This document shows, one piece after another, positions 1 through 64,000 of a stretch of 64,000 bases of DNA. The notes beneath the pieces are model-generated. The model searched no databases and had not been told where the DNA came from. It saw only the letters and a program-made list of their open reading frames with translations. Source of the DNA: an uncultured Acidobacteriota bacterium (GTDB taxonomy: Bacteria; Acidobacteriota; UBA6911); the NCBI GenBank assembly GCA_963827655.1, contig CAWHCF010000004.1, positions 96,001 through 160,000 of the forward strand. The letters run 5' to 3'. Within the stretch, counting starts at the first letter, position 1; the number at the start of each line of letters is the position of its first letter. A program made the position numbers and the translations under genes.

Positions 1-173
1 GGGGAGATAACCGGTCCGAATTCGGCGGGCATGCCCACTTTTTGAATCTGAAGAAGTGGATTAGCCAGGCGTATTACAGTTCTGAAATGGGCATGAAAGA
101 GCTGGGTTGGGACGATAACGTCTTTCACGGCGATTTCGAAGGTTGTTCTCATCCGCAGGATAGCCACAAGTAG
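1..173 (+). CDS. gluconate 2-dehydrogenase subunit 3-like protein, 3' fragment (cut by window edge)
   Basis: Frame from position 3 reads ...HFLNLKKWISQAYYSSEMGMKELGWDDNVFHGDFEGCSHPQDSHK* (TAG 171-173); YYSSExGxxELGW and the GC tail are typical; lies directly upstream of a GMC oxidoreductase. Confidence 0.75.
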   Translation, partial: GDNRSEFGGHAHFLNLKKWISQAYYSSEMGMKELGWDDNVFHGDFEGCSHPQDSHK

Positions 174-209
174 CTCTGGCTTTGTGATCAGTTTCTGAGG
201 AAGTCTAAA

Positions 210-1889
210 GTGTATCAGGATCCTCTGACCAAAACTTACGATGCGGTCGTGATCGGCTCCGGGGCAACCGGGGGCTGGGCCGCCAAGCGGCTCTCCGAAG
301 CAGGACTCAAAGTTGCGCTACTGGAAGCGGGGCGGAAGATTTCTTCGGAAGAATTCACCGAGCACATGCCCGCCTACAAGTTGGAATTCCGTAATCTCAC
401 GCCGGAGATGGTGCGAACGCGGCCGATCCAGAAGATGTGTTACGCCTGCATGGAGTACAACTACGACTGGTTCGTCGACGACCTGCAGAATCCTTACAGC
501 ACTCCTCAGGACAAGCCCTTCACCTGGCAGCGCCTCCGCGTTCTGGGCGGTCGAACCCTGGTCTGGGGACGGCAGAGTTACCGGCTGAGCGATCTGGATT
601 TCAAAGCGGCCAGCCTGGACGGCTACGGCGAAGATTGGCCTTTTTCCTACCAGGACCTTGCGCCTTACTATGATCTGGTGGAGCGATATGTCGGGATCAG
701 CGGCGCTCTCGAGAAGAACGACGCGCTTCCCGACGGTCAGTTTCTGCCGCCCATGAAAATGACCTGCGGCGAGTTGCTGCTGCGCGATCGGGTCCAGAGT
801 AAATTCGGCCGCACCGTAACCATCGGGCGTACCGCCATTCTGACCAGGGGTCACAATGGCCGCGCCGCCTGCCATTACTGCGGTCCCTGCGAACGCGGCT
901 GCGTGACCTTCTCGTATTTCAGCAGCCCCTTCACCACGGTCGCCGACGCGCTCAAGTCGGGCAACTGCACTCTTATTACCGACGCCGTGGTCCGCCACGT
1001 CGATGTCGACAAGAAGGAAAACCGCGCCCGGGGCGTAACCTACGTTGATCGGAACACTCGCAAGACGTATCAGATTTCCGCACGCTCCGTGATCTTGTGC
1101 GCGCAGGCGCTCGAATCGACACGCATCCTGATGAACTCGAAGACCGAACAGCACCCTGGCGGGGTGGGGAATTCCAGTGGATTGCTCGGACGATTCCTGA
1201 TGGATCACGCCGTGGGCGCCGGAGCCTCGGGAGACCTGGCGATCGATTTCAAGAAATCGGCCGCCGATCCGAATCGTCCGAACGGTGTCTACATAATCCG
1301 GTTTCGGAATCTGAAGGGAGGTCCGCGCCACCCGCGCTTTATTCGGGGTTACGGGTTTCAGGGAAGAGCCGGGCCCAACTTCGATTTCGATGCCGAAGGC
1401 TTCGGAGCCGGTTACAAGCACGCGGTCAAGAAGGGTGAATATGGAATCCGGTTAACCGGTTTCGGCGAATCGCTTCCGCGCCCGGACAACTACTGCGAAA
1501 TCGATTCCACGCTCAAGGATGCCTGGGGCATACCGGCGCTTCGCATTCACATGACCCACGGCGATAACGAGGTTGCTCTAATGGAGGACGCAGCCGTGAC
1601 GGCCGCGGAGATGCTGGAGGCTGCCGGCGCCCGCAACATCGTAGTCAACTCCAAGCTCGCCATGCCCGGAATGGCCATTCACGAAGTTGGGACCGCGCGC
1701 ATGGGGCAGGACCCCAAGAAATCAGTCCTCAACCCGGTCAACCAGACCCACGACATCGCGAATCTTTTTGTCATGGATGGCGCCTGCTTCGCTTCAAGCG
1801 GATGTCAGAATCCGACCCTGACCATGATGGCGATCACAGTCCGCGCCTGCGATCGCCTGATCGAGCGATTCAAAAAGAACGAGGTCTAG
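210..1889 (+). CDS. GMC family FAD oxidoreductase (sugar/glycoside dehydrogenase large subunit)
   Basis: [12 protein letters not shown] motif, [19 protein letters not shown] Fe-S motif, HEVGTARMG and NPTLT catalytic motifs. Confidence 0.92.
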
Positions 1890-1978
1890 CAAGCGCGCGC
1901 AGCTAGGTCAAGGCGCAGGTCACGAAGCTGGACCTCTGCCCGCGACGGCTCTCTCGAATAGTCCGCGTTCTTCCTCGG

Positions 1979-2329
1979 CTACGCCTCTGCCAGATCAAGA
2001 ACTTCGCGGAGGGCGTCTCCCACTTGCGCCATCAATGTTTGAGGAAGGCGGGTCAGGGGACCTTCAAGTAGACGTCGGTTATCGATTGCTCTTAGTTGAT
2101 CGATGAGAAGGTCGGACTCTCGACGCAAACGACCCGAGGCGCGGACGCGAATCCGCAGTGGCTCCGCATCCTGCACAAGGTTGGTTGTGAGCGGAATAAT
2201 TAGCGTCGATGGATGTTCCGCGTCGAGCAGAGGCTGAGACTGAACTACCAGCACCGGGCGAGTCTTTCCCGGCTCGGTGCCACGACCCGGGTTTAGATTC
2301 GCCAGCCAGATCTCACCCCGATTAGGCAT
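1979..2329 (-). CDS. PemK/MazF family toxin
   Basis: RGEIWLANLNPGRGTEPGKTRPVLVVQ and IDQLRAID motifs; ATG at 2329 overlaps the antitoxin stop. Confidence 0.9.
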   Translation of the reverse strand: MPNRGEIWLANLNPGRGTEPGKTRPVLVVQSQPLLDAEHPSTLIIPLTTNLVQDAEPLRIRVRASGRLRRESDLLIDQLRAIDNRRLLEGPLTRLPQTLMAQVGDALREVLDLAEA

Positions 2330-2558
2330 CAGGATCTTTTTCCATAGCCGCAAATTCGGCATTCACCCGCATGCTCTCTTTGCGCACTTTTCTTGAAGCT
2401 TCAGCTAACCTCTTGGCTCGAAGCTGCTGGCGGATCTCCTGGTTCATCCTCTCTACCGCTCGACGGATGTATGCGGAACGTGATAGCCGCAAAGCCGCGG
2501 CCAAACGCCGACTGCTTTCCAGCAGGTCATCCGGTAATTTCAGTGATATCGCTCTCAA
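2322..2558 (-). CDS. ribbon-helix-helix (CopG-like) antitoxin
   Basis: 78 aa, ISLKLPDDLL...SRSAYIRRAV RHH pattern; GGAG before TTG start; overlaps the toxin start. Confidence 0.8.
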   Translation of the reverse strand: MRAISLKLPDDLLESSRRLAAALRLSRSAYIRRAVERMNQEIRQQLRAKRLAEASRKVRKESMRVNAEFAAMEKDPDA

Positions 2559-2645
2559 GACTCACTCCATGAATATCGACAGAGAGTATACCACATACAT
2601 ATCTCCGTCGTGTCCGCGATCGTTTGATCGAGCGATTAAAAAAGA

Positions 2646-2712
2646 GTAACCACTGAGACGAAGACGACAAAGATTCTCAGTGTTTCTTCGTGTCTTTGAG
2701 TCTTCGTGGTTA
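2646..2712. repeat. dispersed 9-nt-period repeat (accacgaagacacgaagaaacac family), inverted pair
   Basis: aaccactgagacgaagacgacaaag followed by gtgtttcttcgtgtctttgagtcttcgtggtt. Confidence 0.7.
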
Positions 2713-5700
2713 GTCTCCGCGCAGGGCGGGGAGCAGCGGCGCTCGAAATGCCGTCAACGCCGCCAAAGCCGAAGCTCCCAGTCCGACGATCAACACGGCG
2801 CCGAGCGTGAGAAGCAATGGTGCGACAGGGACCGTCCCTCCCTTCGACATCAGCGCCGGCGCAATCGCCACGAGCGCGCATACCGAGCCGGCCAGCAGTC
2901 CCAGCAGCATGAGCAGCGCGTTTTCCGCCACGATCAAACCGGCGAGAGCTTCCCTTCGAAATCCCACCGCGCGAAGCAGCGCCAACTCGGGCCGCCTTTC
3001 GATCACATTTCTCAGCAGGACGGTGGCAAGACCGATAGTCCCGAGTAGAAGGCCGAGCCCGCCCAAAGACTGAAAAGTCGACAAGTATGTGTTTTCCACC
3101 CGGTGGTAGGCGGCCAGGCGATCGCGCGACTGGCTGACATCGAAGCCCAGATCCGCGAGTCCTTCTTCCAGCGTCCGCGTTACCTCGACGGTTCTCGCGA
3201 GGGGAGCGTCGATCATGAAAAAGCGGTATCCCTCTTGTTCGGGAAAGACGCGCAAGAAATTTTCTTCTGAAATGAGGAGCTCACCCTGAAACAGGCTGTC
3301 TCTCAAGGCAGCCACAAGCCGCAGCCGGATTGACTCCCCGTTGGGGCCCCGAATCACAATCTCCTCGCCCAGCGCCCGCTGGAGGATATACCGGATGGTG
3401 TTGGCATCTCCGATCGCGGGAACGACGGCGTCCCCGGGCCTGGTATTCAGGAGAAGCCAGGGATTCCTCTCTTCCTCGGGAGTTCCAGCTATGGAGTCCT
3501 GGAACGAGAAGCGGCCCTCGGTCAGAAACGCTTTCGGGACGCCCAGAATTCGGGGTTCCTGAGGCGCATAGAGGTTCAGGCAGCTGGCATCGTCTCCGGG
3601 CCGGAATCGAAACCGGGTAAATCGGACTCCTTCCAGCGCGTCGGCTTCGCGAGACGAGAGACTGAGCGCATCTTTTCCTGCTTCGGTGTTCAAATCATGA
3701 AGCACAGGGAGGGCCGACTCGGCGTAAAGCGGGAATCCTCCGGTGCCGGAGGCTTTATCCATCGAAATCTTCCCGGGATCGTGCCTGAAAGCTTCCACCG
3801 ACACGATCACGAAGGTGGCCGAGGCAATCAGAGAGATGCAGAGCAGGCTTCTTCCAGGACGGTAACCCGCGTTGCGAGTTCCGAGATGGAAAACCGCCTT
3901 CCACCCTCTTCCGGCAAGAAGCTTCCGTCGGTCACGGCGCAAGCCCAGCGCGATCGAGCTCAAGAGCGCCGCCAGCAGAAGCGACCCGGCTCCAAAAAAG
4001 CCGCCGGTCTCGGGCACTACTCCCACTAAAGAACCCGTGAGAACCAGAAAGCCGAGAGACCCGGTCAGTATGGCGGCGAACCCGAACGCCCGTCCGCGCC
4101 GGCTCTGCGTGGCGCGCGACTCCAGCACCCCGGCCAGCATGGCACGAGGGGAGTTCTTGCCGACACCCTTCATCGTCAACGCCACGGACAAGATCGCCGT
4201 CAGGATTCCTGCCAGCGGTCCGATCAGGAAAGGCACCCACGAAAGATGCAAGAAGAGCTGGCGCATACCTATTGTCCCCGCCCACGAGGATTGGAGGCCG
4301 ACCAACAGGAGCTTGGCATACACCAGTGAGACAGCAGCGCCCACTAGACTTCCGGCTGCCGAAAGAATGAATCCCTCCATCAGGAAGAGCTTTCGGATGC
4401 GCCAGGCGGTAAATCCAGCGGCCGTCAGCGTGCCGATCTCCTGGATCCGTTGTTCTATGCCAAGACGGAAAAAGAGCGCGGCGAGCAGCGTTGCCGCGGC
4501 GATCAGGAAAAAGCTGAAGTAAATAAAATACTCGCCGAAGTCCGTGCTCCCGGTGGCTGCTTTCAGCCCCTGGGCCTTCACGGCGCTGAGCGTCAATCCG
4601 GATGCTTCGGGGTCAAGCTTTTCGCGCAGCCTGGCTTTGTAGGTTTCCAGAGACTCCGGCCGGAGTCGAATGGCGGTCAGCTTGCCGAATCGAGTTTGCC
4701 AGAGATCCTGACCCTTCGACAAGCTGATGAATGCCTTGGGGACCGTCTTGTAGCGATCCCAGTACTCCTCGTCCTCGGGCCGGATCCGATCGAGGTCGAC
4801 GGGGAAAGGCGGATCCCAGTCGCCCAGGCTGCTCTTTTCCGTAATGCCCGGGAAATCGGGGGCCAGAGCAGGGTCGGCGGCGTCTCCCTGCAAGGCGACG
4901 ATGCCGGCTAGACGAAAATCGGCGCTCCGGGTGACCAGACGGCCTTCGGTTTCCCAGAGGTAATAATCGATCGTGATAACCTCGCCCGGAGACGCCGCCA
5001 GGTGGTCCTGCGCCCATTGATTGAGCCAGATGGAATCGTCGCTGGCGCCGGCCGCTCCCGTGCCCTTGACCAGCCGAATGTCCGCCATGCTCCCCCGGAA
5101 AAGATCGACCGCCGTTATCACGGAGTATGGAATCGATCGCTGTCCGGCTCGGATCGTATTGGCAAGATATGTGTATACGCCCGAAGCCGGGGTCGCCGTC
5201 TGCGATGCCGTGTCCAGGGCGGCGCGCGCGAGTGGATCTTCCAGGACTATCCGATCACTCTCCAGGTAGGCGGCGGATTGAGTCCCGCGCACCTGGAGCC
5301 TCGATCCGAGATCCTCCAAATTGAAGCTTTCCCTCAACGCGCTGCGGAGGTCTTCTTCGTTCGCAGTCGCATCGCGGGCCGAGATCAAGACGGCGTTCAC
5401 AGCCGCATCCTGGTCCAGGTCCGCCTGAAGCCTTGTCAGAGGAACGAAGATCGAGCGAACCGTCGACGGATTGGACCTGAGCGAAAACTCGCCCAGATCG
5501 GACGACGGCACCATGCCGCTGCAGACGAGGCGCACGGTTCGGCCGGTATCATCCCTTCGGCCAAACAGTGACTCTCTGGGTATCCCCTCCTGCCTTTCGA
5601 TTCTCAGAAGGATTGGATCGTCCGGTTGCAGGGAAAGCTCGGCCGCCAGATTTTGACCTAAAAGAGCGTCGCGCTTTTCGGGTGCCTTCATCCAGTCCCG

Positions 5701-6072
5701 GTCTTGAAATTTCCAGAACCTTTGATCAATTCCATAAACGTTGACCTTGTGCGCTCGCTGGCCGGTCTTCTCGTTGATAACGATTCCCTCGAGAACAATG
5801 ATGGGGCATTGGGCGCTGAAGCTGCGCCTGAATGCGCTTCTCGACGCCATAGCCGCCGGAAGTTCCTCGCGGAAAAATCTGTTGGCGGACAGAAGGTAAT
5901 CCGTCTTACCCAGGCGTTGCAGAACCAGGTTGCGCAGGCTCGCTCGCACGGACTCGCCTACCAGCAAGGCTCCCGAGAGAACTCCCACCGCCGTCGCCAC
6001 ACCCAGTACTACCGCCAGGTTGGTACGCCAGAAGAAAGTAAGATTGCGAAACAACAGCCTGCTTGATTTCAT
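2710..6072 (-). CDS. large FtsX/MacB-type ABC transporter permease (duplicated architecture)
   Basis: 1120 aa, two FtsX-like TM blocks (EQRIQEIGTLTAAGF; ERRPELALLRAVGF) each with a large periplasmic domain. Confidence 0.88.
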   Translation of the reverse strand: MKSSRLLFRNLTFFWRTNLAVVLGVATAVGVLSGALLVGESVRASLRNLVLQRLGKTDYLLSANRFFREELPAAMASRSAFRRSFSAQCPIIVLEGIVINEKTGQRAHKVNVYGIDQRFWKFQDRDWMKAPEKRDALLGQNLAAELSLQPDDPILLRIERQEGIPRESLFGRRDDTGRTVRLVCSGMVPSSDLGEFSLRSNPSTVRSIFVPLTRLQADLDQDAAVNAVLISARDATANEEDLRSALRESFNLEDLGSRLQVRGTQSAAYLESDRIVLEDPLARAALDTASQTATPASGVYTYLANTIRAGQRSIPYSVITAVDLFRGSMADIRLVKGTGAAGASDDSIWLNQWAQDHLAASPGEVITIDYYLWETEGRLVTRSADFRLAGIVALQGDAADPALAPDFPGITEKSSLGDWDPPFPVDLDRIRPEDEEYWDRYKTVPKAFISLSKGQDLWQTRFGKLTAIRLRPESLETYKARLREKLDPEASGLTLSAVKAQGLKAATGSTDFGEYFIYFSFFLIAAATLLAALFFRLGIEQRIQEIGTLTAAGFTAWRIRKLFLMEGFILSAAGSLVGAAVSLVYAKLLLVGLQSSWAGTIGMRQLFLHLSWVPFLIGPLAGILTAILSVALTMKGVGKNSPRAMLAGVLESRATQSRRGRAFGFAAILTGSLGFLVLTGSLVGVVPETGGFFGAGSLLLAALLSSIALGLRRDRRKLLAGRGWKAVFHLGTRNAGYRPGRSLLCISLIASATFVIVSVEAFRHDPGKISMDKASGTGGFPLYAESALPVLHDLNTEAGKDALSLSSREADALEGVRFTRFRFRPGDDASCLNLYAPQEPRILGVPKAFLTEGRFSFQDSIAGTPEEERNPWLLLNTRPGDAVVPAIGDANTIRYILQRALGEEIVIRGPNGESIRLRLVAALRDSLFQGELLISEENFLRVFPEQEGYRFFMIDAPLARTVEVTRTLEEGLADLGFDVSQSRDRLAAYHRVENTYLSTFQSLGGLGLLLGTIGLATVLLRNVIERRPELALLRAVGFRREALAGLIVAENALLMLLGLLAGSVCALVAIAPALMSKGGTVPVAPLLLTLGAVLIVGLGASALAALTAFRAPLLPALRGD

Positions 6073-6115
6073 GCCGCAACCAGAATGCCTTGAGTGTTTC
6101 TTCGAATCTTCGCGG

Positions 6116-6799
6116 TTAACTCTCTTCGGTCCGCAGCTTGTTTTCGCTCAAGTAGAACTTTCGCGAGAATCGGTCCGCCAGCTCGAGGTTATGAGTCACC
6201 ACGACGAGAATGGTCCTCTCATTTCGATGAAGGTCGAGCAGGAGGGAAGCGACCGCCTCGGTAGCCGCGCGATCCAGGTTCCCAGTGGGCTCGTCGCACA
6301 GCAGAAGTTTCGGCTTGCGGACCAGCGCGCGGGCCAGAGCGACTCGCTGTCTCTCGCCGCCCGACAGCTCCGAAGGCCTGTGGTGGAGTCTCTGGCTCAA
6401 TCCGACCCGTTCCAGCAGCTCGTGCGCGTAGTTTTCTGCATTGCGCTCGCCGTCATCCGCGACCAGAGTCGGAACCAGCACATTCTCGAGGACCGAAAGT
6501 TGAGGCAGCAGATGGTGATCCTGAAATACGAAACCGATCTCCTTGTTGCGAAACGCGGCGAGGCCTCTTTCATCCAGCAGAAAAGGATTAGACCCGCTCA
6601 GGATCACCGAGCCGCGAGTGGGCGGCTCAAGCGCGCCGATAATATGAAGCAGCGTACTTTTTCCGCTGCCTGACGGACCAACGATGGAAGCGGATTCTCC
6701 GGGTGAAAGAGCCAGGTTGATTTCGGACAGAACCGTGAGGGTGCCGCCGGGGGCAGGGAACTCCTTTGAGAGGTCAATAACCTGGAGCATGGTGGTCAA
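6116..6799 (-). CDS. LolD/MacB-type ABC transporter ATP-binding protein
   Basis: Walker A GPSGSGKS, signature LSGGERQRV, Walker B LLLCDEPTGNLD. Confidence 0.93.
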   Translation of the reverse strand: MTTMLQVIDLSKEFPAPGGTLTVLSEINLALSPGESASIVGPSGSGKSTLLHIIGALEPPTRGSVILSGSNPFLLDERGLAAFRNKEIGFVFQDHHLLPQLSVLENVLVPTLVADDGERNAENYAHELLERVGLSQRLHHRPSELSGGERQRVALARALVRKPKLLLCDEPTGNLDRAATEAVASLLLDLHRNERTILVVVTHNLELADRFSRKFYLSENKLRTEES

Positions 6800-6808
6800 G
6801 ACAAGAGG

Positions 6809-6886
6809 CGGTGACAGGCTCCAAATTGCCGGTTAAGAGAAGCCAAAAAACTTGTGTTTTGCCACGCAATTTGGTGCCTGTCACCG
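6809..6886. repeat. 78-bp inverted-repeat element (REP/MITE-like)
   Basis: cggtgacaggctccaaattgc (6809-6829) versus gcaatttggtgcctgtcaccg (6866-6886): 20/21 complementary. Confidence 0.75.
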
Positions 6887-6890
6887 AATT

Positions 6891-8210
6891 TCACACTAAC
6901 CGCAAAGACGCGGAACGGCGCGTGGCATCGATCAGAGTCTGGTAAACCGAAAGAGCGCGTTGGGCCATCTTTTCGGCGCCGAAATGGGCGCGCACACCCT
7001 GGCTTGCTCTCTGGCTCAGCTCCGTTCTCTTCTCAGGGTTTTCCCAGAGGGAGAGAATTCCTTCCGCCAGAGCGTCTGGATCGTCCGGATCCACAAGGAG
7101 GCCGCCTCCGGTTGTCTCAACGATCTCAGGAAAAGCCCCTCGCCGCGGCTGCACTACCGGCACGCCGTTAGCCATCGCCTCCAGCAGATAGATCCCCTTG
7201 GGTTCGTCATAGGGACTTGGCACCGAAAAAACATTCAAACTGTGAAGAAAGCTGATTTTCTCCTGCCGGTCCAATTCGCCGTGAAACTTGAATTCTTTTT
7301 CCAAACCCCATTCGGATATCTTCCGCTCAATGCCGGCAAGGTAGGGGCGGTATTCCGGAGCCAGGTAACCCGCTGCCCAAAGACGGCCAGGAGGTGATTT
7401 CTTCTTCACGCGCAACCGGCGATAAGCTTCACACAATTCGTGCAATCCCTTCTCGGGAGCGATCCGCGCCAGATATCCGATGGTAAACGGGTCGGAGGAG
7501 TTTTTCTTTTCCGCGCCATGCCCCTCAAGATTAATCCCCAGGGGGACCACATGGATTTTCTTTTCGGGCAAGCCCAGGAAATCCGACATGTAAGAAGCGC
7601 AGTATTCGCTCACTGCGATGAACGCATCGACATAGGCGGCATGCGATCGTATGAGCCGGAGCGACTCGTCACGATGAGACTGAGCGAGCCCTTGAAGGAA
7701 GAGCTCTTCTCCCTGGAGGGTGCAGCATATGGGAGTGTCCATCTGAGCTTTGAATTCCGGCGCCAGGCCCATCAACAGGGAATTCGGGAGATTGATGACG
7801 TCAGGCGATAACTCGCGCTTCAGGAAGAGAGCGAGTTTTTGAATTTCCTTGTGCTGAAAGCCGTCTCCTCCCCTCAACATCGACACTGTCAACGCTCCGA
7901 GATGAGCGGGATCGATCCGAACTCCCCATCGGGTTGCGATATTCAGAATCGCCGGATCATCCCAGAGCCGGTCCAGGAACCACGGAGTCTTGCGGAAGAG
8001 TCCGAGGTGCTGCTGGAGGTAGACGTTGATGCCGCCAAGGAAAACACGTTTTTGGCTGACATTCGCCTCGTCGGTGCGGGTGGGTGTATAGACGGGGATG
8101 AGATGAACTTCATGTCCGGACTTCAAGAGTTGTGCGGCCAGCGCATTATCCCGAAGGCAGCTGCCGCAGTACATCCCACCTGCGCCTGCGGTGATGTAGG
8201 CGATGTTCAT
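6891..8210 (-). CDS. glycosyltransferase family 4 with N-terminal MYCGSC motif
   Basis: GT-B motifs ARIAPEKG and EPKGIYLLEAMANGVPVV; start MNIAYITAGAGGMYCGSCLRD at 8210. Confidence 0.87.
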   Translation of the reverse strand: MNIAYITAGAGGMYCGSCLRDNALAAQLLKSGHEVHLIPVYTPTRTDEANVSQKRVFLGGINVYLQQHLGLFRKTPWFLDRLWDDPAILNIATRWGVRIDPAHLGALTVSMLRGGDGFQHKEIQKLALFLKRELSPDVINLPNSLLMGLAPEFKAQMDTPICCTLQGEELFLQGLAQSHRDESLRLIRSHAAYVDAFIAVSEYCASYMSDFLGLPEKKIHVVPLGINLEGHGAEKKNSSDPFTIGYLARIAPEKGLHELCEAYRRLRVKKKSPPGRLWAAGYLAPEYRPYLAGIERKISEWGLEKEFKFHGELDRQEKISFLHSLNVFSVPSPYDEPKGIYLLEAMANGVPVVQPRRGAFPEIVETTGGGLLVDPDDPDALAEGILSLWENPEKRTELSQRASQGVRAHFGAEKMAQRALSVYQTLIDATRRSASLRLV

Positions 8211-8217
8211 AGAGAGG

Positions 8218-9339
8218 TCAGGGACCGGAGAAGCAATAGAGCGCGCCATCCTGGGAGCCGATCACCAGGACGCCGCCGGATGCTGCCGGCGAGGCCGAGA
8301 GCGGGGCTCCGGCGGTGAAGTCCCAGATTTTTTTGCCCGATGCCAGGTCCAGGACATAGAGATGCCCATCGTTGGATCCCACGTAGACGCGATTCCCGGC
8401 AATCAGCGGCGAAGATTCAATTCTGGCGCGAGTGGTAAAAGTCCAGACTTCCTTCCCGGTGAGTCGATTCAGGCAATGCAGTATTTTGTCCCGTCCGCCC
8501 AGTACCACCCGGTCTTTTGTCACCGCGGCCGAGGAGTAAAAAGGAAAGTTGCGAACCGGGTGGCGGTAGGTCCAGAGCAGAGCGCGTTTCTTGAGATCAA
8601 TGCCGATGACTTCATTCCCGAAGGTGCCCACGTATACCTGGCCATCCCTTATGGCCGGCGAAGCGCCCATGTAAGCGTGGATCGGCAGGGTGAAGAGTTC
8701 CTTGCCGCTGACCACATCAACGGCCCGGAAAACCTCGTCGCACCCGGCTACAAAGATTCGGCCTTCATCGATGGAAGGTGTGCAATGTACCGGCCCGTCG
8801 GTTGTGAATTTCCAGATTAACTTCCCATCGGCAGCCGACAGGCAGTAGAGATTCTGGTCGTAAGATCCGAAATAGACGCGATTGTCATGCCAGTTGGGGG
8901 ACGATTTGATTTCACTCTCAGCCTGAAACGTCCAGCGCGCCTTTCCGGTGTTTGCGTCGACGGCATGAAACACGCCATCGAGGTCCCCGACAAATACGGT
9001 TCCGTTCTGGACGCAGGGCGAAGACTCGGCCACCGGGCCCTTCGTCTTGTACTCCCAGCGGGCCTTGCCGCTGGCCAGATCGACGGCGTGGAGTGTTCCG
9101 TCCGTCGAGCCTACATAAGCTACACCATCCACGATGGCGGCGGACGATTCGATCGATTCTTTCGCCTGGTAGGTCCAGCGCAGCTTGAGAGAGGCGGGCA
9201 GGGGAGTCTCGGAGACGCCCCAGAGCCTGGAGTTTCCACGGAACATGGGCCAGGACCCCGTTCCCGGCTGATTCTGCGAGACCGCTGCCACGTGCAAGAG
9301 CAGAACGAAACCGATTCCGAACAGCGCTCTTCCGACCAT
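8218..9339 (-). CDS. secreted PQQ-like/BamB-like beta-propeller protein
   Basis: Signal peptide, WPMFRGN, repeated SSP...VYVGS.DG.L.A.D..SGK..W blades; start placed at 9339 rather than 9450. Confidence 0.85.
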   Translation of the reverse strand: MVGRALFGIGFVLLLHVAAVSQNQPGTGSWPMFRGNSRLWGVSETPLPASLKLRWTYQAKESIESSAAIVDGVAYVGSTDGTLHAVDLASGKARWEYKTKGPVAESSPCVQNGTVFVGDLDGVFHAVDANTGKARWTFQAESEIKSSPNWHDNRVYFGSYDQNLYCLSAADGKLIWKFTTDGPVHCTPSIDEGRIFVAGCDEVFRAVDVVSGKELFTLPIHAYMGASPAIRDGQVYVGTFGNEVIGIDLKKRALLWTYRHPVRNFPFYSSAAVTKDRVVLGGRDKILHCLNRLTGKEVWTFTTRARIESSPLIAGNRVYVGSNDGHLYVLDLASGKKIWDFTAGAPLSASPAASGGVLVIGSQDGALYCFSGP

Positions 9340-9436
9340 AAGGTTGAGGAATGGTAGCAGAACCAGAGCCAACCACCAAGACGTAGCGCGGCCCTGAGGC
9401 CGCAACCCAAAACGATCAAGAATGCTTGGCCGCGCT

Positions 9437-9470
9437 GAGCTATCAGCCATCAGCGGTCAGCTATCAGCTT
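9437..9470. repeat. short 7-nt tandem repeat (cagctat-like)
   Basis: gagctat cagccat cagcggt cagctat cagctt. Confidence 0.5.
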
Positions 9471-9634
9471 TGGCGACCGGCGTTGCTAGTTTCCGAATGA
9501 GAAATGTTGCTCGACAACAAGATTTCATAGCGGTGTAATACGAAGGCACGAGCTTCGACTTAAGCGAAACTCTCAAACCAACATGTTGTCGTTCGCAAGG
9601 GGCCTTTGTTCGGGGCGAAGTCCCCGAACGAACC

Positions 9635-11701
9635 TTAGCGTCTTTGCGTCCTGGCGGTTACGGAGAGATTCGCCGAGAGAGCGCGAACGATAGCGCCGGC
9701 TCCTGCGACCCCCAGGAGCTCGGCCGAACGGGCGTGAGTCAATGCAGGTCCATACTGTCTCAAGTTCCAGAGAGTCATAGCGAGATTGTGGTGAGCCTGC
9801 CCCCAGTCAGGTTTCAACCTGACGGCCGTTTGAAGGGGTTGCAGAGCCGAGGTGTAGTCTCTCGCCAGGTAGAGGGCGAAGCCGAGGTCATGGTTCTTCT
9901 CCGCATCGCCGGGAGCGATCTCGCAGGCCCGTCGATAGTGCAGCACGGCCGCTTCAAGTTGTCCCCGGATCCGGTAAAGATATCCCAGGTTCGAGTGTAT
10001 CCAGGCATCGGTCCCGTACCTTGCCAGCGAACGTTTAAACAGCTCGATCGACTGAAGGTGCTCACCGTTTCTCAACAGTGAAAAACCCAGGCCATCCAGA
10101 ACGGTCTTGGTAGCCGTCCCGTTCCTTAACAGGGTCTGAAATTCGCGCGCTGATTCCTGGTAATCGGAAGCGTCCATACGAAGCGACGCCAGCTGTTCGC
10201 GGCATTCCCTGTTCCCGGGGTTGCGTACCAGGCAATCGCGGCAAGCCAGCTCCGCCCGGCCTGGGTTGCCGGATTTCCGGTAGGCGTGGATCAAACCTTG
10301 CCATCCTTCGGCGCCGTCAGGATTCAATTCGACGGCTCGACTGAAGCTTCTTATGGCTCGGGTGAAGTCGCCGCGCGTCATTGCGGATTGAGCTTCTCCC
10401 AGCAGAGCGGCTTCGTGTTTAGAGTTGATACGCAAGGCTTGGGAGTAATATTCGAGTGCCGCGCCTGTCTCGCCGCGCAGAGCCTGGACGTAGCCCATGT
10501 AGGAAAGCAGGTCCGGATCATCAGGCAGGCTCCGGATCGCGTCGAGCATCCGGGCCGCGGCCTCCTGAGCTTTGCCTTGATCGAGATTAGCGGCAGCCAG
10601 GCCTGCGTAGAGGTCCGGAACGGTCAACCCCCGGGTGAGGGCTCGACGATAGGCGCTGGCCGCTTCGGCATCTCTTCCCTGGAGCTGGAGGATGGCGGCC
10701 AGACCCAGGTGAGCCAGCGGATTTTCCGGATCGGTTTCAAGCGCCATGAGAAATGCTTGTCGCGCGTCGTCGATTTGATGCTTCTCTCGTAAGATCTCAC
10801 CCAGCCCGGCCCACGCTTTGGACAGGCGCGGATTGGAATCGAGACAGCGTCGAAGGGCGGCCTCGGCTTCTCCCTTGTTCCCTCTGGCCTTCGCGCGCGC
10901 GGCTTGAAGGAAAAGCCTCTCTGCGTCATAGGTGCGCTGCGACTCAACCCGGGCGGCTTCGGCCTCCTGCTGCTGTCCAAGTTTCCGGTAGGCCAGCTCC
11001 AGCTCCTGGTAGAGCAGCGGGTGATTGTTATCGAGGTCGAGCGCGCGTTCGCTCCAGAACAGGACTCCGTTCCAATCCTGGCCGGTCTTCGACAGGCCAA
11101 TCAGGCTTAAATACGAGGCGAGGTTTCCGGGCTCGAGCTCCACGGCCTTCTTGTATTCCTGGAATGCCTGGCCGTTCTTCCCGAGCGCCTGATAGAGAAA
11201 AGCGAGGGTACGGCGGTGCTCTGCCACCAGGGGATTCCGCTGCGCTAGTTCACGCGCCTCCCGCAAAGCCTCCTGATCTCTCCCCTGGAGAAAGAGACTC
11301 CGAATCCAATGAATACGGGCCCGGTCTCCCAGCGATCGATCACCGAGAATTTTTTCGAACTCCTGCGCGGCTTGCCGGGCCATTCCTTTTTGGACCCACG
11401 TGATTCCGAGTCCGAGTCGCGCAGCGGCGTGCTCGGAGCGCAGGTTCAGCGCCGTGGTGAAAGCATCTTCGGCTTCCGAAACCGCCGAGCGTCCCAGATA
11501 GAGAAAACCAAGTAAAACCCGCGCTTCAGTATGGGCCGGATCATTCTCGGCGATAGATCGTAGCAGTGCCTCGGCTTCAGAAGGGCGAGAGGCCTTGACA
11601 AGGGAAACTGCTCTCTGGAAGAGAGCATCATCGGCAGCGGGCAGACTCAGGCCGGCGGCAAGGGTGATGTAGATCAGAATGATCGCACGAATTAAGAGCA
11701 T
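9635..11701 (-). CDS. secreted tetratricopeptide repeat protein
   Basis: N-terminal signal peptide; many TPR units (AFQEYKKAVELEP, YYSQALRINS, HYRRACEIAP). Confidence 0.85.
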   Translation of the reverse strand: MLLIRAIILIYITLAAGLSLPAADDALFQRAVSLVKASRPSEAEALLRSIAENDPAHTEARVLLGFLYLGRSAVSEAEDAFTTALNLRSEHAAARLGLGITWVQKGMARQAAQEFEKILGDRSLGDRARIHWIRSLFLQGRDQEALREARELAQRNPLVAEHRRTLAFLYQALGKNGQAFQEYKKAVELEPGNLASYLSLIGLSKTGQDWNGVLFWSERALDLDNNHPLLYQELELAYRKLGQQQEAEAARVESQRTYDAERLFLQAARAKARGNKGEAEAALRRCLDSNPRLSKAWAGLGEILREKHQIDDARQAFLMALETDPENPLAHLGLAAILQLQGRDAEAASAYRRALTRGLTVPDLYAGLAAANLDQGKAQEAAARMLDAIRSLPDDPDLLSYMGYVQALRGETGAALEYYSQALRINSKHEAALLGEAQSAMTRGDFTRAIRSFSRAVELNPDGAEGWQGLIHAYRKSGNPGRAELACRDCLVRNPGNRECREQLASLRMDASDYQESAREFQTLLRNGTATKTVLDGLGFSLLRNGEHLQSIELFKRSLARYGTDAWIHSNLGYLYRIRGQLEAAVLHYRRACEIAPGDAEKNHDLGFALYLARDYTSALQPLQTAVRLKPDWGQAHHNLAMTLWNLRQYGPALTHARSAELLGVAGAGAIVRALSANLSVTARTQRR

Positions 11702-12080
11702 ATTGTGCAAGCGCTACCCGCGCATCCCGTATTCGACTGCCTGCCATCCCGGCGATCAGCCGCGCGCCGCTCGCCCCGACGATCGCATTCTCCGAGGGGC
11801 TTCGCGCGCTTGGTCTGCTGCAGCGCCCTGGTGGATCGCGTCTTGCTGACGAGAGGAAACCGCTCAGGATGCTCGATGGATTCAACCGCCAAGTCGATAT
11901 CAAGGTCCGGCCAGTACAGATGATTTGGGGCCTGGAGCAGCACGTTGAGGATGTGACCTACAGGAGCATCACGGAACCACGGAAACTCGTCGAACGGGAC
12001 GAACATCTCCCTGACTCCGATCAGGAGCCAGAAGCCGTGAGCTGAGACGTTAGTCACTTCAGCCTCCGGGGCGTCGCGTT
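11692..12080 (-). pseudogene. DUF2442 antitoxin-like gene, 5'-truncated
   Basis: EAEVTNVSAHGFWLL...FDEFPWF...HLYWPDLDIDLAVESIEHPERFPL; native start replaced by a palindromic element. Confidence 0.7.
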
Positions 12081-12084
12081 AACC

Positions 12085-12259
12085 AGGGCCGAAGGCCCGG
12101 CAGTGAATAGCCCCGCCCGTGAGGGCGTGGACGCGCAAGACCGAGTGGTCTGAGGTCCGAAGGACCGGCACTCCGGTTGTGTCGCACCTTCGGCGCTCAT
12201 AGTGGTGAGACCCAGTTTCCCCGGCCTCACGGGGCTACGACTGTCGGCCCTTTGGGCCT
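12085..12259. repeat. REPIN-like multi-hairpin element
   Basis: Hairpins gggccgaaggccc (12086-98), ggtccgaaggacc (12154-66), gcaccttcggcgc (12184-96), ggccctttgggcc (12246-58) in overall inverted arrangement. Confidence 0.72.
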
Positions 12260-12289
12260 TTCCTCTCTTCGTTCTGCCATCGAGCACTG

Positions 12290-12378
12290 GATCGCAGGAC
12301 ATGGACGTGGATCCGTGGCTCCTCACGCGAAAAGAAGTAGAATCGATACCCGCCCTTCCGGAATACGGTTGGACTCAC
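12290..12378 (-). pseudogene. DUF4160 toxin-like gene, 3'-truncated
   Basis: (M)SPTVFRKGGYRFYFFSREEPRIHVHV, then similarity is lost just before the palindromic element. Confidence 0.72.
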
Positions 12379-12516
12379 CCTGCTATGCTTTATCGAGTCA
12401 GGCAGCGATACGAATGTGATCGTAGCACTTGGATACCACGCCTTCAACAAGCCACCACGAACCCTAAGGAAGGCGTCATCGAAATGGGCGGGTACTCAGA
12501 CGGCGGGCTGTCCCAT

Positions 12517-13656
12517 TCAGTAAGCCGCCTGATAAAGGGCCAGCGCTTCTGATTCCTGGAGTGGCCGGGGATTGAACGTGCCGGTCCACTGTTCCATTGC
12601 CCCCCGCGCCAGGGCCGGGAGATCCTCCTTCTTGACGCCAATTTCCCCCAGGCGCTGCGGCAGACCGCTTCGCTCGAGCAAATGTAGCAGGCGGACTTCG
12701 AGACTGACGCCGCCGGCATCGTCTGAAACGCTCATCAATTCGCGATAGCTGTCACCGACCTCAGCGCTGTTCCAGCGCACGACATGATGAAGAAGGATGG
12801 CGATCGCCATGCCGTGGTTGGTTCCGTAGCGATCAGTCAAGGGGTTTGCCAGCGCATGCGTCGCTCCCAGCATGGAGTTTTCGATGGCCACACCCGCGAG
12901 ACAGGCTCCCAGAAGCATCGCGCCGCGAGCGTTCAAATCATCAGGTTGTTGGAGAACCCGTTCATAGTTATTGTCCAGTGACCGCCAGGCTTCCAAAGAG
13001 AAGAACTGCGAGTTAGAACTTCGCCTGGTGCTGACATAGGTTTCAACGGCGTGGCCGATGGCATCGAAGCCCGCCGTTGCCGTTACCATCCGGGGCTGCG
13101 ATACCGTAAGCTGCGGGTCGAGGATGGCAGCCTGGAATGCCGCCTTGGGATCGCCGCAGGCCATCTTGCGATGACTCTGGTCGTCGCTGATCAAGGCGTA
13201 AGACTGCGCTTCACTGCCGGTCCCGGCTGTGGTGGGAACCGCAACCATCGGGAGCATCGGTTTTTGCGCTTTGCCGTAGCCCCAGTAGTCCTTCATGCAG
13301 CCGCCGTTAGTGAGAAGAAAATTGATGGCCTTGGCGCAATCGAGCGAACTTCCTCCGCCCAGGCCAACGATAAAATCTGCGCCGCTTTCGCGCGCGGCGC
13401 GCATTCCTCTCTCCGCCATCTCGGAAGTTGGGTTTTCGCCGAAGTCATGGAAGCGTTCGACCCGGAGGCCGGCATTGGTCATGACCTCCGAAGCGATAGC
13501 TACATGCCCGGCCGCCACAAGACCTGGATCCGAAACCAGCAAAACGCAGCGCCCTCCCGATTCGCGCACGAGATCGCCGAGACGCGACACAGCTCCTACG
13601 CCAAAGTGAATTCGAGTCGGGGACTTGAATTCAACCGCCTCCACCGGGGCTCCCAC
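12517..13656 (-). CDS. iron-containing alcohol dehydrogenase
   Basis: GLGGGSSLD, VPTTAGTGSE, DAIGHAVE, HALANPL...HG metal ligands. Confidence 0.92.
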   Translation of the reverse strand: MGAPVEAVEFKSPTRIHFGVGAVSRLGDLVRESGGRCVLLVSDPGLVAAGHVAIASEVMTNAGLRVERFHDFGENPTSEMAERGMRAARESGADFIVGLGGGSSLDCAKAINFLLTNGGCMKDYWGYGKAQKPMLPMVAVPTTAGTGSEAQSYALISDDQSHRKMACGDPKAAFQAAILDPQLTVSQPRMVTATAGFDAIGHAVETYVSTRRSSNSQFFSLEAWRSLDNNYERVLQQPDDLNARGAMLLGACLAGVAIENSMLGATHALANPLTDRYGTNHGMAIAILLHHVVRWNSAEVGDSYRELMSVSDDAGGVSLEVRLLHLLERSGLPQRLGEIGVKKEDLPALARGAMEQWTGTFNPRPLQESEALALYQAAY

Positions 13657-13836
13657 AGCGCGGAAACGCGTCTAACCGAGAAGACTCAATGAAACCCAAA
13701 GCACGATTTTGAAATTGTGGCGGGGAATTGGACGATTTGGAAGAGTAATTGTTTCAAAATTTGTTGCTTTGGGACGGCGCCTTTCTCTACGAACGCTCGT
13801 ATTCAGAAGCCCGACTGTCAGGTAGGGCATAGATTT

Positions 13837-13899
13837 TGGCCCTGAGTCGAAAAGATTCATCGTGGCGCATTAGAGGTTTGCCATGAAGTTCTCGCGTAT
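13837..13899 (+). repeat. copy 1 of ~63-bp direct repeat (candidate ECF promoter)
   Basis: Core gcgcattagaggtttgccatgaagttctcgcg (from 13865) recurs at 18463. Confidence 0.7.
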
Positions 13900-14070
13900 A
13901 TGGACGAAAGCGAAATCGAACTCGGCGTTGGGACAACTCTCTGAAAAAACGGCAGGCGTGGCTCGGTAACCCTGACTACGAACCCCGCTGTATAGCACAG
14001 CCTTCACGATCGGCTAAAGCCGGAACGACCAACCATCAGGCACGCGCCTGAGAAACGAAAGGAGCCGCAA

Positions 14071-15020
14071 ATGAAACCTATTACCAAGATGACTATCGGC
14101 CTGGCAGCGTTCGCGCTGCTGGCCCTCTTTCCGGCCGGTGCTCTCGGGCAACACTTCTCCGAGTGGTCGACACCGGTAAGCCTGGGGCCGACGATCAACA
14201 CTACATCTTTTGAGGTTTGTCCGTCGGTTACAAAGGATGGTCTCAGTCTTTACTTTGGCTCCCCGCGATCCGGCGGCCTCGGTAACGTGGACATCTACGT
14301 TTCAAAGCGTCCGAGCACCAACGATCCGTGGGGAACTCCGCAAAACCTCGGCCCGACGATCAATTCCCCCTCTGTTGACAACTGTCCGTTCGTGACACCC
14401 GATGGCCACACCCTGATTTTTCTGAGCAATCGACCGGAGGTTCCGGTGGCATCGACTTGTACGTTTCATCCCGCCGGAACAAGAGGGATGATTTCGGCTG
14501 GGAGACGCCCGTCCCCCTGCCAGGAATGAACACACCTTTCAATGAGTTTGGCCCAACGGGCTACGAGGATGAAGAAACGGGAGACTTCGTTCTCTTCTTT
14601 ACATCGGATCGCCCGGGCGGCCCCGGCGGCCCCGACATCTATATGACCAGAACGGCAAGCGATGGAACGCTGCTTCCGCCTACTCTCGTGGCAGAACTCA
14701 GCAGCAGTGCGCAAGATTTGTTTGCCAACGTCCGAAAAGACGGGCGAGAATTGTTTCTCTCATCCGATCGCACCGGCACAATTGGAAGTGTGGACTTCTG
14801 GGTGGCCACACGCGAGAGCACCTCTGACCCGTGGGGGGTTCCAGAAAACCTCGGACCGACTATCAATAGCACGGGTTTTGAACAGCGCACCGCGATTTCA
14901 TGGGATGCTCTGACGTTGATTTTCTCTTCGAACCGGCATGGGACCGCGACCTCCGAACTCGACCTGTACGAGACTAACCGTACCAAGCAAAGGGGGCACA
15001 AGGACGATAATGACCACTGA
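14071..15020 (+). CDS. secreted PD40/TolB-like beta-propeller protein (frameshift near 14440)
   Basis: Signal peptide; repeated W.TP.NLGPTINS and DG..L.F.S.R.GG.G..DIY units spread over two frames. Confidence 0.8.
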
Positions 15021-15047
15021 GGCGGTAAACGAGCGATCGGAAAAAGC

Positions 15048-17652
<2,605 letters not shown>

Positions 17653-17663
<11 letters not shown>

Positions 17664-18237
17664 CCGGACCTCCCTGGGTCAGCTCACGTTGCAGCCAGGC
17701 CTTGGCCAGCGTCCAGTCGCGCATCACGGTTCCCGGCGAAACGCCCAGGATCTCAGCCGTTTCTTCAATACTCATACCGCCAAAGAAACGCAATTCCACC
17801 AGCTCGCTCTTGCGGGAATCAAGCTCGGCCAGTCTCAGCAATGCCTCGTCCAGTGCAACCACTTCTGCGGCCCGGTCACTGGACACGCCCATGGCTTCAT
17901 CCAGCTCCGCCGGCTGAGCGCCACCGCCGCGTTTGGCATACTGGCGTGCCCGAGCGTAGTCCACAAGGATACGGCGCATCATCCGGGCCGCCAGCGCAAA
18001 GAATTGGGCACGGTTCTTCCAGTTCGCTTCGCGCTGATCGACGAGTCGAAGGTAGGCCTCATGGACGAGGGCGGTGGTTTGCAGCGTGTGGTCCGGACGC
18101 TCACCACGAAGCTGGCCGTGTGCGAGCCGGCGCAGTTCCCGGTACACCAGCGGCATCAACTCCTCGAGAGCGTGCTGGTCGCCACTGCCCCATGCGACGA
18201 GCTTTTGGGTTACCCCTTCGGGGAGCGGTTCCTTCAT
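17653..18237 (-). CDS. ECF sigma factor, TIGR02999-type (kinase-associated)
   Basis: [45 protein letters not shown]; overlaps the kinase start. Confidence 0.92.
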
Positions 18238-18435
18238 CTTCTCGAATCCTGCGCGCCAGGGGACTAACGCCGATGCGGGCGATTATAACACTTGCCGGGC
18301 TAACCCCGAATTCCGGAGGGTCGGACCCGAGCTCGGTTGTCAAAGCCCCGAGCCTTCCCTGGCGGTCGGGCTTTTGAACTAGCCAAGCCACAAGACAGTA
18401 GCCCGAGTGTGAGGGGAGGGGAAAGATTTTAGCCA

Positions 18436-18498
18436 GGCCCTGGGACGAAAAAATTCTTTGCAGCGCATTAGAGGTTTTGCCATGAAGTTCTCGCGCAT
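18436..18498 (+). repeat. copy 2 of ~63-bp direct repeat (candidate ECF promoter)
   Basis: ggccctgggacgaaaaaattc...gcgcattagaggttttgccatgaagttctcgcgcat. Confidence 0.7.
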
Positions 18499-18549
18499 CA
18501 TTGAGTCGCCTCGCTCCAAGGCATGCGTTGGTTGGATTCGATAGCCGGA

Positions 18550-18660
18550 TTATTCCTCCGGGAAATTCATGCGTCGGAGCAGCACTTTCCAGCGTGGATC
18601 GGAATGCAGATTCTCAAGAGGCTGGTCTTCCTTGAGTACGACAAGTAAAGAGTTGCTCCC
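18550..18660 (-). pseudogene. C-terminal remnant of a second TPR/kinase-type protein
   Basis: LLVVLKEDQPLENLHSDPRWKVLLRRMNFPEE* resembles the LDPIRKDPAF-type tail of the intact kinase; no upstream domains. Confidence 0.6.
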
Positions 18661-18997
18661 TCCACGTCGTCGGTCGATCCGGGAGGTCGACCAGGCTGGC
18701 AGTACGGACCCGATCGGTGGCGTAGACGATGACTTCGACACCGCGCTGTCGGTCCCTCGGGCACGGGGTCAGAACGTGTGAAAAAATTCAGCGAACAGCC
18801 CTCGATTGACCAAGAGCCCTTTGGCTTGCCACAGACGCAATCTATTCACAGCTTCTCAGCGTCGGACTCGCGTCCAGACAGTTTTCAAGAAACTCAGCTG
18901 ACATGCGACTGGCTGGCAGCCTAGGTGTTTTGTGTGCGGGATGAACCAGGGTCTCGATCGTTTGAGTCGAACGGCATATTCACGAGGCAACCAACGT

Positions 18998-19870
18998 TTA
19001 CGGCTCAGGTTCAAGGTCGAGCGCCACATCAAGCTGAGGCGCGCTGTGGGTAAGCCATCCGACCGAGAGCAGATCCACTCCGGCGGCGGCGACCGCCCGC
19101 GCCGTTGCGGGGTTGATTCCGCCCGACGCCTCGATTATCACTTTACCCTGCGCCAGGCGGACGCTCCGGCCGATGTCGGCGAGCGACATGTTGTCCAGCA
19201 GAACAGCGTCAACCTCGAGTCGAAGGACTTCTTCCAATTCTTCGATGGTGTCGACCTCAACCTCGATTTTTACCAGATGCCCGATGTAGCGACGGACTCT
19301 TTCAACCGCGGCCGTCACGCTTCCGGCGATCCGGCGGTGGTTGTCTTTTATCAGAACGGCGTCATCGAGTCCGAAGCGATGATTGGCGCCGCAGCCGGCG
19401 CGAACCGCATACTTCTCGAGCGCTCTCAGCCCGGGTGTGGTCTTTCTGGTACACACGACCTTTGCCGGATATTCCCGGATGGCTGCAACGATGTCGCGGG
19501 TTGCGGTGGCTATGCCGCACAGGCGACCTAGCAGGTTGAGCGCAGAGCGCTCGGCCGAAAGCAGCGGCCTCGCGGCTCCACGGATCTCGGCCACTGTCTC
19601 CCCCGGCGCGGCGTCACCGCCGTCCGGAACCCGGACTGTAACCGCGACGTTGGGATCGAGGAGCCGGAAGGCGCAGGCCGAGACCTCGATTCCTGCAATC
19701 CGGCCGCCACTGCGCGCCACAATGAGGGCGTTCGCCGACGCCTGAGGGGGCACGATGGCGTCGGTTGTGAGATCGCCAGCCCGCCCAAGATCCTCTTCTA
19801 GAGCTCTGCGAACCACGCTTTCATATAGCAGCGGATACAGCGGTCTGAGATGGACGCTCGACTCTGCCAT
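18998..19870 (-). CDS. nadC: quinolinate phosphoribosyltransferase
   Basis: ALEED..GDLTT, TRKTTPGLR, HRFGLDDAVLIKDNH, EVEV, LLDN, EASGG. Confidence 0.96.
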   Translation of the reverse strand: MAESSVHLRPLYPLLYESVVRRALEEDLGRAGDLTTDAIVPPQASANALIVARSGGRIAGIEVSACAFRLLDPNVAVTVRVPDGGDAAPGETVAEIRGAARPLLSAERSALNLLGRLCGIATATRDIVAAIREYPAKVVCTRKTTPGLRALEKYAVRAGCGANHRFGLDDAVLIKDNHRRIAGSVTAAVERVRRYIGHLVKIEVEVDTIEELEEVLRLEVDAVLLDNMSLADIGRSVRLAQGKVIIEASGGINPATARAVAAAGVDLLSVGWLTHSAPQLDVALDLEPEP

Positions 19871-19927
19871 TTTGAGTAACGGTAACCATTCATGAATCCT
19901 GCTTGTCGTTTGCGACCGGCGAACAGC

Positions 19928-19961
19928 GTGTTTCTTAGTGTTTCTTCGTGTCCTAGTGGTA
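19928..19961. repeat. dispersed 9-nt-period repeat
   Basis: gtgtttcttagtgtttcttcgtgtcctagtggt between nadA and nadC. Confidence 0.65.
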
Positions 19962-20069
19962 TTTGTTTCGTCTCCAGGAAAACGCCAGCACCGACGAGTG
20001 ACAGGAGGTCGCTAAGTCGTCGTGGCCATAAATACCGTAACCATTCAGGTCTCATCATCTCACCAGAAG

Positions 20070-21104
20070 TCAATTCCGCCGCAACTCCAGCATCCGCTCG
20101 ACCGAGCGCCGGGCTTTCTCGGCGACGTCTGGTTCAATCGTCACTTCCGGTTGCATCGTCTGGAGACAGCGCAGAATCTTCGGAAGGGTAATACGCTTCA
20201 TATGCGGGCAGAGGTTGCACGGGCGAATAAACTCGACCTCCGGGAACTCGACCGCTACGTTGTCGCTCATCGAGCACTCGGTGATCATGACGACTCGACT
20301 GGGGCGCTGCTGGTCGACGTGGCGAATCATTCCCGAGGTGGATCCTACGTAATCGGCTTCTGCCAGGACATCAGGCGAGCATTCCGGGTGAGCCAGGATC
20401 TGGATGTCGGGGTATTGCTGGCGGTAGAGGCGCAGGTCACCGGCCGAGAATCGTTCATGAACCTCACAGTGTCCCTTCCAGAGGATCACCTGGGTTTTTG
20501 TCTGTCCGGCAACATAGCGTCCCAGGAACTCGTCAGGCAGGAAAATCACCCGTTCGCTTCCCAGCGACTCGACGATCTCGACGGCGTTGGCGGAGGTGCA
20601 GCAGACATCCGACTCCGCTTTCACCGCGGCCGAAGTATTAACGTAAGTGACGACGGGAACCCCCGGATAGCGCTGGCGCAGCAGCCGCACATCGTCGGCC
20701 GTGATAGACGCTGCCAAAGAGCACCCGGCCTCGACGTCCGGGATCAGGACTTTCTTATCGGGGCAGAGAAGCTTCGCGGTCTCGGCCATGAAGTGCACGC
20801 CACAAAGCACAATGATCTCGGCATCGGTTTGAGCCGCCTGCCGAGCAAGCGCAAGTGAATCGCCCGTGAGATCGGCGACGCCATGGAATATTTCAGGGGT
20901 CTGGTAATTGTGGCTCAGGATGATGGCGTTGTGCCGGCGCTTGAGATCGTTGATCGCGGCCACATAGGGAGCGTGCACGGGCCATTCAATCTGGGGCATG
21001 ACATTCCGGATGCGCTCGAAGATCGGAGCGGTCGCCTGAGCCACCGCAGGCGTGTAGTCCAGACCGTCTGCCGGTCGAGATGAATCGAAAGTGTAAGAGG
21101 CCAA
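20070..21104 (-). CDS. nadA: quinolinate synthase A
   Basis: [41 protein letters not shown]; TTG start at 21104 after a GAGGAGG RBS. Confidence 0.96.
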
Positions 21105-21121
21105 CTTGATACCCTCCTCCC

Positions 21122-21142
21122 TTATGCTCATCCTGAGCATAT
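21122..21142. promoter_or_regulatory. NadQ operator box 1
   Basis: ttatgctcatcctgagcatat fits the palindromic NadQ consensus ttATRCTCannntGAGYATaa; abuts the nadA RBS. Confidence 0.85.
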
Positions 21143-21180
21143 TAAGCCCCAAAAAAATCGCCCCGCCCCGCGGGGCCCAG

Positions 21181-21201
21181 TTATACTAGACCTGAGCATA
21201 T
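21181..21201. promoter_or_regulatory. NadQ operator box 2
   Basis: ttatactagacctgagcatat, degenerate second copy 59 bp from box 1. Confidence 0.72.
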
Positions 21202-21300
21202 GGGGTGTCAACCCCTAACATCATGTGCAGCCTGGTGCAGTCCGGAGCGGGCTTGGATGTCTGCAGGTTCTCAGCGCGCTGGGATCGAGTGCCTGTCAGG

Positions 21301-22326
21301 TTAACTCTGGCGCAATCCGGGCAGGCCGACGCCCGGAGCGGGCCGTTCGCGCAACACGTCGCGTCGGAAGCGGAAAAGCTCGGCCGGGCGGCCACCGGTT
21401 GAATCGTCGAGACGGCCGGTGCCTTCGACCAGCCCCCCTTTTTCGAGCAGACGGCGCAAGTTCTGTTTGTGCAACCGAACGCCGGAGAGCGCTTCCACCA
21501 GGCGCTGAAGTTGCCACAGAGTAAAGGTCGGAGGGAGAAGCTCGAAGACCACGGGGCGGTACTTTATTTTTCCCCTTAACCGGCCGAGGGCTGTGGCAAG
21601 AATACGGCGATGGTCAAAGGCCATCGACTGGCCGACGTGAACGCCGGCGTACTGCTTCGGCTCCTGATTCCCCACAGGCCGAACCGCCTTTGGTGCGTGG
21701 TCGTAAATGGCCTCAGCTGCCAGCCCGGCTTCGTAAAGTAACTCGTAACGTTCGAGAACGAGCTCTCCATTCCACGGCACGCCTCCGAGACCAAATGAAA
21801 TGTCTATTCGCTCCCGCCTTTGCCGGCGTCGGGAGTCGACCGGAGCGTCGCGAACCCAGCGGACCAAGGCCGGTGCTATCGGCTGATCGATTGCAGCCGG
21901 GCGGCCGGTGCGCCAGTCTTCCCAGGGGAAGAATCGGTACCAGTCAACCCACTCCGACTCACTTGCACCCGACGGTTTGACCTCGCGCACCAGCGCCAGG
22001 TAGGCAATCGATATCATCCGGGGAGCGCCCTTCCACTCCCGAGAAAAGCGGTTGCGATCGGCAAAGGTGTAAAGCTGCTCGACGTAACCCAGCTCGAGTC
22101 CGGTCTGTTCGCGCACCCATTGGCGCAAGGCCCGCTCCAGCGTTTGGTCGCTACTCGGGTCCAGAGGTCCAAAGGGAAGGGCGTCTCGCGTCCAATCGCC
22201 GGCGCTTCGCCTCTTTTTTGAAAAACCCGGGAGATAACTCGATTTCTTTACCGTGAGAATCCTGGGCACTTCGTCCGTGACCGCTACGATGACGGCGTTG
22301 AGTCCAATATCTACGGGCGTCTTCAC
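21301..22326 (-). CDS. nadQ: NadQ-type NAD biosynthesis regulator (degenerate Nudix + winged HTH)
   Basis: GYVEQLYTFADR, FPWEDWR, LERYELLYEAGL, DHRRILATALGRLRGKIKYRPVVFEL, HKQN.RRL; adjacent to nadA. Confidence 0.82.
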   Translation of the reverse strand: MKTPVDIGLNAVIVAVTDEVPRILTVKKSSYLPGFSKKRRSAGDWTRDALPFGPLDPSSDQTLERALRQWVREQTGLELGYVEQLYTFADRNRFSREWKGAPRMISIAYLALVREVKPSGASESEWVDWYRFFPWEDWRTGRPAAIDQPIAPALVRWVRDAPVDSRRRQRRERIDISFGLGGVPWNGELVLERYELLYEAGLAAEAIYDHAPKAVRPVGNQEPKQYAGVHVGQSMAFDHRRILATALGRLRGKIKYRPVVFELLPPTFTLWQLQRLVEALSGVRLHKQNLRRLLEKGGLVEGTGRLDDSTGGRPAELFRFRRDVLRERPAPGVGLPGLRQS

Positions 22327-22467
22327 GATTTTCTTCCCTGGTCCTTCCGTGCCTTCGGTTGATTCAGGTAGTGTCTCGCCTTCGGGATCGAGATTCCACG
22401 TGAAAGGCTTGTCTCAGGAGGGGTATCATCGTCTCGAAAGAAACAAGTTTAATCCCGGCCATTGCCA

Positions 22468-23289
22468 ATGCCAATCAAGGCGATCCCTTCAGCTCGACAA
22501 CTGGCGAGCCAAACAGTTGGCGCCCTCGAAGCCGCTGCTGATTCCACCAGGGCCGCGCAAGCGAGATCCTACTTCAAACGGCACGAAAAAACCGAATTCT
22601 ATGGAGTCTCGAGTCCCAAAGCACGCCAGATCGAGAGAAGCCTGTTTCAGATGGTTCGCGGGCATTGGACTATCGGCGATGCCGTATGCTATTGCGACAT
22701 TTTGATCCGAAAGCCGCACATGGAATCGAGGTTCATCGGTCTTCTATTGCTGTCACGGTATCGAAAACGGTTCGATGCTGATCTCTTGAGAACGGTCAAA
22801 TCCTGGATCTCGCGCGGGTACTGTGACAACTGGGCGGTTACTGACGGGATATCAACCCTGATTATAGCCCCGCTGCTTCGGACTTTTCCCGGGCTGATCC
22901 CGAGGACGAAATCATGGATTTCGTCTGAAAACCTGTGGCTGCGCCGGTCGGTCCTGGTCTCTCTGGTTCCTGGCGCGCGGAAAGGGGAGCAGCTGGACGA
23001 GGCTTATGCCGCTGCGGCGTCGCTATTGGGTAGCCGCGATGACCTGATCCACAAGGCGACGGGCTGGCTGCTGCGCGAGGCGGGAAAAACCGACCCCTCC
23101 CGGCTCGAAGCCTTTCTTTTGAACCGCGGGCCCAAGATTCCCAGAACTGCGCTCCGTTACGCCATTGAGAAATTTCCCGCGGCAAAGCGGCGCATGATTC
23201 TGGAGCAAACGCGGACGCCGCTAAGGCTCGCGCCTCGCCGGCGTGGCGGGCGCGCAGCAGAACGTGAACCTGTTTCGGCGCGGACCTGA
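22468..23289 (+). CDS. DNA alkylation repair protein (AlkD-like)
   Basis: DNWAVTD, SENLWLRR, DLIHKATGWLLREAGK, PRTALRYAIEK. Confidence 0.87.
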   Translation: MPIKAIPSARQLASQTVGALEAAADSTRAAQARSYFKRHEKTEFYGVSSPKARQIERSLFQMVRGHWTIGDAVCYCDILIRKPHMESRFIGLLLLSRYRKRFDADLLRTVKSWISRGYCDNWAVTDGISTLIIAPLLRTFPGLIPRTKSWISSENLWLRRSVLVSLVPGARKGEQLDEAYAAAASLLGSRDDLIHKATGWLLREAGKTDPSRLEAFLLNRGPKIPRTALRYAIEKFPAAKRRMILEQTRTPLRLAPRRRGGRAAEREPVSART

Positions 23290-23301
23290 AATGCGAAGAG
23301 G

Positions 23302-24957
23302 ATGGGAGGCATGATCAATAGACCGGTGCTGCTCACTATTCTTTCCGTGCTTTCTCTCTCGTTCCAGCACTCCGACAGGGCACCCGAGATCGATTCCATT
23401 AGAAAAGAGGAAATGAGGCCGGATCTATTTTTTCTCGCCGGAGATGACATGCAGGGGCGGCTTACCAATACCCCGTCAAACAGTCTCGCAGGGGAATTCA
23501 TCAAGTCGCGGTTTGAACGGATGGGTCTCAAACCCGCCGGGTCGCAAGGATCGTTTTTTCAGCGGTACAACCTGATGAGTTCGACCCTTGGTGATGAAAA
23601 TGTTCTGCAAGTTACCGGCGGAGACAATGCGACTCTTCGGTTGAAGTCGGGGCAGGACTATTATCCGCTCTACTTCAGCGCCAGTGGCCGGGCTCGCGGC
23701 AAGCTCGTTTTCACGGGATTCGGAATCACTGCGCCGGAACTCTCTTACGACGACTACCGGACCGAGACGCTAGGAGGAAACATCGTTCTCGCGCTCGACC
23801 ATGAGCCGGGAGAGCGCGACCCGAACAGCCCGTTTGACGGTGTGGTCTCCGCAGAGGCAGGCGGCGCGCTGCGCAAGACACTGTTTGCCCAGGAAAAAGG
23901 CGCAGCCGGCATCCTGTTTGTCCGGGACATTCACAATCATCCGGAGCCGGACAATTTTGAAGCGGCTGCGAAAAGCTACTGGCCCGAACAACCCTTTCGC
24001 ATTCCGCGGGTCACGCTGGCTGATTGGGTGGAGCAGGTCAGGATTCCGGCCGTTCAGATTTCACCGGCGCTCGCGTCCATCTTGGTTCGAGGCGCCGGCC
24101 GCTCGCTCGAAGCGCTTTCACGCGCGGCGGAGAGCTCCGGCGGCATCCAGCCCGTGCCTCTGCCAACACACCAGGTGGAGCTGCTCACAACCGTAAACCG
24201 TCACGTAATTCCCGATCGCAACGTCGTCGGATTGATTGAGGGTTCGGACGCGCGGCTCAAGGAGGAGGCCGTCATCATTTGCGCGCACTATGATCATAAC
24301 GGCGCGGAAGGAGACCGCATCTATAACGGAGCCGACGACGATGGTTCGGGGATCATCGGACTGATTGAAATCGCTGAAGCGTACTCCAGGGCTGTGCAGG
24401 GCGGGCAGCGACCCCGCCGCTCTGTTCTCTTTGCGGCCTGGAACTCCGAGGAACGCGGCCTGCTCGGCGCCTGGGCTTATACCGAGAATCCTTTCGTTCC
24501 TCTGGACAAGACCATCGCCGTCTTGAACATGGACATGATCGGACGCAACGAAGAGGTGCCAGAGGGCGGAGGTCCGCGCTTCCGAGGGCTCGACCTTCAA
24601 ACCTCGGAATCGAACAAGAACGCCGTTAATATCATCGGGACCACGCGGAGCAAGGAGATGAAATCGGAAGTGGAACGAGCCAATCACGGTATCGGATTGG
24701 ATTTGAGACTGCGGTACGACAACAACATCTCGAATCTAATGCGCCGCAGCGATCACTGGCCTTTTCTCCAGCGTGGCGTCCCGGCTATCTGGTTTCACAC
24801 CGGATTGCACCCCGACTATCACACGGTTTATGACCGGCCCGAGAAGATCAATTACACAAAGATGGAGAAGGTCGCGCGCCTGGTTTATGAAATGAGCTGG
24901 AACCTCGCCCAGTCGGCTTCGCGACCGAGACTCAATCAACCGGCCAGGAATCCATAA
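23302..24957 (+). CDS. M28 family aminopeptidase with PA domain
   Basis: AHYDH, NGADDDGSG, SEERGLLG, NMDMIGR, RSDH, YH. Confidence 0.9.
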   Translation: MGGMINRPVLLTILSVLSLSFQHSDRAPEIDSIRKEEMRPDLFFLAGDDMQGRLTNTPSNSLAGEFIKSRFERMGLKPAGSQGSFFQRYNLMSSTLGDENVLQVTGGDNATLRLKSGQDYYPLYFSASGRARGKLVFTGFGITAPELSYDDYRTETLGGNIVLALDHEPGERDPNSPFDGVVSAEAGGALRKTLFAQEKGAAGILFVRDIHNHPEPDNFEAAAKSYWPEQPFRIPRVTLADWVEQVRIPAVQISPALASILVRGAGRSLEALSRAAESSGGIQPVPLPTHQVELLTTVNRHVIPDRNVVGLIEGSDARLKEEAVIICAHYDHNGAEGDRIYNGADDDGSGIIGLIEIAEAYSRAVQGGQRPRRSVLFAAWNSEERGLLGAWAYTENPFVPLDKTIAVLNMDMIGRNEEVPEGGGPRFRGLDLQTSESNKNAVNIIGTTRSKEMKSEVERANHGIGLDLRLRYDNNISNLMRRSDHWPFLQRGVPAIWFHTGLHPDYHTVYDRPEKINYTKMEKVARLVYEMSWNLAQSASRPRLNQPARNP

Positions 24958-25201
24958 GGCATTTGGGTTTTGGCGGCCAGAAAATGAGTCACCGTGATAA
25001 CGACCCGAACTAAGTCGTGTTCACTGGACGGTGCGGGCAAGAAACAGGAAATAGGCGATGTTTCACTCGCGTGCTTGCAGCCAGTTGAACTGGAGATGGC
25101 GCCGAGAGGGTTGCGCGGGATGTACAGGTTAACTGCCGCTGATGCACGGTAGTCAGGCAGACTTCTGTTGCCGGATGCCATGACTACGATATGCTTGGCC
25201 T

Positions 25202-25444
25202 GTGGCAGAATATCGGTTTACAGCGTACTTCGAGAACGAAGTTCTCCGGAAGCGCCCATACCTGAAGAAGGAATGGTGCATGAGAGCGCTTGAGTACCCA
25301 ATTCGCTCCGAGCCACAGGAAAAGAATCGATACCGCTTCTGGGTGGAAATTCCGGAACTTGAAGGGCGCTTTTTGAGAGTCATTACGCTTGAAGACAAGG
25401 TGACGATCCACAACGCGTTCCTCGATCGGCGGTTCAAACCATGA
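25202..25444 (+). CDS. small putative type II toxin (RelE/BrnT-like, DUF4258-like)
   Basis: 80 aa; RYRFW..I.EL.GRFLRVITLED..TIHNAFLDR; ATGA overlap with a DUF2283 gene. Confidence 0.65.
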   Translation: MAEYRFTAYFENEVLRKRPYLKKEWCMRALEYPIRSEPQEKNRYRFWVEIPELEGRFLRVITLEDKVTIHNAFLDRRFKP

Positions 25445-25659
25445 AATTGAATTACTATCCCGAAACGGATTCGCTGTACATCGACCTATCGGAACAGACC
25501 AGCGTCGAAAGCCGCGAGATTTCCGAAGGTGTGGTTCTTGACTACGACGCCCAAGGAAACCTGGTCGGAATCGACATCGATAATGCGAGCACCAAGGTCG
25601 AGATCCACAAGCTGACCGTCAGCAAGCTTCCGGCCTCGGTGGAGACCATTGCCGACTAA
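25441..25659 (+). CDS. DUF2283 domain putative antitoxin
   Basis: MKLNYYPETDSLYIDL...VVLDYDAQGNLVGIDI. Confidence 0.85.
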   Translation: MKLNYYPETDSLYIDLSEQTSVESREISEGVVLDYDAQGNLVGIDIDNASTKVEIHKLTVSKLPASVETIAD

Positions 25660-25697
25660 CATCGCGCTCGAGCCGGACGCACGACCGCGTTAAGGGT

Positions 25698-25780
25698 CCG
25701 ACATACCTGGCAAACCACGCCTCGAGACGCTTGCGCAGTTCCATGGCGCTCCCCCTGCGCAGCGGATCGTCTGCGAGATT
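25698..25780 (-). pseudogene. C-terminal remnant of a sulfatase paralogue
   Basis: Reads [27 protein letters not shown]; DNA closely matches 29991-30072 (aaccacgcctcgagacgcttgcgcagttcca shared). Confidence 0.75.
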
Positions 25781-26043
25781 ACTCGTAAAGCTAAAAAATC
25801 AAGGGGCCAAGCGGTGCCTCGCACCGATTACTTGGATGACTGACTGGGAGTTACGGAGAGCTCAAAGTTTAGTTTGCCTTGCCGCAGCTTGAAGCTGAAC
25901 CCCGAACTGAAGTTTGGAGTTTGGAGTTCATGCGCTAGCTTGCATACTGATAGGGTGCGCAAGGCTGAACCCTAAACAGTTTTCATGTAATTTAGGAGGC
26001 GGGTCGCAAGGTTGCTTGCAATTTATTTGAGGAGTAATCGATC

Positions 26044-27384
26044 ATGAAACGTTCTTGGTTAACTTTGTTCTTCCTGGGTTTCGTTTCGGTTGCGATCGGG
26101 GCGGAACCCAAAGACTTGAACTGGTCGCAGTGGCGCGGCTCCGACGGCACCGGGGTTTCCGCCGAAACCAATTTGCCGGCGAATTGGCAGCCGGACAAAG
26201 ACATCAAATGGAAAACGGCGATCACGGGACGCGGCCACTCCTCGCCGATCGTCTGGGGCCGGCGCATCTTCTTGACCACTGAGATCGAAGGGGATGTCGT
26301 GCCGGGCGTGAAAGCTGTGCCTCACACGATGGGAGGCCAGCCATTCAAGCATCCCGACAGCGTCGGCGCTGACCGGAAGCACACCTTCAAGGTGTTATGC
26401 CTGGACCGTGATTCGGGCAAACTCCTGTGGGAACAGACGGCCTACGAAGGAACGGTCTTTGATGATCGGCATCGTAAGGGGAGCTATGCCGCGCCGACTC
26501 CGGCAACCGATGGCACGTTCGTGTTTGCCTGGTTTGGCGCGGAGGGTGACGGACTCTATTGCTATGACTTCAATGGCAAGTTGATCTGGAAAACACCGGT
26601 CGGAAAGATTGCGTCGGTCGGAATGGGGCCCGGCAGCTCTCCCGTGGCATTCGAGGGCATGGTGATACTCCAATGCGACGAGGACAACGGCGAGAAGTCA
26701 TTCATGGTCGCAATTGAGGCCAAAACCGGTAAGGAAATCTGGCGCACGGCTCGCAAGGTGCAGGTCAGCTGGTCTACTCCGATTATCGTCCGCACGCCGC
26801 AGCGCGTGGAACTCATTGCCAGCGGGGCGGAGTTCGTGATCGCCTATGACCCGAAGAACGGCAAAGAGCTGTGGAGGACAAAAGGGCATGAAGATACCGG
26901 TGTGCCGACTCCGGTCGCCGGACACGGAATGGCCTTTATCGTCGCGGGCTATCCCCAAAAACGAACGATGGCGATTAAACTTGGCGGCTCCGGCGACTTG
27001 ACCGGCAGTTCGAGTATTGTCTGGAAGTATGAGAAGGGATCGGCCTATGTGCCGTCGCCGATCCTCTATGGCGATCATCTTTACCTGCTCACGGATCGCG
27101 GCATTCTGACTTGCCTCGACGCCAAAACCGGCAGCGTCCTATACGAAGGCGGGCGCATTCCCGTCCCGGCGACTTTCACCGCTTCACCGGTAGCGTTTGA
27201 TGGCAAGATTCTGTTGACGAGCGAAGACGGCGATACATTTGTTATCCGAGCCGGGCCCAAGTATGAAGTGATTTCAACCAATTCAGTGGGCGAGCCCGTC
27301 TATGCTTCTCCCGCCGTGTCTGACGGCATGATTTTCATCCGGGGCGAAAAGAATCTTTTTTGCATCAGTGCGAAGAAAGGCTGA
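26044..27384 (+). CDS. secreted PQQ-like beta-propeller protein
   Basis: Signal peptide, NWSQWRG, GHSSPIVWG, repeated TGKE.W blades. Confidence 0.87.
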   Translation: MKRSWLTLFFLGFVSVAIGAEPKDLNWSQWRGSDGTGVSAETNLPANWQPDKDIKWKTAITGRGHSSPIVWGRRIFLTTEIEGDVVPGVKAVPHTMGGQPFKHPDSVGADRKHTFKVLCLDRDSGKLLWEQTAYEGTVFDDRHRKGSYAAPTPATDGTFVFAWFGAEGDGLYCYDFNGKLIWKTPVGKIASVGMGPGSSPVAFEGMVILQCDEDNGEKSFMVAIEAKTGKEIWRTARKVQVSWSTPIIVRTPQRVELIASGAEFVIAYDPKNGKELWRTKGHEDTGVPTPVAGHGMAFIVAGYPQKRTMAIKLGGSGDLTGSSSIVWKYEKGSAYVPSPILYGDHLYLLTDRGILTCLDAKTGSVLYEGGRIPVPATFTASPVAFDGKILLTSEDGDTFVIRAGPKYEVISTNSVGEPVYASPAVSDGMIFIRGEKNLFCISAKKG

Positions 27385-27390
27385 GTTTTT

Positions 27391-27891
27391 ATGAGGCGCT
27401 CCACAAGCATGGTCTCTGTTGTTTTGATGCTCGGTTCTCTTGCGCCGGGTCTTGCGAGTGCGCGGCTCAACCTCAGCGGCACGTGGCAGCTGGATCAAAA
27501 CCGAAGCTTCAGTAATCCGGCGGGACTCGACCAGACGATGACCATCGTTCACAACGGCGATGAAGTGACCCTGGACGCTAAAATCACGGTTCAGGGGCGC
27601 GAGACACAGGTGAATGAAAAATGGCTGCTGGATGGCAAAGAACGCGAGTTCACACCACCCGGAGCGCCTCCCGGCTCCACGGGCAAACGCAAGGCATCGA
27701 GGCTGCCGGACGATAAAGGAATTCTGGTCGAAGACGCCTCGGTGGCAAACACACCCAAGGGGGAGGTCAATCAGCGAACCACGCGCAAATACACCCTCTC
27801 GGCCGATGGCAATACCTTGATCGTGGATTACTTCATCGATCGCGGTGAGCAGTCGTTCGAATCGAAGCGCGTATTTGCCAGGAAGCCTTAG
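27391..27891 (+). CDS. secreted hypothetical protein (lipocalin-like beta-barrel)
   Basis: Signal peptide, NLSGTWQLD...S motif, LSADGNTL. Confidence 0.65.
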   Translation: MRRSTSMVSVVLMLGSLAPGLASARLNLSGTWQLDQNRSFSNPAGLDQTMTIVHNGDEVTLDAKITVQGRETQVNEKWLLDGKEREFTPPGAPPGSTGKRKASRLPDDKGILVEDASVANTPKGEVNQRTTRKYTLSADGNTLIVDYFIDRGEQSFESKRVFARKP

Positions 27892-28041
27892 GGTTCGCGC
27901 AGAAATAAGTTCGCATTCTGCTGCAGGCCCCCAGGCCCGCTGGCGGGGCGCGATCCTCAGCGTGCTTGGCTAACAGAAAACCGGTTCATAATTAAACACC
28001 GACGCTCGCGCCAGAATGTGAAGTTATTTCTGCGCGAGCCC
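27891..28041. mobile_element. 151-bp MITE-like element with TTA duplication
   Basis: TTA|gggttcgcgcagaaataa ... ttatttctgcgcgagccc|TTA. Confidence 0.65.
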
Positions 28042-28069
28042 TTAGGGCGATAATTTCCCCACTAACGTT

Positions 28070-29854
28070 ATGCGAAAAACTCTGGTTGCTGCTTGTCTGA
28101 TGTCAGGGCTTTTGTGGGGCCAGGAACCTGCCGACCGGCCGTTCTGGCGGACCGTCGTGATGGGAACTCATGGCATGGTGGCCGCCGAGCATCCCTTGGA
28201 GGCGCTGGCTGGATTTGAGGTGCTGCGCGGCGGCGGCAATGCAATCGACGCAGCGGTGGCGACGTTCTATATGACCGGCGTGGTCGAGCAGCATCAGGCC
28301 GGCATCGGCGGCGACGCGGTCATCCTGGCATACATCGCTAAAGAAAAGCGGCTGGCGTTTATCAACGGCACGGGACCTGCTCCGGCGCTGGCCACGCGCG
28401 AGTTCTATCAGAAGCTGGGCGGAATCCCGGATGCAGGGCCGCACTCGACCCTGGTTCCGGGGGCCGTTGCCGGCTTCGATCTCGTCCTGAAGAAATACGG
28501 CACCCGAGATTACCGGACGCTCCTGGCGCCTGCAATCGAGGCGGCCGCGAAAGGCCATCCGATAAGTTTCTGGGGGGCCTCGATGCATGCGGGAGTGGTC
28601 GAGAAGCTTTCGCCCTATCCGAGTTCGCTGAAAGCGCTTCTCAAGAATGGCAAGCCATTCGATCCCGGCGATCTTTTTGTACAACCAGACCTGGCGCGCA
28701 CTCTGGGGACGATCGCAAGCGAGGGGGCGGAGAGTTTCTATCGCGGCTCCATTGCTCGCCTTACTGCGGGTTTTTATGAGAAAAAGGGTGGGCTGGTGCG
28801 ATTCGACGATCTCGCCGGGGTTCGGGCCGAAGAAGTGGAACCGGTGAGCACTGCCTATCGAGAGTACCAGGTCTATCAGTGCGCGCCCAATTCTCAGGGG
28901 ATTGTCCTGCTGATGGCGCTCAACATTCTGGAGGAGGCGGACCTGCGCCGGCTTGGCCACAATTCGGCCGAGTATCTGCATACGATCACGGAGGCGTTGA
29001 AACTGGCATTCGCTGACCGCGACCAGTACATTGCTGATCCTCGCTTCGCCAAGATGCCGGTTCGAGAGTTGCTTTCAAAATCTTATGCAGCCGAGCGCCG
29101 GAAGCTGATTCGTCCTGATCGCGCGCTGCGCGGGGCGCCGCCGCCTGGGGACCCGAGGGCGGTGAAAGGGGTGCTGGCGGGACGCGAGGTTCTCTATGAG
29201 GACGGCCCTCAACCGGTAGGGTCAGCGCCTAGCCGCGGGGACGGGCAAGGTGAGACCTCGTCGTTTTCCATCGCGGACCGCTTCGGAAATGTGATTTCCG
29301 TTACTCACAGCGTGAACGGCACGTTCGGCAGCGGCATGGTCGTCGAGGGCGGCGGGTTTGTTCTTAACAACCGCATGCCCTACTTCAGCCTCGATCCGAA
29401 CGACGTAAACGTTCTGTTGCCCGGCAAGCGACCGCGCCACACGATCAATCCTGCGATTGCGCTCAAGAACGGCAGGCCGTTTCTCGCGTGGAACACGCCG
29501 GGTGGCGATAACCAGCCGCAAGCCATGTTGCAGGCCTTTCTCAACGTTGTCGAGTTCGGAATGAACGTACAGCAGGCCGTCGAGTCGGCGACGGTCACGA
29601 CAAATTCTCATCGGGCCTCTATGTATCCGCAGAAGGCGGGAGAGACACTGTCCATGCCAAAGATCCTCGCCGATCAGGTAGGCGCGGGCCTGGCATCCAA
29701 GGGTCACCGCTTGCAGATAGCGGCGCGGCAACAGCCCTATCGACAGCAGGTCTCCGGAGCCGGCGCCGTCAAGATGGTCCTGATCGATCCTCAGTCCGGC
29801 GTGCTTTACGGAGGCGTGAGCCCGTCGAAAGACAACTACGTCATGGGCTGGTAG
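28070..29854 (+). CDS. gamma-glutamyltransferase family protein
   Basis: GGNAIDAAVA, GIGGD, VPGAVAG, catalytic ETSSFS, LNNR, PGKRPRHT, PGGDNQPQ. Confidence 0.92.
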   Translation: MRKTLVAACLMSGLLWGQEPADRPFWRTVVMGTHGMVAAEHPLEALAGFEVLRGGGNAIDAAVATFYMTGVVEQHQAGIGGDAVILAYIAKEKRLAFINGTGPAPALATREFYQKLGGIPDAGPHSTLVPGAVAGFDLVLKKYGTRDYRTLLAPAIEAAAKGHPISFWGASMHAGVVEKLSPYPSSLKALLKNGKPFDPGDLFVQPDLARTLGTIASEGAESFYRGSIARLTAGFYEKKGGLVRFDDLAGVRAEEVEPVSTAYREYQVYQCAPNSQGIVLLMALNILEEADLRRLGHNSAEYLHTITEALKLAFADRDQYIADPRFAKMPVRELLSKSYAAERRKLIRPDRALRGAPPPGDPRAVKGVLAGREVLYEDGPQPVGSAPSRGDGQGETSSFSIADRFGNVISVTHSVNGTFGSGMVVEGGGFVLNNRMPYFSLDPNDVNVLLPGKRPRHTINPAIALKNGRPFLAWNTPGGDNQPQAMLQAFLNVVEFGMNVQQAVESATVTTNSHRASMYPQKAGETLSMPKILADQVGAGLASKGHRLQIAARQQPYRQQVSGAGAVKMVLIDPQSGVLYGGVSPSKDNYVMGW

Positions 29855-29861
29855 AAACAAA

Positions 29862-29896
29862 TACCACCAGGACACGAAGGCACGAAGAAACACTAA
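29862..29896. repeat. dispersed 9-nt-period repeat
   Basis: accaccaggacacgaaggcacgaagaaacactaa. Confidence 0.65.
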
Positions 29897-29936
29897 GGGC
29901 CTGCAGCAGAATGCGAACTTATTTCTGCGCGAACCC
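29897..29936. repeat. 40-bp exact reverse complement of 27891-27930
   Basis: gggcctgcagcagaatgcgaacttatttctgcgcgaaccc. Confidence 0.85.
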
Positions 29937-29946
29937 GAAGGGACCG

Positions 29947-31339
29947 TTACTTGCCGGCAACGACGGGACCCACCGGGTCGGCTGCAGGTTCGACATACCT
30001 CGCGAACCACGCCTCGAGACGCTTGCGCAGTTCCAAGGCGCGTCCCTGCACCGCGGAAGCGTTCGCAAGATTTGCTTTTTCGCCAGGATCCTTTCTCAGA
30101 TCATAGAGCTCGTGGGGGCCGGCGGGATAACGATGGACATACTTCCAGTCCTCCGTGCGCACCATCCGGACCTTGCCATATTCGCCATAGACTTCCCGCT
30201 TCCACGAAACCTGTTTGCCGGCTAACAGAGGGGCATAGCTCTGACCCGGATGGTTCCGCTGCCGGGGAAGCGGCAGGATGAGGTAGTCGAGCAGCGTCGG
30301 AAGAAAATCGTAAGCGCTGACCATGGCATCAATCTGCTGTTTCGCGCGCAGGCGCGCAGGATGACTGAATATCAAGGGGACGAGCAGGGAAGTGTCGTAC
30401 ATGTTGCGCGGCGTCGACGCGTTCCCTTTTCCGACCAGACCGTGATGGCCGAAATTGAAACCGTGATCGCTGGTGAACACGATCAGCGTGTCCTGGCGCA
30501 GCGAAAGATCGTCCAATCGCTCGAGGATTCGGCCGATGTTCTGGTCCATTGCAGTAATCGATGCGGCGTACTGCGCCATGCTTTCTCGGTTTCCGAGATG
30601 ATCCTGAAGGGCGCTGGCCCATGGATGTCTGGGCTCGACCGGGAAAGATGCGAAAAGACCGGATCTATAGTGATCGACCCATTGCGGCGGATGCCCGGTC
30701 CATGGCGTGTGCGGGGCGGTGTAATGGACGCTCAGGTAAAAGGGTCGGGCGCGGTTGGTTTCGATGAACTGGAGCGCCTTGTCCGTGATCACGTCGGTGA
30801 GGTATCCCTCACTCGGAATCTCCCGGTCTCCATCGATCATCGGATGATTGCTGTACGTGCCGCCACCGCGCGGGTGGACAAACCAGGAGGAGAACCCCTG
30901 CTGCTTCCTGAGGCTGTCTCCCATGTGCCACTTGCCGCTGAATCCGCAGGCGTAGCCATTCTGCGCCAGAATCTGGGAGTAACCGATTTCATCCCTTAAG
31001 AACTCCTTTGCCGCCGGGCCGGTATTTTCCTTATCGATCCAGTCGTGGATCCCGTGCTGCGAAGGGATTCTGCCGGTGAGAAAGGTTGCCCGGCTGGGCG
31101 AACAGACCGGCGTGGCGCAGAAAGCCCGTGTGAACCTCACGCCCGTCTTCTGCCAGTCGATCGAGATTCGGCGTCCGGATCTCCTTGTTTCCATAGCAGC
31201 CCAGAGTCCACTGTCCCTGATCATCCGACATGATGAAGATCACGTTGGGAGGACGCTGCTGCGCGACCTGAGAATAACCAAGGACAGCGAACGACATGGA
31301 AGCGAGCAGGATCGTTAGCGTGGGCATAATCTCAGCCAA
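29947..31339 (-). CDS. secreted sulfatase (frameshift near 31150)
   Basis: [12 protein letters not shown] and RTPNLDRLA in one frame; [19 protein letters not shown] and ELYDL.KDPGE in the next. Confidence 0.88.
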
Positions 31340-31519
31340 GTCGACTCAATCAGTCAGCTTCCCATCAATAGGGAACTTTGTCGAAGTGGTCTTGAGTATA
31401 TACCAAGCTCGGCGTCTTTGGGTCTTGGCGGTTTGCCTCCGCGGGCCTAAGGATCGTCAGACGCCCGAACGTGCCGTGACGAACGTGTTGGTTTGACTTC
31501 GCTAAGCGCCTTAGCCCAG

Positions 31520-32942
31520 TCACGCCCTCTGGAAGGCTCGGGCGCGAAAGAGGAAATCGACGATATTTCCCTCGTGCGGTTGCAGCCAGTTGAGCTGGAT
31601 CGTCGGGATAGGGCCGAGGTTGAGGCGATCGATGTGCACTGCGTCGATCAAGGCGCGGCGAAGCTCCGGGTTTTCCGTGATCGCCGTGCAGACGAGCGTG
31701 GAACCGATGGCCTCGAGCATCTTCGACTCAGGACAGTTCACCACTGTCACGAACGGGAACATGTACTCTTTCTTCGCAATGGCCGCCTCAGGCGAGTCGC
31801 AGTGGACTACGGTTGGCAGCAGGTAATCGCAGCGCTCCATCTTTACCAGCCGTCCGGCGCCGTTACGATGTTTGGCCGTCAAGTCCGTTACCCCTGGGGC
31901 TTCGAGGTCGCTGTCGATAGCTTTTGAGATGGCCTCCGCCGTACCGGGGACGGTAAAGGCCGCGAGCCCGGCCTGCGGATTCTCGGGCGGCAGGGGTTGA
32001 ACCGCTGCGAGCCGCTTTGCCAGCGCGTCGGCTATTTCGCGGCTATGCCTGCTGACCCAGACTCCCGAACAGCTGATGCAGCTTCGTCCGCTGTTGGCAT
32101 ACACGCTGTCAAAAATCAAATCGAAGTATTTCTCCCAATCGTCGACGCGATCGTCTCCCAGAATGACCTTGGAGAAACCTGGCCCGTGAGCCTGCACCCT
32201 GGGATTGCCCCGGTAGCGGTCGACGGTGGGGGTGCCTCCAAAAATCAGGTTGCGTTCGCAGGTGTCGAGCACGGCTGCACCCACGTCTCCTTCCCCGGGA
32301 TAAACGGAGATCGCCTCGCGGGGAATCCCGGCCTCAAAGAAAGCCGCGGCCATGCGATAGGGGGTCCAGGGCTCCTGGGGTCCGGGCTTAAGGACCAGCC
32401 CGATTTGAAGCGGGATGATGGGCAGCCAGAGAGTGTGCACTCCGGGCGAATTGGACGGCAGGACCAATCCCAGGATCGGGCTCTGGCACTGGTAGCTGAT
32501 CGGCACACCTCTCTCTTCGCCGTAACCCTGAGTCAGGACGTTGAGATCCAACCCTCGGGTCAGGGAGTTCAAGATGTTCTTCATCTGGGAAAGGACGAAG
32601 TGATTCTTCTTCATATTGGCCCGGCACATGTGCTCGGGCAGACCCGTGGATGCGGACTGAGCCCGCACAAACTCATCGGGCGTTTGAGTGCCATCGCCCA
32701 ACGGGAGTTCGGCGTCCATATAGAGTTCGCCTGCCTTTTTGACCTTCTGGATGAGGTCATCCATCGGGATAGCGCGGAGCGCGCTCCGAGCCCTGATCGG
32801 CCTTTCGCATGTCTCGTTGGATCAAGCCGCCGTTCGCGCGGCTCACTTTAGCGATCGGTTCGCCGGTCGCGAAATGGACTACCTGATCGATGTCCATGCT
32901 GGTGTAGGGTTGGCCCCACCGTAATACCGGAATGTTTAACAT
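31520..32942 (-). CDS. aldehyde dehydrogenase-fold reductase, GriD/EhpG-like (frameshift near 32790)
   Basis: LPSNSPG, LKP, NSGRSCISCS catalytic Cys, EYMFP; AHGPGFSK in place of LELGGK. Confidence 0.8.
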
Positions 32943-32980
32943 GGTTTAATTCCTAGAGCCTGTGATGCGAAAATCCGCAA

Positions 32981-34087
32981 TCAATACACGCCGACGGTTG
33001 TAGTGGCTGCAAACCCGCGGAAGGGCCGAACTCCGCTCACCCCATCCCAGGGGTATTGCTCGCATGGCGGCTCTCGCTCCCCTTCGTCGCGTTCCAGAAA
33101 TCCGGGCACAAAAAATTCCTTTGTGAGCGTGACCAGCTTGACCCGCCCCGTCTGGCCATACTCGACCAGCCTGCCGGGATCATCGAGATCCACAACCTGT
33201 ATGACGGCGCGCGGCTGCGGGGCGTAGTACGTTATCTTGTAATTGTTTTCCGGCCCGGTGGGAGCGCTCGCAGCCAGGCCCATCAAGGTATTGCCGTAGG
33301 TCGGGGTCATGTAGGCGCCATCGAGGAGTTCCTCGTGGGCGAAGCGGTTCCACTGCGGGGTGAACTCTGTGCCGCCCGAAAATATCCCGGTGATGCCCGC
33401 CTTTCGGATGCTCGAGCCGCGACTCTCAAGGCGCAGGGCCAGGGCTTCGAGCAGCTTTGGCGTGGTAAACAGACAATGAATGTTATGACCCGCCTCCAGA
33501 ATCGTTATCGCCTGATCGATGCAGTGATCCTTGTACGCCTGCAGATGGTCGGCCCAACCTTTCTTGATGAGCTTGATCACCCAGCGGGGATCGAGATCGA
33601 TGCAAAAGCAGATTCCTCCCCGATACTGGGCCAGGTGCTCGACCGAGAGGCGCAAGCGCCGGGGACCGGAGGGCCCGAGCATCAACCAGTTCGATCCTTT
33701 GGGAAAGTACTGGTCGGGGAGCGTTGCGCTGAAGATCTCATAATCGACGCGAAAGTCATTGAATGCGACGCGCGTCTTGGGAATACCGGTGGTTCCTCCA
33801 GTCTCGAAAACATAAACCGGCTGCCCCGCTAATCCCCTCGGAATCCAGCGTTGGACGGGACCGCCTCGAAGCCATTCGTCTTCAAAAGGGCCGAAGCGCG
33901 CCAGATCTTCGAACCCTCGTATCTCGGCGCGCGGATCCCAGGCAAGCTTCTGTGCAAAGTCCAGCCAGAACGGGCAGCCGGTGGCAGGATCGAAGTGCCA
34001 CTGAACGGCCTCGCGGACCCAGGCATCCAGCTGATCGCGGGCAACCTGTTGCTTCGACTCGAGCAGCGTTTCTCTGGTGGCGCTCAA
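32981..34087 (-). CDS. short ANL-like adenylating protein, GriC/EhpF-like
   Basis: 368 aa; WHF.P.TG.PFW, P-loop ETGGTTGIPK, DLDPRWV, YGNTL, ERD; coupled to the ALDH-fold gene. Confidence 0.7.
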   Translation of the reverse strand: MSATRETLLESKQQVARDQLDAWVREAVQWHFDPATGCPFWLDFAQKLAWDPRAEIRGFEDLARFGPFEDEWLRGGPVQRWIPRGLAGQPVYVFETGGTTGIPKTRVAFNDFRVDYEIFSATLPDQYFPKGSNWLMLGPSGPRRLRLSVEHLAQYRGGICFCIDLDPRWVIKLIKKGWADHLQAYKDHCIDQAITILEAGHNIHCLFTTPKLLEALALRLESRGSSIRKAGITGIFSGGTEFTPQWNRFAHEELLDGAYMTPTYGNTLMGLAASAPTGPENNYKITYYAPQPRAVIQVVDLDDPGRLVEYGQTGRVKLVTLTKEFFVPGFLERDEGEREPPCEQYPWDGVSGVRPFRGFAATTTVGVY

Positions 34088-35568
34088 TTTCCCGTACCCG
34101 CTCGTGTATTCGCAATGGCATAAAGCTCACTGCGGTTCATGATGTAAAGGGTGCCGTTGGCCGCCACCGGTGTGGCGTAGACGGAGCTGCCCATGTTGTT
34201 TTCCTTGATGACCTTCAGTTCTTTGCCAGCCGCAAGAATGACCACGTCGCCGTCTTCATCGCCAAGATAAACTTTCCCGTCGGCGACCAGAGTCGATCCC
34301 CAGACGGCTGCGAGCATATCATGCACCCAGTAAGGCTTGCCGGTCTTGGCGTCCACGCAGTGGAGAAACCCGCTGAAGTCGGGAATGTACACCAGACCGT
34401 CGAGGATAGATGCAGTGGATATGGTGCGACGGATCTTGTCGTAATGCCAGACGCGGCCGCTTTGAGTGATATCTCCCTTCTTGCTGGGATCGATCGCGTA
34501 CATGTGACCGACGCCTTCCCCATGCTCAGGGTCCTGCCCGGAAGCGAGGTAGATTTTGTTCTCGTAAACCACCGGAGTTCCGATCGCGTCATTCTTGGTC
34601 TTGGGCCAGACGGCATCTTTCGGATTCAGATCGAACTTCCACAGCTGCTCTCCCGTCTGCGCGTTGAATCCGTAGACCCAGCCGTCCCCGCCCGGGAAGA
34701 ACGCCTGAAGCAGCCCGTCAACCGTGGCGAGCGAGGGAGACGCCCACTGTCCGTGGAGAATCTTGTCGCCGGGCGACCCGTCTTCCCATGCCACCTTGCC
34801 CGTCTTCTTGTTCACCGCAAGGAAGCTTGGCGCTCGGGGGGACGGTATGTTGACGTGGCTCTCATCGTGGCCGTTCGAGGTTTCGAGAAACAAAAGATCG
34901 CCATGAGACACCGGCGAGGAATTCGCCATGTTGTGCGGAAAGACCCCGAGTTCTTCCATCATGTCGAGCTTCCACACCACGTCGCCGTCTTTGGGCGATT
35001 TCAGGGGCTCTTCCTTGTAGGGACCGTCATTCTCGCCGTCCGCGAATCCCTCGGTGTCCATGCAGATGAGCTCGCACCGATTGCTTACGTAGTAGAGCCG
35101 GTCTCCTTCCACCAGCGGCGAGGAGCAGACTCCCTGAAAGGGCCAATCGTTGACGCGTCCCGCGGCGAGTTTGTCATTCACATGCTGCCAGAGGAACTGG
35201 CCGTCCGATTCCCGGAAGGCCATGAGGATACCTTTGTCGCCCGTAATCTTGGGGTCTCTCGGATTCTCATTGTTGGTTCCGACAAAAACCTTTCCGCCCG
35301 AGACTACCGGGTTCCCGTACGATTGCGAGCCGAGATCCGCCTTCCACTTGATATTCTTCTTGGCCTTGACGTCCCATTCGACTGGAAGGTTCTTCATCGG
35401 TGAGACCATGTTGCGCTGCGGCGTTCCACCCCACATTGGCCAGTCCTGGGAAAAGAGCGGCAGTAACCAGACCAGGACGAAGATAACGACTGGAAGGCAG
35501 GTTTTTTTAGATATCCTGGCGTCCGGTCGTCTCGGTGTTTGAACGGGTGTCGCTTGATTTTTAATCAT
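34084..35568 (-). CDS. secreted PQQ-like beta-propeller protein
   Basis: DWPMWGG, GSQSYGNPVV, repeated blades, acidic DGENDGPY insert; 4-bp overlaps with both neighbours. Confidence 0.85.
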   Translation of the reverse strand: MIKNQATPVQTPRRPDARISKKTCLPVVIFVLVWLLPLFSQDWPMWGGTPQRNMVSPMKNLPVEWDVKAKKNIKWKADLGSQSYGNPVVSGGKVFVGTNNENPRDPKITGDKGILMAFRESDGQFLWQHVNDKLAAGRVNDWPFQGVCSSPLVEGDRLYYVSNRCELICMDTEGFADGENDGPYKEEPLKSPKDGDVVWKLDMMEELGVFPHNMANSSPVSHGDLLFLETSNGHDESHVNIPSPRAPSFLAVNKKTGKVAWEDGSPGDKILHGQWASPSLATVDGLLQAFFPGGDGWVYGFNAQTGEQLWKFDLNPKDAVWPKTKNDAIGTPVVYENKIYLASGQDPEHGEGVGHMYAIDPSKKGDITQSGRVWHYDKIRRTISTASILDGLVYIPDFSGFLHCVDAKTGKPYWVHDMLAAVWGSTLVADGKVYLGDEDGDVVILAAGKELKVIKENNMGSSVYATPVAANGTLYIMNRSELYAIANTRAGTGN

Positions 35569-37781
35569 TTCGAATTCTCGGTTACCTTAATGTTGTCGTA
35601 ATAAATTTCATTGTGAGCGTAGGCAAAGAGTCCGGGACTGCCCTGCAGGTTTGGTATCGGATCTTCTTTTTCGATCGTCCACGCCTCCGGTTCCGGGCTA
35701 TCCTTGGGCCAGACCTTTCCGCGGACGAGGACCTTTCCCGAGGGACTATTCTCGACCCGAACCTTCATTTTGTACCAGACGTTTGGTTTCCACTGAAAGG
35801 AAACACTCCGGGAACGGCTGGTTTCAGGCTGCCAGCTTTCGATAAAGAGCTTCTGGGAATTTCCCGTCAACACCAGCGCATAGCGCTGGGCCGTGATACC
35901 GATGTCCCCCATCTGGCGCCGTTTCTCGATTCCCAGGACATCGGCTTCCATCGTGTAGTTGGACAAGTGTGAAGGACCCATGTAGGATCGGCAGCGCCGG
36001 AGCAGAGACTGCTCGTTGGTCAGCTTCACCAGAACCTTGTTTCCCTCCACATCGCGGACCTGGTACTTTCCCGCTACCCCCACCCAATGGGCCGGGACGC
36101 TTCCTGGCGCGAGCGACTCGAAATCTTCATTCCAGGGGAGTGAAGGAATAACTCGAACGCGCGCCGCGCCGGTAATTCCACCGATGGTCGCGCGTACCTC
36201 GCCGCTCTGGGGTCCCTTCGGGCTGGAAAATTTTCCCTCCGGGCTTACGTCTCCCTGCAGGCCGGAGAGCGCCCAGGTGGCTTTTTCCTCCCGGATGAAC
36301 TTCCCCGCGGCATCGAAACTTCGGGCCTTGAAGCTGATTTCCTTGCCCGGCGCGATCATCAGTTCGCTCGGTACGACTTGAACGAAAGCCGCCGTGCCCG
36401 TTGAAGACGATGCCGCAAGAGAGGCAGGAGCCTGCGGCGCCTTGGACGGCGCCAAAGCCTTCTTGGAACCAATGCAGTATGTGGCCTTGGTGGAAACCAG
36501 GTAAACACGCCCCTGTGCTACGGCGACCGAAGCGATCACTTCCTCTTCGCCGGCGCCTTTGCTGAGGTCGTCAACGTCGAGGACCTGGCAGTCCTTATCA
36601 CCCGGTTTCAGGATATAGAACTTGCCATTTTCGGTGCCGACGTAAATCTTGCCGTCCGCGTAAACCGGCGAAGCCTTCTGGATAGTGCCCAGGTTCTGCC
36701 GCCACACTTCTTTCCCGGTGGAGGCATCGACGCAGAAAAGGTTCGCGCCGTTGTCGACGGCATAGATCCTGCCATTAGCTAAAGCAGGGGAAGAATAACT
36801 GACCGTAATGCCGTCGACCCGCCATTTCTCGCCGCTCTTCGTGATGTCCCCCGAGAGCGTCGGATCCAGCGCAACGATCCTGCCCATGACCGGCGTGTCG
36901 AGATTCTCTTCGCCATGTGAGGCGTAGACCAATTTGCCGTCGCTGACTACGGCCGTGTTGATTCCTCGCTTGCTGAACGGCAAAGACCAGACCTTTTCTC
37001 CCGTCCGTGCTTTGAGCGCATGGATCCCGCCGTCGGCGCCGCCGTCGATCAGAAGCGTCTTGCCGGCAATTTCCGCAATGACTGGGGTGGTATAGGTTGT
37101 GTCGTAAGGGGCTCCGCCGGGCTGCGACACCCACACAATATCTCCGGTCATCTTGTCGAAGGCTATGTAACGATGGCCTCCGCGCCCTTGATTTCCCCAG
37201 CTCGCGGTGATACCGCTCGCGATCACAAGGTTCTCAAAAACGATCGGAGTATTGGTTCGGCCTCCGTGCGTGGTTACCTGTCCAAATTCCTCGGCCAGCG
37301 GGTGTTCCCAGAGAAGCTTGCCACTGCGATCGAGGCAGAGAAACGCGCCGCCAACGCCCAGGACATAGATGCGCTCGGTCGCGGGATCTACTACCGGAGA
37401 GGCCCAGCCGACACGGTGCGGCGGCACATCACTGCCGTATACGTTGAAACGGTATTGCCAGAGGGTCTTGCCTGAATTCGCATCGAGGCACACGAGCTGC
37501 TCCTGCTCGGTTTCTCCTTCTCCCGCGATGTTAACGAGGTAGAGACGATCCCCCATCACAACGGGTGCCGATCGCCCGCCAACCGGAGCTTTCCATACGA
37601 CGTTTTCACCTTCCGGAGACCAGGACGTCGGCAATCCGGTCTCTTCGGAAACGCCATTCTGAAGGGGCCCGCGCCAGTTGGACCAGATTCCGGACAGTCG
37701 AGTGGTTGCGAACGACAGGGAAAGCGTGAAAAAGGAGATTGCCAATATCGCTCTAAGGGTTTTGAACATAGCCGTGCTCAT
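35565..37781 (-). CDS. secreted PQQ-like beta-propeller with C-terminal Ig-like and lectin-like domains
   Basis: WSNWRGP, propeller blades, A/S/P linker, then beta-rich domain ending GSPGLF...IYYDNIKVT. Confidence 0.83.
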   Translation of the reverse strand: MSTAMFKTLRAILAISFFTLSLSFATTRLSGIWSNWRGPLQNGVSEETGLPTSWSPEGENVVWKAPVGGRSAPVVMGDRLYLVNIAGEGETEQEQLVCLDANSGKTLWQYRFNVYGSDVPPHRVGWASPVVDPATERIYVLGVGGAFLCLDRSGKLLWEHPLAEEFGQVTTHGGRTNTPIVFENLVIASGITASWGNQGRGGHRYIAFDKMTGDIVWVSQPGGAPYDTTYTTPVIAEIAGKTLLIDGGADGGIHALKARTGEKVWSLPFSKRGINTAVVSDGKLVYASHGEENLDTPVMGRIVALDPTLSGDITKSGEKWRVDGITVSYSSPALANGRIYAVDNGANLFCVDASTGKEVWRQNLGTIQKASPVYADGKIYVGTENGKFYILKPGDKDCQVLDVDDLSKGAGEEEVIASVAVAQGRVYLVSTKATYCIGSKKALAPSKAPQAPASLAASSSTGTAAFVQVVPSELMIAPGKEISFKARSFDAAGKFIREEKATWALSGLQGDVSPEGKFSSPKGPQSGEVRATIGGITGAARVRVIPSLPWNEDFESLAPGSVPAHWVGVAGKYQVRDVEGNKVLVKLTNEQSLLRRCRSYMGPSHLSNYTMEADVLGIEKRRQMGDIGITAQRYALVLTGNSQKLFIESWQPETSRSRSVSFQWKPNVWYKMKVRVENSPSGKVLVRGKVWPKDSPEPEAWTIEKEDPIPNLQGSPGLFAYAHNEIYYDNIKVTENSK

Positions 37782-38080
37782 CCTCGAATGACGAGTGAAC
37801 AATAGTATGGATCCAGAGAACTGGCCATCCCATATCACTCATCACTAAAAAATCAGCTTCAGACCGAAAATGCACTTGCCTGGACGGCGTTAGCGTTCTA
37901 CAGGGGCGTTATACCATGAATCTCCATCGGTCGAATCTCCATCGATCCGGCGCCCGTTGAATACTCAAGGCCGACACGAGCGCGTTTGCTCGTAAATCCA
38001 GGGATTTCGAAGGTTCGCAGCCCTGGCGAATGTGAAGGATAGTCCATGCTGATGCAGGTTTCAAGAATGCAGGCTTCCGC

Positions 38081-38117
38081 TTAGTGTTTCTTCGTGTCTT
38101 CATGTCCTCGTGGTTAA
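38081..38117. repeat. dispersed 9-nt-period repeat
   Basis: ttagtgtttcttcgtgtcttcatgtcctcgtggttaa. Confidence 0.65.
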
Positions 38118-38238
38118 AGCTGTCGCCGCACATTGAAAACATCGCGCCGCCGCGATATGTTTCCTGCATTGACGAAGTCTTACGAGAACGACTCATGCAT
38201 GATCATACGCGTGTTTCGCACCGAGAAAGGGCACGGAC

Positions 38239-38995
38239 ATGAATACCGGCATGAAATTTGTCTTGGCGATTTTTCTGGCCGCATCTTCCGCAGCGGGGCA
38301 AACTGAAGTCAAACCGGCGGCAGGTGCCGGCGCCGCGCTGCCCACCGCCGATGAGGTTGTGGACAAATACGCGAATGCGATCGGCGGGAAAGAGGCTTAC
38401 GAGAAACTGAGCAGCCGTCTGTCCAAGGGAACTTTCGAACTGCCCGCCATGGGGGCCAGCGGCAGCATGGAAATCCATGCCAAAGCTCCCAACAAGACGA
38501 TCTCGATCATCGACATCCCGGGATTCGGCCTTATCTCGCGCTGCTATGACGGGACCACGGCCTGGGCCCAGGATCCTCAGACCGGTATTCGCGAGCTAAC
38601 CGGTAACGAACTTGCGCTTCAAAAACGCGGGAGCCGATTTCTTTCAGGCTGTGAGGATGAAAGAGCTCTATCCCAAGCGCGAGCTCAAGGGCAAGGAGAA
38701 GGTGGGCGAGCGGGAGGCTTATCTGGTGGAAGCGGTGCCTTCGGAGGGCGGACCGGTGAAGATGTATTTCGACACGGAAAACAGTTTTCTCACCAAGATC
38801 CAGCTCGACGTGGAGACACCCCAGGGCACACTGGATGTTCAAACAATGCTCGGGGACTACAAGGAAGTGGACGGTGTCAAATTGCCATTCACAATGCGAC
38901 AGGTTGCCGGGGCGCTCGACTTTGTAATCAAGATACAAGAGGTCAAGCACAACGTTCCTATCGATGATGAAAAGTTCAAGAAACCGGAGAAGTAG
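38239..38995 (+). CDS. secreted LolA-like/DUF620-like protein (frameshift near 38620)
   Basis: Signal peptide, VVDKY.NAIGG, KAPNK, then DYKEVDGVKLPF...N.PIDDEKF in the second frame. Confidence 0.7.
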
Positions 38996-39070
38996 GGAAG
39001 TCCTTTAGTCTTACCTCGGCGACTTCGCGTCTTGGCAATTGATTTGCTCTCGTGAGCCTGGGAGCGGTTC

Positions 39071-40099
39071 ATGCTTGTCATTATGAAAGCGACTGCCTCG
39101 AAAGGGGAGATCGAGGCAGTCTGCCGCAAAATCGGGGAGATGGGCTACCGGGCTCACCCCATTCCAGGTTTCACCCGCACCGCCATTGGAATCACGGGCA
39201 ATCAAGGGCCTGTAGAGGCCGCGCCTCTCGAAGCGCTCGCGGGGGTGGTCGAATGCGTCCCGGTTTCGAAACCCTACAAGCTGGTCGGGCGTGAGCTCAA
39301 GGAAGAGGGGACCGTAGTCGACCTGGGCCACGGCGTCAAAATAGGGGCCGAGGAACTGGCCGTCATTGCGGGACCCTGTGCGGTTGAAAATCGAGAGCAG
39401 ACCTTCGCCATTGCTGGCGCCGTTAAGGCCGTCGGCGCCCGATTGTTTCGCGGCGGCGCCTACAAGCCGCGCACCTCACCTTACAGCTTCCAGGGATTGG
39501 CCGAAGCAGGGCTGAAGATCCTGTCCGATGTTCGCGACGAATTCGATCTGAAAATAGTCACCGAGGCTGTAGACAACGAGAGCCTCGACCTGGTGGAGCG
39601 CTATGCGGACGTCATTCAGATTGGCGCTCGCAACATGCAGAACTTCTCGCTCTTGAAGCACGCGGGGCGGGCGAAAAAGCCGGTGTTGCTCAAGCGCGGG
39701 CTCTCGGCCACCCTTGACGAATTGCTCATGGCCGCCGAATACATCATGTCCGAGGGAAATTACGCTGTCATCCTGTGTGAGCGCGGCGTGAGGACCTTCG
39801 CCGATCACACGCGCAATACGCTCGACTTGAGTGTGGTTCCGGCCGTGCATCGGCTCAGTCATCTCCCGATCTTGGTGGATCCCAGTCATGGCACGGGGCG
39901 GCGTGAAAAGGTCTTGCCGCTATCGCGCGCGGCGGTGGCCGTCGGGGCAGATGGCCTCTTGATCGAGGTTCACCACCGGCCGGAGGAGGCCCTCTCGGAT
40001 GGCTATCAATCGATTTTTCCGGCGCAGTTCGACCAGTTGATGGGCGAGATCCGCCAGATCGCGTCCGTGCTCGGGCGCTCCGTTGCGCCGGCGCCATAG
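39071..40099 (+). CDS. aroF: 3-deoxy-7-phosphoheptulonate (DAHP) synthase, type I-beta with N-terminal regulatory domain
   Basis: [45 protein letters not shown]. Confidence 0.93.
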
Positions 40100-40185
40100 G
40101 ACTCTGGAGTTTTCGTGGTTAGGCTGGGGCAAAAAAAGCAAACACTAAGACGCGAGGAAACTCACGCACATTCAATTTGCAGCGA

Positions 40186-42624
40186 TCATTCGTATCTGAG
40201 GGCCACCATCGGATCAATCTTCGCTGCCCGGCGCGCCGGGATGTAGCAGGCCATGAGCGCGATTGCGGCGAGTAGCAGCGAAGCCCCAATGAAGCTCAGC
40301 GGATCGGTCGCGGCAATTCCATAGAGCAAGCCCGACAGCAGGCGCGTCAGCGCGAGCGCGCCTGCAATTCCGGCTCCTGCGCCCAGTAGAACCAGCACGA
40401 ACCCTTGACCTAATACGATGCGGATCACATCCCCACGAGCCGCTCCCAGCGCCATCCGAATCCCGATCTCGCGCGTCTGCTGGCTCACAGCGTACGCCAT
40501 CACTCCATAGACGCCCACCGCCGCGAGAATGACAGCCAGCGTCGCAAACACCGTCAACAAGAGCGTCTGGAACCGCCGGCGGGACTTCGAGTCGGAAACC
40601 AGCTGTTCCATCGTCTGGAGACTGAAGATTGCCTGGTCCGGGTCTACGGTTGCCACCTCGCGCCGAATGGCGGCCGCGAGTTCGGCAGGTTCGCCCTGGG
40701 TCCGCACAGCCAGAAGCATCACGAAAGACGGAACCTGCAAGTAAGGAACGTAGATCTCGGGCCTGCGATCGACGTCGAGCCCGTAATGGCTCACGCCCTT
40801 GACGATACCTACGATCTCACGCCAGACCGGCTGGCCCGCGCGCCGGTTCACACTCACGCGCTTGCCCATCGGGTCCTCGCCGGGCCAGTACGTGCGAGCG
40901 GCGACATCACTCACAATAGCAACTTCGGCCGCTCCTTCCCTGTCCTGCAAGGTAAAGTTCCGGCCTCGAAGCAGCGTAATTCCCATAGCCTCAAAATACC
41001 GTGGCGAAACTTTGGGCCGATTCGGCATGGGCCAATCGACGCCCTCCGGGGGGTTGGGGCGCCCCTCTATCCGGAAGCTGCCCTGGTCGTTGATCCCGGT
41101 TAGAGGAAGTGAGTTTCCTGCCGCCGCAACCTTGACCCCCGGCAGAACTTGCACGCGATCGAGGACGTTCCGGAAAAAGGCAGCCTGCTCGTTGCCTTCG
41201 GGATACTTGGATCCAGGCAGCACAATACCGCCTATCAGGAGGTTCTGCGCGTCGAATCCCGGATCTGTTCCCACGAGGCGGTGGAAACTGCGGATAAGCA
41301 AGCCAGCGCTGATGAGCAACGTCACGGCCAGCGCAAGCTCGCCCGCCACCAGCAGCCCTCGAAGTCTGCGCCTGAGGGGGCTTGGAGTCGCTTTCCAGCC
41401 GGACTCCTTCAGAGCTTCATTGGCATCCCTGCGCCAGGCGAACAGCGCGGGCGCCAGGCCGAATAGAAACGCTGTGCCCAGCGACAAGATCAGTGTGAAG
41501 ATGAGGACCTGCACATCGATCCGGGTGTCGCCGAGGCGGGTGATGGTTGGCGGACCAAAGGTCCGAAACAGGTCGACCCCCCAGCTCGCGAACAAGAGAC
41601 CCGAGAGACCTCCGAGCAGGCCGAGCAGCGTGCTCTCGGTGAGAGTCTGCCTCGCCAGCCGGCGTCGAGTCGCGCCCAGGGCGATCCGTATCGCCATCTC
41701 GCTTTTCCGAGCTTCGGCGCGCGAGAGGAGGAGGTTGGCAACGTTCAGGCAAGCAATCAGCAGCACAAGCCCGATCGCGCCGAGGAGAAACAGCAGAGGA
41801 TCACGCACTCCCCTGGTCATATGGCGCTGTAAAGCTGTCACGCTGACACCGAGTCCCTTATTCGATGCGGGATAAATGCGCGCCAGGTTGAGGGCGATTG
41901 CGTCCAGATCCGTCTGGGCCTGCTCCATGGTCACGCCTGGTTTCAGGCGCGCGACCGCCCAGTAGTTGTAGCTCTCGCGGTTCTTCAAATCCGGATCAAC
42001 CCGCATCGGGAGCCAGAGTTCGGGCGCATAGGGGAGGTCGGCCGGAGTGGTCTTGGGGAATTGAAATTCCTCGGGCATCACTCCGACGACCGTGTGGTCG
42101 AGACCGTCGACCCTTATCTGACGGCCGATCACTGCTCGGTCTGCCCCGAACTGCCGCTGCCAGAGACCGTAGCTGAGCACCACCACGCGCTCACGTCCCG
42201 GCTGATCGTCCTCCGACAGGAGAGTTCTCCCAAGCAACGCTCGAGTTCCCAGGGTTTCGAACAACTGAGGAGTCGCCTGCAGACCGGAGACTGCCACCGG
42301 CGTATCGCCGCCACCGACCGTGAAAAGCCAGTAGCGGTAAGCCGCCATTTCCGCAAAGACTCGATTCTCTTTCCGCCAGTCCAGGAAGTTGGGGTACGAC
42401 AGCCAGTCTCTCTCCCCCGTTCCGCGCAGACCGGTTTGCCAGAGCTGTACCAGGCGCTCCGGTTCGAGGTAGGGAAGGGGACGGAGCAGGACTGCCCGGA
42501 CCACGCTGAACATGGCTGTATTCGCGCCAATCCCCAGCGCCAGTGCAAGCACCGCAGCGATCGTGACACCGGGGTTCTTTACCAGCATGCGGAACCCGTA
42601 CCGAAGGTCTTCCATCAGGCTCAT
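40186..42624 (-). CDS. ADOP-type duplicated ABC permease
   Basis: [55 protein letters not shown]. Confidence 0.92.
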
Positions 42625-42653
42625 GGTCGCGTCACTCCATTGGTGCAGTTTCG

Positions 42654-42669
42654 AGCAAATTCCATGCCA
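42654..42669 (-). promoter_or_regulatory. sigma-54 (-24/-12) promoter of the ADOP permease
   Basis: Minus strand TGGCATGGAATTTGCT fits TGGCACG-N4-TTGCW, 30 bp upstream of ATG 42624. Confidence 0.75.
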
Positions 42670-42839
42670 GGGACTAATCGACTCAAAGCGACTGAGATCA
42701 GGACCGATGCGTGGCAGTTCGTCCCACTTGAGTGTCCGGTTGCGGGATTCGCGTAGAGCAGAATCGGACAGTGGCAAGTCCAGCCGCTGAGTCTTGTGCT
42801 CAGCGCGATCCTGCTGGAAACCTGGTCTTGAAATCCGGC

Positions 42840-44112
42840 TTAAGCTTCAGCCGGCAACGGCGCGCGCCTTCTCATCGGTTCCCATTTCCAGTAGGTCAGC
42901 GAGCGCCAGACCCACTCGAACGGCCCATAATGAAAGCGCCGCAGCCACAGCGTGGAAAAGATCAGCAGAAAGCTATAGACCGCGAATGTGATCAGGATCT
43001 GTCCAAGGCGATCCACCGACCCGAAAAGACCGAGTCCGTGGCCGTAGAAAATCGTCGTACAGATCAGGCTCTCGCCGAGATAGTAACACGGTCCGTGGAA
43101 AGGCCATCCGGCCTCGGCGCTGCGGCAAGATGGGTCTACGCAGGCGCTCGCGAGAGCGAAGGGGACTATGCAGGCCAGCATCACGAGACCTACGTAGGCG
43201 AGGCTCACCAGCAGGCTGCCCCAGTAATTGTACTGCCCGCCGAAGAAGAACGAATACCGCACGTCCCAGTTCGAGGCCTGGTTGCGATGAATCCCATGAA
43301 GAATCGCCGGGATTCCCGTTCCCAGCCCCAGGATTGCGAGCTTCCGTAGAAGGCCGACGAGCGCCTTGCATCGAACACTCCCCATTTGTATAGCGCCATT
43401 CCGACCAGCATCAGTCCGCCTGCGCGCCAGATGCCCCAGATCCACATGACGAAGACGTGGAACTCGAGCGCCACCTTGACCCGTTTAGGCATCTGGTCAA
43501 GCCAACCGCCCCGATAAGCTGCGACTTCCGCGGCTAGCTCTTCCTGCGGCGGGAGCCACAAATCGTCGGTAAACTTCTCAATCTCCTCGGGCGGCCAAAA
43601 CCGCACGGACCAGCCGAAGAGCAGTGAGATCCCGGATCCGATCGCGATCATCAGGATTCCAATCATCAGCAGACGCGCGCTGGCGGCTGCCGGCGCATCA
43701 AATAACACTACGAAACCGCAAACCGCATAGAGCACCAGGATGTCGCCGTACCAGATCAGGTAGGCGTGCAGCAGTCCGAACACCAGCAACCAGAATGTCC
43801 GCCGGTAGTAGATCGGACCGGGCCGGTGCGCCCTGGGCCTCGATGCGACTGCGTCATCAGCACGACGCCCGCTCCGAAGAGCAACGAGAAGAGGGTCATG
43901 AACTTCTGGTCGGCCAGCAGGTGACTGAAGAACCAGACCCAATAGTTCGCGCCCGACAGGTCTCCGTAAGCGGTCGGGTTGAAGTAGGCCGAGAACGGCA
44001 TGGCAAACGATTGAATGTTCATCACCAGAATGCCGAGCACGGCGAAACCGCGCAGCACGTCGATAGAGCCGATGCGTTCGGATTCGGTGACCGGCGCGGC
44101 TGATGGCGGCAT
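42840..44112 (-). CDS. DUF418 (YeiB-like) membrane protein, several frameshifts
   Basis: [51 protein letters not shown] across three frames. Confidence 0.83.
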
Positions 44113-44279
44113 AGGTAGAACTCTGGCATCACACCCTGCGGGTGGGGATTGCCCTGGAGCTCCTCACGGTGCTGGTATCTTAGAATCAAGCGCCGGGCGA
44201 GAAACAATACCCGATTCCCGGCACTGGCGTCTTCGACACCTTGGTGATAAGAGTATTACCGTCACGATCAGGAGCTGTC

Positions 44280-45473
44280 ATGGATTTTACTTACAGCATT
44301 GAGGAGCAGGCGTTTCGCCGGGAAGTACTCGGCTGGATCCGCGAGAACGTGCCCGGTGATTGGGGAAGTCGCGCCTGGCCCATACCCGAAGATGAAGCTG
44401 AGCTCGCTCGCGCGATATGCCTCTGGGAGCGCAGGCTCAACGAGGGAGGGTGGGCGGGAATCACCTGGCCCAAAGAGTATGGTGGCCGCGGCGCCACGCC
44501 GATCGAGCAGTTCATATTCCAGGAGGAAATGGCCGCTTACAAGACCCCTCCGACCCATAACGTGATCGGGATCGGGATGGCCGGTCCGACGATTATGACC
44601 TGGGGTACTCCGGAGCAGAAGGAGGCTCACCTCAAGAAAATTCTTTCGGGCGAGGAAATCTGGTGCCAGGGGTTTTCCGAGCCGAATGCGGGGAGCGACC
44701 TCGCCGGCCTGCAAGCGAGCGCGATTCCCAATGGCGACCACTACGTGGTTAACGGCCAGAAGATCTGGACCTCGGTCGCGCACCGCGCCGACTGGTGCAT
44801 CCTGGTGGCGCGCACCGATTCCCGCGCGGAGAAACACAAAGGGCTGACCTACCTCATGGTTGATATGAAGTCTCCCGGAGTTCAGGTAAAGCCTCTGAGA
44901 CAGATCACCGGCGATTCTGAGTTCAACGAGATTTTCTTCACCGACGTGAAGGTTCCCAGGGAGAATCTTCTGGGCAAGGAAAACCAGGGCTGGATGGTGG
45001 CGATTACGACCCTGATGCACGAGCGCGTCAACATCGCCGCAATGCTCTATTCGCGCATCAAGCAGACGCTGAACGACGTGGTTCAGCTGACCCGCCGGAT
45101 CGAGCGCAACGGACGGCGTCTTAGCGAAGATCCGGACGTGCGCCGGAAGCTGGCGCGTTTCTACTGCTCGGTCGAAACCCAGCGGCTGAACAATCTCCGC
45201 ATGCGCGCTCACATGAAAGCCGCCGACGACCCTGGTCCCATCGGCTCGATCTTCAAACTGATCTGGGCTACGGCCAACCAGGAACTTCTGGAGCTGCCGG
45301 TCGAAATTCTCGGTCCGTACGCGGAACAGCTCCCCGGCAGCGCGGCCCATAACAACGACGTCGACATCTGGATGAAGCATTTCCTGCGCTCGCGCGCCAA
45401 CTCGATTGAAGGCGGCACGTCGGAAATATTGCGCAACATTATTGGCGAGCGAGTCCTCGGTCTGCCGCGCTAG
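44280..45473 (+). CDS. acyl-CoA dehydrogenase (catalytic-type subunit)
   Basis: WPKEYGG, WCQGFSEPNAGSDLA, NGQKIWTS, FNEIFF, IEGGTSEILRNIIGERVLGLPR. Confidence 0.92.
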   Translation: MDFTYSIEEQAFRREVLGWIRENVPGDWGSRAWPIPEDEAELARAICLWERRLNEGGWAGITWPKEYGGRGATPIEQFIFQEEMAAYKTPPTHNVIGIGMAGPTIMTWGTPEQKEAHLKKILSGEEIWCQGFSEPNAGSDLAGLQASAIPNGDHYVVNGQKIWTSVAHRADWCILVARTDSRAEKHKGLTYLMVDMKSPGVQVKPLRQITGDSEFNEIFFTDVKVPRENLLGKENQGWMVAITTLMHERVNIAAMLYSRIKQTLNDVVQLTRRIERNGRRLSEDPDVRRKLARFYCSVETQRLNNLRMRAHMKAADDPGPIGSIFKLIWATANQELLELPVEILGPYAEQLPGSAAHNNDVDIWMKHFLRSRANSIEGGTSEILRNIIGERVLGLPR

Positions 45474-45511
45474 TTTCAACCACCCACTGCCAGGACACCA
45501 AAAAGGAAGAG

Positions 45512-46646
45512 ATGAACCTGGAACTGAGCGAGGAACAGAAGATTCTTGGTGAGAGTGTCGCCCGATTCTGTAAGGCCGAGATTTCCATGGAAACGGTTCG
45601 CCGGCTGGCTGATCATCCCAAGGGGATGCCGGACGAGCTCTGGCAAAAGATCGCCGAGCAAGCCTGGCTGGGCGTGATGATTCCCGAGCCGTACGGCGGT
45701 TTGGGTCTCGGAGTCACCGAGCTTGGGATCATTCTGGAAGAAATGGGGCGGGCTCTCGTTCCGGGACCCTATTTCGCCACGGCGGCACTCGGAGCGCCCG
45801 CGATCGTCTTGGGAGGAAATGAAGCGCTGAAGAGTCCGCTGGCTGGAAAGAATCGCCGGAGGCGAAACGAAGGCGACCGTCGGGATTCTCGAAGAAGACG
45901 GCCAGCTTGGCCCGGAGCACGTCAAGGCCACTGCGGTAAAGAGCAGCGAGGGGTACGTTCTCAACGGGAAGAAGTTCTTTGTCCCTGACCTGGCCGCGGC
46001 CGATATTGCTGTCATCGCCGCCCGTACGGGCGAAGGTGAAGACTGCGTTACCCTTTTCCTGGTAGAAACCGGAGCTTCTGGTGTCTCAATCGAGGAGAAC
46101 AGACTCACCGATTCGACCAGCCGTTCCGGTCAGCTCGTCTTGAAAGATGTTCAGGTAGGTCACGATTCCGTTCTGGGGACCCCGGATCAAGGATGGGAAG
46201 TCGTGGATCGGGTTCTTCTAGTCGCCAATGTGGGGATTGCGGCCGGTTCGGTAGCGGCGGCAGAGCGGGTCCTCAGGCAGGCTGTGGCCTACGCGCGAGA
46301 ACGGAAGCAATTTGGCGTGCCGATCGGATCGTTCCAGGCTGTCAAGCATCCGCTCGCCAACTTGTTCGCCGAAATCGAAAGCGCCCGGTCGGCTTACCAC
46401 TATGCTGCCTGGGCGGTGGATGCGCGGAGTAGTCAAGCGCGCAGCGCAGTGGCTGTGGCCAGGCTTACCGGCACCGATGCTTATCGGAAGGCGGCGCTGA
46501 TAAGCCTTCAGACTCACGGCGGAATCGGCTTCACCTGGGAGTACGACCTTCACTTTCATCTCAAGCGGGCCATGCACAATCAATGCTTCCTCGGAGTCCC
46601 GGCCGACTACGAACAGGCCGTCGCGCGCGAGGCGCTGGGCGTCTGA
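45512..46646 (+). CDS. acyl-CoA dehydrogenase partner subunit (frameshift near 45840)
   Basis: PEPYGGLG, LNGKKFFVPD, RKQFGVPIGSFQAVKH, QTHGGIGFTWEYDLH. Confidence 0.85.
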
Positions 46647-46663
46647 CGGTGTAACAAAAAAAT

Positions 46664-46702
46664 CCACCACAAAGACACGAAGACACAAAGAAACTCTAAG
46701 AA
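46664..46702. repeat. dispersed 9-nt-period repeat
   Basis: ccaccacaaagacacgaagacacaaagaaactctaaga between convergent genes. Confidence 0.65.
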
Positions 46703-47793
46703 AGCGCGCGCTCGTAGCAACGCATCGTCGCGCGGGCCGCAGCTTCCCAGGTATACTGCCGGGCTCGTTCCCGACCTCTTGCCGCCAGGACCAAGCGCTT
46801 TTCCTCATCCCGGGCCGCTTCTTCGAGCGCGATCCGCCATTGGTCCACGTCATCAACATCGGCGATCCAACCGGCGTCTCCTACCAGCGATGTCAGCGGC
46901 TCAATCCGTGCGACCACCACGGCGGTGCCGGAGGTCATGGCCTCCAGCACCGGCAATCCGAATCCTTCCATTCGAGAGGGATAGACGAAAGCCAGCGCGG
47001 CTTGCATCAGAGCAGGCAGGTCGTCTTCCACGACGTAGTCCAGTAACCGCACCCTCGACTGGATTCGCAATCTACCAAGACTGCGCATGACGTCTTTCCA
47101 GAGCCAGGCTCTGCTGCCGGCCAGGACCAGCTCGACTTGATTCAGGTTCGACTGTCCAAAGGCCTCCAGGAGCAGAAGAAGGTTTTTTCGAGGTTCGATG
47201 TTGCCGAGATAAAAGAAGAAGGGCCTTGCGAGGCGATACTTCTGCAATACCGCCTCTTTTTGCTCCGCACTGCAGACTTTGGTGAAGATCTTTCGGGCGC
47301 CGAGGGGGACTACGCAGAGCCTGGAGGGTGGGACCGGCAGCCAGGCGCTCAAGTCGGCGCGGGTTGCTTCGGAGTCGCAGAGGACGACGCGCGCGCCGAG
47401 GATTGCGGGGCGAATCAGCCTGCGCATCCAGATTCTGCGGGTCCAGGGATGCCACTCGGGGTGTCGAATGAGGCTCAGGTCGTGAACCGTGACTACGTAG
47501 GGGACGCGTACACGCAGAGGCGCGACGCTGTTGGTAAAGTGACACAAATCGGGATGGTATTGCGCCAGGATGCGAGGCAACCAGGCTTGCATCCAGATCT
47601 CCTTGATGGGGAAGGCAAGTTTCTGGGTGCGAATCAGATTGACTGCGCGCGGGACATAGTCCGGAAGATGGGACAGTACCAGATACTCCCGGTCGGGAAA
47701 CTCCGTCGAGAGAGCGTCGAGTAGTGAGGCGGCATAGTGGCCTACTCCAGACTGGTACTTTCGCAGGGGACTGGCGTCAAATCCGATTCTCAT
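46696..47793 (-). CDS. glycosyltransferase family 4 (mannosyltransferase-like)
   Basis: MRIGFDA, TVHDL, GNIEPRKN, YPSRMEGFGLPVLEAM. Confidence 0.9.
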   Translation of the reverse strand: MRIGFDASPLRKYQSGVGHYAASLLDALSTEFPDREYLVLSHLPDYVPRAVNLIRTQKLAFPIKEIWMQAWLPRILAQYHPDLCHFTNSVAPLRVRVPYVVTVHDLSLIRHPEWHPWTRRIWMRRLIRPAILGARVVLCDSEATRADLSAWLPVPPSRLCVVPLGARKIFTKVCSAEQKEAVLQKYRLARPFFFYLGNIEPRKNLLLLLEAFGQSNLNQVELVLAGSRAWLWKDVMRSLGRLRIQSRVRLLDYVVEDDLPALMQAALAFVYPSRMEGFGLPVLEAMTSGTAVVVARIEPLTSLVGDAGWIADVDDVDQWRIALEEAARDEEKRLVLAARGRERARQYTWEAAARATMRCYERALS

Positions 47794-49543
47794 CGGGATC
47801 ATTGCCGCTCGCACATACGACACCTAAAGAAATCCAGAAAAGCAGAAAGGTCGGAGTGAATTTCAAGAAATAATCGACCGAACCATGCAGCAAGAAAGCC
47901 AGGAAGTATGTTATTCCATAAAAAACTGTTGCACGATCGGCTGGCGACATGGCCTGGCGCAGTCTGGCCCATAAAGCCCGGCCCATCTCGAAAAGTAGCC
48001 AGAGCAGCGACAGGAAGCCGATGATCCCGCTTCCGGCGAGATACTCCAGATAGAGACTGTTGGCTAGAATGGTGTCGTCTCCCGCAGGAATATCCATGTA
48101 CTTCCACTTGAGAAGCCGGAAGCTGTCGGGACCCAAGCCGAACCAGGGTCTCTCGCGAAACATTTTGAGGGCCGCGCGCCACAGACTCCATCGGCTGGGA
48201 ACCAGATTCCGACCCTGGGTGTCTCGTTCCTGCTGCAGGAGCTTGCCATGCGCGAAGGCTTCGCCTGTCGGAAGCGGAGCAGGGCCGTTTTTCGAGTCAT
48301 GGATGATGATGATCTGAGGTGTCGAGTTGGAACGCTCAACCTCTTCGATATACGAATGGCGCTCGGGAAATGAACCACACGAGCGTGTACTCCCCTTCGC
48401 GCGAAGGTGTCTTAAGCATTACTTCCACCTTTCGTTCCTCGCCAGGGAGTACGTCTGAAGCGAAGATCGCTCCCTCCATCAACGCGCTCGGCTCCCCCGT
48501 GGCAAAACGATACCAGCGATACGCGACGCCAAATCGCTTCCCCTCCCACGCTGTCGAAGAATCGTTCCGGACAATTATGGCTTCCCGGTATTCCTGACCC
48601 GGAGATAAGTATCGGACCGGGTCTGTAACGGGAAGCGAATAGTGCGCGACGCGGCTTCCGGCAGCCGGGGCCTGGGTCTCGATGTGGGCATAGCGCAGTC
48701 TGACGGCGTTACCTATTCCGGCCAGCAGCACCACAACGGTTCCTGCGACGGCCAGTCTCCACCATTTCTTGACGAACGATTCTCGAAAGACCCACTATTG
48801 CGGTTACCAGCGCGAGGATGGCGGAGCCCAGAGCCCCGCGCGAATAGGTCAAGAAGATCGCCGGCACCTGAACGGCCGCAGCCGTGAACCAGAGTCCCGG
48901 CAAGCGCTGCGATCCAGACGCCGGTCGAACAGCCGCGAGGGCGATAGTAGCGGCGAGCGACGCCACCAGGAAATGCGCGGCCGTATTAGGGTTCTCCATT
49001 GTGGATTTGAAACGCACGCGGCCCCCCACCAAATGATCGCTCGACTGGAAAATCTGCGCGATGCTGTCGAAGAACCGGATGCCCGCATGTTCGCCCAAAC
49101 CGATGACGGCCGTACAGAATCCCGCGATCGAAAGCGCAATGAGAAGACGTACGCCCGTGTGACGCCGGACCGTTGCCCTGCGGCTCAGGTCGGCCGCCGC
49201 GATCAGCATGACTACTCCAAGGAGCGACTTCACAGAGGCTTTGGCTGCATTGAACCTGAATTCGGTCGCGAGCATTGCGGCAAGTGCTTGCGAGACGATG
49301 TATAGGAGACGAGGCTAGCAGGAGACGGGGTGGCAGGGAAGGACTGAGCTTGCGCAGGATGGAGCCCGAAGACGTGGCCGCCTCGACCATCTTCATCACG
49401 ATCCAGCATCCCAGGAAAAGAATGAGCTGGAGCTTCAGGCTGGTATACAGGGACTCGGTCGTCGTGTAGAAGTAATACTCGAAAGGAAGCCCCAGGATCA
49501 GAGCATACAGAAGAATCTCACAAGCTTGTCGGAGCACCTGCAC
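47777..49543 (-). CDS. O-antigen ligase/Wzy-like membrane protein with Ig-like insert, several frameshifts
   Basis: STMENPN, LTYSRGA, R..LW.AA..MFRERPWFGLGPDSF, ANSLYLE, HGSVDY; N.SS..W...P..G.YTL Ig-like segment. Confidence 0.72.
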
Positions 49544-49771
49544 CTCTCGATCCAGTGTTTCTTCGAGTCTTTGCGTCCTGGTGGCGCCGTTGCACTGACC
49601 GCCAAGACACAACGACCCGAAGCATCTTAGCGGAACGATGGATTCATGCGCTAGACTCCGATGCGGCCGACCCTGCGCTGTGTCCTGGCGGTAGTTTTCG
49701 TTTGCAAGGTCTCGATCACACGACTAATATTCTTTACGCATTTGAAAGACGGCCTTTTTACGGACGATTCA

Positions 49772-51274
49772 ATGCCCTCGAGAAAGATAGTCTTCTTCTT
49801 CCCTGCCTTCTCCAGTCTCGAAGCAACTGCGCCGCTCGGGATTCTGGCGGTTGCTACTCCTCTGCTTCGAGCAGGCTATCAGGTCCGGATCATCGATTCG
49901 ACCATCACGCCAGGATTTCAGAAGCGCGTCCTGGAGGAGCTTCAGGATGCCCTGTGCCTCGCGGTTTCGCTGGTGACTGGACCCATGATCCGCGAAACAG
50001 TTGCGATTGCGCGGGAAACCAAGAAGCTCTATCCCAAGCTGCCGGTGATCCTCGGTGGATGGCATCCCTCGCTGCTGCCGGACCAGACTCTCGCGGCGGA
50101 CTATGTTGACATTGTCGTGAGAGGTCAGGGAGAAGACGCACTCCTCGAGATCGTCGAGCGTCTGGAAGCGGGGGCCTCGCTCGAGGGAATTGATGGCGTG
50201 GGTTACAAGGAAGACGGAAGACTGGTTTTTAATCGGCCGCGTCCCCTGACCCCGATCCGAGATCTTCCTCCCAAAGCCTATCATCTGGCTGATTTCGACG
50301 CGTATGAACGGGTGTGCGGCCGCCGCTGGGCCATGTACATTTCCAGCCTTGCCTGTCCCTATAGCTGCGCCTACTGCACCAATGAAGGAGTATACGGCCG
50401 GCAGTGGAACGCGCTGGAACCGGAGCAGGTGGTCGAGGAGACCACCGATCTGGTTACGCGCTATGGGCTGCAGCTGCTGTGGGTCGTGGATGACAACTTT
50501 CTGGTTGACCGCGAGCGCGCGGTGAAGATCGCAGAAGGGCTCGTGCGCCGCGGAGTCTCATTCGACTGGAGCATCCAGGCCTCGACCAACCTTGTGACAC
50601 GCCTGTCGGTCGAAGAGCTGAAGCTTCTTCGTCGCGCGGGCCTGTCGCAAATCTGCCACGGCGCAGAATCGGCATCCCCGAAGGTGTTGAAGCTGATGAA
50701 CAAGGACTTTCAAAAAATCGACACCATTTACGGGGCGGCGGAGAAGTGCGTACAGGCGGGAATTCGGCCATCGTTCAACGTCATCTTCGGCTTTCCCGGC
50801 GAAGGTGAGCCGGAAAGGCAGGAGACGATTCGCTTCATCATGGACGTCTGCCGCCGCTATCCGGGAGCCGAATTCTGGACCAATATTTTCACGCCTTATC
50901 CGGGCGCCCCGATCATGCAGCGCGCGGCGGAATTAGGCATCGAGACCCCGGATTCATTCGAGGGATGGGCCGATTTTTTCCCTCGCTATACCATTCTCCC
51001 GTGGCTGAAAGGACGCAGCCATCAAAGGGTCCAGGCCATGCGCGACTACCTTCGAGTTGCGTTTGATCGAGTCCCGATTGCAAGCGATCGACGGCACAGG
51101 GTCACTCGCCTGGTTCACCAGGCGATAAGCCTTCCGGCTCGCTGGCGCCTGGATCACAACGTCTATGGCCTTCCCCTCGAAATCTGGGCCAAGAACGCGG
51201 TGAATCGAGTGTTTGAATCACCCAAACCGATAGTGGACGCCCAGCAGTTGTCCTCGGAACCTGTCACATGTTAG
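49772..51274 (+). CDS. B12-binding radical SAM protein 1
   Basis: PLGIL, GGWHPSLLP, VVRGQGE, CPYSCAYC, VDDNF, GAES, GFPGE, TPYPG. Confidence 0.9.
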   Translation: MPSRKIVFFFPAFSSLEATAPLGILAVATPLLRAGYQVRIIDSTITPGFQKRVLEELQDALCLAVSLVTGPMIRETVAIARETKKLYPKLPVILGGWHPSLLPDQTLAADYVDIVVRGQGEDALLEIVERLEAGASLEGIDGVGYKEDGRLVFNRPRPLTPIRDLPPKAYHLADFDAYERVCGRRWAMYISSLACPYSCAYCTNEGVYGRQWNALEPEQVVEETTDLVTRYGLQLLWVVDDNFLVDRERAVKIAEGLVRRGVSFDWSIQASTNLVTRLSVEELKLLRRAGLSQICHGAESASPKVLKLMNKDFQKIDTIYGAAEKCVQAGIRPSFNVIFGFPGEGEPERQETIRFIMDVCRRYPGAEFWTNIFTPYPGAPIMQRAAELGIETPDSFEGWADFFPRYTILPWLKGRSHQRVQAMRDYLRVAFDRVPIASDRRHRVTRLVHQAISLPARWRLDHNVYGLPLEIWAKNAVNRVFESPKPIVDAQQLSSEPVTC

Positions 51275-51402
51275 GCGGACGGGCTATCGGGCTTCCGCCG
51301 TGGAACGAATTGAAGGCTTTTCAAATACCGGGTTGGAACTGAGTAGGAAAATATCTTAACCCAACCCTGGCCTCCCTGGCACCAGCTTCCTACTCCAATT
51401 CA

Positions 51403-52903
51403 ATGAATAATAAAGTTGTGTTGTTCCTTCCGCCTTATACTGGTGCCCCGCTGGGCCCGCCCCTGGGACTTCTCTGCCTGGCGTCTCCTCTTCGTGAAAC
51501 AGGGTATGAGGTTAAGATCATCGATGCGTCTATAACTCCGAACTATCTTGAACTCGTCCGAAGAGAAATTCAGGACGCGCTCTGTTTCGGCGTCTCTTTG
51601 CTCACAGGACCCATGATCCGAGGCGCGATCGCAGCCAGTTCCCTGGTCAAGAGTCTGCGGCCCGACCTCCCCGTAGTGTTCGGCGGATGGCACCCCAGCC
51701 TCTTGCCCGCGCAAACCCTGCGCGAAAGCTTTGTCGACATCGTGGTCCGCAATCAGGGGGAGATCACGTTCCTGGAGGTGGTGGAGCGGATTCGATCGAA
51801 TCAAAGTCTCACAGGTGTTCAGGGTTGTTCGTTCAAGTCAACCGGCCAGATTCATCACAATCCCGATCGTCCGGTCGCGCGGATCGAGACGCTGCCTGCG
51901 CCGGCATACGAGCTGGCGGATTTCGATGCTTACGAAGCAGGTGAGCGGTGAGCGAAAGCTCCCCTATGCCAGCAGTGTCGGCTGCCCTTATGCTTGCAAC
52001 TACTGCACCGATACGGTGTTCTACAAGCGGCGCTTCAATGCCTATAGCGCCGCAGAGGGTGGTGCGAGAAGTAACGGCGCTGGTCGCCCGCCATCGGTTG
52101 AGTGAAGTGGCGATGCTGGATTCCAACTTTCTGGTCGACACGCGCCGGGCGGTAGAGATCGCTCGAGGATTTCTGGCATCCGGCTTGCGCTTCCGGTGGA
52201 CCTTCCAGGCTTCGACCGATCTCCTGTGCCGGATGAGCGACGAGGAGGTGCGACTCCTCGGTGACAGCGGCGTCAGCCACATTGGATTCGGGACCGAATC
52301 GGCATCAGCCGAGGTCCTGGAGAAGATGGACAAGCATCATCAGCCAGATCCCGGACATGTTCGAGACCGGGCGTAAATGCCGGCAGGCCGGAATCCGGGC
52401 CACGTTCAATTTGATTCTGGGCTACCCCGGTGAAACGGAGCGGGATCGCTGCGAAACGTTGCGTGTCATGAGCGAGATCGGTCAGCGTTTCGACAATGTG
52501 ACTTTTTCTCCCAATATTTTCACCCCTTACCCCGGAATTCCAATCTGGCCTGAACTCCGAAACCTCGGGGTGAAGGAGCCGGAAACGCTCGAAGCCTGGA
52601 GCACGATCGCTCTGGGAACCAACATGCTGCCATGGCTGCGGGGCGAACCTTATCGCAACGTGAAGCGCAGCATGTCGTTTTTCATGTTGAACAACGAAAT
52701 CACAAAGCTGATCCGCAGAGGTTCGCTCGTCACGTCTGCACCGCTTCCTGCTGCGCGCGTTACAACGACCCTTGCACTGGCGCATGAAGCATTACTGCTT
52801 TCGATGCCCGCTCGAGCTCTGGGTCGTGAGAAACCGGCTGGTGATGCGCCGTTCACTCCTCACCGGTCAAAGCTTGGGAGAGAGCCTTTCGGAGACCTGT
52901 TGA
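51403..52903 (+). CDS. B12-binding radical SAM protein 2 (several frameshifts)
   Basis: PLGLL, GGWHPSLLP, NQGE, CPYACNYC, LDSNF, GTES, GYPGE, TPYPG; reconstructed end ...SLSETC*. Confidence 0.83.
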
Positions 52904-52966
52904 CAAGAGCAGTAGGCAGTAGGCAGCGGGCTGGCGCGTCCGCCACAGAGAAGCGGAGCGGGTATA

Positions 52967-54409
52967 ATGGCTGATATTCTCCTGACTCATTGCAACCACC
53001 TGTACTTCGATCGCAAGCAGGTGCGCAAAATGCAGCCCTACCCTCCGTTGCAGACCCTGATCGCGGCGGCCCTGCTGCGCAGGGAAGGGTTCGATGTGGC
53101 GCTGTTTGACTCCACGCTGGAGCCGCCGGAAGAGGGCTTCCGGGCCGCGCTGGCACGACACCGGCCGCGTCTCGTCGCTCTGTGCGAAGACAACTTTAAC
53201 TTTCTGACCAAGATGTGCCTTACCCGGAACCGGGAGCTTGCGTTCTCGATGTGCCGGACGGCCAAAGAAACTGCGATTCCGGTCCTGGTGAACAGCTCGG
53301 ACGCGACGGATCACGCCGGGGAATACCTGTCAAACGGCGTCGACTATGTCATGGTGGGCGAGCTAGAGCATACCCTGCTGGAAACGGCGCGATGCCTTCT
53401 CGAGGGCCACACCGATCGGATCGAAAACATCGATGGCCTCGTGTACCTCGACTCGCGCACGGGCGCGGCGCGCTACAACCGGCCGCGGGGGGTCATGGCG
53501 AACCTCGATCTCTTGCCCCTCGCCGCCTGGGACCTGATCGACGTGGCGCCCTACCGCCAGGCCTGGATGCAGGCCCACGGCTATTTTTCGCTGAACATGG
53601 TTTCCAGCCGCGGTTGTCCATATCATTGCAACTGGTGTGCGAAACCGATCTACGGCCAGAGTTACCATTATTGCTCGCCCGATCGGATCGCCCGCGAGAT
53701 GCAGCATCTAAAGACCCACCTGCGGCCCGACCATATCTGGTTCGCGGACGACATTTTTGCGCTTTCGGCGCAGTGGACTGCGCAGTTCGCAGACGCGGTC
53801 GAGAATCTTCGGGCGCAGATACCCTTCAAGATGCAATCTCGCTGCGACCTGATGACCCGGCCTACCGTTGCGGCGCTCAGGCGCGCCGGCTGCTCCGAGG
53901 TTTGGATGGGGGCCGAGTCCGGATCTCAGAGAATCCTGGATGCAATGGACAAAGGAATTTGCCTCGAGCAGATTCACCAGGCCCGCGAGAATCTGCGCCG
54001 GCACGAGATTCGCGCTTGTTTCTTCCTGCAGTTCGGTTATCCGGGGGAGGATTGGGACGATATCCAGAGCACGATCCGGCTGGTTCGGGAGACAGAGCCC
54101 GACGACATAGGAGTCTCGGTTGCCTATCCCCTGCCGGGCACGAAGTTCCACGAAAGAGTGGTCGCCCAGCTGGGTGAAAAGAAGAACTGGCTCGATAGCG
54201 ACGACCTGGCCATGATGTTCCGCGGCACTTATACCAACGATCTCTATCACGCCTTGCACGACGCGCTCCACCTCGAAGTGGATCTCCGGAAAAGCAAAGA
54301 CAAGGACAACGAGAGGCACAAGGCTCTGCGTGACCTCTGGGCCCGAGTGGAAGAATTACGCACTACCTGTGCCAATCCTGATCCCACGGTTCTATGGACC
54401 TCCTCCTGA
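52967..54409 (+). CDS. B12-binding radical SAM protein 3
   Basis: PYPPLQ, SRGCPYHCNWC, ADDIF, GAESGSQRILDAMDK, GYPGE, YPLPGT. Confidence 0.9.
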   Translation: MADILLTHCNHLYFDRKQVRKMQPYPPLQTLIAAALLRREGFDVALFDSTLEPPEEGFRAALARHRPRLVALCEDNFNFLTKMCLTRNRELAFSMCRTAKETAIPVLVNSSDATDHAGEYLSNGVDYVMVGELEHTLLETARCLLEGHTDRIENIDGLVYLDSRTGAARYNRPRGVMANLDLLPLAAWDLIDVAPYRQAWMQAHGYFSLNMVSSRGCPYHCNWCAKPIYGQSYHYCSPDRIAREMQHLKTHLRPDHIWFADDIFALSAQWTAQFADAVENLRAQIPFKMQSRCDLMTRPTVAALRRAGCSEVWMGAESGSQRILDAMDKGICLEQIHQARENLRRHEIRACFFLQFGYPGEDWDDIQSTIRLVRETEPDDIGVSVAYPLPGTKFHERVVAQLGEKKNWLDSDDLAMMFRGTYTNDLYHALHDALHLEVDLRKSKDKDNERHKALRDLWARVEELRTTCANPDPTVLWTSS

Positions 54410-55796
54410 CCCACGGTTATTTTCTCAGAGAAGACCCGAAAGAGCTTGCGGTCATGAAGCCCTACGCTCCGCTCGGGATTCTCTATCTGTCCTCTCATCT
54501 CAGGAAAAAAGGATTCGAGGTCGAGATCTTCGATACAACTTTCCGCGCGCGCGCAGATCTTCTCGCGATTGCTCGAGACCGGTCCTCCTTCGGTGGTGGG
54601 CATCTACGGAAATCTTATGACGCGCCGGACCGTCCTGGAGTTGACCGCATGCGCGCGGGACGCCGGGTGGACCGTCATTCTGGGAGGCCCGGAACCCTCC
54701 ACCTATGCCCGGGAATATCTGGAGGCCGGCGCTCATGTCATCGTGCAGGGCGAGGGCGAGATAACCATGGAGGAACTGCTCCCTGCATTGCGAGCCGGTC
54801 GCGACGCGCGCGCTCGAGCGCGTCAACGGCATCATCTTCCGGCGCGCGGATGGTTCGGTTGCACACACTCCGCCGCGTACTTTAATCGCCGATCTTGACT
54901 CGCTGTCCTGGCCCGACCGGGAACGCGTGGACATCGAAGACTATATCAAGGTCTGGAAAGACCATCACGGCATGGGCTCGGTCTCGGTCATAACCGCCCG
55001 CGGGTGCCCTTATCATTGTCGCTGGTGCAGTCACTCCACTTATGGCAAGACCCACCGAAGGCGATCGGCCGGATGTGTGGTGGACGAGGTCGAGTGGATC
55101 GTTCAACGCTACCAGCCGGACATGCTCTGGATCGCCGACGACGTATTCACTATCCATCACGGGTGGATTTACCGGTACGCGGAGGAAATGAAGCGGCGCA
55201 ATCTTCGGATCGCGTTCGAGTGCATCACGAGAGCCGATCGCCTGAATCCCAGAATCGCCGACACATTGGCCGAGCTGGGTTGCTTTCGCGTCTGGGTAGG
55301 GTCCGAGAGCGGATCCCAGCGAATACTGGATGCCATGGAACGAGGAGTTACGGTGGAGCAGGTCCGGCAGTCCATTCATCTTTTGCGCGCCCGGGGCATT
55401 CAAACCGGAATGTTCCTCATGTGGGGTTATGAAGGGGAAGACATATCGGATATCGAAGCCACCGTGACTCACGTCAAGTCTTCCATGCCCGACGTCTTTC
55501 TCACGACGGTTTCTTATCCGATCCGGGGAACGCCCTATTACGAAGAAGTCGAGTCGCGGCTGGTCAACCTGGCCGAGTGGAGCCGAACCACAGACCGGGA
55601 CTTCAAGCTTCGCGGACGTCACTCGAGGAGGTTCTTCGGGTTTGCCGATCAGCTGCTGAAGAATGAAGTCGGGCTCCACAAGTTGATGATTTCGCCGGAA
55701 GCGTCTCCCGACGCCGCCACGGTGGCATACTTTCGGAGACAGATTGACGAAGCCCGGCAGGGGCTTCAGCAATCGTACGAAGAGGTCGAAGCGTGA
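54394..55796 (+). CDS. B12-binding radical SAM protein 4 (frameshifts near 54560 and 54810)
   Basis: PYAPLGILYL, LGGPEP, VQGEGE, ARGCPYHCRWC, ADDVF, GSESGSQRILDAM, YPIRGT. Confidence 0.87.
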
Positions 55797-56697
55797 CCGA
55801 CTGCGGATCGCGAAGAGTTCGGATGCCAGGATTGAACCATCAGGCTGCTTGCCAGTCAGCAATCCAAGGTCGCGGCGGCATTCGATGCGCTGGCTGCGCG
55901 CTATGACGACACGTGGACCGACTCGGTTATCGGGCGCCTCCAGCGTGAGTCCATCTGGCGGGCCATCGACGGTATTTTCACTCCCGGCGGGCATATTCTG
56001 GATCTTGGTTGTGGAACCGGAGTCGATGCGGCGCTATCTGGCCCGTGCCGGACTCCGAGTTCACGCGACCGACATCTCAGGCGGCGATGCTGCAGGCCAC
56101 GCGGAAGCGGTTGGAGCGAGAAAGAATCACGGACCGAGTGACCTTCGAGCTGAGGGCGCTGGAGGATCTCGCGCTTCTGAAAGAACGCGGCCCATTCGAC
56201 GGAGCCATTTCAAATTTCGGTGCGATCAATTGCGTGCGAGGATTTACCGGGCGTCGCTTCAAGCCTGGCAGAATTGATTCGTCCCGGCGGCAGGCTGGTC
56301 ATTTGCTCGATGGGCCGATTCTGCCTTTGGGAGTCGCTCTGGTACCTCATGCACGCGACGCGCCGGGAAAGCTGTTCGACGGTGGAGTGGCGCCGCACCG
56401 GCGGGACATGTCCGGAAGACCGAAATGACGCGCAGGCCTCCTTTGGTACGCGGCCGCCGCTTTGAGGTTTTTTATCCCACGGTCGCTGAGATTGCATCAG
56501 CATTTAGACGAACACTTCCGGCTGATTCAATTTCGCAGCATCGGAGTATTCGTGCCTCCTTCCTACATGGAGAGTTGGGCCGCGAGCGGCGCCGGCCTTT
56601 ATGCGCCGGCTGGGGCGCCTCGATTTCCATGGTTGGCGCATGGCCCGGTCTGCGAGCTATCGGAGACCATCGCTTGCTGATTCTCGAGCGATCCTGA
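55793..56697 (+). CDS. class I SAM-dependent methyltransferase 1 (frameshifted)
   Basis: AFDALAARYD, ILDLGCGTGVDA, FDGAISNFGAINC, IRPGGRL across frames; start approximate. Confidence 0.78.
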
Positions 56698-56745
56698 CTA
56701 TGGCTTCCTATGCGGCACCCTGCGGATCAAACCAGAGTCCCTGAA

Positions 56746-57696
56746 ATGGAGCAGCGTTCGTTGAAGCTGCGCTGTCCGTCGTGCTTCGCCCCTGCCGGCG
56801 AGCTGAAAGGCGCCGCGAAGAGGGGAGAACCTGCCTTTCCTGCGGCTATCGCATGGAATGGGTCGAAGGCATTCTGCGCGCCGTGATCCCGGAGCGCCGG
56901 AAATTCTATGATCGCTTTCTGACGGAATACTCGACCATTCGAAAGGCTGAGGGGCGCGGCTCCGATGATCCCGCGTACTATTTGGCGCTGCCGTACAGGG
57001 ACTTGACCGGAAGGCATGCCGAACAGTGGGCCATCCGGGGTAAGACCTATCGCTATTTCGAGGAACGCGTGCTGCCTGCAGCTCGAAACCGGCCGGCCTC
57101 TCGACATTCTGGATCTGGGAGCCGGAAACGGCTGGATGTCTTACCGCCTGGCTCAGAGAAAACATCATCCTGTGGCGGTCGACATCCTCACCGATCCGTT
57201 GGATGGGCTGGGCGCCGCCCGGCATTTCCACGCCGCGCTCGACGAGAAGTTCCCGCTGGTTGAGGCGGAATTCGATCGTCTTCCGTTTCGCCGACGCTCA
57301 GTTTGATCTTGCGATCTTCAACTCTTCGATTCACTACTCGTCGCATTATCATCACACTCTGAACGAGGCGAGACGCTGCTTGCGTCCTTCAGGGCGTGTG
57401 GTGATCCTTGACTCCCCGATCTACAGGAAATACTCCCATGGCGACCTGATGCGATCCGAACGCCATCGAGAGTTTGAAGCGCGCTATGGCACTCGTTCAG
57501 ACTCAATCCCGAGCGTTGAATTCCTGCACCAGGCGGTTCTGGAAGAATTGGCGGATTCACTTGCATCTCAGTTGGGAAATCTACAAGCCCTGGTACGGTT
57601 GGAAGTGGGCGCTCCGTCCCTGGAAGGCTCGCCTGAAGCAGGCAGAGGCCTCCGTCTCGCTTCTGGATTCTCGTCGCCACCTGGGCTCGGTCATGA
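56746..57696 (+). CDS. class I SAM-dependent methyltransferase 2 with N-terminal Zn-ribbon (frameshifted)
   Basis: CPSC...CLSC, ILDLGAGNGW, FDRLPF, FDLAIFNSSIHYS, LRPSG. Confidence 0.78.
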
Positions 57697-59158
57697 TCAT
57701 CTTCCTTCACCCGCGCGCAACCAGCCCGCGAAGCCGGCGATTTCCGCTCTCGATCCTCGCGCTTGCGGCTGTCGTGGAAGGGAGAGAGGAATACGAAATC
57801 GTAGACGGCAACATCGACCCCGATCCCTGGGAATCCTTGCGGCGGCTGATGCGGCATAAGACTGCAGAATTGCTGGCGGTCTCGGTTATGCCGGGTCCTC
57901 AAATGAAGGCCGCCATTCCCCTGTGCCGGGCTTTTCGTGAAGAGTACCCGTCGGTCCCGATCGTGTGGGGCGGCTACTTCCCCTCTCTCTATCCTGATGC
58001 GGCCCTGAACTCGAACTACGTCGACTTCGCCGTTCGCGCTCAGGGCGAGGATACTTTCCTCGAGCTGATCGCGGCCCTTCGTGGCGAGCGCGATTTTTCC
58101 AGGATTCTCGGTCTTTCTTTCAAAGACCACTCGGGCCGGCGTGTTCACAATCCTGAGCGTCCGATGCGCTCGCCCGAGGAGTATCCCTGGCCCCCATATC
58201 ACCGGCTGGAGGTTTCGAAGTACATCCTTCCCACGTTCCTGGGCTCGCGCACCGCCGTGCACCAGGCCAGCATTGGCTGTCCCTTCCGGTGTAATTTTTG
58301 CGGGGTGATTTCGGTGTACGGGAGCCGCGAGAAAATGGAGTCGCCTCGGCGCACGGCGGCAATCTTAGGGCACCTTAAGCAGCGCTTTGGCGTCAATGCC
58401 ATCCAGTTTTACGACAATAATTTCTTCCTGCGCGACGACCATGCCCGCGAACTGGCGGAGCGGCTGACGCCGCTCGAATTGCGCTGGTGGTGCGAAGGTC
58501 GCGTCGACACGGTTCTCGGCTACTCTGATCAGACCCTTCGCGCTTTGAAGAGAGGCCGGATCCACGATGATCTTCTTCGGCGCGGAATCGGGTTCGGACT
58601 GGGTGCTCGAGCAGATGAACAAGCAACTCAAGGCGGAGCAGACGCTCGCTCTGGCCGGAAGAATCCGGCAGTTCGGCATTGTGCCCGAGTTTTCTTTCAT
58701 ACTGGGGAATCCGCACGACCCGGAACGCGATACGCGCGAGTGCATCGCGTTTGTTCGAAAGATCAAGCGGATTAACCCCCAGGCCGAGATCATCATTCAG
58801 CACTACATTCCTGTGCCTCAGCGCGACGGGATGTACGGTCAGGTCGAGGGTAAAATCGAGTTTCCCACGACGCCTGAGGAGTGGGCGACAGACCGGTGGT
58901 ACAACTTCACCGTCAGGACCGACCCGAAGCTGCCGTGGCTGCCGGATCAAATCCGGCGCCGGATCGACGACTTCGAGCTCGTGATAAATTCGCGCTGGCC
59001 CACGGTGCAAGACATCCGGCTGCCCGCGTTGGGGACGCGCGGCACTGAAGTCGCTCAGCAGCTGGCGCTACCGCCTGGGAATCTACCGATTCCCTCTGGA
59101 GCTTGCCTGGGCGCAGAAAGTGATCGATTTACGAAAACCCAAGGTCGAGAGTATTTGA
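57693..59158 (+). CDS. B12-binding radical SAM protein 5 (frameshifts near 58555 and 59030)
   Basis: FPLSILALA, VWGGYFPS, RAQGE, GCPFRCNFC, YDNNFF, FGAESGS; reconstructed end ...RKPKVESI*. Confidence 0.86.
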
Positions 59159-59868
59159 ACCATTCCCTATTACAACTGGAAAACCGGTCAACCCGCATAG
59201 TGTCGCCTGCGGAAGGGCACCGGATCTGGTCTGAGAGCTATGATAGCCAGCCCAACCCTCTGCTTGCCCTCGAGTTTCGCTATCTTTCCCGCATGATGCC
59301 GGAGATCGAAGGACGGCTGGCGCTGGACGTGGCTTGCGGGACCGGTCGATGGCTGGGTTACCTGGTTACACACGGGGCGCGAGCCTTTGGAGTCGACACC
59401 TCGCGTGAGATGCTGCTCCATGCGTCGAAAAAGCCGGGACTTCGAGAACGTCTGATGCGCGGCGACCTGTGCCATCTTCCATTCCAGAACGGGTGTGCGG
59501 ATCTGGTGATCTGCGCCTTTTCTCTCGGGTACATAAGAACGCTCGAGCAGGGTCTAGCCGAACTGGCGCGGCTGGTGAAGTCGGGCGGATCTGTGATCGT
59601 CAGCGATTTTCATCCTGAAGGACACGCTCGAGGCTGGAAGCGCGCCTTCCGGAGCGGCTCGCACAGCTACGAGATCGAACATTATCCATACACGATTGAA
59701 AGGTTGCTGGAAGCTGCTCGAAATGCGCGTCTGGATCTGGAAGAGCTTCAAGAGCCAGGTCTCGACGAACCGGAGCGGCGCATTTTTCAGGAGGCCGGCA
59801 AGGAGACCCTGTTTGAGGAAGCGCGCGGCGTGCCGGCGGTGCTTATTGCTCGCTGGAGACGGCGGTAA
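59155..59868 (+). CDS. class I SAM-dependent methyltransferase 3 (BioC-like)
   Basis: WSESYD.QPNPL, LDVACGTGR, GVDTSREML, LPF, SDFHP; TTGA overlap with rSAM 5. Confidence 0.83.
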   Translation: MNHSLLQLENRSTRIVSPAEGHRIWSESYDSQPNPLLALEFRYLSRMMPEIEGRLALDVACGTGRWLGYLVTHGARAFGVDTSREMLLHASKKPGLRERLMRGDLCHLPFQNGCADLVICAFSLGYIRTLEQGLAELARLVKSGGSVIVSDFHPEGHARGWKRAFRSGSHSYEIEHYPYTIERLLEAARNARLDLEELQEPGLDEPERRIFQEAGKETLFEEARGVPAVLIARWRRR

Positions 59869-59876
59869 ATAGACCT

Positions 59877-59951
59877 TGGCGTTTCTTCGTGTCTTTGCGT
59901 CTTAGCGGTGTCAGAAGCCAACCACGAAGACTCAAAGACACGAAGAAACAG
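59877..59951. repeat. dispersed 9-nt-period repeat, inverted pair
   Basis: gtttcttcgtgtctttgcgtcttagcggt ... aaccacgaagactcaaagacacgaagaaac. Confidence 0.72.
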
Positions 59952-59954
59952 GCG

Positions 59955-60183
59955 TGACTACAAGATAAGTCGGCATTCCACTTCTCGCCGGTACGAAAGG
60001 GTCTCGCTTTCTCTCAAGATACTTCCGGCAAGGCTCTTGGAATCTCGAGAGGGCTTTGTGTAAGCCACGACTCGGACCATCGGGCGACCACGTTTTGTTA
60101 TTACTACGGGATCTCTGGTTTCTGCTACCGTCGATAATTCTCAGACACTGGTCCTTGAACTTGGCTGCAGTGATGGTTTTCAT
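59955..60183 (-). pseudogene. Phd/YefM antitoxin (frameshifted) with stub of the toxin start
   Basis: MKTITAAKFKDQCLRIID, then VVITKRGRP..R and TGEKWNAD in shifted frames; overlapping ATG at 59976 (MPTYL...) runs into the repeat. Confidence 0.7.
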
Positions 60184-60190
60184 ATTTTGC

Positions 60191-60220
60191 AATATGGCCA
60201 TGACCATATAGCCATGTCAA
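60191..60220 (-). promoter_or_regulatory. sigma-70 promoter with palindromic operator for the Phd-like gene
   Basis: TTGACA (60220-60215), 18-bp spacer, CATATT; overlapping ATATGG-N6-CCATAT palindrome (60192-60209). Confidence 0.62.
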
Positions 60221-60395
60221 CCATCGATCTCTCGCTTCCCAGGCCGTCGCTTGGGAAGTATTTAATAGCCCTGAGGACTTGCGCCTTCGGGCCGGCTCTT
60301 GTCACTTTGGGAGGAATCGGTTCGCGGCCAAGGTCACGGTTTTTTCGTTCGGGAGCTGGAGTCCAAGGATTTATGATGAGGAACGGTGGCGCGGC

Positions 60396-61674
60396 ATGGC
60401 ACAAGAACGGTCGTGGATTCTGCGGGGAGCGCGAATAGCGCGAGGAGCCGAAGAGACAGAGGCAAGCGATATCGAGATTCGTGCCGGGAAAATCGTCGCC
60501 CTTGAATCGTCGTCGCCCATCCCGGGCACGCGCGCTCGAGCTCGATCTGCGCGGTTGTCTGGTATTGCCCGGCTTGATCAATGCCCACGACCACCTCGAG
60601 TTCAGTCTTTTTCCCCGTCTGGGACGCGGACCCTATCCCAACGCCGGCGCCTGGGCGCGCGACATCTACCAGCCGCATCGTTCGCCGATAAAGGAACATT
60701 TGCGCGTTCCCCTGCCGGTTCGGCTTCGCTGGGGCGGAATCAAGAACTTGCTGAGCGGCGTGACGACGATCTGCCATCACAATCCTTACAACGCTCGAGT
60801 CTTCGAGCATAACTTTCCCGCGCGTGTGCAGAAGAGATTCGGCTGGGCGCACTCCCTGGAGTTTGCTCCCGATCTGGAGTTGCGTTTCCGCGAGACTTCG
60901 CCGGAGTGGCCCTTTATCGTTCACCTCGGCGAGGCGAGGGATCGCACCGGGAAACTCGAGATTTTTCGACTCAACCAGCTTGGCGCCCTGGATGAGCGCA
61001 CTGTCCTGGTTCACGGAGTCGCTTTGGGAAGGCAGGGACTGCGGCTGTCGAAGGAAAAAGGAGCGGCGCTGGTTTGGTGCCCAAGCTCAAATCTGTTTAT
61101 CCTGGGGCGCACCCTGAGCCAGGCGGCGCTCAATAACGGCGTTCCCCTGGCTCTCGGCACCGACTCCGCGCTGAGCGGAAAGGGAGACCTGCTTGATGAG
61201 TTCCGCCTGGCGCAGCGAGTCTCCGGTCTTTCATCAAGCCGTCTCTATCGGATGGTTACCGAGGATGCGGCCCGAATCCTGCGGCTGGAAAACGGCGAAG
61301 GGACAGTAACGGAAGGTGGCGTGGCTGATCTCCTGGTCGTGAGAGACAATGGAAGAAGCCCGGCCGAGACGCTCACGAGACTTCGAACCGGCGCCATGGA
61401 AATGGTGATCCTGGGAGGGAGGATCAAGCAAGTTTCACCGCGCCTGGCGCCTCGGCTCCCGGCTACCGTCCGGAAGCGACTCCGTTCCCTCACTGTAGAA
61501 GAGAAACGAAGGGTCTTTCTTGATGCGGATCTTCCCGGGATCTACGCACGGACGTCGCGTGTGCTCGGTCCCGAGATCCGACTCGCCGGGAAAAAGATCC
61601 GCATCGACATAAGCGGGGCGAAACAAATACCGCCAGGACGCAAGGACACGAAGAAACAGCAAGCAAGCGCATGA
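60396..61674 (+). CDS. metal-dependent amidohydrolase/deaminase (frameshift near 60525)
   Basis: PGLINAHDH, SGVTT, VHLGE, VHG, CPSSN, LGTDS, ADL. Confidence 0.86.
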
Positions 61675-62657
61675 TTCCTGACATTATCGAGAAGCTCCCG
61701 ATTCTGATTCTTTATCCCCACAGTCGATGCAACTGCCGCTGCGTGATGTGTGATATCTGGAAGATCGACACGGTGCGTGAGATCAGCATCTCTGACCTGG
61801 ACCGTCACGCCGGCGATATCCAGTCCCTCGGGGTCCGGTGGGTGGTCTTCTCGGGCGGAGAGCCTCTGATGCACTCCGATCTCTTTCGACTGAGTGACCG
61901 GCTGCGCGAAGCGGGCATCCGGACCACGATACTGACCACGGGCCTTCTGCTGGCGAAATACTCGAGCTCAATCGTCAGCCGGCTCGACGACGTGATCGTC
62001 TCCCTGGATGGACCTCGCGAGGTTCACGATCGAATCAGGCGGATCCCGCGCGCGTTCGATCTGCTGGCGGGCGGAGTGAACGCCATTCACGCGCGCAAGC
62101 CCGAATTCCCGGTTGCGGCGCGCTGTACGGTCCAGCATGAGAATTTCTTGAGCCTGCGCGAAACTGTGCGAACGGCTAAAACAATGGGTCTCCAGTCCAT
62201 TTCATTTCTGGCTGCGGACCTGACCTCCGAGGCGTTTAACCGGCCGCAAGGTTGGTCGGGGGAGCGCCAGGCCAGCGTGGCGCTGAACGGTGAAGAAGTG
62301 AATCTGCTGGAGAACGAGATCGAGACAATGATTCGCGAATCAGCGGAAGATCCGGCCTACGTGCTCGAGACTCCGGAGAAGCTGCGACGCATTGTTTATC
62401 ATTTCCGCGCGCATCTGGGTATGGTCGAGGCGGTATCGCCGCGCTGCAATGCCCCGTGGGTGTCGGCCGTGGTCGAGTCGGACGGCACAGTTCGTCCCTG
62501 CTTCTTCCATAAACCCATTGGCAACATCGGCCGCGATACGCTTCGCGCGGTATTGAACGGACCGGAGGCAATGGAATTTCGCAGGACCCTCGACATTTCC
62601 CGGAATCCGATCTGCCGGCGCTGTGTTTGCTCGCTTCACCTTTCGCCTGTGCCGTGA
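61671..62657 (+). CDS. radical SAM protein with SPASM/twitch domain
   Basis: CNCRCVMC, SGGEPL, VSLDG, C.APW....ESDG.VRPC, CRRCVC. Confidence 0.9.
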   Translation: MIPDIIEKLPILILYPHSRCNCRCVMCDIWKIDTVREISISDLDRHAGDIQSLGVRWVVFSGGEPLMHSDLFRLSDRLREAGIRTTILTTGLLLAKYSSSIVSRLDDVIVSLDGPREVHDRIRRIPRAFDLLAGGVNAIHARKPEFPVAARCTVQHENFLSLRETVRTAKTMGLQSISFLAADLTSEAFNRPQGWSGERQASVALNGEEVNLLENEIETMIRESAEDPAYVLETPEKLRRIVYHFRAHLGMVEAVSPRCNAPWVSAVVESDGTVRPCFFHKPIGNIGRDTLRAVLNGPEAMEFRRTLDISRNPICRRCVCSLHLSPVP

Positions 62658-63020
62658 TCAAGCTGCTTTCTTGGGAGCCCGAAAGGGCGGGCAGGGCGCA
62701 GGCTCGACCGTCAGAAGCTCTGAAGAAATGAGTCCGTGGCGCGGGTCATCAGTTTGCGACCCGCGTCGTCTGCGAGGGCCGCTACAATAAGTCGCTCTCG
62801 GAATGTGGCTGACACATTTTCTGAAGCCTTGTGGCGACGGCTCATCAGACCCGTCGCACGTTCGAAGATTTAGCGTTAAAATTCGTAGTGCCACTAGGGA
62901 CGGATGTCTTGATAGCCCGTCCGCACATGTAGCGGGCGAGTCTTTGCAACAGACTCTGCGCGTATGAGCAAAGCTGGTGCTTCACGGGACGTAATCGGCT
63001 TTTCTTCCGTTGCGGGCGAT

Positions 63021-64000
63021 TTATCGCTCGAGCTGATAGACCTGGAGCGGCATCCCGCCGTCTTCGCGGATTTCTCGAATCAAACGGGCCTTGTGTTGGC
63101 TCATATAGGCCCAAAATTCATCATGATAAACAGACATCCCTGGCCGAGAACGGTCCAGGAGGTTTCGCATCGTAGTCGCGTCGAGCAAAACGATGTCCGG
63201 GGCATTTAACTTCATGGCTTCGGCAAATGGAATGGGATTTTCGTGCCTCTCTGGATCCGACAGAAGCAAGGGCAGATAGAAAGATCGATATTGCCGATCA
63301 GCGAGAGCAAGCCAATAGATCTCGCGCCCCAGTACACGGGCCGACGAAGGAACCACCTGTCTTAGCTCGCTAAAGATCTGGCGGGGGGGTACCGCTTGGC
63401 TCGCAGTCCGCTGCATCCGGAAAATGGCCCAGGCGCCCTGAAACACCGTCAGCCCGACAATCACCACCACGACCGCGCGGTACGCTCCTCTGCGCGCTTC
63501 TAGCAGATGAGCGAGCAACGCCGCGACGAGAAGCGCAAAAAGAGGGGCTACAGTCACCAGATAACTGAAACGTTTGATCTTGACCAGCAGAGCGAACAGT
63601 AAAGGAAACACCAGACAAGGCACCAGCAACCACAATGCCTCCCGGTCTCTAAGCCGGGCCGCCCGCCCCCAGAGCCAGACCAGCGCTGCGGGAACGCCCA
63701 GGGCTATGAGCCAGAAACCGGGATGGACCATTGTTGCCATCTCGCCCACCCCCAGAGCATAACGATGCCGTTCGTTGAGGATATTCTCGACATAGAAGGA
63801 AAGGCTCAGAGGTTTGAATGTCTCACGACTTAAGATCAGCTGCCCCTTATAGTCATCCCAGTTAGAAGCTAATACGAAGATCCAGATGAGCCATGGTACT
63901 GATGCTCCAGCCATTATCTGGCCGAGGCTGCGAAGAGTGGGTTGATACGTGAAGTAAAGGCGCTCCAGCAACAAGAGCAAGAGTAACGCGACAATCCAGA
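63021..64000 (-). CDS. ArnT/GT-C-like membrane glycosyltransferase, 3' part (cut by window edge)
   Basis: Multiple TM helices, K..SYL....PL motif, soluble C-terminal domain. Confidence 0.55.
   Translation of the reverse strand, partial: WIVALLLLLLLERLYFTYQPTLRSLGQIMAGASVPWLIWIFVLASNWDDYKGQLILSRETFKPLSLSFYVENILNERHRYALGVGEMATMVHPGFWLIALGVPAALVWLWGRAARLRDREALWLLVPCLVFPLLFALLVKIKRFSYLVTVAPLFALLVAALLAHLLEARRGAYRAVVVVIVGLTVFQGAWAIFRMQRTASQAVPPRQIFSELRQVVPSSARVLGREIYWLALADRQYRSFYLPLLLSDPERHENPIPFAEAMKLNAPDIVLLDATTMRNLLDRSRPGMSVYHDEFWAYMSQHKARLIREIREDGGMPLQVYQLER

What the first reader, a model, noticed from the sequence alone, without database searches (positions are those of the whole stretch)
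49772..62657. Orphan SAM-intensive cluster: five B12-dependent radical SAMs, three methyltransferases, a SPASM radical SAM and a deaminase, with no scaffold gene
Seen: ten co-directional enzyme genes, many overlapping or nearly abutting (54394/54409, 55793, 57693, 59155, 61671). Six carry CxxxCxxC motifs (CPYSCAYC, CPYACNYC, CPYHCNWC, CPYHCRWC, CPFRCNFC, CNCRCVMC), five of them behind an N-terminal cobalamin-binding domain. Known: class B radical SAMs methylate unactivated carbon or phosphorus or catalyse ring formation (HpnP/HpnR, GenK, Fom3, ThnK, PoyC, GrsA/B, OxsB). Inference: this density of SAM chemistry without an NRPS, PKS, precursor peptide, RRE, peptidase or exporter suggests a pathway that builds a heavily methylated or rearranged small molecule or cofactor, or decorates an envelope glycan or lipid. 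I cannot assign it to any characterised pathway. Best candidate in the window for an undescribed system.
Basis: partly seen in the sequence, partly recalled or inferred. Interest (0 to 1): 0.88.

Follow-up and report, generated by a model that had tools for sequence, protein, structure and literature searches.

The report
Conserved acidobacterial radical-SAM and methyltransferase operon
A ten-gene operon rich in radical-SAM and methyl-transfer enzymes is real, is conserved across many uncultured soil Acidobacteriota, matches no characterised pathway, and usually sits among genes that build cell-surface sugar polymers, so it most likely tailors a surface glycan.

Summary
Window 49772-62657 carries ten co-directional genes: five B12-domain radical SAMs (A, B, C, D, G), three class I methyltransferases (E, F, H), an amidohydrolase (I) and a SPASM radical SAM (J). 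Six of the ten are broken here by at least 16 frame changes, and the 7 kb upstream is broken too.

The block is a genuine conserved operon. The same genes occur in the same order, intact and overlapping, in Acidobacteriota MAGs. All ten are present in 17 of 52 fully covered loci, and at least eight in 45 of 52.

No gene reaches any curated NCBIfam cutoff, even as an intact ortholog. Five literature searches found no description of the cluster.

"No scaffold or exporter" is true only inside the given coordinates. The window has a Wzy_C gene and a GT4 gene directly upstream. Related loci carry Bac_transf, GT4, GT87, Wzy_C, Wzx/MurJ-like, Wzz and Poly_export genes, and a pair of HprK-like kinase and PF14907 nucleotidyltransferase. 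Methyltransferase H also occurs fused to a Wzm-like ABC-2 permease.

Best reading, with confidence about 0.4: the operon tailors a surface glycoconjugate. Rival readings are membrane lipid (brGDGT), RiPP or protein, and soluble metabolite. The function remains untested.

The parts
46696..47823 (-). GT4 glycosyltransferase. This is context, the second gene of the divergent upstream unit.
   Evidence: Pfam Glycos_transf_1 at 93.9 bits and Glyco_transf_4 at 57.4 bits. NCBIfam gives only sub-cutoff glycosyltransferase hits.
47780..49640 (-). Wzy_C (O-antigen ligase/polymerase family) membrane protein, divergent from gene A. It is broken by about 3 frame changes and has an Ig-like insert at 48339-48794.
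   Evidence: Pfam Wzy_C at 44.9 bits (cutoff 31.7) on 47780-48418, and N_BRCA1_IG at 29.2 bits on 48339-48794. tblastn matches Wzy_C neighbours of the operon in L006, L012, L016, L019 and L064, best E 1.9e-7. The 5' end is approximate.
49772..51274 (+). Gene A: B12-binding-domain radical SAM, intact, with CPYSCAYC at 50354-50377.
   Evidence: It is 76% identical over 500 aa to the L017 ortholog. The best NCBIfam hit is BchE at 142 bits against a cutoff of 481.
51403..52903 (+). Gene B: B12-binding-domain radical SAM, a paralog of A, with CPYACNYC at 51983-52006. It has four frame changes, near 51940, 52052, 52333 and 52744.
   Evidence: Ortholog-to-window tblastn pieces fall in frames 1, 2, 3, 1, 2. 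A and B orthologs are 39% identical.
52967..54409 (+). Gene C: radical SAM with a weak B12-binding domain, intact, with CPYHCNWC at 53615-53638.
   Evidence: The AF2 model has pLDDT 82.7. Fold hits are MgmA 9ccb and AprD4 6fd2 (TMq 0.66-0.67), then TsrM and OxsB. By sequence the best PDB hit is AprD4 at 2.6e-19.
54394..55796 (+). Gene D: a paralog of C, with CPYHCRWC at 55005-55028. It has two frame changes, near 54575 and 54800.
   Evidence: C and D orthologs are 34% identical.
55793..56697 (+). Gene E: class I SAM methyltransferase with at least two frame changes. It is the least conserved gene of the operon.
   Evidence: Ortholog pieces fall in three frames. The intact L017 ortholog scores Methyltransf_11 at 58 bits. 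The bounds are approximate.
56700..57690 (+). Gene F: class I SAM methyltransferase with an N-terminal CxxC...CxxC ribbon. It has five frame changes.
   Evidence: The L001 ortholog carries the ribbon and scores Methyltransf_11 at 53.1 bits. The bounds are approximate.
57693..59158 (+). Gene G: B12-binding-domain radical SAM of the A/B subfamily, with CPFRCNFC at 58278-58301. It has two frame changes, near 58552 and 59015.
   Evidence: The pieces are 76-80% identical to the L001 ortholog.
59155..59868 (+). Gene H: class I SAM methyltransferase, intact.
   Evidence: Methyltransf_11 at 66.9 bits. Relatives occur fused to a Wzm-like ABC-2 permease and, separately, to an amidohydrolase.
59869..60347 (.). 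Extra stretch of about 480 bp between H and I that orthologs lack. It holds a 29-nt hairpin at 59881-59949 and a frame-broken Phd/YefM-like antitoxin remnant on the minus strand, running from about 60183 to 59961.
   Evidence: PhdYeFM_antitox scores 22.3 bits, below the cutoff of 29.8.
60348..61674 (+). Gene I: amidohydrolase of the nucleobase and nucleoside deaminase type, with HxH at 60580-60600. It has one frame change near 60500.
   Evidence: Sub-cutoff NCBIfam hits are to the TRZ/ATZ family, guanine deaminase and 5'-deoxyadenosine deaminase.
61671..62657 (+). Gene J: radical SAM with a SPASM/twitch-type C-terminal domain, intact, with CNCRCVMC at 61728-61751.
   Evidence: The best PDB hit by sequence is cytosylglucuronate decarboxylase 7vob at 5.9e-17. 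No NCBIfam cutoff is met.

Best explanation
The ten genes are one operon that is conserved in Acidobacteriota (class Terriglobia and relatives). It acts as a SAM-driven tailoring module for a cell-surface glycoconjugate.

Proposed steps, all inferred:
- A sugar unit is started by a phosphoglycosyl transferase and extended by GT4/GT87 enzymes encoded alongside the operon. It is probably held on a polyprenyl-phosphate carrier or as a nucleotide sugar, and it is modified in the cytoplasm.
- The A/B/G subfamily performs radical C-methylations at unactivated carbons.
- The C/D subfamily performs a radical rearrangement of the HpnJ or AprD4 kind, such as deoxygenation or ring contraction.
- J performs a further radical step, such as a BlsE-like decarboxylation or an epimerisation.
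- E, F and H add O- or N-methyl groups.
- I either deaminates an amino or nucleobase group, or removes the inhibitory by-products S-adenosylhomocysteine and 5'-deoxyadenosine.
- The product is then flipped or exported (Wzx/MurJ-like or Wzm-type) and polymerised or ligated by the Wzy_C protein.
- In many genomes an HprK-like kinase and a PF14907 nucleotidyltransferase add a phospho-linked group.

Shown: gene content, conservation, synteny and neighbourhood. Inferred: every chemical step and the nature of the substrate.

The window's own copy is interrupted by many single-base frame changes. I judge these more likely to be sequence errors than decay, at about 0.65.
For: Operon reality:
- Intact, overlapping A-J genes in L001, L011, L016 and L017.
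- Colinear order in most of the 80 loci.
- In 52 loci with full flanks the genes are found as follows: A 45, B 35, C 52, D 52, E 49, F 35, G 48, H 49, I 36, J 45. All ten are present in 17 loci and at least eight in 45.

Glycan context in the window itself:
- A Wzy_C gene and a GT4 gene lie divergently upstream.

Glycan context in relatives (loci out of 80 carrying each family):
- GT4 19, Bac_transf 15, Wzy_C 12, GT87 11, Polysacc_synt_3 4, Wzz 3, Poly_export 3, MurJ-like 2, Wzi 2.
- At least one such gene is present in 41 of 80 loci, and in 28 of the 52 with full flanks.
- Bac_transf lies a median 150 bp from A.
- The first upstream neighbour is a glycan-assembly, transporter or HprK/PF14907 gene in 28 of 52 loci.

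Gene fusions:
- H is fused to an ABC-2 permease in L071, P0243 and P0244. Relatives of that permease half are named LPS transport permease, and some carry the Wzt C-terminal domain PF14524.

Nearest named relatives act on sugars:
- For C, the top sub-cutoff NCBIfam model is HpnJ, and AprD4 is the top PDB sequence hit and has the highest TM-score among the fold hits.
- BlsE is the top PDB sequence hit for J.

Other points:
- No Radical_SAM, fatty-acid or phospholipid-synthesis family appeared among the 187 flank protein queries, which include some duplicates. The one exception is a PEMT-like family.
- No conserved small ORF lies outside the core genes.
Against: - No chemistry was tested.
- From recall, I know of no cobalamin radical SAM shown to act on an envelope polysaccharide. 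One search listed none.
- 11 of 52 full loci showed neither glycan genes nor the HprK/PF14907 pair in what I scanned. Only 101 of 213 singleton flank ORFs were scanned, so this count could still fall.
- Glycan-labelled ORFs are not concentrated next to the operon: 31 of 219 ORFs at 0-2 kb, 9 of 108 at 2-4 kb, 10 of 90 at 4-6 kb and 5 of 42 at 6-8 kb.
- I computed no genome-wide background rate. Glycosyltransferases are common in these genomes.
- The partner genes differ between lineages (Wzx/Wzy, ABC-2, Wza/Wzz), so there is no single fixed partner.
- The most constant accessory pair, HprK-like plus nucleotidyltransferase, is known from peptide modification (PMC8498205, passages).
- All similarities to HpnJ, AprD4 and BlsE fall far below family cutoffs.
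- The H-ABC-2 fusion was seen only in three closely related sequences of at least 89% identity.
Confidence: 0.4

Rival explanations
1. Membrane-lipid tailoring. The radical SAMs methylate, cyclise or couple the alkyl chains of acidobacterial membrane-spanning lipids (iso-diabolic acid or branched GDGTs). This would parallel the archaeal GrsA/B ring synthases and the Gmm methylase.
For: - The carriers are Terriglobia-type Acidobacteriota, the group long suspected as brGDGT sources.
- Papers state that acidobacteria lack mss and mostly lack tes, and so may use another pathway (PMC13159169, passages).
- The brGDGT C5 methylase is unassigned. [quoted passage not shown]
- B12 radical SAMs do such chemistry on archaeal lipids (PMC13459092, PMC11214058, passages).
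- Sub-cutoff hits to the ladderane-type lipid B12 radical SAM model reach up to 110 bits.
- All named carriers in the best 120 hits of two searches are uncultured, including peat lineages such as Ca. Sulfotelmatobacter.
Against: - No tes, mss, gms, plsA/ger, elb or fatty-acid genes appeared among the 187 scanned flank queries. Acidobacterial gms homologs are reported to cluster with tes (PMC11214058, passages).
- The neighbours are polysaccharide-assembly genes, and H is fused to a Wzm-like permease.
- Three class I methyltransferases and a deaminase-type amidohydrolase have no obvious role on saturated alkyl chains.
- I could not compare with GrsA/B, Gmm or Tes directly, because no model or sequence was on hand.
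Confidence: 0.15
2. Peptide or protein modification. In this reading the operon is a RiPP-like system, or it modifies a glycoprotein. A ribosomal peptide or protein encoded elsewhere would be poly-C-methylated as in proteusins or bottromycin, N- or O-methylated, cross-linked or epimerised by J, and phospho-glycosylated by the HprK-like kinase and PF14907 enzyme.
For: - The HprK-like gene (30 of 80 loci) and the PF14907 gene (29 of 80) are the most frequent accessory genes and sit next to the operon: 32 of 219 ORFs within 2 kb, falling to 1 of 42 at 6-8 kb.
- Sub-cutoff hits link the operon to ApyD, to the RiPP C-methyltransferase model rSAM_ocin_1, and to ScmC/ScmE of the SynChlorMet cassette.
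- From recall, Wzy_C proteins include O-oligosaccharyltransferases.
Against: - No conserved small ORF lies outside the core genes in the 80 loci, although short and variable precursors would escape blastp.
- No PqqD/RRE, peptidase, lasso cyclase or YcaO appeared in the scanned flanks.
- The small protein between the PF14907 and HprK-like genes gave no Pfam or NCBIfam hit, and its model was of low confidence (pLDDT 64).
- The intergenic space upstream of A is only about 150-230 bp.
Confidence: 0.15
3. A soluble small molecule or cofactor, such as a nucleoside-type or cyclitol-type metabolite. It would be built from a primary metabolite, and the glycan genes would be mere neighbours.
For: - J's nearest solved relative is BlsE, from a nucleoside antibiotic pathway.
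- I resembles nucleobase and nucleoside deaminases.
- 11 of 52 full loci show no glycan or accessory neighbour in what was scanned.
- The ten-gene core contains no transferase that would attach the product to a carrier.
Against: - The operon is conserved, with the same order and intact genes, across several orders of one phylum. That fits a cell component better than a strain-specific secondary metabolite.
- No dedicated exporter, regulator or resistance gene travels with the core, apart from glycan-type transporters.
Confidence: 0.12
4. In this particular genome the operon is a decaying pseudogene array and makes nothing.
For: - There are at least 16 frame changes in six of the ten genes.
- They are not in homopolymer runs.
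- A foreign stretch of about 480 bp with an antitoxin remnant separates H from I.
Against: - The frame changes also affect unrelated neighbours: the YeiB-like gene, the second acyl-CoA dehydrogenase and the Wzy_C gene. They stop at about 42.8 kb, which points to a local drop in sequence quality.
- Nearly all are +1 shifts.
- No in-frame stop occurs inside the aligned pieces.
- Broken genes are as similar to orthologs as intact ones. G is 76-80% identical to its L001 ortholog and intact C is 69%.
Confidence: 0.35

Closest known systems
Sugar-modifying radical SAM enzymes of aminoglycoside, nucleoside and hopanoid head-group pathways (AprD4, GenK/GenD1, BlsE, HpnJ)
   Same: C and D give HpnJ and AprD4 among their top sub-cutoff or PDB matches. 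J's best solved relative is BlsE. The architecture is the same: an N-terminal Rossmann domain followed by a radical SAM barrel. From recall, these enzymes do radical chemistry on sugar carbons.
   Different: Scores are 5- to 10-fold below the family cutoffs: HpnJ 116 against 578, AprD4 85 against 500, BlsE 67 against 400. No aminoglycoside, blasticidin or hpn genes lie nearby. Here five such enzymes act together next to polysaccharide-assembly genes.
RiPP clusters with several cobalamin radical SAM C-methyltransferases (polytheonamide/proteusin PoyB/C, bottromycin), and lasso-peptide HPr-kinase plus nucleotidyltransferase tailoring
   Same: Both have multiple B12-domain radical SAM paralogs plus class I methyltransferases and an amidohydrolase. 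The accessory HprK-like kinase and nucleotidyltransferase also match (PMC8498205 passages). The cluster compositions of the RiPP systems are from recall.
   Different: No precursor peptide, RRE, YcaO, peptidase or lasso cyclase was found. The RiPP C-methyltransferase model scores at most 92 bits against a cutoff of 282, and ApyD at most 112 against 750.
Archaeal GDGT tailoring enzymes (GrsA/GrsB ring synthases, Gmm methylase) and bacterial hopanoid methylases HpnP/HpnR
   Same: Both involve B12-domain radical SAMs acting on unactivated carbons of an envelope component, and the phylum is one that makes membrane-spanning lipids (PMC13459092, PMC11214058, PMC10087280, passages).
   Different: HpnR scores at most 95 bits against a cutoff of 650. 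No tes/mss/gms or hpn neighbours were seen. GrsA/B and Gmm could not be compared directly.
Wzx/Wzy- and ABC-transporter-dependent O-antigen/EPS loci with terminal methylation
   Same: Wzy_C, GT4, Bac_transf, flippase, Wzz, Poly_export and Wzm-like ABC-2 genes flank the operon, and a methyltransferase is fused to the permease. From recall, methyl capping of O-antigen chains by a SAM methyltransferase (WbdD type) is known.
   Different: As far as I recall, and as search 90 showed, known loci do not contain a block of six radical SAM genes. The partner genes vary between lineages and are absent from the scanned flanks of 11 of 52 loci.

Membership tests
Radical SAM superfamily, cobalamin-domain (class B) architecture | A CxxxCxxC cluster motif inside a Radical_SAM (PF04055) domain | tested here: met
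   The motifs are found in A, B, C, D and G (and in J) at the coordinates given. PF04055 is above cutoff for A, C and D3. B and G are split by frame changes, but their intact orthologs align full length.
Radical SAM superfamily, cobalamin-domain (class B) architecture | An N-terminal B12-binding domain (PF02310) | tested here: met
   A 63.8, B 66 and G 51.7 bits. C is marginal at 33.1 against a cutoff of 32.1, and the D pieces score 32.8 and 18.9. The AF2 model of C has an N-terminal alpha/beta domain and matches cobalamin radical SAM structures.
Radical SAM superfamily, cobalamin-domain (class B) architecture | Actual cobalamin binding and use | not testable with these tools
   From recall, AprD4, one of the closest structures to C, has the domain but does not use cobalamin. 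Dependence on B12 therefore remains open, above all for C and D.
HpnJ (TIGR03471), BchE (TIGR02026), HpnR (TIGR04367), ladderane-type lipid B12 radical SAM (TIGR04072), PhpK (TIGR04479) | A score at or above the curated equivalog cutoff | tested here: not met
   Best scores against cutoffs: HpnJ 115.9 against 577.6, BchE 142.3 against 481.35, HpnR 95.4 against 650, ladderane-type 109.8 against 360, PhpK 100.5 against 600. This holds for the window genes and for intact orthologs.
RiPP maturation radical SAM C-methyltransferases (TIGR03975) and ApyD (NF050148) | A score at or above the cutoff, and a nearby precursor peptide or RRE | tested here: not met
   Best scores are 92.4 against 281.85 and 111.5 against 750. 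No conserved small ORF lies outside the core genes, and no PqqD appeared in the scanned flanks.
AprD4 diol dehydratase (NF033070) | A score at or above the cutoff of 500 | tested here: not met
   C scores 85.2 bits. The resemblance is structural only, with TMq 0.66-0.67 and 20-21% identity.
BlsE cytosylglucuronate decarboxylase (TIGR04466) | A score at or above the cutoff of 400 | tested here: not met
   J scores 66.7 bits and its L017 ortholog 60. The PDB match covers only residues 18-174.
SPASM/twitch radical SAM | A C-terminal Cys-rich SPASM domain (PF13186) | tested here: met
   PF13186 scores 49.4 bits against a cutoff of 21.5. C259, G272, C277, C315, C318 and C320 are invariant in 7 of 7 orthologs.
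MTA/SAH/5'-deoxyadenosine deaminases (e.g. NF005557) within the amidohydrolase superfamily | A score at or above the curated cutoff | tested here: not met
   Superfamily membership is met: Amidohydro_1 at 65.5 bits with the HxH motif present. The 5'-deoxyadenosine deaminase model scores 58 against 522 and TRZ/ATZ 77 against 540. PDB hits are weak, with 4f0r at 1.6e-8.
GDGT ring synthases GrsA/B, GMGT methylase Gmm, tetraether synthase Tes, Mss | Sequence membership, and clustering with tes/mss | not tested
   No model or sequence of these was available in the tools I used. No Radical_SAM-domain protein was found among the 187 scanned flank queries.
Wzx/Wzy-type surface polysaccharide locus | An initiating phosphoglycosyl transferase, glycosyltransferases, a flippase and a Wzy-family protein in one locus | tested here: inconclusive
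   The window has Wzy_C and GT4 only. Single relatives such as L009 and L064 have Bac_transf, GT4 and Wzy_C, with a MurJ-like flippase as well in L064. Across the 80 loci the counts are Bac_transf 15, GT4 19, Wzy_C 12 and flippases 6.

The most novel reading that the evidence does not exclude
The operon is the missing tailoring machinery for acidobacterial membrane-spanning lipids. Its cobalamin radical SAMs would install the C5/C6 methyl branches, and perhaps the cyclopentane rings, of branched GDGTs in uncultured and probably oxygen-shy Terriglobia. The neighbouring glycosyl-transfer and export genes would serve the glycosidic head groups. That would give the brGDGT palaeothermometer a genetic basis that can be tested.

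A second, more likely novel reading has probability about 0.35. In it, radical SAM enzymes edit a surface polysaccharide of a dominant soil phylum with several C-methyl or carbocyclic modifications, which would be a kind of glycan chemistry not yet described.
Probability: 0.1. Interest if true: 0.95.

Novelty: new variant of a known kind. Interest (0 to 1): 0.68.

Why it matters
Acidobacteriota are among the most abundant soil and peat bacteria, and little of their envelope chemistry is known. This operon is widespread. Two protein searches each returned about 8000 hits, which is their candidate cap.

The operon packs six radical SAM enzymes and three methyltransferases into 13 kb with no characterised counterpart. 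If it edits a surface glycan, it would extend cobalamin radical SAM chemistry from antibiotics and lipids to envelope polysaccharides. It could also explain properties of acidobacterial EPS and LPS.

If instead it modifies membrane-spanning lipids, it bears on the long-standing question of who makes and methylates brGDGTs. Either outcome can be tested by labelling and deletion, or by heterologous expression.

Tried and rejected
- **Curated families.** Pfam and NCBIfam scans of the window pieces and of intact orthologs gave superfamily-level hits only. No equivalog cutoff was met.
- **PDB by sequence and fold.** These gave only generic class B radical SAM, AprD4, BlsE and deaminase relatives, which do not discriminate between functions.
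- **ESM Atlas for J and C.** It returned generic radical SAM clusters, mostly acidobacterial.
- **Riboswitch or other RNA lead.** The Rfam gathering scan found nothing in or next to the cluster, and the tRNA scan found no tRNA genes.
- **Precursor peptide or RRE.** All 30-140 aa ORFs of the 80 loci and of the window end were clustered. Every well-conserved family overlapped core or larger flank genes.
- **The small protein between the PF14907 and HprK-like genes.** It had no family hit, and its AF2 model was too poor (pLDDT 64) to search.
- **A cultured carrier.** None of the names given among the best 120 hits of two searches was an isolate. Lower-ranked hits were not visible.
- **GC3 frame plot for frameshifts.** It was too noisy and was replaced by a codon-usage Viterbi segmentation, which is itself heuristic.
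- **Homopolymer explanation of the frame changes.** Rejected, because the sites are not in runs.
- **Literature.** Searches found no paper on this cluster. One search only identified PDB 9CCB as the MCR glutamine C-methyltransferase (PMC12931638, passages).
- **Supplements of PMC10087280.** Two spreadsheets were searched and hold no gene table. Table S5 and Fig. S10, which list the S. usitatus Grs/Tes homologs, were not visible. They may bear on the lipid rival.
- **Not checked.** The contig of the 95%-identical relative P0001 therefore could not be read to settle the frameshifts.

Full report
**What is in the window**

Between 49772 and 62657 the + strand carries ten genes.
- A (49772-51274), B (51403-52903), C (52967-54409), D (54394-55796) and G (57693-59158) combine an N-terminal B12-binding domain match with a radical SAM domain.
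- E (about 55793-56697), F (about 56700-57690) and H (59155-59868) are class I SAM methyltransferases.
- I (about 60348-61674) is an amidohydrolase with an HxH motif.
- J (61671-62657) is a radical SAM protein with a SPASM domain.

They make up 6 of the 11 such motifs in the six-frame translation of the whole window.

The B12-domain scores are solid for A, B and G (52-66 bits). They are marginal for C (33.1 against a cutoff of 32.1) and fragmentary for D.

The paralogs fall into two groups, measured on intact orthologs. In the first group, A and B are 39% identical and A and G 30%. In the second, C and D are 34% identical. Identities between the two groups are 22-30%.

**State of this copy**

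I mapped intact orthologs from related genomes onto the window. This shows frame changes in B (4), D (2), E (at least 2), F (5), G (2) and I (1). A, C, H and J are intact.

Several features of these changes stand out.
- Nearly all are +1 shifts.
- The sites are not in homopolymer runs.
- The aligned pieces contain no stop codons.
- Broken genes are as similar to their orthologs as intact ones. G is 76-80% identical to its L001 ortholog, and intact C is 69%.

A heuristic codon-usage segmentation of the whole window finds roughly five same-strand frame switches in 1-42.8 kb. It finds more than twenty in 42.8-62.7 kb. The affected genes there include unrelated ones: a YeiB-like gene, a second acyl-CoA dehydrogenase and the Wzy_C gene.

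I therefore read the frame changes as a local loss of sequence quality rather than decay of the operon. This could not be checked, because the collection holding the 95%-identical relative is closed.

One real structural difference exists. About 480 bp lie between H and I, where orthologs have overlapping genes. This stretch holds a hairpin and a frame-broken Phd/YefM-like antitoxin remnant on the minus strand.

**Is it a conserved unit?**

Gene C has about 8000 strong relatives in the protein collection, which is the candidate cap. The best are 64-95% identical, and the names that sources give them are Bryobacterales or Bryobacteraceae.

It returned 590 confirmed relatives, and I received the best 80 loci. 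All 80 are MAGs. All are titled as Acidobacteriota lineages except L051, which is titled Candidatus Eisenbacteria.

In L001, L011, L016 and L017 all ten genes are intact, tightly packed and often overlapping. Their sizes are A 500, B 503, C 473-480, D 448, E 246, F about 270-310, G 488, H 224, I 395-420 and J 325 aa.

Across the 80 loci the order A-B-C-D-E-F-G-H-I-J dominates. In the 52 loci with at least 9 kb on either side, the genes were detected as follows (tblastn at E no greater than 1e-10 and at least 40% coverage):

| Gene | A | B | C | D | E | F | G | H | I | J |
|---|---|---|---|---|---|---|---|---|---|---|
| Loci of 52 | 45 | 35 | 52 | 52 | 49 | 35 | 48 | 49 | 36 | 45 |

All ten were found in 17 loci and at least eight in 45.

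Two variants occur. Some Bryobacterales lack B or F. In a variant found in loci titled Terriglobales, Acidobacteriaceae and related names, A, G and H lie on the opposite strand and I is missing.

**Does it match anything characterised?**

No. Every NCBIfam hit is far below its curated cutoff, both for the window genes and for intact orthologs:

| Model | Best score | Cutoff |
|---|---|---|
| BchE | 142 | 481 |
| HpnJ | 116 | 578 |
| HpnR | 95 | 650 |
| Ladderane-type lipid enzyme | 110 | 360 |
| PhpK | 100 | 600 |
| ApyD | 112 | 750 |
| RiPP C-methyltransferase | 92 | 282 |
| AprD4 | 85 | 500 |
| BlsE | 67 | 400 |
| 5'-deoxyadenosine deaminase | 58 | 522 |

By sequence, the nearest solved structures are as follows.
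- For A: the MCR glutamine methylase (9CCB, identified from PMC12931638 passages) and TokK.
- For C: AprD4.
- For J: BlsE.
- For I: unnamed amidohydrolases, plus an MTA/SAH deaminase.

An AF2 model of C (pLDDT 82.7) has the class B architecture. It matches MgmA, AprD4, TsrM, OxsB, CysS and TokK about equally well, so it does not tell a methylase from a rearranging enzyme.

Literature searches found no paper describing this cluster.

**Surroundings**

Directly upstream and divergent from A, the window has a Wzy_C-family gene. Pfam gives 44.9 bits on 47780-48418. The gene is frame-broken and carries an Ig-like insert. A GT4 glycosyltransferase follows at 46696-47823.

I clustered the flank ORFs of the 80 loci and scanned them with Pfam. 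The scans covered representatives of 57 of the 58 recurrent families, 101 of 213 singletons, and 29 hand-picked ORFs. That makes 187 queries in all, with some duplicates. The recurrent families, in loci out of 80, are:

| Family | Loci of 80 |
|---|---|
| HprK-related-kinase-like protein (only sub-cutoff hits to HprK_rel_A and ScmC) | 30 |
| PF14907 nucleotidyltransferase | 29 |
| GT4 | 19 |
| Bac_transf initiating sugar transferase | 15 |
| Wzy_C | 12 |
| GT87 | 11 |
| Polysacc_synt_3 | 4 |
| Wzz | 3 |
| Poly_export | 3 |
| Sulfotransferase | 3 |
| MurJ-like | 2 |
| Wzi | 2 |

A typical Bryobacterales layout places these genes on the strand opposite to the operon, upstream of A. Reading outward from A they run Bac_transf, (Wzy_C), GT4, a sigma-70-type factor, (a MurJ-like flippase), HprK-like, PF14907.

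At least one glycan-assembly gene is present in 41 of 80 loci, and in 28 of the 52 full ones. These are lower bounds. The first upstream neighbour belongs to a glycan-assembly, transporter or HprK/PF14907 family in 28 of 52.

Gene fusions add to the picture.
- In L071, methyltransferase H is fused to an ABC-2 permease. The same fusion recurs in two protein clusters, at 99% and 89% identity. Relatives of the permease half are named LPS transport permease, and some carry the Wzt C-terminal domain.
- H also occurs fused to an amidohydrolase in three clusters. This ties I functionally to a methyltransferase.

None of the scanned flank proteins had a radical SAM domain or a fatty-acid or phospholipid synthesis domain, apart from one PEMT-like family.

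**Weaknesses of the context argument**

- Glycan-labelled ORFs make up 8-14% of flank ORFs at all distances and do not peak at the operon.
- I had no genome-wide background rate.
- The partner genes differ between lineages.
- 11 of 52 full loci showed none of these families in what I scanned.
- The HprK-like/PF14907 pair does peak next to the operon: 32 of 219 ORFs within 2 kb, against 1 of 42 at 6-8 kb.
- The literature I read places such a pair in peptide tailoring. The kinase phosphorylates a C-terminal serine and the nucleotidyltransferase adds hexose to the phosphate (PMC8498205, passages). Whether that lasso enzyme belongs to PF14907 is my recollection and was not tested.

**Interpretation**

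I commit to the operon being a tailoring module for a surface glycoconjugate, with confidence about 0.4.
- A, B and G act as radical C-methylases.
- C and D act as HpnJ- or AprD4-like rearranging enzymes.
- J performs a further radical step.
- E, F and H act as O- or N-methylases.
- I either deaminates the substrate or clears S-adenosylhomocysteine and 5'-deoxyadenosine. Six radical SAM enzymes and three methyltransferases would produce both in quantity.

All chemical steps are inferred.

The rivals are as follows.
- **Lipid tailoring (0.15).** It is attractive because the papers I read state that acidobacteria may use an unknown route to membrane-spanning lipids (PMC13159169 passages). They also name no brGDGT methylase (PMC10087280 section 4.4; PMC13459092 passages). 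It is unsupported by the neighbourhood, and acidobacterial gms homologs are reported to cluster with tes (PMC11214058 passages).
- **Peptide or protein modification (0.15).** No conserved small ORF or RRE was found.
- **A soluble metabolite (0.12).**

**Novelty and value**

The enzymes belong to known superfamilies, but the conserved ten-gene combination has no characterised counterpart. It is very widespread in uncultured soil and peat Acidobacteriota. I rate it a new variant of a known kind, with interest 0.68. The main limits are that the function is inferred from context only, that no cultured carrier was identified, and that this window's copy is frame-broken.

Noticed in passing
window 12085-12130 (-): Acido-Lenti-1 sRNA match at 44.4 bits against a gathering score of 37. 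It is the only Rfam hit in the window and fits an acidobacterial origin.
   Followed up: no
window 42841-62700: Same-strand frame switches are about ten times denser here than in 1-42.8 kb. They also break unrelated genes: a YeiB-like gene at 42841-44100, a second acyl-CoA dehydrogenase at 45512-46646, and the Wzy_C gene at 47780 to about 49640. Almost all are +1 shifts and none lie in homopolymers.
   Followed up: partly
window 59869-60347: An extra stretch of about 480 bp lies between H and I, where orthologs have overlapping genes. It holds a 29-nt hairpin at 59881-59949 and a frame-broken Phd/YefM-like antitoxin remnant on the minus strand (22.3 bits, below cutoff). No toxin gene lies beside it.
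   Followed up: partly
window 48339-48794 (-): The Wzy_C-family gene carries an internal Ig-like segment (N_BRCA1_IG at 29.2 bits against a cutoff of 28). This looks like an unusual insert for an O-antigen ligase-type membrane protein.
   Followed up: no
proteins P0289, P0296, P0297; L071:3473-5230 (-): Natural fusions involve methyltransferase H. It is fused to an amidohydrolase (634-653 aa) in three protein clusters. It is fused to a Wzm-like ABC-2 permease in L071 and in two further clusters.
   Followed up: partly
L046, L050, L053, L054, L058 (about 5.3-5.9 kb); L049, L052, L055: A small protein of 128-187 aa sits between the PF14907 and HprK-like genes. It has no family hit, and T40, N41, W65, G94 and D102 are invariant in 8 of 8 sequences. 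The AF2 model was poor, with pLDDT 64.
   Followed up: partly
L011:3823-6368 (+): In L011, a MetE-like cobalamin-independent methionine synthase domain protein and an MTHFR-like protein lie just upstream of the operon. This may hint at local methyl-group supply. It was seen clearly in this one locus only.
   Followed up: no
L007, L011, L014, L016, L017, L051, L061, directly upstream of A: A DinB-superfamily protein of about 170 aa lies co-directionally a median 95 bp upstream of A in 7 loci. In the L011 member, DinB_2 scores 32.3 bits.
   Followed up: no
window 18998-22326 (-): An NAD biosynthesis pair, nadC-like at 18998-19870 and nadA at 20070-21152, lies next to an NrtR-type regulator at 21301-22326.
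   Followed up: no
window 54882-55994 (-), 57318-58262 (-), 33763-35403 (+): Long ORFs of 314-546 aa lie opposite the genes or coding segments called here (D, F/G and a minus-strand coding run at 33070-35583). The one that was scanned, 33763-35403, has no family hit. They look like shadow ORFs typical of GC-rich DNA.
   Followed up: no
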